Shown: one piece after another, positions 1-64,000 of the stretch
Layout of the letters: each line of letters begins with the position of its first letter
How positions within the stretch are numbered: position 1 is the first letter of the stretch
DNA from: Halarcobacter sp.
Lineage (GTDB): Bacteria; Campylobacterota; Campylobacteria; Campylobacterales; Arcobacteraceae
Length of the DNA: 64,000 nt
NCBI GenBank assembly: GCA_963676565.1
Contig: OY781089.1
Location: 2,112,001-2,176,000, forward strand
Direction: 5' to 3'
Translations under genes and position numbers: made by a program
Notes under the pieces: model-generated
Databases searched by the model: none
The model's input: the letters and a program-made list of their open reading frames with translations, nothing else
Told to the model about the DNA's origin: nothing

Positions 1-570
1 TAAAGAACTTCTTTCTGCATTTAATGATGTAGAAGAACCATGACCTGGGAAAATTCTAATATTTCTATCCCATTTTAAAACTTTATCAATACTCTCTTTC
101 ATGCTTTGGGGACTTGAAAAAGGAAAATCTGTTCTGCCAATTGAATTTTGAAAAATAAAATCTCCAGAAAATAGATTATCATCAATCTCAATTGCAGAAC
201 AACCTGGCGTGTGACCTGGGAAATGGTGAAATTTTACTTTAACTCCATCAAAATCAAACTCTTCATCGGGTTCAACTAATACATCTGCACTTGATGGTGT
301 CATTCCAAATCCATAGGGATCTTTTTGTAACATAAAGTTATCATCTTTTGGAGTATAGATTTTTAAACCTAACTCTTCACTAACTTGCTTGTTAGACCAC
401 ACATGATCAAAATGGCCATGTGTATTTAAAATCGCAACTGGATTTGTAACATTAGCCTTTACCCAATTAGTTGCTCCCACTCCTGGGTCTATAATAAAAT
501 CTTTATTATCAACACTTATTATGTAACAATTAGTTTGGTAATCTCCCATAGGCTGTATTTTAATTCCCAT
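1..570 (-). CDS. MBL-fold metallo-hydrolase (glyoxalase II-like), 3' end outside window
   Basis: Not in ORF track. Manual translation from ATG at 570: MGIKIQPMGDYQTNCY...IIDPG...LNTHGHFDHVW...FPGHTPG...FSGDFIF...PGHG. Contains the HxHxDH motif. Confidence 0.9.
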   Translation of the reverse strand, partial: MGIKIQPMGDYQTNCYIISVDNKDFIIDPGVGATNWVKANVTNPVAILNTHGHFDHVWSNKQVSEELGLKIYTPKDDNFMLQKDPYGFGMTPSSADVLVEPDEEFDFDGVKVKFHHFPGHTPGCSAIEIDDNLFSGDFIFQNSIGRTDFPFSSPQSMKESIDKVLKWDRNIRIFPGHGSSTSLNAERSSL

Positions 571-640
571 ATTTTTCCCTATAAATTTTAACTTTCATTT
601 TGTTATTATAGTATATATTATTAAGGCTGTAAGGAAGTTT

Positions 641-1459
641 ATGAATTATTATGAATCATTAGAAAAAGTGATATTATCAAAGAATCCTAAGGATAAGATT
701 GATCTTTTTGAACAGTTTTATAAAAATTATAAAGAAAAAAAATTATATTTTGAAAATACATATGTACCATATGACTTAATTAAGCCTTCATACAATGATA
801 TTTTAAAGATAGTTCTACCTAAAGAAGTTAAAAAAACTAAATATGTAAACACTAAAGAGGGTAAGATAATTTTACTTCATACCATTGCACATATAGAATA
901 TTCTGCAATTGATATGGCCTTAGATGCTGCTCTAAGATTTAAAAATATGCCAATAGAGTATTATGAAGATTGGTTAGAAGTTGCTCAAGATGAGATAAGA
1001 CATTTTTTAATGCTAGAAAAATTATTAATTGAACTTGATTCATATTTTGGTGATTTAGAAGTTCATACGAATTTATTCGAAGCTCTTAAAAAAACTCCAG
1101 ATATTCTTTCGAGAATGGCAATTGTACCAAGGTATCTAGAAGCAAATGGTTTAGAACAGAATCCGAAAATTATGGAAAAATTAAAATCAAACCCCGATGA
1201 GTTTAATGAGAAAATAATTGATGCTTTAGAGATAATTTTAGAAGAAGAGGTTGATCATGTATCTAAAGGGGATAGATGGTTTAAATATCTTTGTAAAGAA
1301 AAGAATCTTGATGTTGAAACAAAATATTTTGAAATTTTAGAGAATATTTATCCAGGCTCAACAACAAAAAAATATGAATTAAATATTGAGGCTAGGAAAA
1401 AAGCAGGTTTTTCTTGCGATGAGTTGAAATTTTTATCTAAAAAAGATGATTGTAATTAA
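641..1459 (+). CDS. ferritin-like domain protein (DUF455 family)
   Basis: LHTIAHIEYSAIDMA, DEIRHF, LEANGL and EEVDHV di-iron ExxH-type motifs. Confidence 0.85.
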   Translation: MNYYESLEKVILSKNPKDKIDLFEQFYKNYKEKKLYFENTYVPYDLIKPSYNDILKIVLPKEVKKTKYVNTKEGKIILLHTIAHIEYSAIDMALDAALRFKNMPIEYYEDWLEVAQDEIRHFLMLEKLLIELDSYFGDLEVHTNLFEALKKTPDILSRMAIVPRYLEANGLEQNPKIMEKLKSNPDEFNEKIIDALEIILEEEVDHVSKGDRWFKYLCKEKNLDVETKYFEILENIYPGSTTKKYELNIEARKKAGFSCDELKFLSKKDDCN

Positions 1460-1460
1460 T

Positions 1461-1489
1461 GATATAAAAGAGATAATCTCTTTTATATC
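1461..1489. terminator. bidirectional intrinsic terminator-like hairpin
   Basis: Perfect inverted repeat gatataaaagaga-taa-tctcttttatatc between convergent genes. Confidence 0.7.
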
Positions 1490-1502
1490 TTAAGATTTGT
1501 AA

Positions 1503-2723
1503 TTAAAATTTTGCGTTTGGAATAGGGTGATTCTCAACTACAAAATCGATATCTTTATCTCCACGACCAGAAAGATTTATTAATATAGTTTTATCTTTTG
1601 GCAGTTGACGTGCAAGTTTCATTGCAAATCCAACTGCGTGTGCTGATTCAAGTGCAGGAATAATCCCTTCAAGTTGTGATAATTTATAAAAGGCATCAAT
1701 AGCTTCTTTATCATCACATAAACCAACTTTTGTTCTACCAATATCTTTTAAGTGGGCATGCTCAGGACCAACTGATGGGTAATCAATTCCAGAACCAATT
1801 GAATATACAGGAGCAGGCTCTCCATTTTCATCTTTAAGCATTATAGAGTTAAATCCATGCATAATTCCCTCTTCACCATAAGTTAAGGTAGCTGCATGAT
1901 CTCCAAGTTTTTCACCTCTTCCCATTGGCTCAACACCATATAAGTTTACAGAATCTTCATCAATAAAAGGTGCAAATATTCCCATGGCATTTGAACCCCC
2001 ACCTACACAAGCAACAATATTATCTGGCATTGCACCATTTTCATGTTCTGCAAATTGTTCTTTTGCCTCAATTCCAACTATACTTTGAAAATCTCTAACC
2101 ATCATAGGAAAAGGATGTGGTCCAACAACTGAGCCAATACAGTAAATGGCAGTATCAGCTTGTCCCACATAAGATTCAAAAGCAGAATCAACAGCCTCTT
2201 TTAAAGTTTTTAATCCATGGGTAGCTGGAATTACTTTAGCTCCTAGAATCTTCATTCTTACAACATTTGGATGCTCTTTTGCTATATCAACTTCACCCAT
2301 GTGTATTTCACATTCTAATCCAAAATAAGCTGCAGCTGTTGCAAGGGCAACTCCATGTTGTCCAGCTCCTGTTTCAGCAATAACTTTTTTAAAGCCCATA
2401 TGTTTTGCTAAAATAACTTCAGCCATACAATGGTTTAGTTTGTGTGCTCCAGAATGGTTTAAATCTTCTCTTTTTAAATAGATTTTTGCACCACCACAAT
2501 ATTCGGTTAAATTTTTTGCATATGAGATAGGAGTTGGTCTTCCTTGATAGTGTTTTCTAACATATTTAAGATCTTCAATAAATTTTGGATCATTTTTTAA
2601 TTCATTGTATGTTTGTGTAATTTTAGCAAAAGGTTCTTCTAGCATTGGAGGTATGAAAGATCCTCCGAATTTACCAAAAAAACCTTTTTCGTCAGGGTTA
2701 TTTTCTAGATAGTTTGATGACAT
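1503..2723 (-). CDS. trpB: tryptophan synthase beta subunit (stand-alone, no adjacent trpA)
   Basis: [12 protein letters not shown] (PLP lysine), [41 protein letters not shown]. Confidence 0.95.
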
Positions 2724-2814
2724 ATAATTTCCTTTTTTGTTCTTTTTAAGTGCAAAGAACTTTTAGTAAAGGAAATTATAGAAGATTATTTTTTAAATGT
2801 TACTTTTTCAGTTA

Positions 2815-3945
2815 CTATTTAAACCAGTTTTTAACTTTATCAAACATAGATTCAAAACTACTTTCGTGAGGTTTACTCTCCACACCAAAGCTTTCTTGTA
2901 GTTTTTCTAATAATTCTGTTTGTTCACTATTTAATGATTTTGGATAATTAATTTTAACTTGCACAATTAAATCCCCTTTACCATAACCTTGAACAGATTT
3001 AACCCCTTCACCATGGAATTTAAATTGCTCTTTATCTTTTGTTCCTGCAGGAATTTTTAAATCAAGTTCTCCCCTTAACCCAGGAATTTTTATCTCAGCC
3101 CCAAGGGCAACTTGTGTAAAGAAAATAGGTACTTCAAGATAGATATCATCATCATGTCTAACAAAATGAGAATCCTCTTTTACTCTAATTTGTAAGTATA
3201 AATCTCCCCTTGAACCATCTGGAGCTATATTACCTTTATTTGATACTCTGATTCTATTCCCGTCGTTTACACCTTCTGGAATATTAACTTCAAAAGTATC
3301 TTTTATTTCATCGTAACCTAAGCCATTACATGAGCTACATTTATCACCAACTGATTGGCCTGAACCATTACAGTGTGGACAAGTTTGAGCAAAGGTCATA
3401 AACCCTTGTCTCATATGAATTTGACCTTGACCTTGACAGTGTGGACATGTACTTAGTTTACCATCTTTTGCACCAGTACCCTTACAAGATTTACAGGCAT
3501 TTTTATAGCTATATTTAACCTCTTTTTGACAACCAAATACAGCTTCATTGAATTCTACTACTAATTCAACAGCAATATCTAAATTGTAGTTATAAGTTTT
3601 TCTTTCTCTTCTTCTTGAGCTTCCACCAAAGCCACCAAAACCAGAGCCACCAAACATCTCTTCAAAAATTGAACTAATATCTTCAAAGCCTCCAGAAAAG
3701 CCTCCACTACGACCATGACCTTCTAAACCAGCTTTACCATATCTATCGTAAATTTGTTTTTTCTCATCATCACTTAAAACTTGATAAGCTTCATTTACAG
3801 CCTTAAATTTTTCTTCAGCTTCAGTATCATCAGGGTTTTTGTCAGGATGATACTTCATTGCCATTTTTCTATATGCTTTTTTTATAGTACTTTTATCAGC
3901 ATCTTTAGTAACTTCTAATAATTCATAATAATCTACTTCAGTCAA
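2815..3945 (-). CDS. dnaJ: molecular chaperone DnaJ
   Basis: J domain with HPD, G/F-rich region, four CxxCxGxG repeats. Confidence 0.97.
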
Positions 3946-4020
3946 TTACTAACTCCTTATTTAATTTTTAAATTTCGCGATTTTATCTAAAAATCCATTA
4001 ATCTTTGATATAATTCGCCA

Positions 4021-4593
4021 ATGAAAAAAGGTTTAGAAAAATTTTATGATTTAGTTGATGCTTTTGAGTCTTTACCAACTATTGGGAAAAAATCAGCAAT
4101 TAGATTAGCTTATCATATTGTTATGAATGATTCTTATACGGGTATTAAAATAGCTCATTCTATAGAAAATGCTCTTAAAAATATACAAAGATGTATCAAA
4201 TGTGGCTCTATGAGTGAACATGAGATTTGTGAAGTGTGTTTGGATGATAGAAGACAAAAAAACTTAATGTGTATTGTTCAAAGTGCAAAAGACATTTTTA
4301 TTATTGAAGAGTCAAAACAATTTGATGGTTTATATTTTGTTATTGAAGATTTAGACCCTGATTCTATAGATAGACTTTTATCTTTTGTGGCTGAAAATGG
4401 TGTTAATGAGATACTTTTTGCTATTACCCCATCTTTGTCAAATGATGCATTTATTTTATTTATTGAGGATAAATTAAAAGATTTAAATATAAAATTTAAT
4501 AAAATTGCTCAAGGTGTACCAACTGGTGTAAGTTTAGAAAATGTTGATATTTTATCTTTATCAAAAGCAATTCAAAGTAAAGTAAATATTTAG
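4021..4593 (+). CDS. recR: recombination mediator RecR
   Basis: LPTIGKKSAIRLA HhH, C4 zinc finger, Toprim-like C-terminus IAQGVPTG. Confidence 0.93.
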   Translation: MKKGLEKFYDLVDAFESLPTIGKKSAIRLAYHIVMNDSYTGIKIAHSIENALKNIQRCIKCGSMSEHEICEVCLDDRRQKNLMCIVQSAKDIFIIEESKQFDGLYFVIEDLDPDSIDRLLSFVAENGVNEILFAITPSLSNDAFILFIEDKLKDLNIKFNKIAQGVPTGVSLENVDILSLSKAIQSKVNI

Positions 4594-4764
4594 ATGAACA
4601 AAATATATTGCCAAAAATGTATATATTATTATGTAACTTGGGATCAAAAAAAGCCCCATGGATGTAACGCTTATGGTTTCAAATCCCAAACAATTCCTTC
4701 TGTTGTAGTCAAAAGAAGTAGTGGAATGGACTGTTCTTTTTTTAAATTGAAGAACAATAAATGA
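4594..4764 (+). CDS. 56-aa cysteine-rich small protein (putative metal-binding)
   Basis: Not in ORF track. MNKIYCQKCIYYYVTWDQKKPHGCNAYGFKSQTIPSVVVKRSSGMDCSFFKLKNNK. ATG abuts the recR stop and the stop overlaps the next gene as ATGA. Confidence 0.8.
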   Translation: MNKIYCQKCIYYYVTWDQKKPHGCNAYGFKSQTIPSVVVKRSSGMDCSFFKLKNNK

Positions 4765-6263
4765 CTCTAGTTTATACAAAAAAACATATAGAAATTTTTG
4801 AAAATAATATTATTACTATTATTAGATATTGGATAGGGAATGAAGAGGTTTTAAACCTACTTAGAAGATATGAAATTGATATAAAGTTTTTTGTAAAAGA
4901 GTTTGCTTTAGGAATTATTAGATATTTTCTTAAAATTTTTGAAAATACTACTTTTATTGGAGCTTGCCCAGTAATTGATAAATTAATAGTATATTTAAAA
5001 AATGAAGGTACAACCTCAAAAGATCTTTTTATTTTATGTAATGGCTTAAAAAACTCTTTTGAAAAAATAAGTTTCGAGTTTAATATTGCAAATAAGCAAT
5101 TGTTTGAAGAGTTTAATTATGTACATACCAAAAATTTTACTTCAATTTTAGATAAATATAATAACTCATTTTCAAGTATAAAAAGAAAACTTGATAAAAC
5201 AAGTGATATTATAGATAGATATGTAATCACTTCTAGAATATCTGCAAAGGGTAAAATCCTATATGCTTCTGAAGCCTTTTCTAATATTTCTGGTTTTTCT
5301 AAAGAGGAATTAACTGGGAAATATAATAATATATTAAAACATATTGATATGCCAAAAAAATTCTTTACAGAGTTTTATAATTTAATAAAAGAGAAAAGTA
5401 GTTTTTCTGGTGAAATTAAATGTTTGAAAAAAAATGGTAGCTTCTACTGGGTTGATGTTTTAATCTCTCCACATTATGATAATAACAACGAGTTTATGTA
5501 TTTTGATTTACTTTCTCACAACATCACTTCAAGAAAAAAACTTCAAGAGCAAAAGAAAATGTTGGTTGAACAATCAAAACTTGCTGTTATGGGAGAAATG
5601 ATCTCAATGATTGCCCACCAATGGAGACAACCTTTACAAGCTGTATCAATAATGTCCCAAAAAATATTGATAAATAAAAGCCTTGAGGGTGAAGTTAGTG
5701 AGGAGTTTTTAGAAGAAACCATAAATAATATAAATACTCAATTAGATTATATGAGTAAAACTATTGATGATTTTAGAGATTTCTTTTTGCCAAACAAAGT
5801 AAAAGAAAAAACTAGTATTGAGTTTATTATTAACAAGGCATTAGAATTTGTTTCTTACTTAATAAAGAATGACTCAATAGATATAAGTATTGAAAAAAGT
5901 ACTGATGCCCAAATAGAATTATTTGTTAATGAGATAGTTCAAGTGATTATAAATATTATAAAAAATGCCAGAGATGTTTTAGAAGAGAGAAATATTGAAA
6001 ATAAACAAATCAAAATAAGATATTTTCAAGAGGAAAATTTTTTAGTTATAGAAATCGAAGATAATGCTGGTGGAATAAGTGATGATGTAATTGAAAAAAT
6101 ATTTAATCCATATTTTTCAACAAAAGATAATAAAAATGGTACAGGTCTTGGTTTATATATGTCTAAAACAATAATAGAAAAACATAGTTCAGGTATTTTA
6201 GCTGTTCAGAATACTAAAAATGGAGCGATGTTTATAATAAAAATACCAATAAATAATCTTTAG
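4761..6263 (+). CDS. cytoplasmic PAS-domain sensor histidine kinase
   Basis: PAS/PAC (YASEAFSNISGFSKEEL...KNGSFYWV), H-box IAHQWRQPL, N/G1/F/G2 boxes (DNAGG, GTGLGL), no obvious TM segment. Confidence 0.9.
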   Translation: MTLVYTKKHIEIFENNIITIIRYWIGNEEVLNLLRRYEIDIKFFVKEFALGIIRYFLKIFENTTFIGACPVIDKLIVYLKNEGTTSKDLFILCNGLKNSFEKISFEFNIANKQLFEEFNYVHTKNFTSILDKYNNSFSSIKRKLDKTSDIIDRYVITSRISAKGKILYASEAFSNISGFSKEELTGKYNNILKHIDMPKKFFTEFYNLIKEKSSFSGEIKCLKKNGSFYWVDVLISPHYDNNNEFMYFDLLSHNITSRKKLQEQKKMLVEQSKLAVMGEMISMIAHQWRQPLQAVSIMSQKILINKSLEGEVSEEFLEETINNINTQLDYMSKTIDDFRDFFLPNKVKEKTSIEFIINKALEFVSYLIKNDSIDISIEKSTDAQIELFVNEIVQVIINIIKNARDVLEERNIENKQIKIRYFQEENFLVIEIEDNAGGISDDVIEKIFNPYFSTKDNKNGTGLGLYMSKTIIEKHSSGILAVQNTKNGAMFIIKIPINNL

Positions 6264-6346
6264 AAATACTATTTTTACGGGTTTTTGACTCCATTATAAT
6301 TTAATAAAAATATTGTATACTTATATAGACTATTTTTGGATATATA

Positions 6347-8968
6347 ATGAATATTAAAATTAAACTTGTACTCTTCTTTCTTTTGGTAAAAGTAATCCCT
6401 GTGCTTTTTATTTTTTATATTGCACTAAAAGGTGCTGAAGAATTAAATGTATATATAAAAGATCATATCTCACAAACCTCAAATACAAATAGTAAGATTT
6501 TAGAAGAAACTACAAATAGTGCCTTAACCGATACCATTAAATATTTAGATAAAAAATCACAAGAATCTTTAGAAAAAATGACATATCAAATATCTAATAA
6601 CATCGCTAACTTTCTTTATGAAAGGGATAAGGATTTACTTTTTTTATCATCATTACAACTAGATAACAATGTTTTAAAAAATTTTTATGATAGTAAATTT
6701 TTAAATGTTATAGCAACTCCAGAATATTTTTATGACGAAAAAAAATCTATTTGGATAGAAAAAAATGGATTAGAAAAAAAACTAAGAGATAAAAATGCTT
6801 CTAATTTAAAAGATAACCAAAAAGAATTTAATTTTGTTGATCCAATAAATTATAACTACACAAAAAAAGCAATATATAAAGAGATAAGTTTTTTTGATTT
6901 AGATGGTAATGAAAAATATAAATATTCAAAAATAAATCAAAATAAATTGAATGTTTTCAAGAAAGAGAATACATATTTAAAAGCAGAAAATTATAAAGAA
7001 GAGATTGAAAAATTAAATGAGGGTGAAATTTATGTTTCTGAAGTTATTGGAGAATACGTACCATCAAAGATAATTGGTACTTTCACAAAAGAAAAAGCTT
7101 TAAAAAACAATATTGAATTTAAACCTGAAACCCATGGTTTTGCTGGAAAAGAAAATCCTGTAGGGAAAAAGTTTGATGGTATTATTAGGTTTATCACTCC
7201 TGTTTTTAAGAATAATGAAAAAATAGGCTTTTTATCTTTTGCCTTAGATCATTATCATATTATGGAGTTTTCAGACAAGATAAACCCTGTATCTAAAGAA
7301 ATTAAACAAGTAATCGCAGATGCAAGTATTGGAAATTATGCTTTTATATGGGATAACCTTGGACGAAATATCTCTCACCCTAGAGATTATTTTATAGTTG
7401 GATTTGATAAGAATACAGGAAAAAGAGTAATGCCTTGGTTAGAGTTATCCCTTGCTCAAGAGTTTAAAAAGTCAGGAAAAGAGATAAATGATTTTTTAGA
7501 AAATTATACCTCTTTTAAAAATCAAAGTCTTAATAAAAAGCCAAATATCGAACAATTAAAACAGGATGGAAATGTTGGTCTTGATTGTAGATACTTAAAT
7601 TTTGCACCACAATGTGAAGGATGGATGCAATTAACAAAAAATGGTGGATATGGTTCATTTATAATATTTTGGAGCAATGTATGGAAATTAACTACAGCCT
7701 CTGCAATCCCTTATTATACAGGTAAATATGGAAAATCAAAGAGAGGTTTTGGATTTGTAACCATTGGTGCAAATGTTGATGAATTTCATGCCGCAGCAAA
7801 TAAAACAAAAGACAAGATTAAAACTATAGTTAATGAACAAAAAAATGTTTTAGAAGCTAATAAATCAAAGAGTGAAGAGATTATCTCATATTATTTAAAA
7901 GGATTGATTAATGAACTTTCAGTAAGTACAATAATTATGATAATAATTGTAATCTTTTTAGCAATTTGGATGTCAAATTTTATTAGTAGAAAAATAGATA
8001 ATTTATTGATTGGAACAAAATATTTTGCCCAAGGTAATTTAGATTATCAAATTGAAGAATCTTCTAATGATGAAATTGGACAATTGGAAAAATCATTTAA
8101 TAATATGAATAAAAAGATAAAATCATTAATTAATGAACAAAAAGAACTAAATGAAAGTTTAGAAAAAAAGGTTAAAGAGGAAGTTTTAAAAAACCTAGAA
8201 AAGGAACAAAAACTAGCACAACAATCAAAATTAGTTTCAATGGGCGAGATGATTGCAAATATTGCTCACCAGTGGAGACAGCCTTTAAGTGTTATTTCCA
8301 CAAGTATTAGTGGTGTTAAGTTAAACCTTGAATTTGATATGCTTGAAAAAGATCAAATAGAAAGGTGTATTTCAAATGTTGAAAAACAAACAAATTACCT
8401 TTCAAATACTATTGATAATTTTAGAAGTTTTATTAAAGGTGACAAAACCTCTAAAGAGATTAGTTTAAAAGAGATTTTTGATTATACAAACTCTTTATTA
8501 AGTGCAACACTATCAAATTCATATATAAATGTTGTTATGTCAATTGACGAAAATATTATTTTTATGGGAAATAAAAATGAAATTTCTGAAGCATTTATAA
8601 ATTTAATCAATAACTCAAAAGATGTATTAGTATCTAAATATAAAGAGGATGAAGAAAAAATCATTTTTATTAAGTCAAATATTATAAATGAAACAAGTTT
8701 GGAGATTAAATTTTATGATAATGGTTTGGGAATTGATGAGGGTATAATTGATAAAGTATTAGAACCATATTTTACTACAAAACACCAGTCAATTGGTACT
8801 GGCTTAGGTCTATCAATGGTTGAAAAAATTGTTAGAGAAAAATATCATGGGGAAGTACATGTTGAAAATAAAAAGTTTGAATATGATGGTAAAGAATATT
8901 TTGGTGCATGTTTTACATTGGTATTTAACAATGTAATAAAATCTAAAATAAATGATAATAAAAGTTAA
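6347..8968 (+). CDS. membrane sensor histidine kinase with large periplasmic (Cache-like) region and HAMP domain
   Basis: Two TM segments, HAMP (DEIGQLEKSFNNM), IAHQWRQPL, DNGLG, GTGLGL. Confidence 0.9.
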   Translation: MNIKIKLVLFFLLVKVIPVLFIFYIALKGAEELNVYIKDHISQTSNTNSKILEETTNSALTDTIKYLDKKSQESLEKMTYQISNNIANFLYERDKDLLFLSSLQLDNNVLKNFYDSKFLNVIATPEYFYDEKKSIWIEKNGLEKKLRDKNASNLKDNQKEFNFVDPINYNYTKKAIYKEISFFDLDGNEKYKYSKINQNKLNVFKKENTYLKAENYKEEIEKLNEGEIYVSEVIGEYVPSKIIGTFTKEKALKNNIEFKPETHGFAGKENPVGKKFDGIIRFITPVFKNNEKIGFLSFALDHYHIMEFSDKINPVSKEIKQVIADASIGNYAFIWDNLGRNISHPRDYFIVGFDKNTGKRVMPWLELSLAQEFKKSGKEINDFLENYTSFKNQSLNKKPNIEQLKQDGNVGLDCRYLNFAPQCEGWMQLTKNGGYGSFIIFWSNVWKLTTASAIPYYTGKYGKSKRGFGFVTIGANVDEFHAAANKTKDKIKTIVNEQKNVLEANKSKSEEIISYYLKGLINELSVSTIIMIIIVIFLAIWMSNFISRKIDNLLIGTKYFAQGNLDYQIEESSNDEIGQLEKSFNNMNKKIKSLINEQKELNESLEKKVKEEVLKNLEKEQKLAQQSKLVSMGEMIANIAHQWRQPLSVISTSISGVKLNLEFDMLEKDQIERCISNVEKQTNYLSNTIDNFRSFIKGDKTSKEISLKEIFDYTNSLLSATLSNSYINVVMSIDENIIFMGNKNEISEAFINLINNSKDVLVSKYKEDEEKIIFIKSNIINETSLEIKFYDNGLGIDEGIIDKVLEPYFTTKHQSIGTGLGLSMVEKIVREKYHGEVHVENKKFEYDGKEYFGACFTLVFNNVIKSKINDNKS

Positions 8969-9031
8969 TTGCAGAAATAAAGTAATTTTTTTGTAAAATA
9001 AGCTTTCGCATACGAACTTTAGGAGTGATAA

Positions 9032-9955
9032 TTGTTATATAAAGAATTGAAAGAAAGTATTAGAACATTAGGTTTTTTAACAATAGAAGATTTTGTACAC
9101 TATATTGGAGTGACTCCAGCAGATATACTTGAATGGGAAGAAAAAGATGAAATCCCTTATACTGTTTCACTTATTATTCATCTTCTAAAAGGAGATGTTG
9201 ATTTACCAAATAATTCTGCACTTGATAACCTTGTAGAAGAGTGTTTACCTTTGGCTGAATTATTAGAAGAAGCATCATCTTTCCCTCATAAATTAGAAGA
9301 AATGTTTTTATTACAAAAACAATTGAATGATTCTACAAATGGTAAGAATTGGGAACTAGGGCAAAATAAATATGGAAAAGAGATTAATTGGCTTAGATGT
9401 ATCCATATGGAAGTTGCTGAATTAATTGAATCAACACCATGGAAACACTGGAAAAATATTAATGCAGCACCAGATATGAATAATATTCATGTTGAGCTTG
9501 TTGATATTTGGCACTTTTTAATGTCTTATATTTTACAAGAAACAAATGTACCAAAAGCTGTTTCTTTAGTAAATACTCATTGTATATATGAGGCTGTAGA
9601 AATAGAAGATATTGATGTAAAATTGATGGTAAAAGAGGCTGAAAAATTATCATATATCTCTTTAGCTATTGAAACTGGAAATATGCCTTCATTTAGTGGA
9701 GTTGAAAGATTTATTGATCAATTCTTTAGATGTTGTAAAATCTCTGGTTTATCTTTTATGTGGTTACAAAAACTATATATTGGTAAAAATTGTTTAAATA
9801 AATTTAGACAAGATCATGGATATAAAGAGGGTACTTATATAAAAGAATGGAATGGTGATGAAGATAATGTAGTTATGGTTTCTGTTTTAGAAGATATGGA
9901 AAATGTTAGCTTTGATGAACTTTATGAAGCATTAAATAAAAACTATCCTGGTTAA
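9032..9955 (+). CDS. dut: dimeric (all-alpha) dUTP diphosphatase with N-terminal HTH-like extension
   Basis: QKQLND, EVAELIESTPWKHWK, VELVDIWHF, KNCLNKFRQDHGYKEG, EDN are Campylobacter-type dUTPase motifs. Confidence 0.88.
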   Translation: MLYKELKESIRTLGFLTIEDFVHYIGVTPADILEWEEKDEIPYTVSLIIHLLKGDVDLPNNSALDNLVEECLPLAELLEEASSFPHKLEEMFLLQKQLNDSTNGKNWELGQNKYGKEINWLRCIHMEVAELIESTPWKHWKNINAAPDMNNIHVELVDIWHFLMSYILQETNVPKAVSLVNTHCIYEAVEIEDIDVKLMVKEAEKLSYISLAIETGNMPSFSGVERFIDQFFRCCKISGLSFMWLQKLYIGKNCLNKFRQDHGYKEGTYIKEWNGDEDNVVMVSVLEDMENVSFDELYEALNKNYPG

Positions 9956-9980
9956 TTAAGTAATAGTAAACTCTCAACTA

Positions 9981-10012
9981 AAGAAGTTAAGAAAAACTCT
10001 TCTTAACTTCTT
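9981..10012. terminator. bidirectional terminator-like hairpin
   Basis: 13-bp perfect inverted repeat aagaagttaagaa-N6-ttcttaacttctt between convergent genes. Confidence 0.7.
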
Positions 10013-10022
10013 AATCTTTTAA

Positions 10023-11186
10023 TTAAAAATCAAATTTTCTTTTCAATACAAAAAATACTTCTATAGTTTTATATTGTGAATAAATAAATGGAATCATTAG
10101 AAGAAAATATGCAATTGAATACTTATCAATTACATTATTATACGTTAATCCAAAATTAATAAAGAACATACCAAATACCATAAATGCAACACCTGGACAA
10201 ATCAATGCAAATGAGATTGATGATTTAGTATCATTACTATAAACATATTGTTCAAAGTAATTATTAATCTTCATAACTTTATACCCTAAAGCACCAAATA
10301 AAATCTGAATTGATAAAATAACTGAACTTAAGGTAAATAAAGATGATTTACTCATATGTGAATCAAAATTATGATCTAATCCAAATGAAACTCTAATCAT
10401 CATAATTCCAAGAAGTGTTAAAATTGGAATTAAAATCCATAATGATGGAGAAGCTTCAACTGAGATACCCTGTTCAAACATATTTTTAAATCCCATAGTA
10501 ATTTTAATAATTACAAGTAAAATTGCAACAGAACCAAAAAATAAAGCACCAAAAATACCAATAGCATTTATAACTAGATTATGACTCATTGCTCCAGGAG
10601 CTGCAAATCCAACAGAAACCATTGATAAAGAAAAGATTGATATCATTTGTGAAAGATTATTGTTTTTTGTAAAATCGAAATTACCATTTGTTAATATTCT
10701 AGAAAAATAGTTAAATAAAATTTTTAATGCATAATATCCACATGCCATAAAACCAATAATTGCAAAAGGAAACATATACTCAACTATACTCCATAATTTT
10801 GGTACAAAAACTGCACCTAAAACAAAACATACATTGATTGTCATTGCAAATGTTAAAGGAATCGTCATAAGAGTAATCTCTGAATTTGTTCCTATAAGAT
10901 TTTTATATGATTCTGTTTCTTTATATTTTTTAAATTGTTTTGTATTCCAAATAAGTAATTTAAAATGTAAATAAGCAAAGACAATGATAAAAACCAGTGA
11001 AAATACTATAACAAATGATAACCAAGTACCCTTTAATAGCTCTGGATATATAAAATCAAATGTAGCTAATGGAACACCTTTGTGGGGAACTAAAAACATT
11101 AAATACATAAAAAACGATACAGATAAACCACCAGCTCCTAATGCAGCTAGAAAACACATAGGATTGAACTTTTCCCTATATTCCAT
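10023..11186 (-). CDS. polytopic membrane protein, TsoY-like family (Cys form)
   Basis: About 10 TM segments; FLAALGAGGLSVSFFMYL and FALICPGVA motifs, family recalled from memory. Confidence 0.6.
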   Translation of the reverse strand: MEYREKFNPMCFLAALGAGGLSVSFFMYLMFLVPHKGVPLATFDFIYPELLKGTWLSFVIVFSLVFIIVFAYLHFKLLIWNTKQFKKYKETESYKNLIGTNSEITLMTIPLTFAMTINVCFVLGAVFVPKLWSIVEYMFPFAIIGFMACGYYALKILFNYFSRILTNGNFDFTKNNNLSQMISIFSLSMVSVGFAAPGAMSHNLVINAIGIFGALFFGSVAILLVIIKITMGFKNMFEQGISVEASPSLWILIPILTLLGIMMIRVSFGLDHNFDSHMSKSSLFTLSSVILSIQILFGALGYKVMKINNYFEQYVYSNDTKSSISFALICPGVAFMVFGMFFINFGLTYNNVIDKYSIAYFLLMIPFIYSQYKTIEVFFVLKRKFDF

Positions 11187-11275
11187 ATAAACCCTTTTAT
11201 TATAAATTTTTCCGAATAATACACAAAGAATTATTAAAAAAACATAAGTAAAAATAATAAGTTTAACTTATACTT

Positions 11276-12163
11276 ATGAAATATACAGAAAGATTTTTAA
11301 GAGCAATAAGGATAAAATTGCGAATGTATAAAATTTCAGTAGATAAAGAACTCTTTAAAAATATAAAATTTAAAAAAACGAAAATATTAGAAAAAGGAAC
11401 TTCTTTGTATTGGAAAAGAGAATTATTAGAACCAAGAATAGAAAATGACAAAATAAAATACACAATAAAACAACTTGATAAACTAAAAATCACTAATGGT
11501 TTAGGTGAAGATAAACCACAACTCATTATAGAGTGTGAAAGAGTTGACTACTCTTTTAAAAAAGATCTCTTTGAATTTCACCTTGGAAAAATACTAGAAC
11601 AAAAAAATACTGATATTCAAGAAGATTATAAAGATTCTTTAATAGAACAGTTATTAAGGGAAAAAGCTGCCCTAGAAGATAATATGAACAAAGATCATTT
11701 AACACAAGTTTATAATAGAAGAAAAATGGAAGCAGATTTAGACCTTTTTGTAAATCAAAATAATTCAGACTTACTATGTACCGTGTTTGTGGATGCAGAT
11801 AGATTTAAAGGTATTAATGATAATTTTGGTCATGATGCTGGTGATAGGGTTTTGATTTATCTTGCCAAAAAGTTAGAAAAATATGCAAGAATTTTAAATG
11901 GTGAAGTTTATAGATATGGTGGGGAAGAGTTTGTTATTTTATGTTTTATAAAAAAATCTGAGTTGATTTCAAAACTAAACGATTTAAGAGCAGAAATAAA
12001 AGCTCAAAGGATATATCATAAGATAAGAGACATATCTATTAGTGTTAGTATGGGAATCTCTTTTTATAGTGAATGTAACTCAAAAGATGAAATGATTATT
12101 AAAGCTGATAAAGGTGTTTATAAAGCAAAAAGTAATGGAAGAGATAGGGTAGAGTTTGGTTAG
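11276..12163 (+). CDS. diguanylate cyclase (GGDEF) with unrecognised soluble N-terminal domain
   Basis: DHLTQVYNRR, DADRFKGINDNFGHDAGD, RYGGEEF. Confidence 0.9.
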   Translation: MKYTERFLRAIRIKLRMYKISVDKELFKNIKFKKTKILEKGTSLYWKRELLEPRIENDKIKYTIKQLDKLKITNGLGEDKPQLIIECERVDYSFKKDLFEFHLGKILEQKNTDIQEDYKDSLIEQLLREKAALEDNMNKDHLTQVYNRRKMEADLDLFVNQNNSDLLCTVFVDADRFKGINDNFGHDAGDRVLIYLAKKLEKYARILNGEVYRYGGEEFVILCFIKKSELISKLNDLRAEIKAQRIYHKIRDISISVSMGISFYSECNSKDEMIIKADKGVYKAKSNGRDRVEFG

Positions 12164-12167
12164 TATT

Positions 12168-12185
12168 GTAGAGATTCCTCTCTAC
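12168..12185. terminator. terminator-like hairpin between convergent genes
   Basis: gtagaga-ttcc-tctctac. Confidence 0.5.
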
Positions 12186-12189
12186 CTTA

Positions 12190-12465
12190 CTATTTACCTA
12201 TTTTTTCTGCAATCGCTTGAATATCAGCGTCAGAAAGACCTGTAACTTGTGGTTTCATAATTGCTTTCATTGGACCACCATAAGTTCCATCTTGATACCC
12301 TTTTAATGAATCAATAATCTCTTGTTTAGTCATATCTTTCATTATTTTAGATTTTCCTAAAGCAACTTTTTCTCCATTGGCACCATGACATGCAACACAT
12401 TTAGCATAAGGGTTTGCAAAAGCAGCTCCAGCTAATATTGCAGTTAAAATTAAAACTTTCTTCAT
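12190..12465 (-). CDS. periplasmic monohaem cytochrome c (c553-like)
   Basis: Signal peptide, CVACH haem motif, YGGPMKAIM distal Met. Confidence 0.92.
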   Translation of the reverse strand: MKKVLILTAILAGAAFANPYAKCVACHGANGEKVALGKSKIMKDMTKQEIIDSLKGYQDGTYGGPMKAIMKPQVTGLSDADIQAIAEKIGK

Positions 12466-12493
12466 TATCTTCTCCTTAAATTTTATTTTTAAA

Positions 12494-12535
12494 ATTATAA
12501 TTAAAAATTGTAGAATAAAAATGGACTTATGTCAA
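12494..12535 (-). promoter_or_regulatory. cytochrome c promoter: TTGACA-17-TACAAT, plus a second TATAAT and an overlapping Crp/Fnr-like near-palindrome
   Basis: Minus strand reads TTGACAtaagtccatttttattcTACAATttttaatTATAAT; TTGAC-ataa-GTCCA is a one-mismatch palindrome. Confidence 0.55.
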
Positions 12536-12584
12536 GAAAAAAATAATTATTTTTTAAAAAAGTATAGTATTTTTTTATACTATA

Positions 12585-14162
12585 CTATTTTAAAGAGTCT
12601 AATAATTCTGCTTTTAATTCCTCTTTATTGATTTTATTCTTATCACTTGGAATTAAAGGAAGTGATTTTTTATAAATTATTCTATTAGGAATCATATAAG
12701 AAGCTAGATGATTTTTAAGTTCAAAAGTTATCTCTTTTGGAGGGATTTCACTTCTAGAACTATAAACCATAACTATCTCTTCTTCAATTTCATCATTTGG
12801 AATTGAGAATATTGCACATTGCTCAATTTGTGGAAAATTCTTTTCAACAACTGATTCAACCTCAAAAGGACTTACTCTAAATCCTCTAGTTTTAATCATG
12901 TCATCTCTTCTACTTACAAAATAGAAATATCCCTCTTCATCTTTATAAACATAATCTCCTGTTGCAACAACAATTTCATCTCTTAATTGTCCATCTAAAT
13001 TGATTACATTTTTTAAAATTTGAATCGATTTAAATCTTTGAGCCGTTTCAATTGGAGCATTCCAAAAACCTTTGTAGATATATCCACCTCTGTGGATTAA
13101 TTCACCCACTTCTCTTGGTTTACACTCATATCCCTCTTCATTTATAACATATAATTCTACGTCTGGAATAGCTTTTCCAATCGATTCAGGTCTAATATTT
13201 ATTTGTGATGGTTCTAAATATGTAGATCTAAATGCCTCTGTTAAACCATGCATTGAATAAAAGTTAACTTGAGGAAAATATCTTTGGATATTTTTTACCA
13301 TTTTAGGTGTTACATTTCCACCTGAAGAGGTAATAGTTTTTACATTAGCTAATAATTCAGGACTTGGTATTCTATGTTCATCTTCATCAAACATTGCATT
13401 TATAGTCACAGGCATCATAGCTACAACTGTTACATTATCATTTATTAAATGGTTGAAAAAATCTCCTGGTAAAATAAATCTATGTAATGCTAATGTTGCT
13501 CTTTTGTAAAGTGAACAAAAAATTTGATTTAAACCATAATCTAGATTAAAAATTAAAATTCCAGAAAGGACATCATCCTCTTGTAAATCTAAATATGAAG
13601 AAACAACCCTTGCACTATCAATTAAGTTTCTATGAGATATTACAATACCTTTAGGTGTTCCTGTTAATCCAAAAGAATAAGTTATTACAGCATTATCATG
13701 ACCATTTACTGTAGTTTCATATGGTTTTTTATAGTATTTAAAAATCTCTTCAAAAGAAGGGATATCTTTATGGGCAGTTTCGTATGAGATAATATGTCCA
13801 TCAAAATTAATTGATTCAATAGATTCAAGTTTTAATTTATCAGTAATAATACATCTAATATCACAATCATTGATTATGTATTCCACCTGTTCACTTTTAA
13901 GTAACTTTGTAAGTGGTACAAGCACATAATTGGTAGATAATATAGCTAGTATTGCTATAACTTGGTCCATACCTTTATTTGAGTAGATACCAATTCTACT
14001 CCCTGCTGGTAAATCTAACTCTTTTAAATAAAAAGCAATTTGATTAACTTTTTTTAATAACTCTTCATAAGTAATAGATTTCTCATTGTGTTTTATTGCT
14101 ATTTTATCACTATGTGTTAACGCAGCACTTTCAATTAATGATCTTATACAATTTATTGACAT
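12585..14162 (-). CDS. ANL-superfamily AMP-forming ligase / adenylation enzyme
   Basis: YSFGLTGTPKG (divergent A3), HGLTEAFRSTYL (A5), TGD (A7), RRDDMIKTRGFRVSPFEVE (A8). Confidence 0.88.
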   Translation of the reverse strand: MSINCIRSLIESAALTHSDKIAIKHNEKSITYEELLKKVNQIAFYLKELDLPAGSRIGIYSNKGMDQVIAILAILSTNYVLVPLTKLLKSEQVEYIINDCDIRCIITDKLKLESIESINFDGHIISYETAHKDIPSFEEIFKYYKKPYETTVNGHDNAVITYSFGLTGTPKGIVISHRNLIDSARVVSSYLDLQEDDVLSGILIFNLDYGLNQIFCSLYKRATLALHRFILPGDFFNHLINDNVTVVAMMPVTINAMFDEDEHRIPSPELLANVKTITSSGGNVTPKMVKNIQRYFPQVNFYSMHGLTEAFRSTYLEPSQINIRPESIGKAIPDVELYVINEEGYECKPREVGELIHRGGYIYKGFWNAPIETAQRFKSIQILKNVINLDGQLRDEIVVATGDYVYKDEEGYFYFVSRRDDMIKTRGFRVSPFEVESVVEKNFPQIEQCAIFSIPNDEIEEEIVMVYSSRSEIPPKEITFELKNHLASYMIPNRIIYKKSLPLIPSDKNKINKEELKAELLDSLK

Positions 14163-14174
14163 CTTATTGCTCCT

Positions 14175-15362
14175 TTATTTATTCATACCCAAAGTCCAAA
14201 TATCATAATTGTTATCCATTACAATAGTTGGGTTGTGGTTAGAGTTTAGAATCTTCTTATAGAAAAATGATACTATATCTTCTATTTCCTCTTGCTTGAG
14301 AACTTTTGTAATTCCACCTGTTAGTACAATAGAATTAAGTACATTTAGTTTTAAATTAACATAGGCTTTTCTAAAAGTTGAAACTTTACATAAAACTAAG
14401 AATATTGCTAATTGCATCAGAATTCTAGTGCTTTTTTCACTTTTCTCATCAAAAATATTTTCAGTAACTTTTAAATGTGCTAGTAATTCATAAACAAACT
14501 CATTGTTTTTTGCTGCAAAGATTAATGATTCCCTTGATTTATATACACCAAGTTTTTTAAATACTAATCTATCATATTCATTTTGAGTTACCATATTTTC
14601 ATCAACTAAGTCTTTTGAATAGTGGATATCAGTAGTTGCTCCACCAATATCTATCAAGATATAAGGATTAGCAACTTTAAATTTACCATCTATCATTGGT
14701 AAAGTTTTATTAACAATATATGGTGTTGAGTAGATTTGATTTGATGTAATATCATATAGACTTTTAATATCTTCTTTTCCCATAATATCAGCTTGATAAA
14801 GGTTTGTTAAATACTCTTTTAAATGTTCCTCTTCAACATGAAGTCTATTTGTAATAATATTTGGAAGAACAACAAGGTTTTTTATTTTTTCTTTTAAAGA
14901 AGGAGCTTCTTTTGAGCTTCCAACATATACAATATTTGAATATTTTATTTTCTCAAGGTATTCAAATAGTTTTTCATCAAAAATATTAGAAACAGAGTCG
15001 ATCCCCCCAACAATAATTACTACATCGATTAAATCACTTGGAATTGAAGTTTTTTCAATATCTTTATATAAAACAGTATCAATAATATTAATACCTGAAT
15101 TAAAGGCGATATTAGTAGCATATTTTAAAGAAAAAGAGTTTGTAACACCGATGATTAATGTACTTAAACCACCATTTGCCGATGAACAAATATATACATC
15201 ATCTTTTTTATAATTATGGATTGTATCACCACATTTATATGTTAAATCATCATAAATATCTTTATTAAAGTCTCTAAAATGTTGCTCAACTCCATGTACT
15301 GTACATACTTTAAAATATGTACTTCCCACATCAATTAATAATTTATCATTTATTTCACTCAT
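14175..15362 (-). CDS. glmL: glutamate mutase reactivating factor GlmL (ASKHA ATPase fold)
   Basis: LIDVGSTYFK, CSSANGGL, IDIGGATTDIH; follows glmE. Start moved to the ATG preceded by AAGGA (ORF track start 15377). Confidence 0.85.
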   Translation of the reverse strand: MSEINDKLLIDVGSTYFKVCTVHGVEQHFRDFNKDIYDDLTYKCGDTIHNYKKDDVYICSSANGGLSTLIIGVTNSFSLKYATNIAFNSGINIIDTVLYKDIEKTSIPSDLIDVVIIVGGIDSVSNIFDEKLFEYLEKIKYSNIVYVGSSKEAPSLKEKIKNLVVLPNIITNRLHVEEEHLKEYLTNLYQADIMGKEDIKSLYDITSNQIYSTPYIVNKTLPMIDGKFKVANPYILIDIGGATTDIHYSKDLVDENMVTQNEYDRLVFKKLGVYKSRESLIFAAKNNEFVYELLAHLKVTENIFDEKSEKSTRILMQLAIFLVLCKVSTFRKAYVNLKLNVLNSIVLTGGITKVLKQEEIEDIVSFFYKKILNSNHNPTIVMDNNYDIWTLGMNK

Positions 15363-15370
15363 ATTCATCC

Positions 15371-16738
15371 TTACCACTGCATAATACCGATATCATGGAT
15401 AATATCGTTTACAATTGATGTAGTATCTTTTTTCAAATCACATTGAGATTTTTCATATTCAAAACATCTGTCTGGAATTGGAACTTTACCTCTATCTATT
15501 ATTCTAATGTTTTTATTTTTATCTCTAATTGTAATCATGTTATTGTGATTAATAATATGTGGAGAGAATGGTACATCAATTGTTCCATTTTTGATTGAAT
15601 TAAATACTTTTCTCCATAAAGTGTCTGCAGGATCATTAAATACTGCTTCCATAATGGCCATAACTTCTGCTGTTAGGTTTTCCTCTTCCTCTTGGTCTAC
15701 AATATTTGGTAAACCATTTAAGATTCTAAGTAAGTATTGAGTATTTGCAACAGTTTCTGCATTTGCTTCTTTTGTTGGGATTCCTGAAGCTTCTTGTTTT
15801 GTTTTTGTAATAATTTTATCAGCTCCAACCATTGAAGCAATAACCGTACTCATAGAGATTAGTTGAGTTGCATAGTTTTGATCTTCCGGAAATGCACCCA
15901 TCCATTGGTGATAAACAAGGTGAATATCCGCATCTTCACACCCAATCTCATTAGCATAATATTTTGCCATTTTCTTTAAAACTGCAGCTGTTACAATATC
16001 TTGATTCATTGAACCTTGTTGTGAAAAAGAAACAGAAAATGATTTAACTCCCTCTTCAAGAGAAAGTAACATCTCTAAAAGTTGTATAACAATAGTAATA
16101 CAAGGTGGGACTAAAGTAGCAGTTAGTGGTCCAAATGATTCTCTATTTATTGGTTCATTTAGTTTTGAATATTGTGCACATACTCTTTCTACATATTTCC
16201 AGTATAAAAATGCTTTGTCTAATGGGAAATTTTTAGAGTAGGGTAAAAGGTAAGTTATTGGACCACCTTCAATCTCAAAAATACCAGAAGCTATTGCCGT
16301 TTCAATTAAAAGTCTTGCATCCGGAGTACCATGTCTTAATGAAATAGGCTTATTAAAGTGAGTCATCATTTTTCTAGTAGTTCTATATCCATGGTTAATT
16401 AAAGGATAACCATTTAACATATCAACTTCACTCTCTTCACTAAGTCTAAGCATCTTTTTAGAGGTTGCATAATCATTTAATCTTGTATTAGAATCGATTG
16501 TACAAGGAAGAACATCAACATCAGCATCATTAAAAAACTCATATAAAGCAAACATTTTATTGTATGTAGGAAAACCACCTCTTGGTTGTACTAACATTTT
16601 ATTTTTTGTTTTGAAATTATAAGAGATAAACAAATCTTTTGAAGCATTTTTAACAAAGTCTTCAACTTCTGCAAAATCAAAATTATCTACATATTCATTG
16701 TTTAAAATAATATTTCTTTCTTCTTGAAGTAAACTCAT
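15371..16738 (-). CDS. glmE: methylaspartate (glutamate) mutase large subunit E
   Basis: VQPRGG, TIDSNTR, LNGYPLINHG, RHGTPD, EGGPITY, NRESFGPL, HQWMGAFP. Confidence 0.92.
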   Translation of the reverse strand: MSLLQEERNIILNNEYVDNFDFAEVEDFVKNASKDLFISYNFKTKNKMLVQPRGGFPTYNKMFALYEFFNDADVDVLPCTIDSNTRLNDYATSKKMLRLSEESEVDMLNGYPLINHGYRTTRKMMTHFNKPISLRHGTPDARLLIETAIASGIFEIEGGPITYLLPYSKNFPLDKAFLYWKYVERVCAQYSKLNEPINRESFGPLTATLVPPCITIVIQLLEMLLSLEEGVKSFSVSFSQQGSMNQDIVTAAVLKKMAKYYANEIGCEDADIHLVYHQWMGAFPEDQNYATQLISMSTVIASMVGADKIITKTKQEASGIPTKEANAETVANTQYLLRILNGLPNIVDQEEEENLTAEVMAIMEAVFNDPADTLWRKVFNSIKNGTIDVPFSPHIINHNNMITIRDKNKNIRIIDRGKVPIPDRCFEYEKSQCDLKKDTTSIVNDIIHDIGIMQW

Positions 16739-17148
16739 TATTTTCTTCCTTCCATGAATTTTTCAAGTTCATCTAAACCAGTATTTAAATCTACTTGGTG
16801 AAATACTAAATCAAAACCATAATTTTTAAATTTTGGAACAATATCATCAGCATACCCTGTACCAACTACTAAGTTACCACCAATCATGAATACAACATTA
16901 TCCAATAAGTTACCATATTGAGCTTTTAAGATTCTAAGCTCTCTTGCCCAACCCTCTGCTTCACCATTAAGTGATGAAATTAATAAAATATCAGCATTTG
17001 TTTCAATCACTGCATCAATAAACTCTTCTAAGTAAGTATTTACACCTAAGTTGAATACTTCGAATCCTCTTGCTTGCAGTGAAAGTTCTATAAGTCTATT
17101 TGCTACTACGTGGATATCATTTCCCACTACGCCAGTTACTACTTTCAT
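16738..17148 (-). CDS. glmS: methylaspartate (glutamate) mutase cobalamin-binding subunit S (not glucosamine-6-phosphate synthase)
   Basis: GVVGNDIHVVA (DxH B12 ligand), SSLNG, IGGNL; stop overlaps glmE start. Confidence 0.92.
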   Translation of the reverse strand: MKVVTGVVGNDIHVVANRLIELSLQARGFEVFNLGVNTYLEEFIDAVIETNADILLISSLNGEAEGWARELRILKAQYGNLLDNVVFMIGGNLVVGTGYADDIVPKFKNYGFDLVFHQVDLNTGLDELEKFMEGRK

Positions 17149-17210
17149 GTACTTTACCTGTTATTATAATTGTTAAAAAGGTGATTATGTTATCTAAAAA
17201 AGAGTAAAAA

Positions 17211-18434
17211 TTAGATTAAGGTATTTACTTGGTTTCTTCCGTTGTTTTTTGATTTATAAAGGGCATTGTCAGCTCTATTTAAAACATCATCAACATTGTC
17301 ACCTTTTTTATATTGGCTAACTCCAAAACTTGCAGTTATATTTTGGAATATTTTAAAGTCATGTTTTTCAATATGGCTTTTAAGTTTTAGTGCCACACTT
17401 TCGCCAACAGTTAAGTTTGAATTAGGGCATATAATTAAAAATTCTTCGCCACCCCACCTTCCTACATAATCAACTTTTCTTGTTTGTTGTTTCAGAATTT
17501 TTGAAATCTCTACAAGGATTTTATCCCCTGTTAAATGACCAAACTGATCATTAATATTTTTAAAATAATCAACATCTAAAATTATCAATGAGAATTCAAT
17601 ATTATATCTTTGGGCATAAGAAAGCTCTTTTTCCAATAGATTATCTAGTTGCCGTCTATTGAAAACATTTGTTAATGTATCTTTGATAGATAGGTTTTCA
17701 ATAATTTTTTTATCTGTAATATCTTGATTTATTGTGGTATAGCATTTGACATTTCCTAATTCATCAAATGTAGGTGAAATAAGAAGTTTTATCCAAAATT
17801 CACTTCCATCTTTTCTAAGGTTTTTAATCTCACCATCCCATCTTTTACCTGAAGTTACAGTTTTCCACATATCTCTATATAAAGTTCGTGGTGTATCAGG
17901 GTGCTTTAGAATACTGTGTTTTTTTCCTATTAACTCATTTTTTTGATAACCAGTTATATTGCAGTAAGCAGTAGAAATACTTGTTATAATTCCCCGTGTA
18001 TCTGTTGTTGAGATAATTACATTTTTATCGATAATATCAACATATTCATTAACACTATTTTTGTTTTTTACTTCTTTTGTTATATTTTCAATAAAACCAT
18101 AAATATATTCAATATTTCCATCATCATCTTTTTTAAGTATTTTTGCTCTAGATGAAAAATATTTTATTTCATCTCTTTTTTTATCTAAAAATGGAAAGAT
18201 TTTAGAATATTCATAATCTTTAGATTTTAAACAATCTTTAAAATCATCAAAGAAATCACAGGAGTTGATAGGGTGTTTATTTTTGTTATTTGCTAAATTG
18301 AAATTTTCTGACATTAGTTTATTGCAATAGAAATACTCAGGGTCATTTTTACAGTCAATCAACCACCAAGCTATATCAGAAAAGTTAAGGATTTGTTGAA
18401 TATTTTCAAGGTATGCATCAAGCAAATTTTTCAT
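17211..18434 (-). CDS. PAS-GGDEF diguanylate cyclase
   Basis: PAS/PAC domain; DTLTNVFNRR, FKNINDQFGHLTGD, RKVD I-site, RWGGEEF. Confidence 0.92.
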   Translation of the reverse strand: MKNLLDAYLENIQQILNFSDIAWWLIDCKNDPEYFYCNKLMSENFNLANNKNKHPINSCDFFDDFKDCLKSKDYEYSKIFPFLDKKRDEIKYFSSRAKILKKDDDGNIEYIYGFIENITKEVKNKNSVNEYVDIIDKNVIISTTDTRGIITSISTAYCNITGYQKNELIGKKHSILKHPDTPRTLYRDMWKTVTSGKRWDGEIKNLRKDGSEFWIKLLISPTFDELGNVKCYTTINQDITDKKIIENLSIKDTLTNVFNRRQLDNLLEKELSYAQRYNIEFSLIILDVDYFKNINDQFGHLTGDKILVEISKILKQQTRKVDYVGRWGGEEFLIICPNSNLTVGESVALKLKSHIEKHDFKIFQNITASFGVSQYKKGDNVDDVLNRADNALYKSKNNGRNQVNTLI

Positions 18435-18510
18435 GAAGAGCAGTATACAATAATTATTATTACTTTTATATAACTTTTAAATAATTTTTTTAAAAATAAA
18501 GAAAAACTTT

Positions 18511-19548
18511 TTAAATAAATTTATTTATTATGATTTTAAAGGTGGTATTTTGTTTATCTGACTTAACTTTTAATTCCCCTTTAAAATGTTTTTCTATGAT
18601 GGTTTTACACATATAAAGTCCTAAACCTGTACCATTCCTCTTTTCTTTTGTTGTAAAATATGGATCAAATATCTTATCAATTATATCTTTTGGAATTCCA
18701 CCAGCATTATCTTTTATAATAATTATTTGGGCATTGTGATTTTCTTTATAACTAATATTAATGCTTGGATTTTTTATCTCATTTTCATTAAAAGCGTCAT
18801 TTGAGTTATTTAGTATATTTAATATAACTTGTAAGAGTTCATTTTTGTAAATATGTAGTTTGTTTAATTTAGTATTTTTAGTATTTGTAATTTTTACATT
18901 TGATAAGGGTTTGTTTAACATTTCTAAAGAGACATCAACTACATAATCTAGAGAAACATACATTTTTTCTTTATCTTTTTTGAAGAAATTTCTAAAATCA
19001 TCAATTGTTTCAGACATATAAATAATATATTTATCCATATCAACTAGTTTATTTTGTAAACTCTCTTTATCTACTTTGTCAATTTCAAGTCTAAATTTTA
19101 AGTTTGAAATTGCAGCTGCAATTGAAGCTAAGGGTTGTTTCCATTGGTGCGCAATCATGGAAATCATTTCACCCATTGCTGCCATTCTAGATTGTTCTAT
19201 TAGTAAACTTTCATTTTGTTTTAATTCAGTTAAGTTAAGTACATATAAAATTTTGTAAGATCTATTTTCATATTCAAAATCTTTAATTTTTATAATAGCT
19301 GGAACAATTTCTGCATTTTTTGAAAATAATGAAACCTCTTCATAAACATCATTATTAAATTCTAAATATTTCTTATTTATATTTGGGATTAAAATACCAG
19401 TAGCTAATTTATTTATTAATTCCTCTTTTGTCTCATACTTTAATATATCGAGCATGGCATTATTTATATTTTTAATAAAACCATCTTCTATTATAATAAT
19501 TCCTTCGATTGTATTATTAAATAAAGTATTTAAATATTTATTATTCAT
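18511..19548 (-). CDS. PAS-domain sensor histidine kinase
   Basis: N-terminal PAS, IAHQWKQPL, DNAGG, GTGLGL. Confidence 0.9.
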   Translation of the reverse strand: MNNKYLNTLFNNTIEGIIIIEDGFIKNINNAMLDILKYETKEELINKLATGILIPNINKKYLEFNNDVYEEVSLFSKNAEIVPAIIKIKDFEYENRSYKILYVLNLTELKQNESLLIEQSRMAAMGEMISMIAHQWKQPLASIAAAISNLKFRLEIDKVDKESLQNKLVDMDKYIIYMSETIDDFRNFFKKDKEKMYVSLDYVVDVSLEMLNKPLSNVKITNTKNTKLNKLHIYKNELLQVILNILNNSNDAFNENEIKNPSINISYKENHNAQIIIIKDNAGGIPKDIIDKIFDPYFTTKEKRNGTGLGLYMCKTIIEKHFKGELKVKSDKQNTTFKIIINKFI

Positions 19549-19612
19549 TATATTTATACCTTTTATAAATTATTTTTGTAGTATAATTTAATAATTCTTT
19601 TTGGGAGATAAA

Positions 19613-20362
19613 ATGGTCGATTATATAATGCTTGAAAAGTACGCAAAAAATAAAAGTGTTCTTTTAGTTGAAGATGATGATAACATCATAAAAGAGACTA
19701 AAGAGTTACTTGAACTTATTTTTTCAAATGTTATAGTTGCAAAAGATGGTGATGAGGGTATTAAAAAATATCTAAATTACAAAAAAGAGAATGATAAATA
19801 TATCGATTTAGTAATTACAGACATTCAAATGCCAAAAATGGATGGTATTGAACTTACTAAACTAATCTACAAAGAGAATAATGAACAACTCTTAATAGTA
19901 TTATCTGCCCACAGTGAAAGCCATTATTTACTTGAATTAGTTAATATAGGAATCTCACATTTTATAACAAAACCATTAAATTATGATTCTTTTGTACATG
20001 TTTTATATACAAAACTTAAAGAAGTACATGATAATAAAAATGAAGAGCTTAATACCTCAATAGTTGTAATTGATGAAGAATTAAAATGGGATAAAGAGTT
20101 AAAACAAATATATCAAAATGATCAGATTGTTAAACTTACTAAAAAAGAAACTAAACTTTTAGAGTTGCTTTTAAAATATGCAGAGAAGACACTAAGTGTT
20201 GAAGGTATATTAAATTACTTATGGTCAGATGATGATAATAATGCCCCTGATATTGCTAATCTAAAAAATATTATTTCAAGATTAAGAAAGAAAATACCAA
20301 CTATAGATATTGAAAATGTTTATGGTTTTGGCTACAGAGTTAACTTAAAATACACAAAATGA
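19613..20362 (+). CDS. OmpR-family response regulator
   Basis: REC (VEDD, TDIQMP, KP) plus winged helix (ISRLRKK, VYGFGY). ATG 19613 follows GGAG; ORF track start is 19601. Confidence 0.9.
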   Translation: MVDYIMLEKYAKNKSVLLVEDDDNIIKETKELLELIFSNVIVAKDGDEGIKKYLNYKKENDKYIDLVITDIQMPKMDGIELTKLIYKENNEQLLIVLSAHSESHYLLELVNIGISHFITKPLNYDSFVHVLYTKLKEVHDNKNEELNTSIVVIDEELKWDKELKQIYQNDQIVKLTKKETKLLELLLKYAEKTLSVEGILNYLWSDDDNNAPDIANLKNIISRLRKKIPTIDIENVYGFGYRVNLKYTK

Positions 20363-20416
20363 TACCTTTTTAATACACTGTTTGTATATACTTACTGTAT
20401 GTGCAGGAGGTGCATT

Positions 20417-20800
20417 ATGACTCAATTAGAAAGTTTAAAAAAATATACTATACTTTATGTAGAGGATGAAACTTTTATTAGAAGTAATGTAGAGGGTTGC
20501 CTGAAATATTTTTTTAATGTAATAGTAGCAAAAGATGGGCAAGATGGATTAAAAAGATTTGTTAATGATAAGATTGATTTGATTATTACTGATATTAATA
20601 TGCCTAATAAAAATGGATTAGAGATGTTAAATGATATTAAATCAATCAATCCTTCAATTCCATGTATTGTAACATCTGCTTATGATATAAATAGTGTAAG
20701 TAAAGCAAAAAATTTAGGTGTTTGTCATTATATTACAAAACCTTTTGATATAAAAGATTTATTAAATGATTCATTGGAAATTTTGAAAAAGAACGTATAA
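20417..20800 (+). CDS. single-domain response regulator
   Basis: VEDE, TDINMP, TSA, KPF. ATG 20417 follows AGGAGG; ORF track start is 20399. Confidence 0.88.
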   Translation: MTQLESLKKYTILYVEDETFIRSNVEGCLKYFFNVIVAKDGQDGLKRFVNDKIDLIITDINMPNKNGLEMLNDIKSINPSIPCIVTSAYDINSVSKAKNLGVCHYITKPFDIKDLLNDSLEILKKNV

Positions 20801-20823
20801 AAAGGTTTTAAAGCCTTCTTATA

Positions 20824-21324
20824 CTAAGAATATTCATTTTTATAATCAACATAATGGCCAGCATGTTTTATTAATTTTTCAACATCTTCATCGCTTAATG
20901 TTTTTACAACCTTAGCGGGGCTTCCCATTATTAAACTTTTTGGTGGAAATATTTTTCCTGAGGTAACTAAAGAGTTAGCACCTACAATTGAACCTTCTCC
21001 AATTACAGCATGGTCTAATATTGTTGCACTCATTCCTATTAAACAATTGTTTTCAATGGTACAACCATGAAGCATAACTTTATGTCCAATAGTTACATTG
21101 TCACCTAAGACTGTTTTTGAATCTGTATCCATGTGAATCATTGATAAATCTTGAACATTTGTATTTTTACCAATAATAATCTCATTTACATCACCCCTTA
21201 AAACACATCCAAACCAAATTGATGAGTTTTCTCCAATAGAAACTTTTCCTATTACATCTGCACTAGGTGCGATCCATGCACTAGAATCTATTTTTGGATA
21301 ATGTTCTTTAAATTTTAATACCAT
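20824..21324 (-). CDS. gamma carbonic anhydrase family (hexapeptide repeat) protein
   Basis: LRGDVN, NVQD..MIH, TIGHKVMLHGC with three His zinc ligands. Confidence 0.9.
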   Translation of the reverse strand: MVLKFKEHYPKIDSSAWIAPSADVIGKVSIGENSSIWFGCVLRGDVNEIIIGKNTNVQDLSMIHMDTDSKTVLGDNVTIGHKVMLHGCTIENNCLIGMSATILDHAVIGEGSIVGANSLVTSGKIFPPKSLIMGSPAKVVKTLSDEDVEKLIKHAGHYVDYKNEYS

Positions 21325-21396
21325 CTATTCCCCTTATATTTAAAGGAAATATTATATCTTGGAGAGTTTAAAAATGCAAGAAGCAAAATAGTTTAA

Positions 21397-23985
21397 CTAT
21401 TTTGCCTCATATTTAATAATTACTGGTTCTGAGTAGTTTGGAACTTCATCATATGTAAAGATTGCATAATACTTATCAATATCTTTAGCCCCAAAATCAT
21501 CATATGTATAGTTATCAGTCCCTGCATAAAGTTTTTGTCCATCATGGGTAGAATAGGGTTCCCTAAATGCATTTTTAATAACTTTAGTCCCTTTAAATCC
21601 TACATCTTTAGGGTTTTCCCAGCTGATTTTGATTTTACCATTTTCCAAAGATAGTGAGGTATTAGTAACTTTTGGAAGAGGGTATCTTCTTTTTGGAATA
21701 TGTTCAATAATTAATTTTGGAGAAAGTGCTTGGTTTTTAATCTCCCACGTAACACTTTTATTCTTTATACTCTTTTTAGAAGAGGTTGGTTTTAAAACAA
21801 AAGCAACATCAGATTTATTTTTTAGTTTCTCATTTAAAATAATCTCTGCAAAACTATCAAATAAGAAATATTGAGTTTGATTATTCTTTAATTCATTTGC
21901 ACTTACATCATAACCAATATTTTGAATAATTTCTCTATTTGCTATTGAATCATAATCTTGGTCGATATTTTCATCCACAAATTCAAGGTGAAATCGAATA
22001 TCATCTTTTATATAAATATTTGTAGAATTTAGCTCAAAGTAAGCTTTTGTAATCATCGTATCTTCATGAGGAGGCATTGATGATAAATTAAACTCAAAGG
22101 TAGAGTATATTTTCTTACCATTTTCATCGAATCCTGATGAAATACCATCTTGAGTAATACAATCTTTACAAACTGTAAACACTTTTTTTGGATATAGTTC
22201 TGTAATTGTTGGTTTTATTGTATATGTTAATTCTAATCTTGGTCTATATGTTAAACCATAACCAAATTTTCCATACCCAATATCCCATTGCATCATTTGT
22301 CTAGTACGACCAATTATCAACTCTTTTGGACCTTCAACTCTGAATACAACTTTTCCATATTTTTGACCCATTTCTTGAAGAGTTTTACACTCCATTCTTG
22401 AAAAACTCCATGTTCTCCATATACCTTGAGTTAATTGGTGAGATTCTGTAGGTCTTCCAACATATTGAAGAATTTGCATATTATCAACATCTTCATATTT
22501 GGTAATATCACCCATAGTTTCTTGATCTACAATACCAACATTCCATTCACCGTATTTTTCAATAGTTGTTGAAACTCTATTAATTGGGTAAAGGTTTATT
22601 GAGGCATCTTTTATGATTGCATTTTCTGGAACAGAATTTAAACCAACAGTAACAATAGCATAAGAGATACCCTTATTTTCATCAATTCCTACAAATAAAG
22701 AGTTTACACCAAAATGTGAAGCATTGTTGTTTAGGTTTTCAGCAACATAACCTGTTTCTTTTGCTGTTGCATAATAGGTTCTACTAAACTCATCATAATC
22801 ACAATCTGTTCTAAGTCTTATTTGAGGGTAAAATGGTGATTTTTCACCTGTTAATTTATTTACAACCCTAATATTGTAGAAATAATCTTTATTTGAAGTT
22901 AAATTAATATCACTAAATTCTAAAGTTTGTGTTCTTGCAATTAAGTTTGAACTATTACAAAAGTGTTTATCTTTTTGGGCTCTATAAATCTCAAAGAATA
23001 TATTTTCATTTGTTTCATATTCCCATTTTAAATTTACATGATGTGATCCTATTTCTGTAATCTCAAAGCTATTAACCCTTTTTACTGAATTATTTTTTGA
23101 ATAGTTTGGAACTTCGTTTACCGCAGAAAGTAATGCAGGAATATGTTCCCGCAAATTTTCATTCATATCATCCATATAATCACTTATATTTCTAGTTCCA
23201 ACTTCCACAACAGTTGAGATGATTCCTAAAGAATGATAAAACTCTCTACCACTTCCTGAAATCAATTTAATAGGTGGTTTACCTTGATGGATACCATATT
23301 CTCTACCTGAAATTTTTCTAATCTCTTCAGCCATATTTGCACATAAAGTGTTCATATCAGTTGTATCAATTGTATCTTCATGTCTAAAGTCGTGTGCAGG
23401 GAAAAATACATTTCCTTGTGAGTGGTAGTCTAAAGCAATAGTAATATTCTTATGGGCTTCAACAAAATCTCTTAATGCTCTAGTCTCAGGTTCAGAAAAT
23501 GGTTCTGGACCACCATAAACATTAGATGTTGTTTTGGTTGATTTTACATATCCAATTGGAAAATTTCTGTTTAAATCAACACCATAAGAACCATCTATAT
23601 TTGGTCTTCTATTTTTTCTCCAAAAAGAGAAGTGATTATAAGAATAATCAAAGCCATCTGGATTTGCACAAGGGACCATATAAATAGTAGTTCCTTTTAA
23701 ATATGATTGTATAGTTGTATCTGTATCTAATTTTTCTAATATATATTGTGCAAATTCTACTGCTAATTCATGTCCAATCCATTCTCTAGCATGGATAGTA
23801 CCAGTAAAAAATAGTGCTGGTTGTTCATCTGCTTTTTTAATATCCATAGAGATAGTAATTAGATTAATATCTCTTTTTTCCCAAGTTTGACCTATTGATT
23901 CTAACTTGAAATTATTAGGAAATTTTTTTTCTAAATCTTTAAAAATTTCAGTCGATTCATTATATGATCGATAAAGTTGTTTCAA
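21397..23985 (-). CDS. M14 zinc carboxypeptidase with C-terminal FN3-like/beta-sandwich domains, no signal peptide
   Basis: GTIHAREW (HxxE), WRKNR, GVDLNRNF, FSEPET, LDYHSQG, VVEVG; FN3-like LKWEY...YFYNIRVVN. Confidence 0.88.
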   Translation of the reverse strand: MKQLYRSYNESTEIFKDLEKKFPNNFKLESIGQTWEKRDINLITISMDIKKADEQPALFFTGTIHAREWIGHELAVEFAQYILEKLDTDTTIQSYLKGTTIYMVPCANPDGFDYSYNHFSFWRKNRRPNIDGSYGVDLNRNFPIGYVKSTKTTSNVYGGPEPFSEPETRALRDFVEAHKNITIALDYHSQGNVFFPAHDFRHEDTIDTTDMNTLCANMAEEIRKISGREYGIHQGKPPIKLISGSGREFYHSLGIISTVVEVGTRNISDYMDDMNENLREHIPALLSAVNEVPNYSKNNSVKRVNSFEITEIGSHHVNLKWEYETNENIFFEIYRAQKDKHFCNSSNLIARTQTLEFSDINLTSNKDYFYNIRVVNKLTGEKSPFYPQIRLRTDCDYDEFSRTYYATAKETGYVAENLNNNASHFGVNSLFVGIDENKGISYAIVTVGLNSVPENAIIKDASINLYPINRVSTTIEKYGEWNVGIVDQETMGDITKYEDVDNMQILQYVGRPTESHQLTQGIWRTWSFSRMECKTLQEMGQKYGKVVFRVEGPKELIIGRTRQMMQWDIGYGKFGYGLTYRPRLELTYTIKPTITELYPKKVFTVCKDCITQDGISSGFDENGKKIYSTFEFNLSSMPPHEDTMITKAYFELNSTNIYIKDDIRFHLEFVDENIDQDYDSIANREIIQNIGYDVSANELKNNQTQYFLFDSFAEIILNEKLKNKSDVAFVLKPTSSKKSIKNKSVTWEIKNQALSPKLIIEHIPKRRYPLPKVTNTSLSLENGKIKISWENPKDVGFKGTKVIKNAFREPYSTHDGQKLYAGTDNYTYDDFGAKDIDKYYAIFTYDEVPNYSEPVIIKYEAK

Positions 23986-23988
23986 AAA

Positions 23989-25491
23989 TTACTCTCCTAT
24001 TTTAAGTCTAGATTTTAATTGAGCTAATTTATTTTTCCCAATACCTTCAAGCTCTTTTAATTGATCTAAATCTTTTAAACCTTCATTTTTATTTCTGAAT
24101 TCAAAAATATTTTTTGCAAGTTTAGCACCAATACCTTTTATTTTCTTTAATATTGATTCGTCAGCTGTATTTATGTCAACTCTCATATCATCTAAATTCT
24201 CATCCCAAGTTTTTAGAACTTGTTCATCTATAGATTCTAACTCTAATAAATCACTTGAATCAGTAATAACATTGTTTTTTGCATATTCACTAATCTCTAA
24301 AGCTAAATCCTCTTCCATTCCATGTAAAGTCATTAAATCAGTTAATGATGCACAATTTAAATTTAATTTATTAATCTCTAAATTATCCCTAACTGCATTT
24401 TTTGATAACTCTTTTGCAATAGGTAATTTTTCAAAAGCAATTGAAGCTGGCACATCACTTGGTAAACTAGGTTCAGCCATTTCCATTTTAAATTTATCTT
24501 TTGGCTCATTAATAAAATATGTTCCATCACAAGATGGTTTGTATTTACTAAAACCAATATGTCTCATTGTTCTTAATAGTGATGAGTCAATTTTTCCAAG
24601 CTCTTCCCATGAGAATAATGGAACATGAGGCATAGGAAATTTACCATTTGAAAAATCCCACATTAAATATTGACAAATCCAATCTCTAATATAAGGGAAC
24701 GCTGCAAATGCAGTTGCACATTCTAGTATATAGGCTTTATCTGTTTTTGCATCAATTGCAATATCGCAAGCCCAATATTCAGCTTTTGCTGCTTTACTAG
24801 CTTCTACTGCTAATTCTAAAGCATTCATAGGAACATTTTCATATGACATAGAACCACCTTGAGATGTGTTAGTAATCCATTGTCCTTCCCCTGAAAATCT
24901 CCAAAAGGCGCAAACAGGTTTATGTCCAATTAACATAACTCTAATATCTCCAGAAAATTTTAAATCAATAGCATCTTGTGTATAAATGGGGTTATATTTT
25001 TCTTTTTCTAATAAAGCTTTAGCTTCTTTAAAATTATCAACTTTATGAACATAATATCCACCATAATTTGATGGTCCATAACTTCTTTTTATAATTTGTG
25101 GATACTTAGCTTTATTTTTTAGGTATTTAAATCCCTTTTCTTTATTGTAAAAAATCTTTGTATATGGTGCTGATAGATTATACTTTTCACAAAAAAGTGT
25201 AACATTCTCTTTTGATTTATTTGGAAATTGGGTTTCTAAAGATGGAACAAATCTTACATTTGGTAGTTCTTTTGAAATCTCTACAAATGTATCATATGCT
25301 GTTGCAGGGATATTTCCTATAAGTACATCGATTTTTTTTCTTTTAACTTCTTTTATAAATCTATTTTTATCATTTTTCCAATGATATGTAACAGACTCAA
25401 TCTTGTCTGGCCAACCTTTAAAGTTTGATTTGTCAAAGAATCTCAAAACATAATCTAAATACAAAAAACCTAACTTTGGTAATTTTTTCAT
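23989..25491 (-). CDS. divergent RimK-like ATP-grasp protein fused to tandem ComEA-type helix-hairpin-helix domains
   Basis: IIKRSYG, GDIRV, WITNTSQGG, ACDIA, ILECA; C-terminal VDINTAD..L..IKGIG...LEGIG. Start moved to ATG 25491 after AGGA (ORF track TTG 25509). Confidence 0.8.
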   Translation of the reverse strand: MKKLPKLGFLYLDYVLRFFDKSNFKGWPDKIESVTYHWKNDKNRFIKEVKRKKIDVLIGNIPATAYDTFVEISKELPNVRFVPSLETQFPNKSKENVTLFCEKYNLSAPYTKIFYNKEKGFKYLKNKAKYPQIIKRSYGPSNYGGYYVHKVDNFKEAKALLEKEKYNPIYTQDAIDLKFSGDIRVMLIGHKPVCAFWRFSGEGQWITNTSQGGSMSYENVPMNALELAVEASKAAKAEYWACDIAIDAKTDKAYILECATAFAAFPYIRDWICQYLMWDFSNGKFPMPHVPLFSWEELGKIDSSLLRTMRHIGFSKYKPSCDGTYFINEPKDKFKMEMAEPSLPSDVPASIAFEKLPIAKELSKNAVRDNLEINKLNLNCASLTDLMTLHGMEEDLALEISEYAKNNVITDSSDLLELESIDEQVLKTWDENLDDMRVDINTADESILKKIKGIGAKLAKNIFEFRNKNEGLKDLDQLKELEGIGKNKLAQLKSRLKIGE

Positions 25492-25517
25492 TCCTAACTT
25501 CCTTCTCAATTTATTAA

Positions 25518-26432
25518 TTATTTTTTAGTTTTTCTATCAATTAAATCAACAATTAAGTCAATTTTTTTATCATTATAATCTATACCAATTTTTTCTTGCT
25601 CTGGAGTTAAAAATGCAGGTATCCCATTAACCTCTAAAACAATATACTCTTCTTTTTTTCTATCATAGATAATATCAACTCCAGCGATATCTAGTCCCGT
25701 AACTTTAGCGGCATTTAGTGCCAATTCGATTACACTTTCTGGAATCTCTCTTTTAAAAACACTTCCCCCACTAGTAACATTTGTTCTCCAATCTGTTCCA
25801 CTAGCACGTCTACCATATCCACCAACATAAACACCATCTACAATATCTATTCTAAAGTCACTATTGTCATAATCAATAAATTTCTCTACGTAAAAAAATC
25901 TTAAATCCATTTGATTTAAAAATGGCAATAACATATCAAGGGTTTCTTCATTTTCAATTTTAGTTAATCCAACTCCACCCCAACCATCAGTTGGTTTATA
26001 AACCATTTTATCCCATTTTTTAATTATTTTTTTTAGTTGACCAGTATCATCTCGATGACAAAGTTTATAATCTGCAGTTTGTATTTTGTTTCTTCTTAAA
26101 ACAAATGATGTATGAAATTTATCTTCAGTTAATTCAAAAGATTCAAAAGAGTTAATCATAGGAATAACTTTACTTAAGGCCTTATATAGATACATTTGAT
26201 ATTGAGTTTGTTCCCCTGCATTGTATGAAAAGAATAAATCCAATTTATCTAACTTAATATTTTTGCCATCTCTTTCATATAAAATGTGACCATTTTTTGC
26301 TATAGCATCCCTAAGGTTAATATTAGAAATAACCTCAATTCCTTTTTCATTTAATCGTTCAATAATCTTTTCTTGAATTATATCACCACCACCATTTTGG
26401 TATAACCACATACCAATTGTTCTTGCTCCCAT
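25518..26432 (-). CDS. RimK/LysX-family ATP-grasp amino-acid ligase
   Basis: EDKF, KPTDGWGGVG, DFR, WRTNVTSGG, AGVD, LEVNGIP. Confidence 0.9.
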   Translation of the reverse strand: MGARTIGMWLYQNGGGDIIQEKIIERLNEKGIEVISNINLRDAIAKNGHILYERDGKNIKLDKLDLFFSYNAGEQTQYQMYLYKALSKVIPMINSFESFELTEDKFHTSFVLRRNKIQTADYKLCHRDDTGQLKKIIKKWDKMVYKPTDGWGGVGLTKIENEETLDMLLPFLNQMDLRFFYVEKFIDYDNSDFRIDIVDGVYVGGYGRRASGTDWRTNVTSGGSVFKREIPESVIELALNAAKVTGLDIAGVDIIYDRKKEEYIVLEVNGIPAFLTPEQEKIGIDYNDKKIDLIVDLIDRKTKK

Positions 26433-26458
26433 AAGTTCTCCTAATTTATATATTCCTA

Positions 26459-27550
26459 CTATCTTTGTTGATAAAAACTTAAAATTTTTGTCATCATTTC
26501 GATTCGCTGTTCAAATGAACTTTTTAATGCTCTTTCTTTTTTTGTATGGTCACCGTCTCCAAAAGGACCAAAGCCATCAATTGTTGTTACTCCACAACTT
26601 GCAACAATATTGGCATCACTAACACCACCTCTTCTTTCTGTTTGAATTTTTTGATTAGTCAATTCTTCAAAAAATTTAATCAAATCTAACTGACTTTGGT
26701 TTTGCTCCATTACTCCTCTTTGGATTATACCCTCTGCGTGGGAAATGGTTCCTTCAACAAATGATTTATTAGTGATTTCTTCTACACTTTTCATAACTCT
26801 TTCTTGTTCACTAACTTTGTCAAATCGAAATTCCATATGCATCTCACAATGGGGCGATACAGTATTAATTCCAATACCACCTTCCATCTTGCCTACATTT
26901 ACAATAGTTCCTTCATCAAAGTTTATTAATTCATGAAATTTTTGAAGTTTAATAGCTCCTTCAAGATTTGCATTGATACCTTTTTTGTATGAAGTTCCTG
27001 CATGTGCAGCTTTTCCTTCAACTTTTATAATATATCTTCCAACACCTTTTCTTGCTGTAACTACTTCAAGCTCTTTGCCTGCTGCTTCAAATACAAAACA
27101 ATAATCATAATCCTTTGCAATTGATGCTGTAACTTCTTTTGAGTCATCACTTCCTGTCTCTTCGTCTGAAACCAATAAAAAATCAATATTGAAAATTTCT
27201 TTATTTTTCTTAAAAATGTTTCTAAGAGATTGTAAGGCTACAATATTACCACCTTTCATATCACATGCACCAGGACCATATATCCAATCTTCATCTTCAC
27301 TAAAACCTTCAAAATATCCCTTAGGAAAAACAGTATCGTTATGTCCTAATAAAAGTATTTTTTTCCCATCTTTTCTAGCAGATTGATATAGGATATGATC
27401 ACCAATTAATTCTCTTTTGAATATTTTTTTTGAAAAGCCAAGTTCTTCTAGCCATTTACTCATGTAACTACTAACTTCATCGACACCATGTTTGTTATGG
27501 GTGTATGAGTTAATATTAATGATTGTTTTTAAGTCTTTTAAGTAATTCAA
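26459..27550 (-). CDS. M20 metallopeptidase (glutamate carboxypeptidase G2-like)
   Basis: LLGHNDTV, GPGACDMKGG, SDEETGS, AAHAG, GGVSDAN, GDGDH. Confidence 0.88.
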   Translation of the reverse strand: MNYLKDLKTIININSYTHNKHGVDEVSSYMSKWLEELGFSKKIFKRELIGDHILYQSARKDGKKILLLGHNDTVFPKGYFEGFSEDEDWIYGPGACDMKGGNIVALQSLRNIFKKNKEIFNIDFLLVSDEETGSDDSKEVTASIAKDYDYCFVFEAAGKELEVVTARKGVGRYIIKVEGKAAHAGTSYKKGINANLEGAIKLQKFHELINFDEGTIVNVGKMEGGIGINTVSPHCEMHMEFRFDKVSEQERVMKSVEEITNKSFVEGTISHAEGIIQRGVMEQNQSQLDLIKFFEELTNQKIQTERRGGVSDANIVASCGVTTIDGFGPFGDGDHTKKERALKSSFEQRIEMMTKILSFYQQR

Positions 27551-27592
27551 GTTTACCCTTATTTTTTTAATAGGGCAGTCTCTAAAGTAAGA

Positions 27593-27622
27593 AAGCCAAG
27601 TAATTATATAACTACTTGACTT
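27593..27622 (-). terminator. hairpin downstream of argG (terminator-like; also contains a TATAAT)
   Basis: Minus strand aagtcaagtagtt-atat-aattacttggctt followed by T-rich sequence. Confidence 0.55.
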
Positions 27623-27673
27623 ATATGTGTAGTTTAAGCTGGTTACTTTGTAACCATTTTGTAAATAAAATAA

Positions 27674-28912
27674 CTATTTGTTCTGTGTTTGACCAGCTAT
27701 GATAAATCTTAACGCATTAAGTCTAATAAACCCTTCTGCATCTTTTTGATTATAAACTTCATCTTCTTCAAAAGTTGAGTGTGCTTCTGAGAATAAAGAT
27801 TTTTCAGATTCTCTACCAACAACTATTACATTACCTTTATAAAGTTTTAATTTAACTCTACCTTCTACATTCTCTTGAGTTTTATCAATTGCAGCTTGTA
27901 GCATCTCTCTTTCAGGTGAGAACCAATAACCTTGATAAATTAGTTTAGCATATCTTGGCATCATCTCATCTTTTAAGTGAGCTTCTTCTCTATCTAAAGT
28001 AATAGATTCAATTGCTCTGTGAGCTTTTAGCATGATAGTTCCACCTGGAGTTTCATAACATCCTCTAGCTTTCATACCAACATATCTATTTTCAACAATA
28101 TCAATTCTTCCAATACCATGTTTATTTCCATATTGGTTTAATGTTTCAAGAATAGTTGCAGGAGACATAGCTTCACCATTAATTGCAATAGGGTCACCAT
28201 TTTTATAATCAATTGTGATGTATTCTGGTTCATCAGGAGCATTTTCTGGAGAATTAGTCCATAACCACATTGCTTCTTCTGGTTCTGCATTTGGATTTTC
28301 TAATAATAAACCTTCATATGAAATATGTAAAAGGTTTGCATCCATTGAATATGGACTTACAACCGGGTTTCCATTTTCATCAATATGTTTTTTATCAATT
28401 TGTATACCATTTTTCTTTGCATAAGCAAGTAGTTTTTCCCTTGAATTTAAATCCCATTCTCTCCAAGGTGCAATAACAGTAATATCTGGATTTAATCCTA
28501 AATATCCTAACTCAAATCTAACTTGGTCATTACCTTTACCTGTTGCTCCATGTGATACAGCATCTGCACCCATTTTATTTGCAATTTCAATTTGTTTTTT
28601 AGCAATTAAAGGTCTTGCAATTGAAGTACCTAGTAAATATTCACCCTCATAAATTGCATTTGCTCTAAACATTGGGAATACATAATCTTTTACAAATTCT
28701 TCTTTAATATCTAAAATAAAAATATTTTCTGGTTTAATTCCACATGCAAGTGCTTTTTCTCTTGCTGGTTCTACCTCTTCCCCTTGACCTAAGTCAGCTG
28801 TAAAAGTGATAACTTCTGCATTATACTCATCTTGTAGCCATTTTAATATTGTAGATGTATCAAGCCCACCACTGTAAGCAAGTACAACTTTTTTAACTTC
28901 TTTTTTGCTCAT
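27674..28912 (-). CDS. argG: argininosuccinate synthase
   Basis: [40 protein letters not shown]. Confidence 0.97.
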
Positions 28913-29014
28913 AATATATCCTATGAAATGGTTATTTTAAAGAACGCATTTTAACAAAAGAAAGCTATAAAATAGTTTATATAACTTTCTTCCTTTTATT
29001 ATGTTATTTTTTGT

Positions 29015-30451
29015 TTAAGCAGTATCTTTTCCAATAAATTCTTTTTCATTTGCTTCAGAAACAATAAATTTAGCTATTTCATCTGTTTGTTGAGCTATAA
29101 CTTTAGTTTCATTGGCAATTGAAGCGTTTTGTTGTGTTTGTTGGTCAAGATTATTGATGGCATCATTAATTTGAACAATTCCGGATTCTTGTTCTTTTGA
29201 CGCAGATTCGACATTTGAGATAAGTTCAATTGTTTTATTAATATTTTCATTTAGATAGTTATATCCCAAAATCATTTTATCTGAAATCATTTTCCCATTA
29301 TTTGCTTTAGTTGTTGCTTTTTCAACTAAATTTTTAATCTCTTTTGCTGCTTCAGCTGACCTAGAAGCTAAGTTTCTAACTTCTTGTGCAACTACTGCAA
29401 ATCCTTTTCCTGCTTCACCTGCTGTGGCTGCTTCTACAGCTGCATTTAGTGAAAGAATATTTGTTTGGAAGGCTATTTGGTCAATTACAGTAATTGCTTC
29501 ATTTATAGCATTAACTTCGTCATCAATTTCATTCATAGCAGTTGTTGTTTGTTGTGCTAAATCTTTTCCTTCATTTGCAGAGATGGTAACTTGATTTGCA
29601 AAGTCAGTCATTTTTATAACATTTTGTGTATTTGCTGAAATATTTGAGGTAATCTCTTCTAAAGCAGCAGCTGTCTCTTCTAATGATGCAGCAGCTTCAT
29701 TTGAATTTATATTTAAGTTATCAACATTTGATAAAAGAATATTTGAACTTTTTTCTAGTGTAAGTCCATTTTTTTTATTATCTAACAACATTTTATTAAT
29801 AACATCCGCTAAGTTATTTAGTCCAATTGCAGTTTCTCCTAGATTATTATCATCTGCTATTTTATATGTAAAATCAAGGTTTTGATAGGAGATTAAAGCT
29901 TTTGTAATATTGTTTAAATCCTTATTAACTTTAGAAGATACAATTTTAAACAGTTCATTGATTCCATTTTTAAGTTCTTCAATACCTGTGTTTGTTGTAC
30001 TTTCTTCTATTGTTTGGTTCATATTACCTTCTTTTGCAACATCAATAGCATCTTTTACTGAATTAATTACACTTTTTGAGTCTGTAATATCTTGAGCAAA
30101 TTTAACGACTCTTATCACAACACCTTTATTATCCCTTACAGGAGTATAAGAAGCTTGAATCCAAATTGAGCTACCATCTTTTTTAAATCTTTCAAACTCA
30201 TTGATATTAGATTTACCACTAGCTAAATCTTTCCAAAATTGAGAGTATTCAGAAGAATTTACATAAGTTTTATCACAAAATATTCTATGGTGTTTACCTT
30301 CAATCTCATTTAAAGAGTATCCTAACGCATTTAAAAAATTATCATTGGCATGAATGATTGTACCATCAGGCTTAAAAGAAATAATTGCATAGTTTTCTTC
30401 CATTGCAAGTAATCTCCCTGATTCTTCCTGTGTCTTCCCAAAATTAAACAT
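29015..30451 (-). CDS. soluble PAS-containing methyl-accepting chemotaxis protein
   Basis: N-terminal PAS/PAC ([19 protein letters not shown]), MCP hairpin [32 protein letters not shown], no TM. Confidence 0.92.
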
Positions 30452-30593
30452 AATAAGTGCCTCCTATTATTTACTTATATTTCAACTGTTGAAAAAATTA
30501 TAGTAAAACATAGTATTGTGAAAGTATTATTTTTTCTTATTCTTATATTTTTAAAAAAAGTGTTTTTAAAAAGTTTTAGATATAATTTAAACT

Positions 30594-30845
30594 ATGAGAA
30601 TAGATAAATTTTTAAATGCAGTTAATATTACAAAAAGAAGAGCGGTTGCTGAGGATATGCTTGAGCATAAGGTTGTTTTCATAAATAATCAAGCTGTAAA
30701 GAAGGCAAAAGAGGTAAAAGTTGGTGATTTAATTGAAATTAAATATCTTGAAAGAAGTGATAAATTTAAGGTATTACAGATACCAACTACAAAATCTACA
30801 CCAAAATCTAAAATGGCAGAATATGTCGAAAAAATAGAAGGATAA
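30594..30845 (+). CDS. S4-domain RNA-binding protein (RqcP/Hsp15-like)
   Basis: MRIDKFL...KRRAVA...VKVGDLIEI. Confidence 0.85.
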   Translation: MRIDKFLNAVNITKRRAVAEDMLEHKVVFINNQAVKKAKEVKVGDLIEIKYLERSDKFKVLQIPTTKSTPKSKMAEYVEKIEG

Positions 30846-30848
30846 TAG

Positions 30849-31832
30849 ATGTTCAATATGGCTAAATTAAAATTTGATGATATATTTGAAAATAAACTTC
30901 CTGAGGACGAGGTTAGAGAATATTTAATTGAATTATATAATAGAGGTGAAACTGCAGCTGAAATTGCAGGAGCAGCAAGTGCTATGAGAGACCATTTAAT
31001 TCCTTTGCCAGTCCATTATGATTTAAAAGAAAAATTAATTGATAATTGTGGTACAGGTGGTGATAAATCTAATTCATTTAATATTTCAACTACTGTTTCG
31101 ATTCTTTTAGCCGCTTGCGGATGTTATGTTGCAAAACATGGTAATAGAAGTATTACGAGTAAGAGTGGTAGTGCAGATATGTTAGAAGCACTGGGATTAA
31201 ATTTAAATCTTTCTTTAGAAAATACAGCAAAAATGTTGGAAGATACAGGTTTTTGTTTTATGTTTGCACAAAATCACCATCCAGCTATGAAATATGTTAT
31301 GCCTATAAGAAAATCAATCCCACATAGAACTATATTTAATATTTTAGGGCCTTTAGCTAATCCTGCTACTGTATCAAAACAACTAATTGGTGTATTTAGT
31401 GATTCCTATATTAATAAAATGATTACTGCACTCACTTTATTAGATACAAATAGAGCAATGGTAGTAAGTTCAAAAGATGGCATGGATGAAATATCTATAA
31501 GTGATATAAGTTATGCAACTAGTTTAATTAATGAAAGGACTAGTGATTTTATTATAGATCCACAAGAGTATGGAATGAAACTATCTCCTAAAGAAGCAAT
31601 ATTAGGCGGAGATGCCACATATAATGCAAAAATTACAAAAGCAATATTATCTAATGAAGAAGAGGGTGCAAAACTTGACATTGTATTAATTAATGCTGCA
31701 GCAGCATTAATTGTTGATGAAAAAGCAAATGATTTTAAAGAGGGTATTGAAATAGCAAGAGATGCTATAAAAAGTTTAAAAGCAAAAGAAAAATTAGAAG
31801 AGTTAATTGCAGTTTCTTCAAAATTAAATTAG
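30849..31832 (+). CDS. trpD: anthranilate phosphoribosyltransferase
   Basis: DNCGTGGD, FNIST, KHGNRSITSKSGSAD, HHPAM, GMDE. Confidence 0.95.
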   Translation: MFNMAKLKFDDIFENKLPEDEVREYLIELYNRGETAAEIAGAASAMRDHLIPLPVHYDLKEKLIDNCGTGGDKSNSFNISTTVSILLAACGCYVAKHGNRSITSKSGSADMLEALGLNLNLSLENTAKMLEDTGFCFMFAQNHHPAMKYVMPIRKSIPHRTIFNILGPLANPATVSKQLIGVFSDSYINKMITALTLLDTNRAMVVSSKDGMDEISISDISYATSLINERTSDFIIDPQEYGMKLSPKEAILGGDATYNAKITKAILSNEEEGAKLDIVLINAAAALIVDEKANDFKEGIEIARDAIKSLKAKEKLEELIAVSSKLN

Positions 31833-31840
31833 GCTATTCC

Positions 31841-32260
31841 TTGTTTACAAAAATTTTAGCTTTAGATGAAATAAATGTTGTTGTTGAGGAATTAAAAAAG
31901 TTATTAGAAAACTTTAATAATGAAGCTATTGTTATTTTACGAGGAGATTTAGCAAGTGGAAAAACTACATTTGTAAAAAACTTTGTAAAATCATCAGGAA
32001 TTGAAGATATAGTTACATCACCAACTTTTTCTCTACAATCTATTTATGATAATAGAATTTTCCATTATGATGTTTATAATAAAACATTAGAAGAATTTAT
32101 CTCTTTAGGTTTGTTAGAAGAGTTTGAAAAAAATGGTATCCATTTTGTAGAGTGGGGTGATGAAAAACTTGAAGAATTATTAAAATCTTATGGTTTTGAT
32201 GTACTTGTTCTAAATATTGAAAAACTAGAGAATAAAAGGCAATATAAAATAGATGAATAA
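31841..32260 (+). CDS. tsaE: tRNA threonylcarbamoyladenosine biosynthesis ATPase TsaE
   Basis: GDLASGKT Walker A, VTSPTF, HYDVY, VEWG. Confidence 0.9.
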
Positions 32261-32984
32261 AAAAAGTAAATTAAGAATTGAAGGTATTACCAAAAGTATT
32301 AAAAAAACACAAATTTTACACGGTATTTCCCTTGAAGTAAACTCTGGTGAGATTGTAGGTTTATTAGGTCCTAATGGGGCTGGTAAAACTACAACTTTTT
32401 ATACAGTATGTGGACTTGTTAGTCCAACAAATGGGAAAGTTTATTTTGATGAAGAGGATATCACTGAACTTCCTTTACATAAAAGAGCATTAAAAGGTAT
32501 TGGTTACCTTCCTCAAGAGTCATCTATTTTTAAAGATTTATCAGTTGAAGACAATCTAATGTTAGCTGCACAAATTGTTACAAAAGATAAAAAAGAGCAA
32601 CATAAGCGGGTTGAAGATTTACTAGAGGTTTTTAATATTGAACCTATAAGACAAAGAAAAGGTATCTCTTTATCAGGTGGGGAAAGAAGAAGAACTGAGA
32701 TTGCTAGAGCTTTAGTATCTAAACCAAAATTTTTATTACTAGATGAACCATTTGCAGGTGTTGACCCTATTGCTGTTAAAGATATTCAAGAGATTATTCA
32801 TGAATTAACAAAAATTGGAATAGGGATATTAATCACTGACCATAATGTAAGGGAAACCCTAGAGATTTGTAACAGGGCTTATGTTATGAAAAGTGGTAGC
32901 TTACTTGCTTCTGGAAATGCAGAAGAGATAAAAAGTGATGGAAGCGTTAGGGAACACTATTTAGGAGAAAGTTTTAACTTTTAA
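32253..32984 (+). CDS. lptB: LPS export ABC transporter ATP-binding protein
   Basis: [54 protein letters not shown]. Confidence 0.95.
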
Positions 32985-34273
32985 GAACAATTAATATAAT
33001 TGTTCCCTCTCTTTTTTGCTTCATCTAAAGATAGGCTTACTCTTTTTAATAAAGTTTCAAAATCATCATCTTTATTTAAAACTGTAATTCCAAAACTTAT
33101 AAATAGTTCATTTTCAGTAAAAAATTCATTTTTAATAATATTCTTTTTGATTTTTTCAGAAACATATTGTGCCCCCTCAACTTTAGTTTGAGGTAAAATC
33201 ATTAAAAAATTAAATTCATCCCATCTTCCTATACTATCAAACTCTCTAATATTGTTTAAAACTATTTCACTTGTTTCTATTAGAACTTCATCAGCTAATG
33301 GTTTATTATCTAAATTATTTATATCAAAAGCAATTATTGATAAATCATTTCCATACCTTTTATCCCGTCTAATCTCTTTTGATAAAATATCTTTAAATTT
33401 GTTACAGTTATATAATCCTGTCAAAGGATCATGATTTGCTTGAAAATCAAATAGATTTAATTTTTCATTTATTTGAGTAATATCTAAAAGAGTTAAAAAG
33501 TATCTATTTCTTTCATTTTCTATTCTATCAACATTTATTAAAAATGAGATTTCATTGCCTTCATTATCTTTAACTTTTATAATTTTATTTAAGTCATTAA
33601 GATTTTTTAATTTTTCAATATCTTTTGTTTGGGATACACTTAAAAAAGGTTCAAAAAAATCTTCAGAGCTAAATAATTTATATAAAGTATCAAATTCTAA
33701 GAGAAACTTATCTTGATTTTTTATAGAGAAAAACTCTTGAAAACTTTTATTAACTTCAATGATTTTTTCATTTTCAATAAGAATTACCATATTTTTTTGA
33801 GCATCCAAAATATTTTTTATCTCTTTTTTCTCATCTTGAATTTTATTTTTCAGTTCTACATTTACAGATTCTAACTCTTTTTTTAAAAATATTGGCTCAG
33901 ATGCTCTAATCATATTTTGTACTAACTGATATAAGTCCACAGGTTTTAATACATATGAACTTACATTTAAATCGATAGCTTTTTTTAAAAAGTAGTGGTC
34001 ATTATGGGCACTTGTGATTAGTAAAGGGATAGAAGAGTCTTCTTCTCTAATCTTTTCACAAACTTCAAGACCACCAACTTTTGGTATATTAATATCCGTT
34101 AAAACTAAATTAATATCTTTATTTTTTTTATATATATCAAGTGCATCTGCCCCATTTGCACATACAAAAACTTTTTTAACAATAGAGGATAAGGTTTTAA
34201 ATGTAAATTCTCTAATATCATCTTCATCTTCAATATATAAGATGACCAGGTTATTTAATATCTCTTTATTCAT
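32981..34273 (-). CDS. REC-PAS-like-GGDEF protein with degenerate active site
   Basis: REC (IEDE, TDINIP, KP), HDPLTGLYN, but GRWDEFNF in place of GGDEF. Confidence 0.8.
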
Positions 34274-34326
34274 ATAAAACCTTTTTTTTAATTATCTAAT
34301 ATTATAAAAAAATTATTTAAAAGTAA

Positions 34327-35049
34327 CTAATTGAAAATCTTAATTGCATTTTTTAGATCTTCTTCTGTGTCAATTCCAAAAGATTTTGATTCAACTTCAA
34401 CCATTGCAATTTTATGACCATTATCAATAGCTCTTAATTGTTCTAACTTTTCAATTGTTTCTAATTTTGATTGATTAAGGGAACAAAATTCATTTAATGA
34501 TTTTTTAGTAAAACCATAAATTCCTAGATGTCCATAATAAGAAGATGTCTCATAGTGATCTCTATGATATGGGATTTTTGATCTTGAAAAATAGATTGCA
34601 TTCGAGTTTTCATCTAAAATTACTTTTACATGATTTGGGTCATCTGCAAGTTCAGAACTTATTTTTTTAAAACAACTAGTTATCATTATTTTTTCATTAT
34701 TTTTTTTAACTTTTTTTACTCTATTTATTACTTTTTCTATAACCTCTGGTTCTATAAATGGTTCATCACCTTGAACATTTATAATGATTTCATCATCATC
34801 TAGATTTAAAATATTTACTGCTTCGTTAATTCTATCTGTACCACTTTGATGTTCACTTGAGGTTAAAACAGCATCAAAACCGTATTCATTGGCTAAGTCA
34901 ATAACTTCTTGTGAATCTGTTGCAATAACTACCTTGTCTAAAGAGCTTACTTGTTTTGCAGTTCTTATAACCATTGGTAAGCCTAGAATATCCACTAAAA
35001 TTTTGTTTGCAAATCTACTTGAGTTTAATCTTGCAGGTATTATAATCAT
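34327..35049 (-). CDS. kdsB: 3-deoxy-manno-octulosonate cytidylyltransferase
   Basis: IPARLNSSRF, HQSGTDR, NVQGDEP, YFSR, EKLEQLR. Confidence 0.95.
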   Translation of the reverse strand: MIIIPARLNSSRFANKILVDILGLPMVIRTAKQVSSLDKVVIATDSQEVIDLANEYGFDAVLTSSEHQSGTDRINEAVNILNLDDDEIIINVQGDEPFIEPEVIEKVINRVKKVKKNNEKIMITSCFKKISSELADDPNHVKVILDENSNAIYFSRSKIPYHRDHYETSSYYGHLGIYGFTKKSLNEFCSLNQSKLETIEKLEQLRAIDNGHKIAMVEVESKSFGIDTEEDLKNAIKIFN

Positions 35050-35076
35050 TTAATTAATCCTTTTAACTATAAATAT

Positions 35077-36573
35077 TTATTTTTCATATGGTAATGAGAT
35101 TTTTATTGTTGTACCATCTTCGTTGTTTTTTGCAGTAATTATTCCATTTAAATGGATGTTTACTATTATTTTACTCATGTAAAGTCCTAATCCTACACCA
35201 TGCTTTTGCTCTTTTGTTGAAAAATATGGTTCAAAAACTTGATGGATAATATCCTCATCAATACCTTTTGCATTGTCTGAAATTTCAATTATGAGTTTAT
35301 CATCAATTTGATTTTGATTTATTTTTATTCTTTTATTTGAAATCTTGTTTTTATTAAATGCCTCTATTGAATTTTTAATTATATTAATCAAAACATCAAT
35401 TAATTCATTTTTCAAAGATTTAAATACTAAATTTTTATTTATCTTTTTTTCAAAAATAATATCTTTTATATCATATTCTAAAGCAATCTTATCCCTTACT
35501 TCATTAAGAACATCATCAAAAGTCATTTCCTCTTTTTTGTTTTTTAATTGAAGAAATTTTTGAAAGCTTTCAATTGTTTTAGAAAGTTTAACAGCTTCAT
35601 CATGGATTGTTTCCAATGTTGAAATAGTATCTTTTTTTGAAGGAGTTTCATCCATTGAGTAATTTATCTCAAGTTTTTGTGCTTGAATTGAGATAAAATT
35701 TAAGGGTTGTCTCCATTCATGGGATAACATTTGCAAAGTCTCTGTCATAATTGCAAGTTTTGATTTTTGTAGTAGTAGTTTATCTTTTTGTTCAATCTCA
35801 TCTTTTGCTTTTGAGATTTCAGATTTTAATAAAGATGAAGAATCATTTAAATTTATCTCTTTTGTAATATCAAACATTAAAAAAGTATATCCTGTTACGT
35901 CACCATATTTATTGTAAATTGGCTTTGCTCGTAAATTTATCCAGAAGGTTGAACCATCTTTTTTTAGTTTTTTTAGTTTTCCATTCCATTCTTGAAAATT
36001 TTCAAGATTTGATAGAATATTTTTATAAATAATTAAATCTGAATCTGTATGGGCTAAAGATGAGAAAGATTTTCCAACTAATTCTTTTTCGTCATATCCT
36101 GAAAGTTTACAAAATGCAGAACTTGCTTTTGTTATATGTCCATGTAAATCTGTATGCATCGATATTACATAATCATTTAAAATCTCATCATCTGAGATTT
36201 GAGAGGTGATATCTTTTGTATTTATTACAAAAAGATTGTTGTTTAACATTGTAGAAATTGTGATTTTTAAATAAACTCTTTTTTTATCTTTTCTTTTACA
36301 AGCTAAATCAATTTCTGCTTTGTATTTTTTACTTTTGTCAGTGTTTTTTAAAAGATTAAAAAAAGACTCTTTGAATTTATCTTCCATCAATGAAGAGAAA
36401 CTTGTACTTAATAATTCTTCTTTTGAAAAACCAAGTATTGGCATAAATGCATTATTTATATAAATAAATTTGGTATTTTCATCAATGATTCCAATACCAT
36501 CCCAAGAATTATTTATTATCTCTTGTAATTCTAAATTATTTCTTTTAAGCTTTTCAATGTCTTGCTTAGTCAA
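35077..36573 (-). CDS. dual-PAS sensor histidine kinase
   Basis: Two PAS domains, LSHEWRQPL, DNAKG, GVGLGL. Confidence 0.88.
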   Translation of the reverse strand: MTKQDIEKLKRNNLELQEIINNSWDGIGIIDENTKFIYINNAFMPILGFSKEELLSTSFSSLMEDKFKESFFNLLKNTDKSKKYKAEIDLACKRKDKKRVYLKITISTMLNNNLFVINTKDITSQISDDEILNDYVISMHTDLHGHITKASSAFCKLSGYDEKELVGKSFSSLAHTDSDLIIYKNILSNLENFQEWNGKLKKLKKDGSTFWINLRAKPIYNKYGDVTGYTFLMFDITKEINLNDSSSLLKSEISKAKDEIEQKDKLLLQKSKLAIMTETLQMLSHEWRQPLNFISIQAQKLEINYSMDETPSKKDTISTLETIHDEAVKLSKTIESFQKFLQLKNKKEEMTFDDVLNEVRDKIALEYDIKDIIFEKKINKNLVFKSLKNELIDVLINIIKNSIEAFNKNKISNKRIKINQNQIDDKLIIEISDNAKGIDEDIIHQVFEPYFSTKEQKHGVGLGLYMSKIIVNIHLNGIITAKNNEDGTTIKISLPYEK

Positions 36574-36644
36574 TATAAAACCTTATTTTTAGTGACAATA
36601 TTATAATATAAAATCTTTAAACAAGAGTATGAAAGAGTTATTAT

Positions 36645-39347
36645 ATGAAGAAAACTATTACAGTTATTGATACATTTGGATTTTTATTTAGAAGTTATTA
36701 TGCCTTACCTCCACTAAAATCAAAAAGTGGTTTTCCAACAGGTTTATTAACAGGTTTTATGAATTTTGTTTCAAATATAGGAAAAGATTTTCAAACAGAT
36801 TATTTAGTATTTGCCTTAGATTCAAAGGGTGACACCTTTAGAAAAGAGATATATAATGAATACAAATCTCATAGACCTGATGTTCCTGAGGATTTATTAA
36901 AACAACTTCCAATTGCAATTGATTGGATTGTTAAAATGGGATTTCAAGTTGCAATGGAAGATGGTTTTGAAGCAGATGATATTATTGCATCAATTGCAAA
37001 TGATGCTAAATGCAACGATATAGAAGTAAGAATAGTTTCTCACGATAAAGACCTTTATCAATTAATTGATGATAAAAATGAGATTTATTTATTTGATCCA
37101 ATTAAAAAAACAGTGATTGATGAGGGAAAATGTTTTGATAAATATGGTGTAAAACCAAAGCAATTTACAGACTATCAATCTTTATTAGGGGATAGTGCCG
37201 ATAATGTTCCTGGGGTTAAAGGAGTTGGCGCAAAAACTGCAGAAGCTTTAATTAAACAATATGGTAGTTTAGATTCTATTTATGAAAATCTTGAAAATAT
37301 TGAAAAACCAAGATGGCAAAAGCTTTTAACTGAAGGTAAAGAGATGGCATATATTTCAAGACAATTGGTTACTTTACATACTGATTGCCATTGCATAGAA
37401 GAGATTGAAAACTATACTTTACCCCAAGAGAATCCAATATTGAAAATTGCTGATACCTTAATTGAATACGATATGAATAGGATAATTGATAGGGTTAATA
37501 AAGAGGGTTTAAATTACAAAACTAAAATGCCACAGGAACAAATAGCTGTTCCAGTAAAAAAAGATGAAAACATTGAATATATTCTTTTAAATGATGAAAA
37601 TGAATTAATAAAAACAGTTGAAACAATAAAAGATGATACTCTAGTAGCCTTTGATACAGAAACAACTGATTTAGACACAAAAAATGCAAAGCTTGTAGGT
37701 TTTTCATTTGCATATGAGGATAATAAAGCATTTTATGTACCAATAAATCATAACTATTTAGGAGTACCAACTCAAATTTCAATGGATAGTGCAAAAAAGG
37801 CTATAAATGAACTAAACAAGAAAAAACTAATACTACAAAATTTTAAATATGATTATTCGATAGTTAAAAATCAATTAGATATTGAATTAAATTTATTTGC
37901 AGATACTATGATTTTAGCTTGGCTTTTAGATTCAAGTTCTAAAATTGGTCTTGACGCATTAGCGGATAAATATTTTGACCATAAAATGATTGCCTATAAA
38001 GATGTTGTTAAAAAAGGTGAAAATTTTTCTAATGTGGAGATTGAAGAAGCTTGTAAATATGCTGCAGAAGATGCACTATATACTTATAAAATTTATTATA
38101 AATTATTAGAAGAGTTTAAAAATAAAGATTGTGAGAATTTAATAAAAGTTGCCCATGAATATGAATTTGATTTTATTTATGTCTTAGCTAGTATGGAAGA
38201 GTTGGGAATAAAAGTTGATGTTAATAAACTTGAAGAATTAAAATTAACCAATCAAGAAACAATACAAAGATTAACTTCAAATATCTATGAGCTTGCAAAT
38301 ACAGAATTCAATATAAACTCGCCTAAACAATTAGGTACTATACTTTTTGAAACATTAAAACTTCCACCATCAAAGAAAACAAAAAGTGGTTATAGCACAA
38401 ATGAAGTGGTACTTCAAAAATTAAAAGATGAACATGAAATAGTTCCTTTACTTTTAAATTATAGAGAAGCTTTTAAACTTCAATCTACTTATATTGAACC
38501 CCTACTTGAACTAGGTAATAAAAATGATGAAAATAGAATATTTACCTCGTTTTTACAAACAGGAACAGCAACGGGAAGATTAAGCTCTAAAAATCCTAAT
38601 TTACAAAATATCCCAGTACGAACTAAAGCAGGTTCACAAATTAGAAGTGCTTTTATTCCACAAGAAGGGTATAAATTACTAGGAATTGATTACTCACAAA
38701 TTGAATTAAGACTATTGGCTCACTTTTCACAAGATAAAGCTTTGCTTGATGCTTTTAATGAAAATAAGGATATCCATAGACAAACAGCAGTGAAGATTTT
38801 TGGGGAAGAGGAAGCTGACTCAAAAAGGTCAATTGCTAAATCAATAAATTTTGGTTTATTGTATGGAATGGGAAGTAGAAAACTTGGAGATACATTAGGA
38901 ATTCCAGCAAAAGAAGCAAAAAAATATATAGATGCTTATTTTGAAAACTTTACAAGTGTAAAAGATTATTTAAAATCGATTGAAGATAAAGCTTTAGAAG
39001 ATGGTTATGTAGAAACTTTGATTGGTAGAAGAAGGTTATTTGATTTTGATTCAGCAAATGCAATGATGAGAGCAGCATTCTTAAGAGAATCAGTTAATAC
39101 ATTATTTCAAGGAAGTGCAGCTGATTTGATAAAACTTTCAATGATAAAAATTCATAATGAATATAAAAATAATGAAAATGTGAAAATGTTACTTCAAATC
39201 CACGATGAACTTATTTTTGAAGTAAAAGATGAAGAAATAGATAAAATAACAAAAAATTTGGTAGATATTATGGAGAATATATATAAATTAAGAGTTCCTC
39301 TAAAGGTATCGAAAACTCTTGGTTTAAGTTGGCAAGAGTTGAAATAA
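36645..39347 (+). CDS. polA: DNA polymerase I
   Basis: 5'-3' exonuclease (EADD, GDSADNVPGV), 3'-5' exonuclease (FDTETT), polymerase motifs DYSQIELR, KSINFGLLYG, QIHDEL. Confidence 0.97.
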   Translation: MKKTITVIDTFGFLFRSYYALPPLKSKSGFPTGLLTGFMNFVSNIGKDFQTDYLVFALDSKGDTFRKEIYNEYKSHRPDVPEDLLKQLPIAIDWIVKMGFQVAMEDGFEADDIIASIANDAKCNDIEVRIVSHDKDLYQLIDDKNEIYLFDPIKKTVIDEGKCFDKYGVKPKQFTDYQSLLGDSADNVPGVKGVGAKTAEALIKQYGSLDSIYENLENIEKPRWQKLLTEGKEMAYISRQLVTLHTDCHCIEEIENYTLPQENPILKIADTLIEYDMNRIIDRVNKEGLNYKTKMPQEQIAVPVKKDENIEYILLNDENELIKTVETIKDDTLVAFDTETTDLDTKNAKLVGFSFAYEDNKAFYVPINHNYLGVPTQISMDSAKKAINELNKKKLILQNFKYDYSIVKNQLDIELNLFADTMILAWLLDSSSKIGLDALADKYFDHKMIAYKDVVKKGENFSNVEIEEACKYAAEDALYTYKIYYKLLEEFKNKDCENLIKVAHEYEFDFIYVLASMEELGIKVDVNKLEELKLTNQETIQRLTSNIYELANTEFNINSPKQLGTILFETLKLPPSKKTKSGYSTNEVVLQKLKDEHEIVPLLLNYREAFKLQSTYIEPLLELGNKNDENRIFTSFLQTGTATGRLSSKNPNLQNIPVRTKAGSQIRSAFIPQEGYKLLGIDYSQIELRLLAHFSQDKALLDAFNENKDIHRQTAVKIFGEEEADSKRSIAKSINFGLLYGMGSRKLGDTLGIPAKEAKKYIDAYFENFTSVKDYLKSIEDKALEDGYVETLIGRRRLFDFDSANAMMRAAFLRESVNTLFQGSAADLIKLSMIKIHNEYKNNENVKMLLQIHDELIFEVKDEEIDKITKNLVDIMENIYKLRVPLKVSKTLGLSWQELK

Positions 39348-39389
39348 CAACTAAGATATAAATTTTTTTTATTTTTTAATAATTTTATT

Positions 39390-39418
39390 TTGACATTTCT
39401 ATTTTATTCTGATAGAAT
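39390..39418 (+). promoter_or_regulatory. sigma70 promoter
   Basis: TTGACA-17 nt-TAGAAT with extended TG. Confidence 0.65.
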
Positions 39419-39433
39419 TTAAAAAAAATTATT

Positions 39434-40144
39434 ATGAAAGAGGGCATTATGATTAAGACCTTAAAAAACATAAGAAAGCTTTACAACGCAAAATTACTAT
39501 TTGTAAGTAACGACGATAATGTAAAAAACACAATTGAAAATGAATTTGATGAATATTTTAAAGAGTTAACATTAGTTAAAAGTTATGATGAAGCAATTTC
39601 ATTAATTAATGAAAATAGTTATGATATGGTTATTATTGATACTGATATAGCAGGAAAAGACTTTGAAGAAGTATGTTCTAATATAAGTGCTGCAGCACCA
39701 AATTTACCTAAAATAGTTATTTCTGGTGATGATAACAACGAAAATATTGTTACAGCAATAAATAATAGTGCTTATACATTTTTAACTAAACCTTTAAGAC
39801 CTAAGGGTGTAAAACTAGCTGTAATTATGTGTTTAAATCAAACTAAAAGAGGTGACAAAATCGAATTCCAACATGGAATTTATTTTGATGAATATAGAGA
39901 TCAGTTTTATAAAGCAGGAGGAACACTTATTGACTTCACTAGGCTTGAAAAAGGTTTCTTAAAACTACTAATTGCTAAAAAAGGTGAAGTTGTTGATTAT
40001 GATACAATTAAAAATGTAGTTTGGAAAGGTAAAAACATGTCTATTTACACTATGAGAAATATTGTAAATAAAGTTAGACAAAAAACCTATTATGAGATTG
40101 TTAGAAATCACTCTAATAAAGGTTATGTAATTGATGAAGTTTAA
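39434..40144 (+). CDS. OmpR-family response regulator (atypical acidic pocket)
   Basis: REC (LFVSNDD, IIDTD, TKP) plus winged helix (VNKVRQK, NKGY). Confidence 0.82.
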   Translation: MKEGIMIKTLKNIRKLYNAKLLFVSNDDNVKNTIENEFDEYFKELTLVKSYDEAISLINENSYDMVIIDTDIAGKDFEEVCSNISAAAPNLPKIVISGDDNNENIVTAINNSAYTFLTKPLRPKGVKLAVIMCLNQTKRGDKIEFQHGIYFDEYRDQFYKAGGTLIDFTRLEKGFLKLLIAKKGEVVDYDTIKNVVWKGKNMSIYTMRNIVNKVRQKTYYEIVRNHSNKGYVIDEV

Positions 40145-40186
40145 TTTTCACTTCATCTTTTTTTACTATAATATGTAAAGACTAGC

Positions 40187-40381
40187 ATGGAAGAGATAAT
40201 AGTATCGAAAGAAGAATTGATTGATAAGTTTGAAAATCAAGAGATTACTGATACAGGAAGAGGCTGGATGATGGGTGATGAAGAGATTGAAATAATTGCT
40301 CTTCATGATGTTGATCCAAAGTTTCTCCAAGATGTTACTAATGCTAAATTTTACAAATTAATACCAAAAAAGGGGAAATAA
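40187..40381 (+). CDS. small acidic hypothetical protein
   Basis: 64-aa ORF preceded by TATAAT, 3 nt from the next gene. Confidence 0.65.
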   Translation: MEEIIVSKEELIDKFENQEITDTGRGWMMGDEEIEIIALHDVDPKFLQDVTNAKFYKLIPKKGK

Positions 40382-40384
40382 CTA

Positions 40385-40645
40385 ATGTCACATTGCCCAT
40401 ACTGCGGAAAAAAAATCGCTATGAGTAAAGCCTTCTGTTCTAGAGGTTGCAAAGAAAACTATTTTCAATTAATTGCAATTCAAGTTCCGAAACCATTTTT
40501 AAAAAGAATTTTTGTTTTTAGTACACAAGAAGAGCGAGAAGCTGAAATTGAAAACTTTGCAAATAGACATGGTTGGAGAATTGATTTACTGCAAAAGAAA
40601 ATTGATGAATTAGCAGTAGAATATGGCTACGTCGAATCAAACTAA
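40385..40645 (+). CDS. zinc-ribbon protein (DUF2116-like)
   Basis: HCPYCG...FCSRGC. Confidence 0.7.
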   Translation: MSHCPYCGKKIAMSKAFCSRGCKENYFQLIAIQVPKPFLKRIFVFSTQEEREAEIENFANRHGWRIDLLQKKIDELAVEYGYVESN

Positions 40646-41921
40646 CAGTAATTTTTCTGCTGAAGATTCTATTCTTAAACGATCCACACTTTTATATTTA
40701 GAAGATGATGAAACTATAGCTCAAGAAACTTTTTCTATTTTTGAAAAGGTATTTGGTAAAGTTTATTTTGGAAAAGATGGACAAGAGGGAATCAATCTAT
40801 ATAATAATCATAAAAATGAAATTGATATAATTTTAACAGATATAAACATGCCAAATATTAATGGTTTGGAGTTTATGAGTGAAGTTAGAAAAGTAGATTA
40901 TGAAATACCAATTTTAATAATTACTGCCTTTAATGATGTAAATATATTAACAAAGGCAATTAAACTAAATGTAGCTGACTATATCGTAAAACCAATGCAG
41001 TTAAACTCAACTTTAAAAATTTTAAATAAGATTTTAACAAATAGATTTAATCAAAAACTTGTTTTAAAGCAACAAAATGAATTGCAGATTTATAAAGAGA
41101 TTCTTGATAGAGAAAACTTAGTTAGTGAAACAGATTTAAAAGGTTATATTACATATGCAAATGATATTTTTTGTAAAGTGTCAGGTTATACTAAAGAAGA
41201 ATTAATAGGTGCAAACCATAATATAGTAAGACATCCTGATGTTTCACCAAAAGTATATGAACAAATGTGGAAAACTATCCAAAGTGGTAATATTTGGAAA
41301 GGTAAAATCAAAAATATAGCAAAAGATGGTTCAGCTTATTATGTCAAAGCAACAGTATTTCCTGTTTTAGATGAAGATGGAAATATTGAAAAGTATATGG
41401 CAAGTAGATTCGTTGTTACTGAAGACGAGGAAGAGAAACATAAACTTAAAAAGTTTATTATGAAACAGAAATCTGACCAAATTAAGCATGAAAAACAATT
41501 AAAAGAAGAATTTGACGATGCAGTACATTTTGCAAAAATGCAAAATGATGAAAAGATGGCTAAATTTATTCATGAACTAAATGAACAAATAAAAAATTTA
41601 AGAGTAAAAAATGCAGATAATAAAGGTAGAATTATATCTTTAGAGAAAAAACTAAAAGATGCATTGGATAGAAATGATGACTTACAAAAAGGTTATCAAG
41701 GTAGAATAGAAAAACTTCATAAAACGTCTGTGCTAGCAGTCGAGAATTATCAAAAAATCAAAAAAAGAAGTGATATTATTAATGATAAATATGAAAAAGC
41801 TCAAGAAGGGATAAAAACTTTTCAAGGCTATATTGATGAATACAGAGTTAAAATAAATAACTTAGAAGATGTTATCAATGCCTATGAAGAAAAGTTTGGA
41901 AAACTAGGTCGTCTTAAATAG
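40623..41921 (+). CDS. REC-PAS protein with long C-terminal coiled coil
   Basis: LEDD, TDINMP, KP; PAS (ANHNIVRHP, KDGSAYYV); heptad-rich tail. Confidence 0.8.
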   Translation: MATSNQTNSNFSAEDSILKRSTLLYLEDDETIAQETFSIFEKVFGKVYFGKDGQEGINLYNNHKNEIDIILTDINMPNINGLEFMSEVRKVDYEIPILIITAFNDVNILTKAIKLNVADYIVKPMQLNSTLKILNKILTNRFNQKLVLKQQNELQIYKEILDRENLVSETDLKGYITYANDIFCKVSGYTKEELIGANHNIVRHPDVSPKVYEQMWKTIQSGNIWKGKIKNIAKDGSAYYVKATVFPVLDEDGNIEKYMASRFVVTEDEEEKHKLKKFIMKQKSDQIKHEKQLKEEFDDAVHFAKMQNDEKMAKFIHELNEQIKNLRVKNADNKGRIISLEKKLKDALDRNDDLQKGYQGRIEKLHKTSVLAVENYQKIKKRSDIINDKYEKAQEGIKTFQGYIDEYRVKINNLEDVINAYEEKFGKLGRLK

Positions 41922-42732
41922 TTTTCTTCTTTTTATTCATTATAAAAAGAACTACGATACTTAAAATAGCAAAAATTCCAGATATTAACATCCCCATTGT
42001 TAGCCAACCACCATATAAAAATCCAAGTTGAATGTCAGGTTGTCTAAAAAATTCAGCAACTATTCTTGCTATTGAATATAAGACTCCATACATAATAGCT
42101 AATTGTCCATCAAAGTTTTTTCTTTTTCTATATATATAAAGTATGACAAATACCACAATACCTTCAAGAAAACCTTCATACAGTTGAGAAGGGTGCCTTA
42201 AAACACCATCAACATAAATTCCCCATGGAACATCAGTTACTCTACCTACAATCTCTTTATTGACAAAGTTTCCAATTCTTCCAAGAACATATCCAGCACT
42301 GATACCTATAACAGCAATATCAGCTAAAAACCAAAAAGAAACTTTATGTTTTCTACAAAATAATAATGAAGCTATTAAAAAACCAATAAAAGCTCCATGA
42401 TAACTCATACCTGAGATTCCAACAAATTCACCATTTAAAAAAGGATTAAATATTTGCCAAGGGTGGCTTAAGTAGTACATAGCTTGGGGATCATAAAATA
42501 TTATGTAACCAAGTCTAGCGCCTAAAATAACACCAATTTCTGCCCACCAAATATATGAGTCAAAAAGTTCATTTGAGATTGGAAGTTTATCTTTTTTAAT
42601 TGTCCATTTAGCTACAAATATAGCAGAAAGTAGGGCAAGGGCATACATAATACCATACCAGTGTACTGCTATTGACCCTAGCTTAAAAGCTACAGGGTCA
42701 AAGTTAGAGTAAATATTCTGCCAAAATTCCAT
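41914..42732 (-). CDS. lgt: prolipoprotein diacylglyceryl transferase
   Basis: HWYGIMY, GARLGY, GMSYHG, GRIGNF, RHPSQLYE. Confidence 0.96.
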   Translation of the reverse strand: MEFWQNIYSNFDPVAFKLGSIAVHWYGIMYALALLSAIFVAKWTIKKDKLPISNELFDSYIWWAEIGVILGARLGYIIFYDPQAMYYLSHPWQIFNPFLNGEFVGISGMSYHGAFIGFLIASLLFCRKHKVSFWFLADIAVIGISAGYVLGRIGNFVNKEIVGRVTDVPWGIYVDGVLRHPSQLYEGFLEGIVVFVILYIYRKRKNFDGQLAIMYGVLYSIARIVAEFFRQPDIQLGFLYGGWLTMGMLISGIFAILSIVVLFIMNKKKKTI

Positions 42733-44034
42733 TTAGTCTTCTAAGGCGTCTGCTATTAGTTCAATTGGATTTTTAAATGTAACATCAACACCAGATACAT
42801 GAAGTGAGTTAGATACCTGAATTCTACAGGCACTACATTCAGCACTTACAATCTCTGCTTTTGTTTCTTTAATCATAGCAGCTTTTGGAAGTCCAGCAGC
42901 CCTTGCTAATTCATACTTTTCTGATTGCATAGTAACCCCACCAAAACCACAACATCTATTAGGATCACTCATTTCAGTCATTACATAATTTTGGCTTAAT
43001 AAATTTCTTGGTTCTTGCCAAACACCTTGAACTTTTCTTGCATGACATGCATCATGGTAAGTTACAGTTGTATCAAATTTTTTACTTGAGTTAGCAAGTA
43101 ATTGTTTTAAATTTGTATTGTCTTCAAGCCATTTCGTTGCCATAAATACTTTTTTAGAGATTTTAGAAGCTCTTTCTTTCCATTCTGGCTGGTCATGTAA
43201 AAAGTGCTCCCAATCTTGATTAATCATAGCACTACAAGTAGCTTCAGGAATAACAATAGCATCAACTTCATCAAGCCATTGTTCGAAATATTCAATATTA
43301 TGTTTTATTAAATAATCAACTGTATCAAAATCTCCAGTAAAATAAGCTGGTGCTCCACAACATAATTGTTTTTTAGGTATAAAAATATCAACCCCAACTT
43401 TTTTAAGAATCTTAACTAAACCATCACCTGTTTTTGTATAAGCATAATTACTCATACATCCAATAAAAATAGCAACTCTTTGTTTTTTCTCTTCGTTATT
43501 TGTATCTTTATTAACTTTAATATTTTCAGGGTATTTATTTAAAAAACTTTTTCTATCAGCATAAGTTAATGCTCTTTCTTTTTTAATTAAAGGAACTGAA
43601 AATCTTAAAAATGAAGTTTTCTTTTCTGTATCTTTTTTTATTGCACATGATTGAAATACCCAACCTAAAGTTGCAAGTAAATCCATGGTTTTTCTATGTC
43701 TTAATAACCAAAAGAATGCTCTTTTATACCAAGCAATTCCATATTTCTTTCCAATATCATATCTAACTTGCTCAATAATCATATCAGTAGGTAAATCATT
43801 TGGACAAACATCAACGCAGTTTGTACATAAAAAACATGATTCAAAGATATCTTTAGCATTTCTATCAAGTTCTAATTCATCCCTTTTATATGCACCTAAT
43901 AAATCAATGAAACCCCTTGGACTGGTCGTTTCATCTTGATTAATATTAAAAATTGTACATACAGGTTTACATTTTCCACATTTTACACAATCATCACTAA
44001 TTTGTGTATAATCAAATTTTTCCATTGCATTCAT
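42733..44034 (-). CDS. (Fe-S)-binding oxidoreductase with CCG domains (GlcF-like)
   Basis: Two CxxCxxCxxxC ferredoxin motifs, CCGAP, YHDACH, CCGFGG. Confidence 0.88.
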   Translation of the reverse strand: MNAMEKFDYTQISDDCVKCGKCKPVCTIFNINQDETTSPRGFIDLLGAYKRDELELDRNAKDIFESCFLCTNCVDVCPNDLPTDMIIEQVRYDIGKKYGIAWYKRAFFWLLRHRKTMDLLATLGWVFQSCAIKKDTEKKTSFLRFSVPLIKKERALTYADRKSFLNKYPENIKVNKDTNNEEKKQRVAIFIGCMSNYAYTKTGDGLVKILKKVGVDIFIPKKQLCCGAPAYFTGDFDTVDYLIKHNIEYFEQWLDEVDAIVIPEATCSAMINQDWEHFLHDQPEWKERASKISKKVFMATKWLEDNTNLKQLLANSSKKFDTTVTYHDACHARKVQGVWQEPRNLLSQNYVMTEMSDPNRCCGFGGVTMQSEKYELARAAGLPKAAMIKETKAEIVSAECSACRIQVSNSLHVSGVDVTFKNPIELIADALED

Positions 44035-45401
44035 TATATTGTTTTACTAAACCTTCTTTTATTTTCAGGAACTCTTTTTAAGTATGCATCAAAAGGCATA
44101 CAAATATTTCTTATTAACATTGTTCCTGTAGGAGAAACTGTTATTTTTTCATCATTGATTGATACTAATTCAGCTTCTACAAACTCATCAAGTAATGGTA
44201 AATCATTTTTAAAATATTCTTTAAAATCTATATCAAATTTTTCTTCAACTCTTTTTATATTTAAAGAGAAATTACTCATTAACTCCATGATAACAAATTG
44301 TCTTAATATATCATCTTCACTTAATCTATAACCTTTAAAAATAGGAAGCTCGTCATTATCAATTGCTGCTTCATACTGTTTTAAATCTTTATAGTTTTGT
44401 GCATAGTAATCAACTCCATTTCCTATGGAGGTAACACCAATACCTATTAAATCAGCTCCACCTTTAGTTGTATAACCCTGGAAGTTTCTATGAAGCTCAC
44501 CTTTTTCAATAGCTTTAAACAGCTCATCTTCAGGTTTTGCAAAGTGATCCATCCCAACCATTTTATATCCATTGGTTGTGAAAAAATCAATAGTATCTTT
44601 TAATATCTCAAGTTTTTCCGATGGCGGTGCAAAAGTAGTTTCATCAAATTTTCTCATAGTTTTCATAAGCCAAGGAACATGTGCATAATTAAATACTGCT
44701 AATCTATCTGGATTAAGTTTTATAATCTCTTTAACTGTTTCATTAAATGTTTTTCTATTTTGGTGTGGAAGACCATAAATTAAATCAATATTTATTGACT
44801 TAATACCTGCTTCTCTAGCTATATTCATAACGTTTTGAGTTGTTTCATATGGTTGGATTCTATGAATTGTTTTTTGTACTTGTTCATTTAAATCTTGAAC
44901 ACCAAATGAAAGTCTATTAAATCCACCTTCTTTTAGTACATCCATATGTTCTTTTGTAAAATATCTTGGGTCTACTTCACATGAAATTTCAGCGTCATCA
45001 CTAAAATTTGGAAAAGTTTCTTTAAGCATTTTAATAACTTCATTTAATTGCTCTGGAGAAAAATATGTTGGTGTACCACCACCAAAATGCATTTGAGTAA
45101 CTTTTCTATTTGTATTTAAATGTTTTTTTAAAATATTTAGTTCTTTTTGTAAGTACTCTAAATATCTAACTTTTTTATCCTCTTTTGAGGTAAATATTAC
45201 ATTACACCCACAAAAATAACAGGCGCTTCTACAAAATGGGAGATGGATATATAAAGATAAATCTCTATCATCACTTTGTTTACTATAATATTCTATTAAA
45301 TCTTCTTTTGAAAACTCTTCACTAAACTCTGGTGCAGTTGGATATGATGTATATCTAGGCCCTGGTTTTGAATACTTTTCAAATTTTTTAAAATCTATCA
45401 T
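44034..45401 (-). CDS. hemN: oxygen-independent coproporphyrinogen III oxidase
   Basis: GPRYTSYPTA, CxxxCxxC radical SAM motif, HFGGGTPT, RNFQGY. Confidence 0.96.
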   Translation of the reverse strand: MIDFKKFEKYSKPGPRYTSYPTAPEFSEEFSKEDLIEYYSKQSDDRDLSLYIHLPFCRSACYFCGCNVIFTSKEDKKVRYLEYLQKELNILKKHLNTNRKVTQMHFGGGTPTYFSPEQLNEVIKMLKETFPNFSDDAEISCEVDPRYFTKEHMDVLKEGGFNRLSFGVQDLNEQVQKTIHRIQPYETTQNVMNIAREAGIKSINIDLIYGLPHQNRKTFNETVKEIIKLNPDRLAVFNYAHVPWLMKTMRKFDETTFAPPSEKLEILKDTIDFFTTNGYKMVGMDHFAKPEDELFKAIEKGELHRNFQGYTTKGGADLIGIGVTSIGNGVDYYAQNYKDLKQYEAAIDNDELPIFKGYRLSEDDILRQFVIMELMSNFSLNIKRVEEKFDIDFKEYFKNDLPLLDEFVEAELVSINDEKITVSPTGTMLIRNICMPFDAYLKRVPENKRRFSKTI

Positions 45402-45416
45402 ATTTTCTTCTTATAT

Positions 45417-46343
45417 CTATTTGTTTATTTGTCTACTTAACCAAACCATAACACCTTTTTGTGCATGTAATCTATTTTCAGCTTCTTCAAAAACTAAGCT
45501 TTCTTCACCCTCAATAACATCTTCAGATACTTCATAACCTCTATATGCAGGAAGACAATGTAAAAATATTGCATTTGATGCACCTAATTTCATCATCTCT
45601 TTATCTACAATATATCCATCAAAATCTTTTACTCTTTTCTCTTTTTCATCTTCTTGACCCATTGATACCCAAGTGTCTGTTGTAATAACTGTAGCACCTT
45701 TACAAGCCTCTTTAGGATCATTTCCAATAATAATTTTTGCACCAGATTCTTTTGCAAAGTTTAGTGCATCATCTAAAATATTTTGATTTACTTCATAACC
45801 TTTTGGTGTAGCAATTCTAAGTTCAAAACCAAGTTTTGAAGCTAACATTAGCCAAGAATGTGCAAGATTGTTTCCATCACCAACATAAGAGACAACTAAG
45901 TCTTTATCTAACCCAGCTTCTTGAATTGTTAAATAATCAGCCATTAATTGTACAGGGTGATATTCATCTGTAAGTCCATTGATTACTGGAACTTTAGAAT
46001 ATTTTGCAAACTCTTCAATTTTTGATTGTGCAAATGTTCTAATCATTACCATATCAACCATACTTGATACAACTCTTGAAGTATCACTCATAGGTTCACC
46101 ACGACCTAATTGAATATCATTTGAAGATAAAAATAGACCAACTCCACCTAATTGATAAATACCAACTTCAAAACTTACTCTAGTTCTAGTACTACTTTTT
46201 TCAAAAATCATTCCAAGAGTATTTTTTGGCATATAGTCATTGAAAACTTTATTTTTAGTCTCTTTTTTAATCTTTGCAGCTAGCTCTAAAATCTCTAATA
46301 TTTCTTCTTTAGTATAATCTCTAAGTGTTAAAAAATGTCTCAT
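45417..46343 (-). CDS. argF: ornithine carbamoyltransferase
   Basis: SSTRTR, HPVQ, DTWVSMG, HCLP. Confidence 0.96.
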
Positions 46344-46412
46344 TTAAGTATCCTTCTTTTGTAAAAACGACTATTATATATTAAATCTGTTTACTTATAA
46401 CTTAACGGTTAT

Positions 46413-46943
46413 TTACTTTTTTTTCGGCATTTGGGCTAAATACTCTTTATATTTTAAAGAATCAAGTTTCTCAACTTTATTCATAACTTCATTGTTCATT
46501 TGCTCTTTATATTTAGAGATTTTTTCTCTAATATTTGAATCACTAGAACCTATAATTTGTGATGCTAAAATCCCAGCATTTTTTGCTCCATTAATTGCAA
46601 CAGTTGCAACAGGAACTCCTCCAGGCATTTGAACAATTGATAATAATGAATCCATACCTTCTAAGTTTGAACCTCGAACAGGAACTCCTATAACAGGAAG
46701 TGGTGTTAAGGCTGCAACCATACCTGGTAAATGAGCGGCACCTCCAGCTCCTGCAATAATAACTTTTAATCCTCTTTCAACAGCACTTGTAGAATATTCA
46801 ACTAGTCTATCAGGAGTTCTGTGAGCTGATACAATACTTACTTCATATTCAATACCAAACTCTTCACACATTTGTACTGCTGCACTCATAACTGGTAGGT
46901 CAGAGTCACTTCCCATAATAATTCCAACTAACGGTTTAGACAT
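46413..46943 (-). CDS. purE: N5-carboxyaminoimidazole ribonucleotide mutase
   Basis: [33 protein letters not shown]. Confidence 0.96.
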
Positions 46944-48093
46944 ATTTCTTACTTCCTTTAATTTTTAAAATATCTTTTGCTTTCATAGCTTTTTCTAATG
47001 CTTTGTTTATATCATCATCTAAAACTGTAACATGACCCATTTTTCTAAATGGTTTTGTATAAGATTTTCCATAAAAGTGAAATGATAATTCTGGAATCTC
47101 TAAAGCATCATGAATTCCATGGATAAAAGGTTCACCCTCATAGTGCTCTTCCCCTAAAAGATTTATCATAACTGCCGGAGAAATTAATTTTGTAGAACCT
47201 AAAGGTAAATTTGTAACTGCTCTAATGATTTGCTCAAACTGTGATGTCGCACAAGCTTCAACAGTATAGTGTCCAGAGTTATGAGGTCTTGGTGCTATTT
47301 CATTAACTAAAATCTTTCCATCTTTTGTTAAAAATAGTTCAACTCCAAAAATACCAATACCATTTAATGCTTCAATAGATTTTTTTGATATCTCAATGGC
47401 TTTTTGTTCAATTTCAAATGGGATTCTAGCAGGAGCTAATACACTATCGCAAATATTAACCCTTTCATCAAATAGCATTTCAACAACAGGATAGCATTTA
47501 ATCTCACCTTCAAAATTTCTAGCAACAATAATTGCTAACTCTTTATCAATGTTAACTAGCTCTTCGATAAATGATTCATCTCTAATTGCTTTAGTGCTAA
47601 CCTCTTCTTGTGATTTAAGCATTTGAACACCTTTCCCATCATATCCACCAAGCTTAGCTTTTTGAATAACAGGAAAACCAAATGAGCCTAAATCTTCATC
47701 ATTTCTAACATCTTTATACATAGGAACAGGAATGCCTTTTTCATCTAGAAGCTTCTTTTGTTCATATTTATTTTGTATCAATTCCATAACATATGGTGAT
47801 GGATGAATTTTATGTCCATGATTATATAACTCTTTTAAAATGCTCATATCAACATGCTCAAGCTCAAAGGTTGTAACATCATTTTCTTGAACTAGTTGTT
47901 CAAGTTTTTCTTTATCATAAAATCCACCAATAATATGTTTATCAGAAACTTGAGCGGCAGGACAGTTAAAAGTAGGGTCTAAAATAGTTACATGAAAGCC
48001 CATTTTTTTAGCTTTTTGAGACATTATTTTACCTAATTGTCCCCCACCAATAATACCAACTTTTAAATTTGAATAATTAAAATCTTTGTTCAT
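46936..48093 (-). CDS. purK: N5-carboxyaminoimidazole ribonucleotide synthase
   Basis: [30 protein letters not shown]; overlaps purE. Confidence 0.95.
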
Positions 48094-48111
48094 ATATCTC
48101 TTCTTTATCTC

Positions 48112-48402
48112 TTAAATTAGTAACATCACGTCACTTACGATGCATTTACCACCATATTTTTTTATAAATTTACTAATAGAATCTTCAATATTTAGATATT
48201 TAGATTCTTCACATACTGTAAAAACATAATTATTGCTAAATACATCAGTTACATCATCAGCAGTTTTAAGTCCATGACCACCTGCACCTTGAATATCTTT
48301 AATTATAGTATAACCATTGATATCATTACTTTTAAATAAATCAATTAATCTGTTTACATAAACTGACTCAATTATTATTTCAACCTTTTTCATCTCCCGC
48401 AT
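48112..48402 (-). CDS. sbtB: PII-like regulator SbtB
   Basis: KKVEIIIE...GYTII...GAGGHG PII-like fold; directly downstream of sbtA. Confidence 0.82.
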   Translation of the reverse strand: MREMKKVEIIIESVYVNRLIDLFKSNDINGYTIIKDIQGAGGHGLKTADDVTDVFSNNYVFTVCEESKYLNIEDSISKFIKKYGGKCIVSDVMLLI

Positions 48403-48408
48403 AAATCC

Positions 48409-49389
48409 TTACCCCCAAATTAAGTTTATAAAATAATAATACAACGGAATACCAAGTGATATATTAAACGGGAAAGTTATAGCTAAACTTAATGGTAAAT
48501 ATATACCTGGATTTGCTTGAGGTACTGATAATCTCATTGCCGCTGGAACAGCAATATAAGAAGCACTACCACTTAATAATGCTAGTAAAAATGCATCCCC
48601 TTTTGATAAAGAGAAATAATATCCAAGTGCTATAGCAACACTTGCATTTATAATTGGCATTAATAAAGCAAAAATGATTAAAAACATACCAACTTTTTTT
48701 AGTTCGTAAATTTTTCTTGCAGCAACTAATCCCATATCTAATAGGAAAAATGCTAGAAAACCTTTAAATAAAGTTCCAAATAAAGGCTCCATTGAATGCC
48801 AACCTTTTTCCCCTGTAGTAATCCCAATAATTAAAGCACCAATTAGTAAAAAAACTGAAGGGTTTAAAAAAGACTCTTTTAAGATCTCTTTCCAATTTGT
48901 TTTTTCATCTTTATCTTCATCAGAACCTTTTGCAAATAAAGCTGCAAATACAAGTCCAATTACAATAGCTGGTGACTCCATTAATGTCATAGCTGCAACC
49001 ATATGTCCACCGTAGTCTATACCAATAGTTTGTAAATATGTAATACCCGTAATAAATGTAACAGCACTAATTGAACCATAAGTTGCAGCAATTGCAACGG
49101 AGTTATAGGTATCTAGTTTTGTTCTTAATATAAAATAACTATACACTGGAACAATAGATGCCATAAGCACTGCAAGCATCAAAGACTTAAAAACATATAT
49201 GTCTAAACCACTTTTAGATAATTCATATCCTCCATGCAAACCTATTGCTATTAATAAATAAAGGGAAAATAGTTTTGGAAGAGGTTGAGGAATTGTTAAT
49301 TCTGATTTTAAAAAGACTGCAAGCATCCCTAAAAAAAAGAATAAAATTGGTGGATTTAGTATATTTTGTAATATTAAATCAATATTCAT
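48409..49389 (-). CDS. sbtA: sodium-dependent bicarbonate transporter SbtA family
   Basis: YGSISAVTF, MESPAI, FLLDMG, SASYIAVPA, TFPFNI; about 10 TM segments. Confidence 0.9.
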   Translation of the reverse strand: MNIDLILQNILNPPILFFFLGMLAVFLKSELTIPQPLPKLFSLYLLIAIGLHGGYELSKSGLDIYVFKSLMLAVLMASIVPVYSYFILRTKLDTYNSVAIAATYGSISAVTFITGITYLQTIGIDYGGHMVAAMTLMESPAIVIGLVFAALFAKGSDEDKDEKTNWKEILKESFLNPSVFLLIGALIIGITTGEKGWHSMEPLFGTLFKGFLAFFLLDMGLVAARKIYELKKVGMFLIIFALLMPIINASVAIALGYYFSLSKGDAFLLALLSGSASYIAVPAAMRLSVPQANPGIYLPLSLAITFPFNISLGIPLYYYFINLIWG

Positions 49390-49502
49390 AAATTAAATTC
49401 CTAATAAATTTTCTTTTGTAAAATTGATATTATATCTCAAAAAAGCTTTTTCTACTTTAAAGATAATCAAAAAAATTAGAAAAAATTATTTTTATTTCTT
49501 TA

Positions 49503-49535
49503 GTTTCGATTTTGTGACATTTTCGTGACTTTTTA
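49503..49535. promoter_or_regulatory. three 11-bp-period direct repeats, putative OmpR/PhoB-family operator
   Basis: GTTTCgatttt GTGACattttc GTGACttttta starting at 49503, 49514 and 49525, between divergent sbtA and nrdD. Confidence 0.45.
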
Positions 49536-49589
49536 TATTATTATTTTTTAAGTAGAAAGGCTCTAAAATTTTGATTGTAAAGGATAGGA

Positions 49590-51701
49590 ATGATAGAAAA
49601 TATTTTAAAAAGAGATGGCAATTATGAGCCATTTGAAGAGTATAAAATAAAAGATGCTATTAAAAAAGCATTTAAAAGTGTTCATACAACATATGATTCT
49701 ATAATTTATTTAAATGTAATAGAACAATTAAGCAAAAAAAGAGTGATTGCCGTTGAAGATATTCAAGATTTAATTGAGTCAGAACTTTTTAAAGCTAGAT
49801 ATTTTGAAGTATTAAAATCATTTATGCTTTATAGACATATGCACAAATTACAAAGAGAACAAGTTTTAGGATTAAACGAAGATACTACATATATCAATTC
49901 AACACAAACAATTGAAGAGTATATTAATGGAACAGATTGGAGAATTAAAGCAAATTCAAATACAGGTTATTCCCATGCAGGACTTATAAACAATAGTGCA
50001 GGGAAGGTGATTGCTAATTATTGGCTAGATAAAATCTACTCAAAAGAAGAGGGCTATGCCCATAGAAATGCTGATTATCATATTCATGACCTGGATTGTT
50101 TAAGCGGATATTGTGCTGGATGGAGCTTAAGAGTTTTATTGGATGAAGGTTTTAATGGAGTTAGAGGTAGGGTTGAGTCATGTGCGCCAAACCATTTTAG
50201 AGAAGCTTTAGGTCAAATGGCAAATTTTCTAGGAATCTTACAAAGTGAATGGGCTGGAGCTCAAGCATTTTCATCATTTGATACTTACTTAGCACCTTAT
50301 GTATTTAAGGATAAATTATCTTTTAGTGAAGTAAAAAAGAATATTAGAAGTTTTGTATATAATTTAAATGTTCCTGCACGTTGGGGACAAAGCCCTTTTA
50401 CTAATATTACAATTGACTGGACAGTTCCAAGGGATTTAAAAGATCAAATCCCAACAAGAAACCAAGAACATTTATTTAAAAATATAGATGATGAAGAGTT
50501 ATTGAAAAAAGCTAAAGATAAAGGGCATGAGTTTTTAACTGAGCTTACATATAAAGATTTCCAAAAACAAATGGATATGATTAATAAAGCATATTATGAG
50601 GTTATGACAGAAGGGGATAAAACAGGACAACCATTTACTTTCCCAATCCCTACTGTAAATTTAACAGAGGATTTTGATTGGTATGGTGAAAATACTGATT
50701 TATTATTTGAAAATACTGCAAAGATAGGAAGTTCATATTTTCAAAACTTTATAGGAAGTCAATATACTAAAGATGAAAATGGAAAATTAATACCAAATGA
50801 TAATGCTTATAAACCAGGTCATGTTAGATCTATGTGTTGTAGATTACAACTTGATTTAAGAGAACTTCTAAAAAGAGGTGGTGGTTTATTTGGTAGTGCT
50901 GAGATGACAGGAAGTATTGGTGTTGTAACAATCAACATGGCAAGACTTGGATATCTTTATAAAGGTGATAAAGATTCTTTGTTTACTAGACTTGAAGAAT
51001 TAATGGATTTAGCTAAATCAACTTTAGAGAAAAAAAGAGTTTTTGTTAACGATTTATATGAAAGGGGATTATTCCCTTATACAAAAAGATATTTACCTGG
51101 ATTTAATAACCATTTTTCAACAATTGGTGTAAATGGTATCAATGAGATGATAATTAATTTTAGTGAAAAAGAGTTTGATATCTCAAAAAATGAGGGGATT
51201 TTATTTGCCAATGAAATTTTAGATTTTATGAGAGATAAAATGGCAGATTATCAAGAAGAAACAGGAAACTTATACAATCTTGAGGCAACACCTGCTGAAG
51301 GAACAACTTATAGATTTGCAAAAGAGGATAAGAAAAGATACCAAGATATCTATCAAGCGGGATATGGTAAAAATATTTTCTATACAAATTCTTCACAACT
51401 TCCTGTTGATTATACAGATGATGTTTTTCAAGCTTTAGATTTACAAGATGATTTACAGGGCAAATATACTGGTGGAACAGTTCTTCACTTATATATGAAA
51501 GAGAGAATCAGTTCAATTGAAGCTTGTAGAAAATTAGTAAGAAATGTTATCTCAAATTATACTTTACCATATATTACTATTACTCCAGTTTTCTCTATTT
51601 GTCCTAAACATGGATATATAAATGGTGAATATGAGTATTGTCCAATTTGTGACCAAGAAATTTTAGATGAGGAGTTAAATAATGAAAAGCTTAGAGCCTG
51701 A
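49590..51701 (+). CDS. nrdD: class III (anaerobic) ribonucleoside-triphosphate reductase, large part lacking the glycyl-radical motif
   Basis: ATP cone (KRDG), HIHDL, FTFPIPT, RSMCCRL, EATPAE, YTGGT, CPKHG...CPIC; ends with no RxxGY. Confidence 0.93.
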   Translation: MIENILKRDGNYEPFEEYKIKDAIKKAFKSVHTTYDSIIYLNVIEQLSKKRVIAVEDIQDLIESELFKARYFEVLKSFMLYRHMHKLQREQVLGLNEDTTYINSTQTIEEYINGTDWRIKANSNTGYSHAGLINNSAGKVIANYWLDKIYSKEEGYAHRNADYHIHDLDCLSGYCAGWSLRVLLDEGFNGVRGRVESCAPNHFREALGQMANFLGILQSEWAGAQAFSSFDTYLAPYVFKDKLSFSEVKKNIRSFVYNLNVPARWGQSPFTNITIDWTVPRDLKDQIPTRNQEHLFKNIDDEELLKKAKDKGHEFLTELTYKDFQKQMDMINKAYYEVMTEGDKTGQPFTFPIPTVNLTEDFDWYGENTDLLFENTAKIGSSYFQNFIGSQYTKDENGKLIPNDNAYKPGHVRSMCCRLQLDLRELLKRGGGLFGSAEMTGSIGVVTINMARLGYLYKGDKDSLFTRLEELMDLAKSTLEKKRVFVNDLYERGLFPYTKRYLPGFNNHFSTIGVNGINEMIINFSEKEFDISKNEGILFANEILDFMRDKMADYQEETGNLYNLEATPAEGTTYRFAKEDKKRYQDIYQAGYGKNIFYTNSSQLPVDYTDDVFQALDLQDDLQGKYTGGTVLHLYMKERISSIEACRKLVRNVISNYTLPYITITPVFSICPKHGYINGEYEYCPICDQEILDEELNNEKLRA

Positions 51702-51840
51702 GAAATTAAAAGAGAAAAGAACAAGATGTATTGTTTACACAAGAGTTATGGGGTATCACAGACCAGTTGAGAGTTTTAATATTGGTAAAAAAGGTGAACA
51801 TTCTCAAAGAGTAAAATTCATTGAAAAAGATAATTTATAA
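51682..51840 (+). CDS. 52-aa stand-alone NrdD glycyl-radical domain
   Basis: Not in ORF track. GAGGAG then ATG; MKSLEPEKLKEKRTRCIVYTRVMGYHRPVESFNIGKKGEHSQRVKFIEKDNL. Confidence 0.88.
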   Translation: MKSLEPEKLKEKRTRCIVYTRVMGYHRPVESFNIGKKGEHSQRVKFIEKDNL

Positions 51841-52492
51841 TATAACACCGTTTACAACGGTTGATTATAAAGATCATTTATCTTGTATTGTATGGTTTAA
51901 TTCATGCAATATGAGATGTAAATATTGTTATAACCCTGATATTGTTAATTCAAAATCAGGGCTTTATACAATTGAGGATTTATGTATTTTTTTAACGAAA
52001 AGGGTAGGTTTATTAGATGGTGTTGTATTAAGTGGTGGTGAAGCTTCATTGCATGATTTAAAATATGTTTGTAAATGTATTGCAGATTTAGGTTTTAAAA
52101 TTAAACTTGATACAAATGGCTCAAATCCTAATATGATAAAAACTCTTTTAGATCAAAAACTATTAGATTTTGTAGCAATTGATTTTAAATCAACAAAAGA
52201 TAAATTTTATGAGATTACAAAATCTAATTATTACAATAAATTTTTAGAATCACTACATCTACTTAAAAACTCAGCTATTGAGTATGAAGTAAGAACAACT
52301 TTACATGAAGATTTATTAGATGAGGATGATATAAATGAGATGCAAACAGTTTTGATTGAAAATGGATATCATCAAAACTATTACATCCAAAAATTTTTAG
52401 AGACTGAAAATTTAAGTAATTTAAAATCATCGGAAAAACTATTTGATAAAAGTAAACTTCTTACTAATCTAAATATAGTTTGGAGAAATTAA
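51821..52492 (+). CDS. nrdG: anaerobic RNR activating radical SAM enzyme
   Basis: CNMRCKYCYNP, GVVLSGGE, KLDTNGS, EVRTT; downstream of nrdD. Confidence 0.9.
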   Translation: MKKIIYNITPFTTVDYKDHLSCIVWFNSCNMRCKYCYNPDIVNSKSGLYTIEDLCIFLTKRVGLLDGVVLSGGEASLHDLKYVCKCIADLGFKIKLDTNGSNPNMIKTLLDQKLLDFVAIDFKSTKDKFYEITKSNYYNKFLESLHLLKNSAIEYEVRTTLHEDLLDEDDINEMQTVLIENGYHQNYYIQKFLETENLSNLKSSEKLFDKSKLLTNLNIVWRN

Positions 52493-52493
52493 T

Positions 52494-53174
52494 CTACTTA
52501 TTTATAATATAACCTTGTCCTGAAATATTTTTTATTAACTCTTTGTTTGTTTTAGCTCTAAGTCTTTTTACAAATGTTCTTAATCTTTCATCTGTAACAC
52601 CATCTTCATCCCAAAGGGTAGATTTAATATTATTTGAAGAAGTGATGTTATTTCTATCACCAAGGAGTAAAGATATAAACTTCTTTTCCCTTTTTGTAAT
52701 ATTGACTAGTTTTTCATTTTCAAAAAGATTATTTGTATTTGTATCAAATGAAAAATCTTTATTTAAACATACTATTCTGTTTTTATTTAACTTATTTGCA
52801 ATAAAAATCAAATATTCTAAAACCTCTTCAGGGTCAAATGGTTTTATGAAATATTTTGTAATACCAATATCAATAGCTTTTAATAATTTATCTTTATCAG
52901 AAAAGGCACTAAGAACAATAATAGGAATATCCTCATTCATTGTTCTAATTTCTTTTGTCATCTCTAATCCATCAAGATTTGGCATCATTATATCAGTTAT
53001 TACAATATCCGGATTGATATTTTTAAACTTTTCAAGACCTTCAAGACCATCACTTGCAAGGGAAAAAGAATAAAAGTAATCTGATAGGGCATCCTTTAAA
53101 AGTTTTGAGATATTTACCTCATCTTCCACAAATAGTATTTTTAATTCTTTTAGTATTGATTCATCATTACTCAT
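52494..53174 (-). CDS. OmpR-family response regulator
   Basis: VEDE, TDIMMP, KPF, VKRLRAK, SGQGY. Confidence 0.92.
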   Translation of the reverse strand: MSNDESILKELKILFVEDEVNISKLLKDALSDYFYSFSLASDGLEGLEKFKNINPDIVITDIMMPNLDGLEMTKEIRTMNEDIPIIVLSAFSDKDKLLKAIDIGITKYFIKPFDPEEVLEYLIFIANKLNKNRIVCLNKDFSFDTNTNNLFENEKLVNITKREKKFISLLLGDRNNITSSNNIKSTLWDEDGVTDERLRTFVKRLRAKTNKELIKNISGQGYIINK

Positions 53175-54378
53175 TATTTTCTCCTAATGGTATTTTAATT
53201 GTAAATTTTAAACCATTATTTATATTCTCAACTCTTATTGTACCATCTAAACTCTTTTCAATAATCATTTTTGACATAAATAAACCAAGCCCTGTTCCAT
53301 TACTTTGATGTTTTGTAGTAAAATAAGGTTCAAAGATTTTATCAAGTGAATTTTCTTTTGCTCCACCAGCGTTATCACAAAATTGTAATACTGCATAGTT
53401 TTCCTCTTTTTTTACCAAAATAGTTACTTTTTTATCTTTTATCTCATTTACTTTAAAGGCTTCAATTGAGTTTTGTATTAAGTTAATTATCACTTGTGAT
53501 AGTTCGTTTAATACTCCAAAAACTTCTATCTCTTCAAAATCTGTTTGAATATTTAAACTCTCTTTTTGAACAAGTTTTCTTGTAATTAATAATGAATCAT
53601 TTATCGCATTTGTTAAGAAAAATTTCTCTTTTGGTTTATTTGGATTAAAAAAGTTAGAAAAATCATCAATTGTTTGTGACATGTTTTCAATAATTCCAAG
53701 TGAATCTTTATAATATAAATCAAGTTTTTCTAAATCACCTTTTTTGGCAGTTTTTTTAATATTGAACATAGTAAGACTAAGTTCTGTTAATGGTTGCCTC
53801 CACTGATGGGCTATATTTGCAAGCATTTGTCCTAAACTTGCCATTCTAGATTGCCAGAAAAGCATTTTTTGTTTCTCTTTATTTTTGGCAATTTCTTCAT
53901 TTACCCTATGTTCTAAGGTTTGGTTTAGCTCAATTAATTGTGCTGTTTGCTCTTTTACTCTTTGCTCTAGAGTTTTATTTAAAGTTAATAGTTCTTTATC
54001 TTTTTTCTCTAATGTTTTTTTTAATTCTACTTCTTTTGTAACATCATATCTAATAGCAATAAACTCTTTTATCTCATCCTTTTCATCAAGGATTGGAGTT
54101 ATTGTTGTATTTAAATAAACAGTTGACCCATCTTTGCATTTATTTTTAACTGTTGTCTTATATGACTTTTTATCTAAAATTGTTGTCCATAGTTTTTCAA
54201 AATCTTCTTCTGGAACTTCTGGATGTCTAACAATATTGTGATTAGCTCCTAGAAGTTCTTCCTTTGAAAAACCAGAGATTCTACAAAACTCATCATTTAC
54301 AAAGGTTATTACACCATTAATATCTGTTTTAGAAACTACATTGGAATTTTCAATAGCTTCTTGATATGTTTGACCCAT
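53167..54378 (-). CDS. PAS-domain sensor histidine kinase (paired with adjacent regulator)
   Basis: PAS (ANHNIVRHP), IAHQWRQPL, DNAGG, GTGLGL. Confidence 0.92.
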   Translation of the reverse strand: MGQTYQEAIENSNVVSKTDINGVITFVNDEFCRISGFSKEELLGANHNIVRHPEVPEEDFEKLWTTILDKKSYKTTVKNKCKDGSTVYLNTTITPILDEKDEIKEFIAIRYDVTKEVELKKTLEKKDKELLTLNKTLEQRVKEQTAQLIELNQTLEHRVNEEIAKNKEKQKMLFWQSRMASLGQMLANIAHQWRQPLTELSLTMFNIKKTAKKGDLEKLDLYYKDSLGIIENMSQTIDDFSNFFNPNKPKEKFFLTNAINDSLLITRKLVQKESLNIQTDFEEIEVFGVLNELSQVIINLIQNSIEAFKVNEIKDKKVTILVKKEENYAVLQFCDNAGGAKENSLDKIFEPYFTTKHQSNGTGLGLFMSKMIIEKSLDGTIRVENINNGLKFTIKIPLGENNE

Positions 54379-54400
54379 TATTTATTTTTATACCTTAATA

Positions 54401-55372
54401 CTATTTACTTAATAACTCACAAGCTTCTTTTGCATGGTAAGTGATAATTAAATCAGCACCAGCTCTTTTAAATCCAACTAAAGTTTCTATCATAACTCTT
54501 TCATAATCAATAAGTCCAGCTGCTCCTGCATGTTTTAACATTGCATATTCACCACTTACATTATATGCACAAATTGGAAGATTAGAATTATTTCTAATAT
54601 CTCTAATAACATCCATAAACGCTAATGCTGGTTTAACCATAAGTATATCTGCACCTTGTTTCTCATCTTCAATTGATTCTTCTAAAGCTTCAAGTCTATT
54701 TGCTGGATTCATTTGATATGTTCTTCTATCACCAAAACTTGGAGTAGATTCTGCAACATCTCTAAAAGGACCATAATATGCACTTGCAAATTTAGTTGAA
54801 TAAGCCATAATAGGTAAGTCTTTATAACCATTTGCATCTAATGCAGTTCTTAATGTTTCTATAATACCATCCATCATTCCACTTGGAGCAATCATATCAG
54901 CTCCAGCTTTTGCATGAACAATTGCTTGTTGAGCAGATATCTCTAAGGTTTTGTCATTATCAACTGTTTGTGTTTTTGGATCAAGTATTCCACAATGCCC
55001 ATGGTCTGTATATTCACAAAAACATAAATCAGTCACAATAAACATATCTGGAAATTTTGCTTTTATTGCTTTAATTGTTCTTGCAATAATACTTTCTTCA
55101 CATAAACATTCACTACCAACTGAATCTTTTACATCGGGAATACCAAATAAAATAATAGATTTTAATCCAATTGTTCTAATATATTCACACTCTTTTAATA
55201 TTTCATCAATACTCATTTGAAATACACCTGGCATAGATGATACTTCTATTTTAATATTTTCACCTTCTTTTACAAATAATGGATATATAAAGTCATTCTT
55301 TGTTAATGTAGTTTCTTGTACTAAATTTCTTAGAGTTTCATTAATTCTAAGTCTTCTAAATCTTTTAAACAT
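54401..55372 (-). CDS. hemB: porphobilinogen synthase
   Basis: DLCFCEYTDHGHCG, APSGMMDG, YGPFRD, MVKP, YNVSGEY. Confidence 0.97.
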   Translation of the reverse strand: MFKRFRRLRINETLRNLVQETTLTKNDFIYPLFVKEGENIKIEVSSMPGVFQMSIDEILKECEYIRTIGLKSIILFGIPDVKDSVGSECLCEESIIARTIKAIKAKFPDMFIVTDLCFCEYTDHGHCGILDPKTQTVDNDKTLEISAQQAIVHAKAGADMIAPSGMMDGIIETLRTALDANGYKDLPIMAYSTKFASAYYGPFRDVAESTPSFGDRRTYQMNPANRLEALEESIEDEKQGADILMVKPALAFMDVIRDIRNNSNLPICAYNVSGEYAMLKHAGAAGLIDYERVMIETLVGFKRAGADLIITYHAKEACELLSK

Positions 55373-55432
55373 TTTATTTACCTTTGTTCGCTATAATCTC
55401 GGGTATTTTAACAATTTAAGGTTTAAAAAGAT

Positions 55433-56008
55433 ATGAATATAGAAAAGTCAAATATTGCTAATTTACCTACTAAATATGGAAAATTTAAAATAAGAGCTTA
55501 TAAACAAAATAATCAAGAACACTTAGCAATAATGAGCGAAAACTTCAACGAAATAGAAACCCCTTATGTAAGAATTCATTCAGAATGTTTAACTGGTGAT
55601 ACTTTAGGAAGTTTAAAATGTGATTGTCAAAATCAGTTAGATTTATCTTTAAAATTTATTGCCCAAGAGGGTGGTTTAGTAATTTATCACAGACAAGAAG
55701 GAAGAAATATAGGTTTATTAAATAAAGTAAATGCATATGCACTTCAAGATCAAGGAAGAAATACTATAGAAGCTAATTTAGAACTAGGTTTTGGAGAAGA
55801 TGATAGAGATTATTCGGTTGTAGAAGAGATATTTAAAGATTTAAATTTGAAGAAAATTAAATTAATTACGAATAATCCTAAAAAAATTGAATATGTTGAA
55901 TCTATTGGTGTGAAAATAGTTGATAGAATCCCTGCAATTACAAAATTAAATAAATTTAACGAACATTATGTAAACACAAAAAAAGAAAAAATGGGACATC
56001 TTTTTTAA
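55433..56008 (+). CDS. ribA: GTP cyclohydrolase II
   Basis: RIHSECLTGD..GSLKCDC, QEGRNIGL, TNNPKK. Confidence 0.96.
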   Translation: MNIEKSNIANLPTKYGKFKIRAYKQNNQEHLAIMSENFNEIETPYVRIHSECLTGDTLGSLKCDCQNQLDLSLKFIAQEGGLVIYHRQEGRNIGLLNKVNAYALQDQGRNTIEANLELGFGEDDRDYSVVEEIFKDLNLKKIKLITNNPKKIEYVESIGVKIVDRIPAITKLNKFNEHYVNTKKEKMGHLF

Positions 56009-56586
56009 TGTTTGATAAAAATCAATTAATTGAGTTTAATCTTGACGATGAGTTTATAAAAAGGTGTGAAACCTTTACTTCACTTTTAAAACAGTGGGGA
56101 AAGGTTCACAATTTAAGTGGAAGTTTAGATGATAAAAGTATTAAAGAAAATATTATGGATTCTATTTATCCACTTTCATTTATTGATAGTTTTGACAGCT
56201 TTGCAGATATTGGAACTGGAGCAGGTTATCCAGGTTTAATTCTAGCTATGGCTAATTCAAAGGCTAAATGTTATTTAATCGAACCAAGATTAAAAAGAGT
56301 CGCTTTTTTAAATTTTGTGAAAAATACTTTAAAACTAAAAAATGTTGAAGTTATAGCAAAAAGAGTTGAAGAAGTAGAAGGTGTAGAGGTTGATTTAATA
56401 ACATCAAGGGCTGTAACAAATACTAAACTTTTAATGGATATAACAAAAACAATAAAAAAAGATAATAGTAGTTTTCTTTTTTATAAAGGTTCTTTGTTAA
56501 ATGATGAGTTAGAAGAAGCAAAAATCAATAATCAAAAAATAGTAAAAAGAAATGATAGAAACTATTTATATATAAAAGGTAATTAA
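56008..56586 (+). CDS. rsmG: 16S rRNA m7G527 methyltransferase
   Basis: WGKVHNL, DIGTGAGYPG, TSRAV. Confidence 0.92.
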   Translation: MFDKNQLIEFNLDDEFIKRCETFTSLLKQWGKVHNLSGSLDDKSIKENIMDSIYPLSFIDSFDSFADIGTGAGYPGLILAMANSKAKCYLIEPRLKRVAFLNFVKNTLKLKNVEVIAKRVEEVEGVEVDLITSRAVTNTKLLMDITKTIKKDNSSFLFYKGSLLNDELEEAKINNQKIVKRNDRNYLYIKGN

Positions 56587-56587
56587 C

Positions 56588-56806
56588 ATGATATTAAAAA
56601 TTTTGGCTGTGGCGGTAGTTCTTTTTTTAATTTACATTGTTCTATTTAAAAAAGATAGAGAAAAAAGTGTAAAAAAAGAAGATGAGAAAATAGAAGATAT
56701 TATGGTTGAGTGTCCAACATGCTCAACTTTTGTATCTAAAAAAGAAGCAATTTTAAGTAATGGACATTTTTATTGTTCAAAAGATTGTTTAATAAATAAA
56801 AAATAG
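56588..56806 (+). CDS. membrane-anchored zinc-finger protein (PP0621-like)
   Basis: N-terminal TM, MVECPTC...YCSKDC. Confidence 0.75.
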   Translation: MILKILAVAVVLFLIYIVLFKKDREKSVKKEDEKIEDIMVECPTCSTFVSKKEAILSNGHFYCSKDCLINKK

Positions 56807-56814
56807 GTGGTTAT

Positions 56815-57189
56815 ATGATACTAATTGGAGATAGACTTATTCCATATGAAACAATTTCATTTATAGATTCAATAGCAGATATTGATCATACTTTACCTAA
56901 CTCAACTTTGGTTTTTAACTATGATGAAAATTTAGTTTTATTTACAAGGAAAAATCATGTAAATTGTGCGGTTGTTGTTAAAAGTATAAAAGAAGCAATA
57001 TATTGTAATGCTTTAAATTCAAAATATATAATTTGTGATAAAAAATTAGCAAAAAGTGTTCAAAAGATTGCAGAGAATTATATGTTTGATTCTAAAGTTC
57101 TTGCAATAATTGAAGATGATGATGAGATTGAAAAAATTGCTTTATCAGAGATTGATGGCGTTATCTACTCATACTTACTAAATAAATAA
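56815..57189 (+). CDS. hypothetical protein
   Basis: 124-aa ORF with AGGTGG RBS, in operon after the zinc-finger gene; ends IDGVI. Confidence 0.7.
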   Translation: MILIGDRLIPYETISFIDSIADIDHTLPNSTLVFNYDENLVLFTRKNHVNCAVVVKSIKEAIYCNALNSKYIICDKKLAKSVQKIAENYMFDSKVLAIIEDDDEIEKIALSEIDGVIYSYLLNK

Positions 57190-57325
57190 CTTCTTCTTAT
57201 ATTAGAAGGAGTTATCTCCTCCATAAAAACTTTTTCATAACTTTAATTTATATTAAATATTAATCTAACAAAAAATTAACATATTACACTTATAATTTAA
57301 TCTAAATTTTAAATAAGGAGTTTCT

Positions 57326-58663
57326 ATGGATTTAATAGGACAATTCCCATTGTTTTATTTTCCTGATTATGGAAGTGCTTGGATGATGGGTGTTACAGGA
57401 ACTATCCATATCTTAGCGTCACATACATCAGTTGGTGCTGCAATGCTATTTGCATTTTTGGCTTATAAAGCTTATAAAGAAAATCGTACTGATCTATACC
57501 CATACATGAAAAAGTATGGTATGTTTTTACTGATTTTTTCTTATGTTATTGGTTCAATAACAGGGCCAGGTATTTGGTATACAGCAACAGCTGCAAGTCC
57601 CCGTGGTATTAGTGCCCTCATACACAACTTTGTTTGGGTTTGGGCTACTGAATGGGTATTTTTTGTATATGAGGTAATTGGTGTTTTTGTATTAGTTTAT
57701 TTTATAGATAAAATAGATAAAAAAACACATCTTAAACTAACTTTTACCTTTGCCTTAGCTTCAGTTGGTACTTTAGCTTTAATTATAGGAATCATAAGTT
57801 TTATGATGTGGCCTGGAACTACAGCTTATTATGCAACAGGAAGTGCAAGTGATGCCTTCTTTGGATTAAATACTTTCCCTCATATGTTCCTTAGAATTGG
57901 ATTTATGATTATGCTCTCAGGTGTTATTGGTTTAGTTATTTCAAGTGCTATAAAAAAAGACAATGAAGCGTTATCAGCTGAACTTAGTAAAAAAATGGGT
58001 TATGTAAGCTTACTAGGTGGATTTCTTGTAATGTTCTTCTTTATGTGGTATATGGGTACTTTACCTGATAATGCACATGCTGTGTTTAATGTAACTAAAG
58101 ATTCAGTTATTCAAAGTAGAATTATTTTGACAATCATTTTCTCTATTTATTTTTTAATTGCTATTGTTAAACCAAAATTTATTAATACGCCATTGGCAGG
58201 GATAATGATATTTGTAATCTTAATTGGAGGAATCTGGCCAGGTGAAAAATTAAGAGAATCTATGAGAAAACCTTATGTTGCTGGACAATATATCTATTCA
58301 AATCAAATTATTAGTAGAGATGTAGAAGGTAAAGGGATTAAAAGTGAACTTCCTATAATAGCCGAAAAAGGTCTTTTAAAAGTTAATCCATTTATACCAG
58401 ATAACCTAAGAACAATTACTGCTGAAAATAAACTTCAAGTTGGAGAGTTGTTAACAAAAATGTCATGTTCAAACTGTCACTCTTTAGAAACTACAGGGGT
58501 ATATAGACCATTAAAAGATAGATTAAAAGGGATGGATAAAGAGGGTGTTAAATCTATTCTTTATGCAATGGGTAGTGGAGCATTCCCTTATATGCCTAAA
58601 CTACAATTACCAGATGATGAATATGATGCAATTGCTGAATATATTGCATCATTAAAATATTAA
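57326..58663 (+). CDS. cytochrome bd subunit I (CydA)-like membrane protein with C-terminal c-type haem domain
   Basis: About 9 TM; IHILASH, GSITGPGIW, WATEWVFFVYE, FMMWPG, RESMRKPY; CSNCH plus PYMP. Confidence 0.7.
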   Translation: MDLIGQFPLFYFPDYGSAWMMGVTGTIHILASHTSVGAAMLFAFLAYKAYKENRTDLYPYMKKYGMFLLIFSYVIGSITGPGIWYTATAASPRGISALIHNFVWVWATEWVFFVYEVIGVFVLVYFIDKIDKKTHLKLTFTFALASVGTLALIIGIISFMMWPGTTAYYATGSASDAFFGLNTFPHMFLRIGFMIMLSGVIGLVISSAIKKDNEALSAELSKKMGYVSLLGGFLVMFFFMWYMGTLPDNAHAVFNVTKDSVIQSRIILTIIFSIYFLIAIVKPKFINTPLAGIMIFVILIGGIWPGEKLRESMRKPYVAGQYIYSNQIISRDVEGKGIKSELPIIAEKGLLKVNPFIPDNLRTITAENKLQVGELLTKMSCSNCHSLETTGVYRPLKDRLKGMDKEGVKSILYAMGSGAFPYMPKLQLPDDEYDAIAEYIASLKY

Positions 58664-58673
58664 AGGAGGATTT

Positions 58674-59870
58674 ATGGACGCATCTGCTTTATTAGCCCTT
58701 AGGGACCCAGCTGGGGTACCATTTTATCCTATTGTATTTCAAGGTCTTTATGTACTAACTTGGGCTTTACATGCTGCTTTTGTTTTATTGGCTTTAGGAT
58801 CAATGGGTTTATCGTTATATGGAACACTAAAACAAAAAAGTGATCCAAGTTGGAAAATCTTAACTCCCCATTTAATACAAACAGGGAAAATAAGTGTTTC
58901 AATATTGATTGTTCTTGGTGTAGCACCTTTATTGTTTACCCAAGTTATTTATGATCCAAACTGGTATGTGGCAAACACTTTGTCAGGTATGTGGGTATTT
59001 ATATTTATTTATACTTTAGTTATTGGTTATATCCTTTATTATTGGTATTACTATGCAAATAAAGCAAAAGAGGGTGGAGGAAGACTTATTGGTATTGTCT
59101 CTTTCTTTATTTTAGTTTTTGCTGGTTTTTTAATGCATAACTTTGCAGTTACATCAATTATGCCTAATGATTGGATGAATATGTATGCACCAAATGGTGT
59201 TGTTGATACTAGTGGTTGGACTTTAAATATTAAACTTGTTAGATTATTATTCTTTGTAAGTTTATCTATACCAGTTGTTGGTATATTTTTACAAAACTAT
59301 AGTAGATTCTTAAGTACAAGAGATGATTTTAAAGGGGATTTTATTCAGTATGCAAGCTCTTTAGGTACAAAATTAACAGTTGTTGGATTATTAATTAGTG
59401 CAGTATTTTTTGTTCTTTGGATGATCTCTATTGGTTACTTAATGCACCCTTTAAGTATATCAATCATTGTAGGTGTAGTTGCTTTATTAATTATCTCTTA
59501 CTCTAATTCAAATAGTTATGTTACCACTGGTATTTTAGTTGTTGTTGCCTTATTGATTTCAGCAATGAGGGAGTTAATAAGATTTGATATTATGAGTAAT
59601 TTAGGATATAATATTTATGATTATCCTGTTAATTTAGAGATACCATCAATTGTAATGTTCTTATTAACATTTTTAATTATGGGTGGTATTGGTGTTGCTT
59701 ATTTACTAACAATGGCTTGGAAAGTTGGAAAATCTCAAGAACCTGTGTTTGATGGTACAAAAGACAAGGCTGTTACAAGATTAGGTAATTATACTCTTGT
59801 GATAATGGTTGCTTGGATGGCTATTTATTTTGCTTGGGGTATGTTTATTTTATTTAAAAACATACTATAA
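58674..59870 (+). CDS. polytopic membrane partner subunit (CydA'-like paralogue)
   Basis: About 11 TM; LTWALHAAFV, LGVAPLLFTQ, LMHNF, MRELIR; 10 nt after the previous gene with AAGGAGG RBS. Confidence 0.6.
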   Translation: MDASALLALRDPAGVPFYPIVFQGLYVLTWALHAAFVLLALGSMGLSLYGTLKQKSDPSWKILTPHLIQTGKISVSILIVLGVAPLLFTQVIYDPNWYVANTLSGMWVFIFIYTLVIGYILYYWYYYANKAKEGGGRLIGIVSFFILVFAGFLMHNFAVTSIMPNDWMNMYAPNGVVDTSGWTLNIKLVRLLFFVSLSIPVVGIFLQNYSRFLSTRDDFKGDFIQYASSLGTKLTVVGLLISAVFFVLWMISIGYLMHPLSISIIVGVVALLIISYSNSNSYVTTGILVVVALLISAMRELIRFDIMSNLGYNIYDYPVNLEIPSIVMFLLTFLIMGGIGVAYLLTMAWKVGKSQEPVFDGTKDKAVTRLGNYTLVIMVAWMAIYFAWGMFILFKNIL

Positions 59871-59890
59871 AATTATAAAAAATATATATA

Positions 59891-59922
59891 AAGCTAAAAG
59901 GGGTAATTACTCCTTTTGCTTT
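59891..59922 (+). terminator. intrinsic terminator-like hairpin
   Basis: aagctaaaaggggtaattactccttttgcttt after the two-gene cytochrome operon. Confidence 0.55.
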
Positions 59923-59941
59923 ATCTCTAAAGATATGGAAA

Positions 59942-60607
59942 ATGGGAACAAAAATACTTTTTTTAGAGGATGATATCCTTTATCAAGATACAATAAAAGA
60001 TTTTTTAGAAGATGACGGTTTTCTTGTTGATACTTGTTCAAATGGAGAACAATTTTTAAATAAAATTTTTGATGATATTTATGATTTATATATTATTGAT
60101 TTAAATGTACCAGAAATTAATGGTTTTGAAATTATGAAAATGCTTGCTGAATATAATGATTCAACAATGAAAATGGTTTTAACTTCTATGAAAGATAGTG
60201 TTAAAAAATCTTTTGAAATTGGATGCGATGATTATTTAAATAAAAATACCGACATAGATGAACTTCTCTTAAGGGTAAAAAGCTTAATAAAAAGAGCTTA
60301 TAACGCTCATTCTGATTATATTGAAATCGCTCAAGATATTAAATATGACTTGTTTAACAAAGAGGTTTACAAGAATAATGAAAATATTGAACTAGATTTG
60401 AAATCACATTTTATTTTAGATTATTTAATTAAAAGAAGAGGTCAATTTGTTTCAAGTTTTGAATTAGAAACAAGTAGTTACCCTTGTAATAGTAAATCTA
60501 AATCAAATGTAATAAGATATCATATTTGGAATCTTAGAAATAGAATTGGAAAAGATATAATAGAATCAAAGAAAAGTTTTGGCTATAGATTAAAGCCACT
60601 TTTTTAA
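59942..60607 (+). CDS. OmpR-family response regulator (orphan)
   Basis: LEDD, IIDLNVP, IWNLRNRI, SFGY. Confidence 0.88.
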   Translation: MGTKILFLEDDILYQDTIKDFLEDDGFLVDTCSNGEQFLNKIFDDIYDLYIIDLNVPEINGFEIMKMLAEYNDSTMKMVLTSMKDSVKKSFEIGCDDYLNKNTDIDELLLRVKSLIKRAYNAHSDYIEIAQDIKYDLFNKEVYKNNENIELDLKSHFILDYLIKRRGQFVSSFELETSSYPCNSKSKSNVIRYHIWNLRNRIGKDIIESKKSFGYRLKPLF

Positions 60608-60642
60608 GTGACTTTAATTAGATAGTAGGAGGTGTTCAAACA

Positions 60643-60762
60643 ATGTCTTATTTGTTTGAATCAATAAAATTATATATTCAAAGTGTTAATTTTTTATTAG
60701 TTTTTTTAAAACTATATTCTTTTTTTCAAAATCTTTCTTACCAAAAAATAAGTAACTTTTAG
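60643..60762 (+). CDS. candidate 39-aa hydrophobic small protein
   Basis: Not in ORF track. AGGAGGT RBS then MSYLFESIKLYIQSVNFLLVFLKLYSFFQNLSYQKISNF. Confidence 0.3.
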   Translation: MSYLFESIKLYIQSVNFLLVFLKLYSFFQNLSYQKISNF

Positions 60763-60801
60763 ATATCATATTTGCCTTTAATAAATACCATTAGGATTAA
60801 C

Positions 60802-60960
60802 TTGAAAGAGATTTTAGACGTAATTATACTTATATTATTTGCCTTTATGATTTTTATGTTTATTAAAGGTTTTAATAAACAACAAATAGAAAAGCATGCA
60901 AAAAAAATAGATGAAAATGAGAAAACTGATAGCAAGAAGAAGGAACCTGTAAATGAATAA
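60802..60960 (+). CDS. small single-pass membrane protein
   Basis: TTG start after AGGA, one TM, charged tail, overlaps glyS start (ORF track start 60772). Confidence 0.6.
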   Translation: MKEILDVIILILFAFMIFMFIKGFNKQQIEKHAKKIDENEKTDSKKKEPVNE

Positions 60961-62968
60961 ACCATTATTAATTGAGATTGGTGTTGAAGAATTACCAGCA
61001 ATCCCATTCTTAAAAGAACTACCAAATATTGAAAAAAAATGGGCAAACATACTAGAAAACAATAGATTACTATGCGATTTTGATTTTTTTTATACACCAA
61101 GAAGATTAGTGTTATGGCATAGAGAATTTCAAGTAAAACAAGAAGATTCAGTTGAAGAGATGTTTGGAGCACCTGTTAAAATTGCTTTTAAAGATGGAGA
61201 ACCTACAGGTGCAGCAATTGGTTTTGCAAAGAAATGTGGTGTAGATGTTTCAAAACTAGAAAAAATTGATCAAGGAAGAGGAGAAGTACTATATTTTAAA
61301 AAAGAAGTAGAAGGAACTGATTCTAAAGATTTATTAAATGATATGATTAATGAATTTATCTCTTCGTTAAATTTTGGTAAATCAATGAGATGGGCAAGTA
61401 GAACTGATAGTTTTATAAGACCTATAAGATCTTTATCTATTATGTTAGGTGAAGAGATTGTTGATGGTGAACTTTATGGTGTTAAATCTTCAAACTATTC
61501 ATTTGCACATAGAATGGTTTCTTATGAACCATTTACTTTTGATTTTGCAGGTGATTATTTCTGTAAATTAGATAAAAATGGTGTAGTTTTATATCCAGAT
61601 GAAAGAAGAAAAACTATACTTGATCAAATGAAAAAAATTGAAGAAGAAAATGGTATTAAAATTGAAATAGATACAGAATTACTTGAAGAAGTTGTTGCAA
61701 TTACAGAATACCCAACTGCATTATTGGGAAAATTTGATGAAGAATTCTTATATCTACCAGAAGAAGTAATTGTAACTTCAATGAAAGAACACCAAAGATA
61801 TTTTGCTGTTTATAAAGATGGTAAATTAACAAATAATTTTATTGTTGTATCTAATTCAAAAACTGAAGATTTCTCACAAATTATTGCTGGAAATGAAAAA
61901 GTTTTAAGACCTAGACTTGCAGATGGGATGTTCTTCTGGAAAAATGATATAAAAAATGGTTTATCAAATGAAGGACTTAAAAAACTTGTTTTTGTTGAAG
62001 GTTTAGGTTCAATGTATGAAAAGGTTCAAAGGGAAGCTAAAATAGCTTCTTTTTTAGGTGATATTTTTAATGTACAAGAAAAAGAACTTTTAGAAAAAGC
62101 TGTATATCTTGCAAAAGCAGATTTAATGTCTGAAATGGTTTATGAGTTTACAGAACTTCAAGGACTTATGGGATATTACTATGCAAAAATTGCAGGAGAA
62201 GATGAAAAAGTTTATACTGCAATTAAAGAACAATATTTACCAGATGGTGAAGACTCAGAGTTTCCATCTACAAAGTTCTCATCAATAGTTGCTTTATCAT
62301 ATAAGTTAGATAATCTATTAGGACTATTTTCAGTTGGAAAAATACCTAGTGGTTCAAAAGATCCATTTGGTTTAAGAAGGGCTGCTGCTGGTATTGTAAA
62401 AACTGCGATTGAACACAAGCTTCCAATTGATTTAGGACAAATAATTGATAAATTAAGTTCTGATTATAAAGGTTTAGACAAAGCTCAATTAGTTGAGTTC
62501 TTCAATGAAAGACTATTTAAAATTTTTGATATAAACCCTTCTGTTATTAAAGCAGTTCTTGGAAGTGGTGAAACAGATATTTATGAAATATCTCAAAAAC
62601 TTTGCGCCTTAAACCCTATTGTTTTAAGTGACAACTTTAAAGAATATACAGCAACATTTAAAAGGGTAGCAAACATCATAAAAGATTTAGATGTGTCAAA
62701 TGAGTTAACTATTGATGAATCTTTACTTGAAGATGATGCAGAAAAAGAACTTGTATCAAAATTCAATGAAGTTATCTCAAAAGAGTACTCAAGCTATGAA
62801 GATGAATTAGATGCTTTATTTGCTCTAAAACCACAACTTGATAACTTCTTTGATAATGTATTTGTTAATCATGAAAATGAAGATATAAAAATAAATAGAA
62901 AAAATACTATTGGAAAAGTATACCAAGCATTCAAAAAAATTGCTGATATCAAAGAAATTACTATATAA
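60953..62968 (+). CDS. glyS: glycine--tRNA ligase beta subunit
   Basis: LLIEIGVEELP, TPRRL, HQRYF, EFTELQG, GSKDPFGLRR. Confidence 0.96.
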   Translation: MNKPLLIEIGVEELPAIPFLKELPNIEKKWANILENNRLLCDFDFFYTPRRLVLWHREFQVKQEDSVEEMFGAPVKIAFKDGEPTGAAIGFAKKCGVDVSKLEKIDQGRGEVLYFKKEVEGTDSKDLLNDMINEFISSLNFGKSMRWASRTDSFIRPIRSLSIMLGEEIVDGELYGVKSSNYSFAHRMVSYEPFTFDFAGDYFCKLDKNGVVLYPDERRKTILDQMKKIEEENGIKIEIDTELLEEVVAITEYPTALLGKFDEEFLYLPEEVIVTSMKEHQRYFAVYKDGKLTNNFIVVSNSKTEDFSQIIAGNEKVLRPRLADGMFFWKNDIKNGLSNEGLKKLVFVEGLGSMYEKVQREAKIASFLGDIFNVQEKELLEKAVYLAKADLMSEMVYEFTELQGLMGYYYAKIAGEDEKVYTAIKEQYLPDGEDSEFPSTKFSSIVALSYKLDNLLGLFSVGKIPSGSKDPFGLRRAAAGIVKTAIEHKLPIDLGQIIDKLSSDYKGLDKAQLVEFFNERLFKIFDINPSVIKAVLGSGETDIYEISQKLCALNPIVLSDNFKEYTATFKRVANIIKDLDVSNELTIDESLLEDDAEKELVSKFNEVISKEYSSYEDELDALFALKPQLDNFFDNVFVNHENEDIKINRKNTIGKVYQAFKKIADIKEITI

Positions 62969-62974
62969 ATCTAC

Positions 62975-62999
62975 TTTTAGAGCCTTTTGGGCTCTAAAA
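62975..62999 (+). terminator. intrinsic terminator-like hairpin after glyS
   Basis: ttttagagcc-ttttg-ggctctaaaa. Confidence 0.7.
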
Positions 63000-63077
63000 T
63001 ACTCAAATTAAACCTAAATCAACAATTCTTTAAACTTTTATTTTGTAAAATTTAAAAAATTTTTTAAAGGTATAAAA

Positions 63078-63293
63078 ATGTTTAAATCAATTACTACAAT
63101 TTTAATTACAATATTTGTTCTTAGTGGATGTGCAACATGGAAGGGTGTAAAAAAAGATTCTTCAACTGCATGGGATGCCACAAAGAAAACATCAAAAAAA
63201 GCATGGAGTGCAACAAAAGAGGGTGCTAGTGAAGCTTATGATTCAACAAAAGAAGCTATACATGAAGCTACTGCTGATAAAGAAAGTGAATAA
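63078..63293 (+). CDS. small lipoprotein (entericidin-like N-terminus, 11-mer repeats)
   Basis: Signal peptide with LSGC lipobox; AWDATK, AWSATK, AYDSTK repeats. Confidence 0.8.
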   Translation: MFKSITTILITIFVLSGCATWKGVKKDSSTAWDATKKTSKKAWSATKEGASEAYDSTKEAIHEATADKESE

Positions 63294-63306
63294 TTAAAAC
63301 TAAAAG

Positions 63307-63383
63307 TGGAGCTGGTGAAGGGAGTCGAACCCCCGACCTGCTGATTACAAATCAGCTGCTCTAGCCAACTGAGCTACACCAGC
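63307..63383 (-). tRNA. tRNA-Thr(TGT)
   Basis: GCTGGTGTAGCTCAGTTGG...CTGATTTGTAATCAG...GGTTCGACTCC...CCA. Confidence 0.96.
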
Positions 63384-63559
63384 ACTTTAATGAATTGTTA
63401 CAACCTATCTAATGTATTTAATAATAAAATTAAATTAATTACCTATTCAATAATTCTTTTCAGCATTGATATAAAAAAATGATTTCGATAGGTTGAAACT
63501 AAATTTAGAAGAACAAAAAAGAAAAGTCTGTCCAAACTTGACGATTTCAAGTTTTTACA

Positions 63560-63636
63560 TGGTGTCAAGAGAGAGACTTGAACTCTCGACCTCCGGCTTA
63601 TGAGACCAGCGCTCTAGCCAGCTGAGCTACCTTGAC
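63560..63636 (-). tRNA. tRNA with CAT anticodon, probably elongator Met (Ile2 not excluded)
   Basis: GTCAAGGTAGCTCAGCTGG...CTGGTCTCATAAGCCGG...GTTCAAGTC...CCA with paired 1:72. Confidence 0.9.
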
Positions 63637-63656
63637 CTAAGACTTCTTTTTTGAAT

Positions 63657-63733
<77 letters not shown>

Positions 63734-63753
63734 ACCTAAAAAATACTTAAAAG

Positions 63754-63828
63754 TGGATGGGGTAACAGGATTCGAACCTGTGAATGACGATACCAAAAAC
63801 CGTTGCCTTACCACTTGGCGATACCCCA
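63754..63828 (-). tRNA. tRNA-Gln(TTG)
   Basis: TGGGGTATCGCCAAGTGGTAAGGC-ACGGTTTTTGGTATCGT...GGTTCGAATCC...CCA. Confidence 0.95.
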
Positions 63829-63845
63829 ACTTTTTAAGTGCCGAA

Positions 63846-63874
63846 ATTATAGTGAAATTGTAAATATTTGTCAA
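63846..63874 (-). promoter_or_regulatory. consensus sigma70 promoter of the tRNA operon
   Basis: Minus strand TTGACA-17 nt-TATAAT followed by ttcggcac. Confidence 0.8.
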
Positions 63875-63937
63875 GGGTTTTTAGTAGAAATTTTAAAATT
63901 TTTGATATAATTTAAAAAAACAAATAAAAGAAGTAAA

Positions 63938-64000
63938 ATGGATGCAATACAAAGAGTAAAAGAAGCAATTGAAGAGATTCAAAAAGGTAACATGGTTATC
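63938..64000 (+). CDS. ribB: 3,4-dihydroxy-2-butanone-4-phosphate synthase (RibB/RibBA), 5' fragment
   Basis: MDAIQRVKEAIEEIQKGNMVI resembles the RibB N-terminus; only 21 codons visible; TGaTATAAT upstream. Confidence 0.6.
   Translation, partial: MDAIQRVKEAIEEIQKGNMVI

Follow-up and report, generated by a model that had tools for sequence, protein, structure and literature searches.

A conserved gene cassette of marine bacteria joins a predicted glutamate mutase to a predicted stand-alone amino-acid adenylation enzyme

Glutamate mutase, whose equilibrium favours glutamate, is known from two settings: the anaerobic fermentation of glutamate, where it works with methylaspartate ammonia-lyase (MAL), and the antibiotic clusters of actinomycetes. 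In the vicenistatin system, the mutase VinH/VinI is accompanied by the adenylation enzyme VinN, the PLP decarboxylase VinO and the acyl carrier protein VinL, while MAL directly adjoined glmE in all three catabolic comparator clusters that we fetched. Here we analysed a locus of Halarcobacter sp. within a 64-kb stretch of DNA (hereafter the window), in which genes resembling glmS, glmE and glmL are followed by a gene for an AMP-forming ligase. We see an even chance that the four genes form one operon whose products would make 3-methylaspartate and commit it with ATP to an acceptor encoded elsewhere.

The four co-directional ORFs fill positions 12585-17148 of the minus strand exactly (Table 1). 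The glmS and glmE ORFs share 1 nt, glmE and glmL overlap by 7 nt, and 12 nt separate glmL from the ligase gene, in agreement with the tight operon proposed by the first-pass annotation, whose S-E-L gene order was likewise confirmed from the ORF order and family matches. The glmS leader contains a promoter-like element, TTTTAGATAACATAAT, at about 17199..17184, and the same extended -10-like motif (TTTGnTATCAT) also precedes glmS in relatives belonging to several phyla. No riboswitch or other RNA was detected near the cassette by Rfam search (9000-22000, E ≤ 1).

Table 1 Features of the cassette and its leader in the window
Feature	Coordinates	Strand	Details
GlmS-like B12-binding sigma subunit of glutamate mutase (predicted)	16738..17148	-	136 aa; NF002612, PF02310, PDB 1i9c_A
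GlmE-like catalytic epsilon subunit (predicted)	15371..16738	-	455 aa; PF06368, PDB 6h9e_B
Divergent GlmL/MutL-like accessory protein, presumed reactivase	14175..15377	-	400 aa, GTG start; PF13941
Predicted stand-alone amino-acid adenylation enzyme (ANL superfamily), VinN-type pocket	12585..14162	-	525 aa; PF00501
Leader, 62 bp: promoter-like element and AGGTAAA ribosome-binding site	17149..17210	-	Sequence reading

GlmS passed the cut-off of NF002612 (methylaspartate mutase subunit S; 153 bits, cut-off 110), scored 94.9 bits with TIGR01501, under its cut-off of 135.8, and matched its PDB relative with an E value of 3e-21. Its motif D11-x-H13-x-x-A16 replaces DxHxxG, the base-off/His-on motif for B12 binding, with D, H and A invariant in 75/75 orthologues. 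GlmE matched the MutE family at 396 bits (Pfam cut-off 26.6) and chain 6h9e_B at E 4e-82, its 381.9 bits with TIGR01503 lying slightly below the equivalog cut-off of 390.1. Seven GlmE residues (R53, R86, R135, H136, E157, Y163 and Y167) are invariant in all 79 sequences and align (HMMER, 6h9e_B) with clostridial R66, R100, R149, H150, E171, Y177 and Y181, of which we take the first three to be the arginine claw, following the numbering of the C. cochlearium structures. The third protein is more divergent, with 99 bits to the MutL family, only 74 bits to NF040745 (GlmL; cut-off 475) and 25% identity to Salmonella GlmL over 198 residues; no PDB relative was found for it, and it is present in 76 of the 80 best loci described below, counted by ORF. 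Judging from the conserved residues, GlmS and GlmE would together constitute an adenosylcobalamin-dependent mutase converting L-glutamate to (2S,3S)-3-methylaspartate, and the GlmL-like protein would keep that mutase active.

Phylogenetic analysis placed GlmE in a clade separate from all comparators (98/97 support) on a long stem of 3.19 changes per column. This stem, the sub-threshold scores with TIGR01503 and TIGR01501 and the invariant DxHxxA in place of DxHxxG might suggest that this group of mutases has come to act on another substrate in place of glutamate and that the ligase activates the resulting product. We consider such a shift extremely unlikely, as 79/79 sequences retain the seven residues that contact the substrate in the clostridial enzyme.

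The ligase matched the AMP-binding family at 201 bits and TIGR01733 at 211 bits; TIGR03098 was its top NCBIfam model, at 436.7 bits against a cut-off of 592.35. Its top PDB matches were all A domains of nonribosomal peptide synthetases (NRPSs), including 8xjz_C (162 bits) and VinN (3wvn, 119.8 bits), and the acyl-CoA ligase models all fell far under their cut-offs (best NF004837, 232.6 bits against 476). None of the residues D208, Y209, N212, S280, M304, E309, A310, F311, R312 and S313 varies in the 68 sequences compared, D208 being equivalent to Asp235 of GrsA, Y209 the bulky residue at 236 and S280 the Ser at the 301-equivalent position. Because of the invariant Asp235-equivalent, the A-domain matches in the PDB and the TIGR01733 score, the protein is predicted to be an amino-acid adenylation enzyme and not a fatty-acid ligase. 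The A8 hinge residues Asp420 and Lys424 are invariant, and the A10 lysine is assigned by HMMER alignment and conservation to K508 (62/68 sequences); K510 was ruled out, its position being variable. LgrA, a top PDB match at 206 bits, was discarded as a lead to specificity, since two A domains (99.0 + 104.5 bits) add up to this score. Against protein representatives, P0124 (60% identity) was the sole single-domain match among those listed; the rest were giant NRPSs, which dominate because their many A domains sum their scores. A protein atlas yielded nothing beyond 'AMP-binding protein' clusters, and no fused forms were found within the ligase orthogroup, fusions occurring only in relatives at 30-34% identity.

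A review gives as the hallmarks of VinN the Asp, a bulky side chain at position 236, a Ser at 301 and a β13-β14 loop that is one residue shorter and carries Lys-Arg (PMC11253843). In the ligase studied here this loop has one residue fewer than in LgrA A1 and two fewer than in LgrA A2, Arg312 matches the VinN-type Arg331, and Phe311 stands in place of Lys330. The alignment with a Streptomyces Vin-like AMP-binding enzyme runs without a gap through the pocket, which supports the VinN analogy drawn in the first pass at the level of residues; overall identity is only 24%. The pocket is conserved as strongly as the mutase active site. On this basis, the ligase may bind 3-methylaspartate as a β-amino acid in the VinN fashion, with Asp208 holding the amino group and Arg312 on the short loop holding the free α-carboxylate, and would adenylate the C4 carboxyl, an irreversible ATP-driven step that would pull the mutase equilibrium. 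Against this reading, the substrate is deduced from a handful of residues and may instead be L-aspartate or L-glutamate; the loop has Phe-Arg where VinN has Lys-Arg, and VinN was not the top PDB match (8xjz_C).

Relatives of the cassette were found in 441 species genomes, and the best 80 loci were kept for comparison. In these 80, the S-E-L-ligase order and strand are the same in all 71 informative loci, the remaining nine ending at a contig edge ahead of the ligase position; the recurrence of the same four genes in one order on one strand in 71 of 80 loci means that their linkage is not due to chance. The hosts comprise Arcobacteraceae, Sulfurimonas, many marine Gammaproteobacteria, one alphaproteobacterium and one Bacteroidota bin. 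GlmE identity across the 80 loci is 81-98%, and 242 of 455 GlmE columns and 172 of 525 ligase columns are invariant; between phyla, the identity at third codon positions is no more than 0.35-0.51, and the GC content of glmE tracks that of the host genome. The cassette is under strong purifying selection and is a deeply conserved cross-phylum module, not a peculiarity of the organism from which this stretch came. Synteny, a comparison that the first-pass annotation had suggested, holds in every informative locus.

MAL was sought in three ways. No MAL Pfam family was present among the 55 window ORFs of at least 90 aa or nine small non-overlapping ORFs, tblastn with the Salmonella plasmid gene (L081:8272-9513) gave no match in the window at E ≤ 1e-3, and tblastn within ±10 kb of the cassette was empty in 80/80 best loci. 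The window therefore has no detectable MAL, as had been noticed at first pass, and the proposed coupling of the mutase to an adenylating enzyme in place of a lyase extends to 71/71 informative loci (MAL, 0/80). These searches bear on ordinary glutamate catabolism, in which MAL and a mesaconate pathway would be encoded elsewhere in the genome and the ligase would be a mesaconate-CoA or fatty-acid-CoA ligase. GlmE is nearer to catabolic GlmE (36-37.5% identity; 37.5% to that of Salmonella) than to Streptomyces biosynthetic GlmE (29%), and the ligase has sub-threshold matches to many acyl-CoA ligase models, both of which would suit such a role. Nevertheless, we judge it very unlikely, given that MAL lies beside the mutase in 3/3 comparators but within ±10 kb in none of the 80 loci, that the ligase retains the amino-group-binding Asp and a VinN-type pocket with every acyl-CoA ligase model far below cut-off, and that the cassette also occurs in Sulfurimonas, whose members are chemolithoautotrophs.

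The first-pass annotation had further noted the local lack of genes for a carrier protein or an acceptor, and a search of the window and of ±10 kb around the relatives for its suggested partners (MAL, carrier proteins and PLP decarboxylase) found none of them. PP-binding carrier proteins, PF02784 and PF00278 were absent both from the window ORFs scanned and from the 183 neighbour ORFs scanned around the 80 best loci; and tblastn with a Streptomyces Vin-type PLP decarboxylase gave no match in the window or in those loci. The DNA of a further 115 larger singleton neighbour ORFs was covered by tblastn, for MAL and the PLP decarboxylase only. With no linked acceptor, carrier protein or downstream enzyme in any locus, a thioester-forming role of the ligase is left without a visible continuation. 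An Acyl_transf_3 gene follows the ligase in one of 71 loci (L035); it does not specifically resemble the domains that sister ligases carry as fusions and occurs in a single locus, and was set aside as a weak lead. In the last step of the proposed route, the 3-methylaspartyl group would pass to an acceptor, for which CoA, an in-trans carrier protein or membrane acyltransferase, an amine and ammonia are candidates. Decoration of a lipid or surface glycan as the destination of 3-methylaspartate is a guess.

Alternatively, the ligase could work without a carrier, coupling β-(3-methyl)aspartyl-AMP directly to ammonia, an amine or a macromolecule and giving 3-methylasparagine, a conjugate or a 3-methylaspartyl modification, in analogy to asparagine synthetase A and to EpmB/EpmA, the aminomutase and ligase pair that modifies EF-P. 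The neighbour ORFs scanned at the 80 best loci included neither a carrier protein nor a CoA-dependent follow-up enzyme, and ligases of the sister family carry fused Acyl_transf_3 or glycosyltransferase domains without any PP-binding domain being listed. In addition, in a Methylobacter plasmid cassette a B12 protein and MutE are accompanied by a class II aminoacyl-tRNA synthetase-like gene annotated as 'asparagine synthetase A' and by an EamA exporter, so that mutase-plus-amide-ligase designs do exist. We nonetheless regard this alternative as quite unlikely: it is drawn solely by analogy, ANL enzymes of such architecture mostly form thioesters, the invariant Asp420 and Lys424 hinge is expected of enzymes with a second half-reaction, and Acyl_transf_3 follows the ligase in just 1/71 loci. 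In a broader form, which we find possible and on balance doubtful, an as yet undescribed B12-dependent branch widespread in marine bacteria would produce 3-methylaspartate purposely and have it ATP-activated by a carrier-independent VinN-like enzyme outside polyketide synthase (PKS) and NRPS systems, to give an amide or a modified macromolecule; by analogy, examples would be a conserved 3-methylaspartyl amide or a 3-methylaspartyl-modified housekeeping macromolecule, as with EpmB/EpmA on EF-P.

Two further genes, missed in the first pass, are linked to the cassette in relatives. A gene for an RraA-like aldolase/decarboxylase lies divergently beside glmS in 69 of the 80 best loci (median gap 163 bp), and in Gammaproteobacteria an AspC/TyrB-type aminotransferase (NF006719, 568 bits) is present as well, in 27 loci with outer flanks that vary. 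Neither is found near the cassette in the 64-kb window, and the RraA-like gene is absent nearby in five Arcobacteraceae loci whose upstream sequence extends for 9.5 kb or more. A regulator site between the RraA-like gene and glmS was considered and rejected, the conserved motifs there looking like two back-to-back extended -10 promoters. One RraA-like protein is fused to an LMWPc phosphatase domain, which was uninformative. The RraA-like sequences keep an Arg-Asp pair (60/60) where E. coli RraA has Arg-Gln; according to PMC5065237 this pair is essential in HMG/CHA aldolase/oxaloacetate decarboxylase. For E. coli, a preprint describes the conversion of 3-methylaspartate via methyloxaloacetate to 2-oxobutyrate by promiscuous enzymes and spontaneous decarboxylation (bioRxiv 10.1101/2025.08.26.672309, citing Phillips 1972). 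The two linked genes, of which the RraA-like one would encode a metal-dependent decarboxylase of the oxaloacetate type, suggest a side outlet of this kind, apart from the ligase route, through which 3-methylaspartate would be turned into 3-methyloxaloacetate and then into 2-oxobutyrate and CO2. Since β-keto acids also decarboxylate spontaneously, the lack of the RraA-like gene here fits a dispensable step.

The same evidence, namely the divergent RraA-like gene with its catalytic Arg-Asp, the recurrent aminotransferase despite varying flanks and the chemistry documented for E. coli in that preprint, could mean that the whole system is a B12-dependent path that turns glutamate into 2-oxobutyrate and so supplies isoleucine or propionyl-CoA, formed by mutase, aminotransferase and RraA-like protein, with the ligase accessory or regulatory. 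We think this unlikely. The universal partner of the mutase is the ligase (71/71), not the aminotransferase or the RraA-like gene, the latter being missing near the cassette in the window and in the five Arcobacteraceae loci. The two enzymes could turn 3-methylaspartate into 2-oxobutyrate without an ATP-dependent ligase and so do not explain its place, and its pocket is conserved like the mutase active site. A 3-methylaspartate-activating operon with its acceptor in trans is the reading that we retain.

The 80 loci examined, the best of 441, belong to respiratory, mostly marine bacteria and correspond to neither known setting of the mutase. If the retained reading is correct, 3-methylaspartate would be put to a use not yet described in these bacteria, and their need for B12 would be explained in part by another cobalamin-dependent function. 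A defined class of stand-alone amino-dicarboxylate activators would then emerge, made up of the ligase and the exosortase-associated sister family, and 3-methyloxaloacetate would become a concrete candidate substrate of the linked RraA-like protein. Within the library searched we found no description of the cassette and no paper joining 'methylaspartate mutase' with RraA, or joining exosortase, acyl-CoA ligase, decarboxylase and acyl carrier protein; in further literature searches, none of the papers among the matches listed contained the mutase or lyase term.

Compared with the catabolic operons (Clostridium, 1cb7/6h9e; Salmonella, Rhizobium and Gemmobacter plasmid clusters), the cassette shares GlmS, GlmE and GlmL homologues and the same substrate-binding residues, with GlmE 36-37.5% identical. 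It differs in that MAL, CoA-transferase, lyase and fumarase/mesaconase do not adjoin it, in its S-E-L order against S-L-E in the Salmonella and Rhizobium clusters, and in its very divergent GlmL, DxHxxA motif and separate GlmE clade.

A vicenistatin-like plasmid cluster of Streptomyces sp. SAT1, which contains genes for an AMP-binding protein, a type III PLP decarboxylase, a B12 protein, a mutase and PKS, resembles the cassette in placing a B12 mutase next to a stand-alone adenylation enzyme, and the two ligases have in common 'DYGL', a Ser/Thr at the position equivalent to 301 and a loop of equal length with Arg ('TEAKR' there, 'TEAFR' here). Unlike vicenistatin-type systems, the window and the 80 best loci showed no PLP decarboxylase, ACP or PKS, a GlmL-like gene is present, Phe replaces Lys330, the ligases and GlmE proteins are only 24% and 29% identical, and marine Gram-negative bacteria take the place of actinomycetes as hosts. 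The nearest sister family is the exosortase A-associated 'acyl-CoA ligase' TIGR03098 (30-34% identity), with which the ligase shares an identical 'GLTEAFRSTYL' loop and 'FD[YFA]GL[NS]Q'. Those ligases are fused to or lie beside PLP decarboxylase, Acyl_transf_3 or glycosyltransferase domains, whereas the present cassette has no such linked domain; the decarboxylase domains are of the same Orn/DAP/Arg type as accompany the Vin-like ligase. We know of no mutase in the exosortase A-associated systems. The E. coli route to 2-oxobutyrate, lastly, has in common with the cassette and its surroundings a mutase, an aspartate-type aminotransferase and methyloxaloacetate decarboxylation, for which the relatives carry dedicated candidate genes; it operates without a ligase, whereas here the ligase is the constant partner.

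The first-pass annotation had read window positions 17148..12585 as a set of four genes coupling a glutamate mutase to an adenylating enzyme. Four minus-strand ORFs fill these coordinates exactly; in order, neighbouring genes share 1 nt, overlap by 7 nt and stand 12 nt apart. Within the 62 bp that separate glmS from the upstream PAS-GGDEF gene are a ribosome-binding site and an element of the extended -10-like kind. Downstream, the small cytochrome c gene has its own near-consensus promoter (TTGACA-17-TACAAT). Given the tight junctions, the upstream promoter-like element and the separate downstream promoter, the four cassette genes look as if they are transcribed together. The cassette region had no Rfam match, and the G+C content of the window is about 25-33%. 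Among public genomes the window is closest to a Halarcobacter MAG (L001), whose four proteins are 95-98% identical and whose flanks match. In many Arcobacteraceae, synteny with the cassette extends to a GGDEF gene, the small gene for cytochrome c and a gene of the TsoY (seleno)protein family (NF047644, 504.7 bits). A four-gene run 4 kb from the cassette encodes two RimK-like ATP-grasp proteins (one of 506 aa with an HHH_3 domain, the other of 304 aa), an M14 carboxypeptidase-like protein of 862 aa and an M20 peptidase, and looks like an amino-acid ligase/peptidase set; it was seen beside the cassette in L001 and in no other locus.

Elsewhere in the window, the Pfam profile match of the 703-aa anaerobic ribonucleotide reductase NrdD ends at position 529 of 562, and the last 30 profile positions lie in a 52-aa ORF in another frame with a 20-nt overlap; the C-terminal break reflects a natural split, a frameshift or an error in sequencing. 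The sub-threshold match of a 71-aa ORF to the CNF1 Rho-activating domain (20.7 bits against a Pfam cut-off of 25, E 2.9e-4) is most likely due to chance.

Features of the window and of three comparison loci (L003, L035, L085), with their coordinates
Feature	Sequence	Coordinates	Strand
GlmS-like B12-binding protein, 136 aa	window	within 17148..12585	minus
GlmE-like protein, 455 aa	window	within 17148..12585	minus
GlmL/MutL-like protein, 400 aa	window	within 17148..12585	minus
AMP-forming ligase, 525 aa	window	within 17148..12585	minus
PAS-GGDEF gene	window	18434..17211	
Small cytochrome c gene	window	12465..12190	
Promoter of small cytochrome c gene	window	12535..12507	
TsoY family (seleno)protein	window	10023-11186	
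Four-gene ligase/peptidase-like run	window	21397-27550	minus
NrdD	window	49590-51840	
52-aa ORF, end of NrdD profile	window	51682-51840	
71-aa ORF	window	63078-63293	
697-aa three-domain protein	L003	3949-6042	
Acyl_transf_3 membrane acyltransferase gene	L035	14199-15239	same as ligase
Distinct mutase-plus-ligase cassette	Methylobacter sp. YRD-M1 plasmid NZ_CP091425.1 (L085)	3847-9207	

The proposed coupling of mutase and ligase held up in the synteny check. A search of species-representative genomes with the GlmE-like query found a relative in 441 genomes, and we examined the best 80 loci, in which GlmE is 81-98% identical to that of the window. Order and strand of all four genes are kept in 71 of these 80 loci; in the other nine the contig ends short of the ligase position. 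The hosts among the best 80 include Arcobacteraceae, Sulfurimonas and Sulfurovum on the Campylobacterota side, many marine Gammaproteobacteria (Colwellia, Thalassotalea, Amphritea, Cellvibrionaceae, Halioglobus, a Vibrio bin, HTCC2143 and others), a single Parasphingorhabdus, a Cryomorphaceae MAG and a bin labelled as beta-proteobacterial. The cassette is present in complete genomes such as NZ_CP090177.1 (Arcobacter iocasae), NZ_CP194015.1 (Amphritea sp. HPY) and NZ_CP182343.1. When Arcobacteraceae copies are compared with those from outside Campylobacterota, median identity is 86% for GlmE, 78% for GlmS, 74% for the ligase and 72% for GlmL. Across the aligned orthologues, 242 of the 455 positions in GlmE and 172 of the 525 in the ligase are invariant. 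Because between-phylum codon identity is low at the third position (0.35-0.51, versus 0.85 at the first and 0.93 at the second) and the G+C of glmE tracks each host genome, the codon and composition signals argue that this conservation is not the result of recent transfer. In the ligase tree, Arcobacteraceae form one clade and the Sulfurimonas sequences lie at the base of the clade containing all gammaproteobacterial ones. The alphaproteobacterial and Bacteroidota sequences fall inside Gammaproteobacteria, which indicates transfer or mis-binning. When six comparators were included in a GlmE tree, the marine clade formed one side of a branch with support of 98/97; its stem is long and its crown very shallow.

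GlmS and GlmE look like a true glutamate mutase. The window GlmE matched the Clostridium cochlearium structure with an E value of 4e-82, and all seven of the residues that we take to contact the substrate there (R66, R100, R149, H150, E171, Y177 and Y181) align in it and are invariant in 79 of 79 sequences. It shares 36-37.5% identity with GlmE proteins of catabolic clusters and 29% with a biosynthetic one from Streptomyces. Of the B12 motif, GlmS retains Asp and His, with Ala at the canonical Gly position in all 75 sequences, and GlmL is very divergent in profile, PDB and tblastn comparisons. Against the curated equivalog cut-offs, three of the mutase protein comparisons missed, from just under to well under, and one passed.

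The PDB relatives of the ligase are NRPS adenylation domains, with 8xjz_C as the best single-domain match (162 bits), followed by VinN, the adenylation enzyme of the vicenistatin route (3wvn, 119.8), and SlgN1 (4gr5, 94.5); the 206-bit score of LgrA was discarded as top match, being the sum of two domains. All acyl-CoA ligase models fell far below their cut-offs, and the highest-scoring NCBIfam model was TIGR03098, for exosortase A-associated ligases, with 436.7 bits (cut-off 592). A review of A domains (PMC11253843) sets out how VinN binds (2S,3S)-3-methylaspartate as a beta-amino acid: a conserved Asp takes the amino group, the bulky Phe231 and Ser299 face the loop, and the beta13-beta14 loop itself is one residue shorter and bears Lys330-Arg331. 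For comparison we used the AMP-binding enzyme of a vicenistatin-like cluster on a Streptomyces plasmid, which also encodes a type III PLP decarboxylase, a B12-binding protein, MutE and a type I PKS. The window ligase is 24% identical to this enzyme and aligns without gaps through the pocket: the A4 region reads SWDYGLYK in Streptomyces and NLDYGLNQ in the window, the 299-301 region TNTGAA and TSSGGN, and A5 plus the loop GQTEAKRITVMPP and GLTEAFRSTYLEP. The window loop is 1-2 residues shorter than in two LgrA alpha-amino-acid domains. D208, Y209, N212, S280, M304, F311, R312 and S313 are invariant in 68 of 68 ligases, and the A10 lysine, K508, is kept in 62 of 68. In this alignment three of the four VinN hallmarks are recognisable and the fourth is half present, with the Arg in place and Phe instead of Lys. 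These features mark the window ligase as an amino-acid adenylation enzyme whose pocket is of the VinN type.

A sister family of ligases (30-34% identity, named exosortase A-associated by one source) carries an identical GLTEAFRSTYL loop. No fused form of the ligase orthogroup itself was found among longer proteins; sister ligases are fused to Orn/DAP/Arg-type PLP decarboxylase domains (P0274), Acyl_transf_3 (P0275, P0276) or glycosyltransferase domains (P0279 and others), and no PP-binding domain is listed in these fusions. The decarboxylase fusion, which mirrors the pair of VinN and its decarboxylase VinO, supports a substrate of the amino-dicarboxylate type that is bound by its distal carboxyl group.

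The first-pass annotation had also claimed that the window lacks both methylaspartate ammonia-lyase (MAL), the catabolic partner of glutamate mutase, and a local carrier protein, and both claims were confirmed: Pfam scans of 55 window ORFs of at least 90 aa and nine small non-overlapping ORFs detected neither a MAL domain nor a PP-binding carrier protein, nor any PLP decarboxylase of the Orn/DAP/Arg type. With tblastn, neither MAL from a Salmonella plasmid cluster nor the decarboxylase of the Streptomyces cluster matched the window at E<=1e-3, and the two queries gave no match across the 80 related loci. ORFs of at least 60 aa within 4 kb on either side of the cassette formed 298 families, of which 183 were scanned with Pfam (73 recurrent families by one representative each, 63 singletons of at most 110 aa and 47 singletons of 330-520 aa; 115 other singletons lay outside the scan), and none of the 183 was a MAL, carrier protein or PLP decarboxylase. 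At a single locus, in Alteromonadaceae, the Acyl_transf_3 gene follows the ligase after 69 bp.

An RraA-like gene (159 aa), missed in the first-pass annotation, lies upstream of glmS in divergent orientation in most loci (66 by ORF family; 69 of 80 by tblastn, median gap 163 bp). Among the 11 loci without it, three have no upstream DNA and three less than 1.8 kb; the remaining five, all Arcobacteraceae with at least 9.5 kb upstream, truly lack it nearby, and none occurs anywhere in the window. The intergenic region (e.g. L024, L051, L063, L077) holds two back-to-back extended -10-like elements kept across phyla; that on the RraA-like side is the reverse complement of ATTCTAGCA, reading TGCTAGAAT, and that on the glmS side, TTTGnTATCAT, persists in the window without the RraA-like gene. 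About 19 Arcobacteraceae loci (L003 and some 18 others), not including the window, encode a 697-aa DinB_2, FGE-sulfatase and methyltransferase protein a few kb upstream, an architecture reminiscent of ovothiol/ergothioneine-type sulfoxide synthases. The RraA-like protein narrowly passed the RraA equivalog (144 against a cut-off of 136) and carries an Arg-Asp pair in 60 of 60 copies, a position occupied by Arg-Gln in E. coli RraA. In HMG/CHA aldolase, a homologue that doubles as an oxaloacetate decarboxylase, the corresponding Arg is essential and the Asp coordinates the metal (PMC5065237). Just past the RraA-like gene, 26-27 loci, none from Campylobacterota and with varying outer flanks, encode an AspC/TyrB-type aminotransferase (NF006719, 568 bits). 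In an E. coli isoleucine route described in a recent preprint, methylaspartate is transaminated to methyloxaloacetate, which decarboxylates spontaneously to 2-oxobutyrate (10.1101/2025.08.26.672309). The RraA-like and aminotransferase genes fit this chemistry and may provide a second outlet to 2-oxobutyrate.

The gene content, linkage, conservation and residue patterns of the cassette are direct observations. Its substrate, site of activation and direction of flux are what we infer from them: the operon would make 3-methylaspartate, and the ligase would adenylate it, probably at C4. The glutamate mutase equilibrium favours glutamate, and adenylation could pull it away from this side. The activated product would then pass to an acceptor encoded outside the cassette or to a common metabolite. 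We give this reading as a whole about an even chance of being correct. No paper on this cassette was found among the open-access papers searched.

Annotated mutase clusters differ from this arrangement. In catabolic clusters (Salmonella, Gemmobacter and Rhizobium plasmids), MAL directly follows glmE and is followed by CoA-transferase/lyase or hydratase genes, whereas biosynthetic clusters (Streptomyces and Roseibium plasmids) contain a PKS or NRPS. In the Methylobacter plasmid cluster, a B12-binding protein and a MutE homologue that shares 32% identity with the GlmE of the window are encoded alongside a class II aaRS-like protein annotated 'asparagine synthetase A' (PF00152), a 505-aa protein without a Pfam family and an EamA exporter; this cluster may make and export a 3-methylaspartate amide. 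The present cassette represents a further design, in which the mutase is joined to a stand-alone VinN-like ligase and usually an RraA-like gene, with no assembly line.

Follow-up and report, generated by a model that had tools for sequence, protein, structure and literature searches.

A four-gene ligase and peptidase module in Halarcobacter

Within a 64,000-nt stretch of the Halarcobacter sp. genome (hereafter the window), four co-oriented genes on the minus strand encode, in order of transcription, an M20 metallo-carboxypeptidase (26459..27550; 363 aa; Pfam Peptidase_M20 and M20_dimer), a RimK-type ATP-grasp ligase that we call G1 (25518..26432; 304 aa; Pfam RimK), a second ligase, G2 (23989..25491; 500 aa; Pfam RimK followed by two HHH_3 matches), and an M14 carboxypeptidase (21397..23985; 862 aa; Pfam Peptidase_M14). 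All four open reading frames are intact and separated by gaps of 26, 26 and 3 nt, bearing out the tight spacing described in the original prediction. The start of G2 was placed at the ATG where its homologues begin, with the ORF finder extending the gene to a TTG at 25509. The module itself contains neither a substrate gene nor a transporter gene, and the GC3 of the four genes (0.15–0.18) is close to the genome mean (0.151 ± 0.027), giving them the look of long-term residents.

Two terminator-like hairpins on the minus strand, each with a 13-pair stem and a T tail, flank the module, one located after argG (27593..27622) and the other overlapping the M14 stop codon (21380..21408); the window contains 10 such hairpins, compared to 2.8 ± 1.5 in shuffled sequences. 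A TATAAT at 27608-27603, inside the post-argG hairpin (promoter match 10/12), is a candidate -10 box for the module, promoter-like sites in the window being at chance level (47 vs 50.5). A simple Kyte-Doolittle scan, as opposed to a signal-peptide predictor, revealed no signal peptide at any of the four N-termini, with all 19-residue hydrophobic windows at or below 1.3, as had been expected from the sequence, and the four gene products are cytoplasmic. Three metatranscriptome contig sets contained pieces 90–99% alike over the module and argG, and the numbers of bins with depth were 27, 13 and 13 of 30. We do not take these matches as expression of the module: contigs cannot show transcription, the source is relatives at low word share, and a raw-read run returned one partial read.

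The four genes are conserved as a unit

All four genes occur together in 120 of the 160 fetched loci (69/80 from genomes and 51/80 from metagenomes) and in 105 of the 116 loci with room for neighbors, so that the predicted co-conservation holds and the grouping is far beyond chance. The 11 incomplete loci with room include one in which G1 is fused to M20 (L083), and in 30 of 93 complete loci, M20 is inverted yet still adjacent. G2 was present in 18 of 40 related genomes, all of which also carry M20, G1 and M14, although in one carrier (G038), these are far away from G2. Partial retention was observed as well, with M20 alone in two genomes (G002, G017) and M20 with G1 alone in another (G033), along with solo copies of G2 at three loci (L044, L051, L080) and one locus (L020) where an extra G1 precedes a gene encoding HhH only. 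More distant G2-like genes (31–33% identity) stand alone, without peptidases, in three genomes of the phylum that includes G042. Many Arcobacter-like bacteria and their relatives keep the module together. Phage RimK-like clusters head the language-model similarity list; spread of G2 by phages was considered and rejected, as a search of viral contigs gave 110 pattern matches, none of them a relative of G2.

The adjacency of the module to argG, already suspected to be coincidental, reflects lineage synteny: argG neighbors the module in 30 of 80 loci, and in other lineages the upstream genes are rimM-trmD-rplS (20–22/80) or unrelated, so we discarded a link to arginine synthesis. Neither a candidate target gene nor a DNA-repair gene recurs with the module in the genome or metagenome loci. 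Among 285 small ORFs around the 93 complete loci, there was no conserved small carrier and none with an acidic C-terminus, and a small carrier peptide was accordingly set aside.

G1 and G2 are distinct ATP-grasp ligases

The closest match of G1 in the PDB is E. coli RimK, and its active site is complete, with K105, K146, E183, D192, R194, R208, N218, D253, E267 and N269 invariant in 144/144 sequences; of the two ligases, only G1 has an intact RimK catalytic set, with equivalents of R189 and N262. Nevertheless, G1 falls below every NCBIfam ligase-family cut-off. On the RimK equivalog NF007764 (cut-off 331), G1 and G2 score 53.9 and 19.2 bits, on the RimK family of alpha-L-glutamate ligases TIGR00768 (cut-off 143.4) 120.1 and 65.0 bits, and on LysX TIGR02144 (cut-off 275.6) 91.8 and 52.4 bits. 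The scores of G1 on GshB (52.5 of 272 bits for NF003573 and 48.9 of 299 for TIGR01380) and CofF (69 of 300) are likewise far too low for membership. Its top NCBIfam score, 138 bits on MptN (cut-off 350), carries no specificity, because the true RimK of this genome reaches 161 bits on the same model. Neither ligase thus reaches the cut-off for true RimK or GshB, as the original prediction required. At LysX positions 192 and 203, G1 has Tyr and Val/Ile, and the substitutions I192Y and T203V moved LysX towards glutamate; this signature is not universal, since E. coli RimK ligates glutamate with Ile and Leu at the two positions.

The ATP-grasp domain of G2 (aa 1-320; 24532..25491, minus strand), supported by a family alignment of 159 sequences together with sequence, fold and profile matches, contains a LysX-like WI/LTNTSQGG loop, a SYGxSNYGG loop, and E257-C-A259 where an ExN motif is expected. 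The Asn of this motif is replaced by Ala in 159/159 sequences, and 104 of the 320 positions are invariant. The best sequence match is LysX (3vpd) and the best fold match is ArgX/LysX/RimK. G2 represents a tight LysX-like family of ATP-grasp enzymes whose metal site is non-canonical. Mean identity among homologues is 0.74 for G2 compared to 0.62 for G1, the two profiles match each other with a probability of 96.8, and in a quick tree of 49 rows, in which RimK sits on a saturated branch, G1 and G2 form separate tight clades. We do not regard G2 as a certain pseudo-enzyme, because the PurK encoded in the window passes its family cut-off and yet has E-I-A at the presumably equivalent motif.

An acidic, low-confidence linker leads to the C-terminal HhH region of G2 (23989..24375, minus strand), which comprises an acidic HhH (aa 373-434, net charge -12) and a basic, ComEA-like HhH (aa 435-500, net charge +4). 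This region varies across 152 full-length homologues: 109 have a GxG-type HhH motif, in ComEA-like and RecD2-like variants, in 36 a degenerate acidic HhH is all that is kept, and 7 match neither pattern. A Glu at the C-terminus of G2 is not conserved among homologues. In a natural G1-G2 fusion (P0286; 640 aa, four cluster members), the HhH region is lacking altogether, and given the existence of this fusion, G1 and G2 probably form one synthetase.

The two peptidases have features of acid-specific carboxypeptidases

The closest solved relative of the M20 enzyme is carboxypeptidase G2 (1cg2, E 3e-29), although with 183.6 bits it remains below the cut-off of the corresponding family NF004788 (349). 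The metal-binding and catalytic residues H70, D97, E130, E131 and E155, as well as R242 and R278, are kept in 124/124 sequences, and H335, also of the metal and catalytic set, in 123/124 (one gap). HMMER places Arg278 two residues before the carboxypeptidase G2 arginine that we take, as regards both number and role, to be Arg324. These residues point to specificity for acidic C-terminal residues.

The catalytic domain of the M14 enzyme (aa 1-295; 23101..23985, minus strand) contains a segment that matches CPA4 without gaps. Its zinc ligands and catalytic Glu (H65, E68, H188, E261) are present in 120/120 homologues, and the catalytic-domain residues also include R123 and N139-R140. Arg247 occupies carboxypeptidase A position 255 (Arg in 119/120 homologues, Lys in one), and the equivalent of Tyr248 is not kept, its place being taken by the variable K240. 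According to two studies, a basic residue at position 255 gives M14 carboxypeptidases acidic specificity (PMC4230590, PMC9925722), and because of this Arg, the M14 enzyme, too, seems to prefer acidic C-terminal residues. The zinc ligands, catalytic Glu and basic residue 255 are those of acidic-specificity M14 enzymes (CPO-/CCP-like). Arg255 does not distinguish Glu from Asp. In fold, the predicted model (pLDDT 88.6) is nearest to CPA/CPB/CPT (Z 33–34) rather than to cytosolic carboxypeptidases (CCP, M14D), with Z 24.5 for the bacterial CCP 4a37 and 22.1 for CCP5. The active sites of the two peptidases, which suggest a preference for acidic residues, fit the reversible cycle of glutamate addition and removal originally proposed, an interpretation that is thus supported in part.

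The remainder of the M14 protein (21397..23100, minus strand) is an accessory region composed of an FnIII-like domain (~296-396; Z 12.7), a CBM96/DNRLRE-like domain (393-589), a second DNRLRE domain (596-760; NCBIfam NF033679) and a C-terminal beta domain (763-862). Residues 393-589 have the CBM96 fold, matching a chondroitin-sulfate-binding CBM (8wab; Z 18.4, rmsd 3.0, 170 aligned) and an alginate-binding CBM (7vbo; Z 15.0, rmsd 3.1, 163 aligned). Published work places CBM96-type domains on polymer-degrading enzymes and describes the DNRLRE domain of one PHB hydrolase as neutral. Three arginines (R470, R549, R581) are conserved in the CBM96-like region of M14, where the net charge is nevertheless -2; values of -2 and -6 mean that the domain is not basic overall. 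In view of this charge and of the neutral PHB-hydrolase domain, binding of a polyanion is only a lead from the predicted fold.

Known substrates and systems do not fit the module

RimK acts on ribosomal protein S6 with a C-terminal Glu. Here, S6 ends in EAAKKAN, and a separate gene passes the RimK equivalog at 365 bits, with rimB-rimK located elsewhere in the genome. LysW was not found in the genome, whereas controls were detected; the methanopterin marker Mch and the F420 marker CofD were not found either (the genome being 99.97% complete). There was no match over the cut-off for the cyanophycin synthetase CphA in the genome, nor a Mur-ligase domain in G1 or G2. Nor was GshA (PF04262) found, though the genome does have a gene of the GCS2 family. 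Acidic C-termini occur in 34 of 3305 ORFs of the proteome, with no specific target among them. The known substrates thus do not fit the module.

Several characterized systems resemble the module in part. In the pathway formed by LysX/ArgX, LysW and LysK, which includes the best sequence and fold matches of G2, an M20 enzyme releases the product, but the module lacks LysW or another carrier, as well as a kinase, reductase and aminotransferase, and G2 differs from LysX/ArgX in the missing ExN Asn and the added HhH domains. Cyanophycin metabolism (CphA, CphB and dipeptidases) has a similar logic, a cytoplasmic amino-acid polymer being made by a synthetase with two active sites and recycled by two hydrolases; the module differs in lacking a Mur-ligase domain, cyanophycinase and CphA, and in the acidic termini that its two peptidases seem to favor. 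MptN and CofF are RimK-family alpha-glutamate ligases, but the scores of G1 are far below their cut-offs. The eukaryotic TTLL/CCP system likewise consists of ATP-grasp writers and cytosolic M14 erasers with Arg255; the M14 fold, however, is nearer to CPA/CPB/CPT than to CCP, the ligases have no TTL Pfam match, and no tubulin-like target is known. Finally, RimK/RimB (RimABK of Pseudomonas; E. coli RimK) shares with the module a RimK-type ATP-grasp glutamate ligase with a co-encoded eraser and is reported to make free poly-alpha-glutamate (PMC11957791, PMC10092738), also in vivo (PMC11957791). In contrast, the module has two ligases instead of one and M14 and M20 exopeptidases instead of a retropepsin as erasers, and is found in a genome with its own rimB-rimK and an S6 without a terminal Glu. 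We found no literature joining these enzyme terms, and neither RimK nor polyglutam- occurred among the matches listed in a broader query; the survey of amidoligase operons by Iyer et al. 2009 may mention the arrangement.

A possible synthesis and recycling cycle for a glutamate-rich chain

Starting from the observed gene content, coupling, active-site residues and folds, we infer a chemistry, a product and a purpose. The module may make and recycle a cytoplasmic, acidic, glutamate-rich peptide chain, either an oligomer or a polymer, without a dedicated carrier protein, a reading that we favor tentatively and rate as somewhat short of probable. G1 and G2 would act jointly as one two-module ATP-grasp synthetase, in which G1 would activate the terminal carboxylate with ATP and add glutamate, and G2 would either bind ATP and hold the chain as a partner of G1 or form another type of bond, for example a priming linkage or one to a side chain. 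The M14 enzyme, tethered via its CBM96-like domains, would shorten long chains at their C-terminal end by removing acidic residues, and the carboxypeptidase G2-like M20 enzyme would take the last glutamate off short acyl-glutamate products. The likely purpose is to store or buffer glutamate, nitrogen or charge reversibly. A glutamate chain is suggested by the four-gene coupling, the G1-G2 fusion and the acid-specific peptidase residues, along with the residues of G1 at LysX positions 192 and 203, which fit glutamate; a polymer is suggested because the M14 accessory fold matches polymer-binding modules, RimK makes poly-alpha-glutamate, and no carrier was found. Against such a chain, the strong conservation of G2 could reflect docking on a conserved protein.

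Alternatively, a cytoplasmic protein could receive glutamate tails reversibly, in the manner of TTLL/CCP on tubulin or RimK/RimB on S6, whereby G2 would recognize or prime the target, G1 elongate the tail, M14 shorten it and M20 remove the last residue; a candidate acceptor lies in G2 itself, in its acidic linker or its HhH domain. We regard this alternative as doubtful but worth serious attention. The nearest solved relatives of both ligases (RimK, LysX/ArgX) modify proteins, Arg255 is common to M14 and deglutamylating CCPs, and G2 is highly conserved over its non-catalytic surface, in line with the 104 invariant positions. Pairwise identities of G2 and M14 correlate with a Spearman coefficient of 0.84 (59 loci) compared to 0.32–0.54 for the other pairs, values that adjacency and kinship inflate, and the second G1 followed by an HhH-only gene at one locus also agrees with tails on a protein. 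These points are offset by the lack of a candidate target gene traveling with the module at the loci examined, of a terminal Glu in S6 or a conserved one in G2, and of LysW, as well as by the fusion without an HhH region.

Glutamylation of a small molecule seems unlikely. In this scenario, the ligases would make, and the peptidases release, either the tails of folate or a solute consisting of an N-acyl-glutamate di- or tripeptide. Carboxypeptidase G2 cleaves Glu from folates, vertebrate RimK-like enzymes make NAAG and beta-citrylglutamate, and the top-scoring family of G1, MptN, is a pterin glutamate ligase; however, that score is unspecific, Mch and CofD were not found, and the four accessory domains modeled in M14 would better suit a large substrate. 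It is less likely still that bacteria have here an equivalent of the initiase/elongase polyglutamylation code of eukaryotes, in which G2 would make a side-chain (gamma) branch on a protein or polymer, G1 would elongate it with alpha-linked glutamates, M14 and M20 would each edit one bond type, and the HhH region would direct the synthetase to DNA or the nucleoid in most lineages. Polyglutamylation directed by DNA, with the HhH region recruiting the synthetase to DNA or the nucleoid, or activating it there, in a PARP-like manner, would accord with the 109 of 152 G2 proteins bearing GxG-type HhH motifs, but the 36 with only the acidic degenerate HhH, the 7 with neither, the HhH-less fusion and the absence of a recurring DNA-repair gene nearby make it very improbable. 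A redundant RimK or glutathione synthetase beside unrelated peptidases, to which the weak Pfam RimK and GSH-S_ATP matches might hint, is largely refuted by the strict four-gene coupling, scores (54 bits on RimK and 52 on GshB) that fall well short of the cut-offs of 331 and 272, the true RimK elsewhere and the missing GshA, notwithstanding the GCS2-family gene.

A two-module glutamate-chain synthetase of the kind favored here would, if real, be useful for enzymatic synthesis of polyglutamate. If the interpretation is correct, lineages of Campylobacterota (for example, Arcobacteraceae, Sulfurimonas and Sulfurospirillum) would have, through a compact, soluble and self-contained module, a glutamate polymer or a protein modification that is new to the literature, together with dedicated writers and erasers.

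Conservation of the four-gene module

In the complete, 3.34-Mb source genome, the four ORFs lie on the minus strand of the window in the order M20 peptidase (26459–27550), RimK-type ATP-grasp ligase G1 (25518–26432), LysX-like ligase G2 (23989–25491) and M14 carboxypeptidase (21397–23985), with gaps of 26, 26 and 3 nt. They are bounded by argG and a gamma-carbonic-anhydrase-like hexapeptide gene, with terminator-like hairpins on both sides, and their GC3 is in line with the genome. Pfam and NCBIfam bore out the domains originally predicted and added a DNRLRE domain in M14. The proteins are cytoplasmic in character: a hydropathy scan detected no signal or membrane segment in any of them, in agreement with the signal peptides having been called absent.

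The original prediction of a writer-eraser operon implied that the four genes are conserved together, and this proved to be the case. Scanning genome contigs yielded 519 stretches encoding a G2 relative, and 69 of the best 80 carried the complete module; querying metagenomes with a divergent G2 yielded 244, of which 80 were analysed and 51 were complete. Incomplete loci were mostly at contig ends, and 105 of the 116 loci with room for neighbours (among 160) contained all four genes, counts that are conditional on G2, through which all 160 were picked. The 11 exceptions comprise four solo G2 genes, five loci lacking an adjacent partner (M14 in three, M20 in two), one locus disrupted by an IS and one M20-G1 fusion. 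M20 is inverted, still adjacent, in 30 of 93 complete loci, and argG is upstream in only 30 of 80.

A whole-genome comparison of 40 relatives, less biased than the G2-selected loci and made on kin rather than independent genomes, identified G2 in 18 of them, close M20 in 22, and full-length copies of M14 and of G1 in 19 each; all 18 G2-bearing genomes contained the other three genes. The exceptions run in one direction only. These counts establish the coupling of the module. In genomes G002 and G017, M20 is the sole gene retained, and argG, M20 and the hexapeptide gene are directly joined (loci L175 and L174, respectively), a clean loss of G1, G2 and M14 with M20 intact. G033 retains M20 plus G1, located on a short contig, G025 is 83% complete, and G038 keeps all four genes although G2 is far from the others.

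Several loci depart from the standard arrangement. G020 carries the module twice on one contig (G020:C17:53299-59950 and 405678-412330) with identical G1, G2 and M14 scores, either a duplication or an assembly artefact. At L076:3210-11922, insertion-sequence-like ORFs break the module, M20 and M14 are split and G1 is missing. A single 671-aa frame joins M20 and G1 in one assembled genome (L083:5986-8001), either a real fusion or an assembly error. A hydrophobic protein of ~109 aa lies 3' of M14 in 12 of 80 loci (L039, L040, L043, L046, L050, L052-L054, L056, L058, L060, L071), probably reflecting lineage synteny. Elsewhere in the window (12585-17148, minus strand), genes for glutamate mutase S and E and a GlmL-like protein are followed by an AMP-forming ligase instead of methylaspartate ammonia-lyase, a cluster that was not seen next to the module at any other locus.

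Carriers comprise 13 of 24 same-genus genomes and 28 of 300 genomes from the phylum as a whole. There are none in the two largest families of this phylum (0/90 and 0/124), none among 399 other genomes of the class of the Thiomicrorhabdus carrier and no close matches in 300 other genomes of the phylum of carrier G042. Named carriers belong to Arcobacteraceae, Sulfurimonas, Sulfurospirillum, Thiomicrorhabdus, Desulfuromonadales and Photobacterium.

The two ligases

All ten RimK active-site residues are kept in 144/144 G1 homologues, among them the counterparts of R189 and N262, which contact glutamate in P. aeruginosa RimK (PMC10092738). At LysX positions 192 and 203, G1 aligns with Tyr and Val/Ile, the substitutions that shifted LysX towards glutamate (PMC12998189), although E. 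coli RimK has different residues there. Additional G1 copies occur in L035, L065, G004 and G021, and at L020:12232-13598 a second, divergent G1 downstream of the module precedes a 145-aa HhH-only gene.

The best sequence match of G2 is LysX and the best fold match of its model (pLDDT 72.9) is ArgX/LysX. G2 keeps K94, K135, D182, R184, R198, N208, D243 and E257; Ala replaces the ExN Asn in 159/159 sequences, which is no proof of inactivity because PurK encoded in the window has E-I-A at this motif. Conservation is higher in its ATP-grasp region than in G1 (mean identity 0.74 vs 0.62). Only 19 of 1.84 billion representatives matched G2 with E < 1e-30, about five of these at full length, so G2 forms one tight family; the nearest named relative among the locus-search matches listed is from Halarcobacter sp. 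(97% identity). Among 152 HhH tails, 71 are GxG-type only, 36 acidic only, 38 both and seven neither. Solo G2 copies in L044, L051 and L080 retain the basic HhH domain only, and L044 shares one assembly with the full module L072.

Searching for longer forms, we found P0286, a natural 640-aa G1-G2 fusion from a four-member metagenomic cluster, 57% and 62% identical to the G1 and G2 parts, respectively, in which both sites are intact and HhH is absent. This architecture suggests that G1 and G2 act as a single synthetase.

Peptidases with predicted acidic specificity

The zinc and catalytic residues of M14 are all kept in 120/120 homologues, and the Tyr248 equivalent is not retained. Its pocket is acid-selective: a basic residue occupies carboxypeptidase A position 255, a feature that confers acidic specificity in CPO and deglutamylating CCPs (PMC4230590, PMC9925722). 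The predicted structure (pLDDT 88.6) is closest to CPB/CPT, and its segment 393-589 resembles a chondroitin-sulfate-binding module (Z 18.4) as well as alginate-binding CBM96 (Z 15.0). CBM96/DNRLRE-type domains occur on polysaccharide lyases and on a PHB hydrolase, where the surface is neutral (PMC9971899, PMC12278694). Polyanion binding by the M14 domains would be a lead only, because they are not net basic and the PHB-hydrolase domain is neutral.

The nearest solved relative of M20 is carboxypeptidase G2 (CPG2), and the metal ligands, Arg242 and Arg278 are invariant among homologues. Arg242 aligns with, and Arg278 lies at most two residues from, CPG2 arginines that we take to be 288 and 324, their role being likewise presumed.

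Candidate products

G1 and G2 could together constitute an ATP-dependent enzyme that synthesises a glutamate-rich chain, with M14 trimming long chains and M20 taking off the last glutamate. We tentatively favour a free oligomer or polymer as the product, because no target gene accompanies the module, M14 bears accessory folds of polymer enzymes, and RimK enzymes produce free poly-alpha-glutamate (PMC11957791). A protein tag is a less probable product. The module resembles RimK/RimB in its way of working and TTLL/CCP in logic. No conserved carrier-like small ORF was found around module loci. A small-molecule or folate tail, for which the CPG2 kinship of M20 might speak, appears rather unlikely. 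LysW, CofD, Mch and GshA (PF04262) were not found in the genome, with positive controls detected, and no match to CphA or GshAB reached the cut-off there or in control genomes. The genome also encodes a GCS2-family protein, whose gene overlaps one of 505 aa resembling, by eye, a gamma-glutamyltransferase (G000:C1:848033-850626). DNA-directed chain synthesis, to which the HhH tail of G2 would lend itself, is quite improbable, since the HhH-free P0286 suggests that DNA binding is dispensable for the module.

Redundancy with RimK or GshB is least plausible: G1 and G2, for all the RimK residues of G1, score below all curated family cut-offs, and the genome's own RimK, which passes the RimK equivalog, is encoded elsewhere, with rimB-like and DoeB/AstE-like genes (G000:C1:2719153-2722636; L183). 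This cluster, which includes a by-eye peptidase-like gene of 347 aa with no NCBIfam match, is a further glutamate ligase system that lacks its textbook substrate, as the genome's S6 has no C-terminal Glu.

Despite these likenesses, and that in logic to the cyanophycin system, the module falls within none of the RimK/RimB, TTLL/CCP and cyanophycin systems, and the four-gene arrangement was not found described in the largely non-subscription literature searched. The module is real, conserved and uncharacterised, a readily testable candidate variant of glutamate writer-eraser systems.
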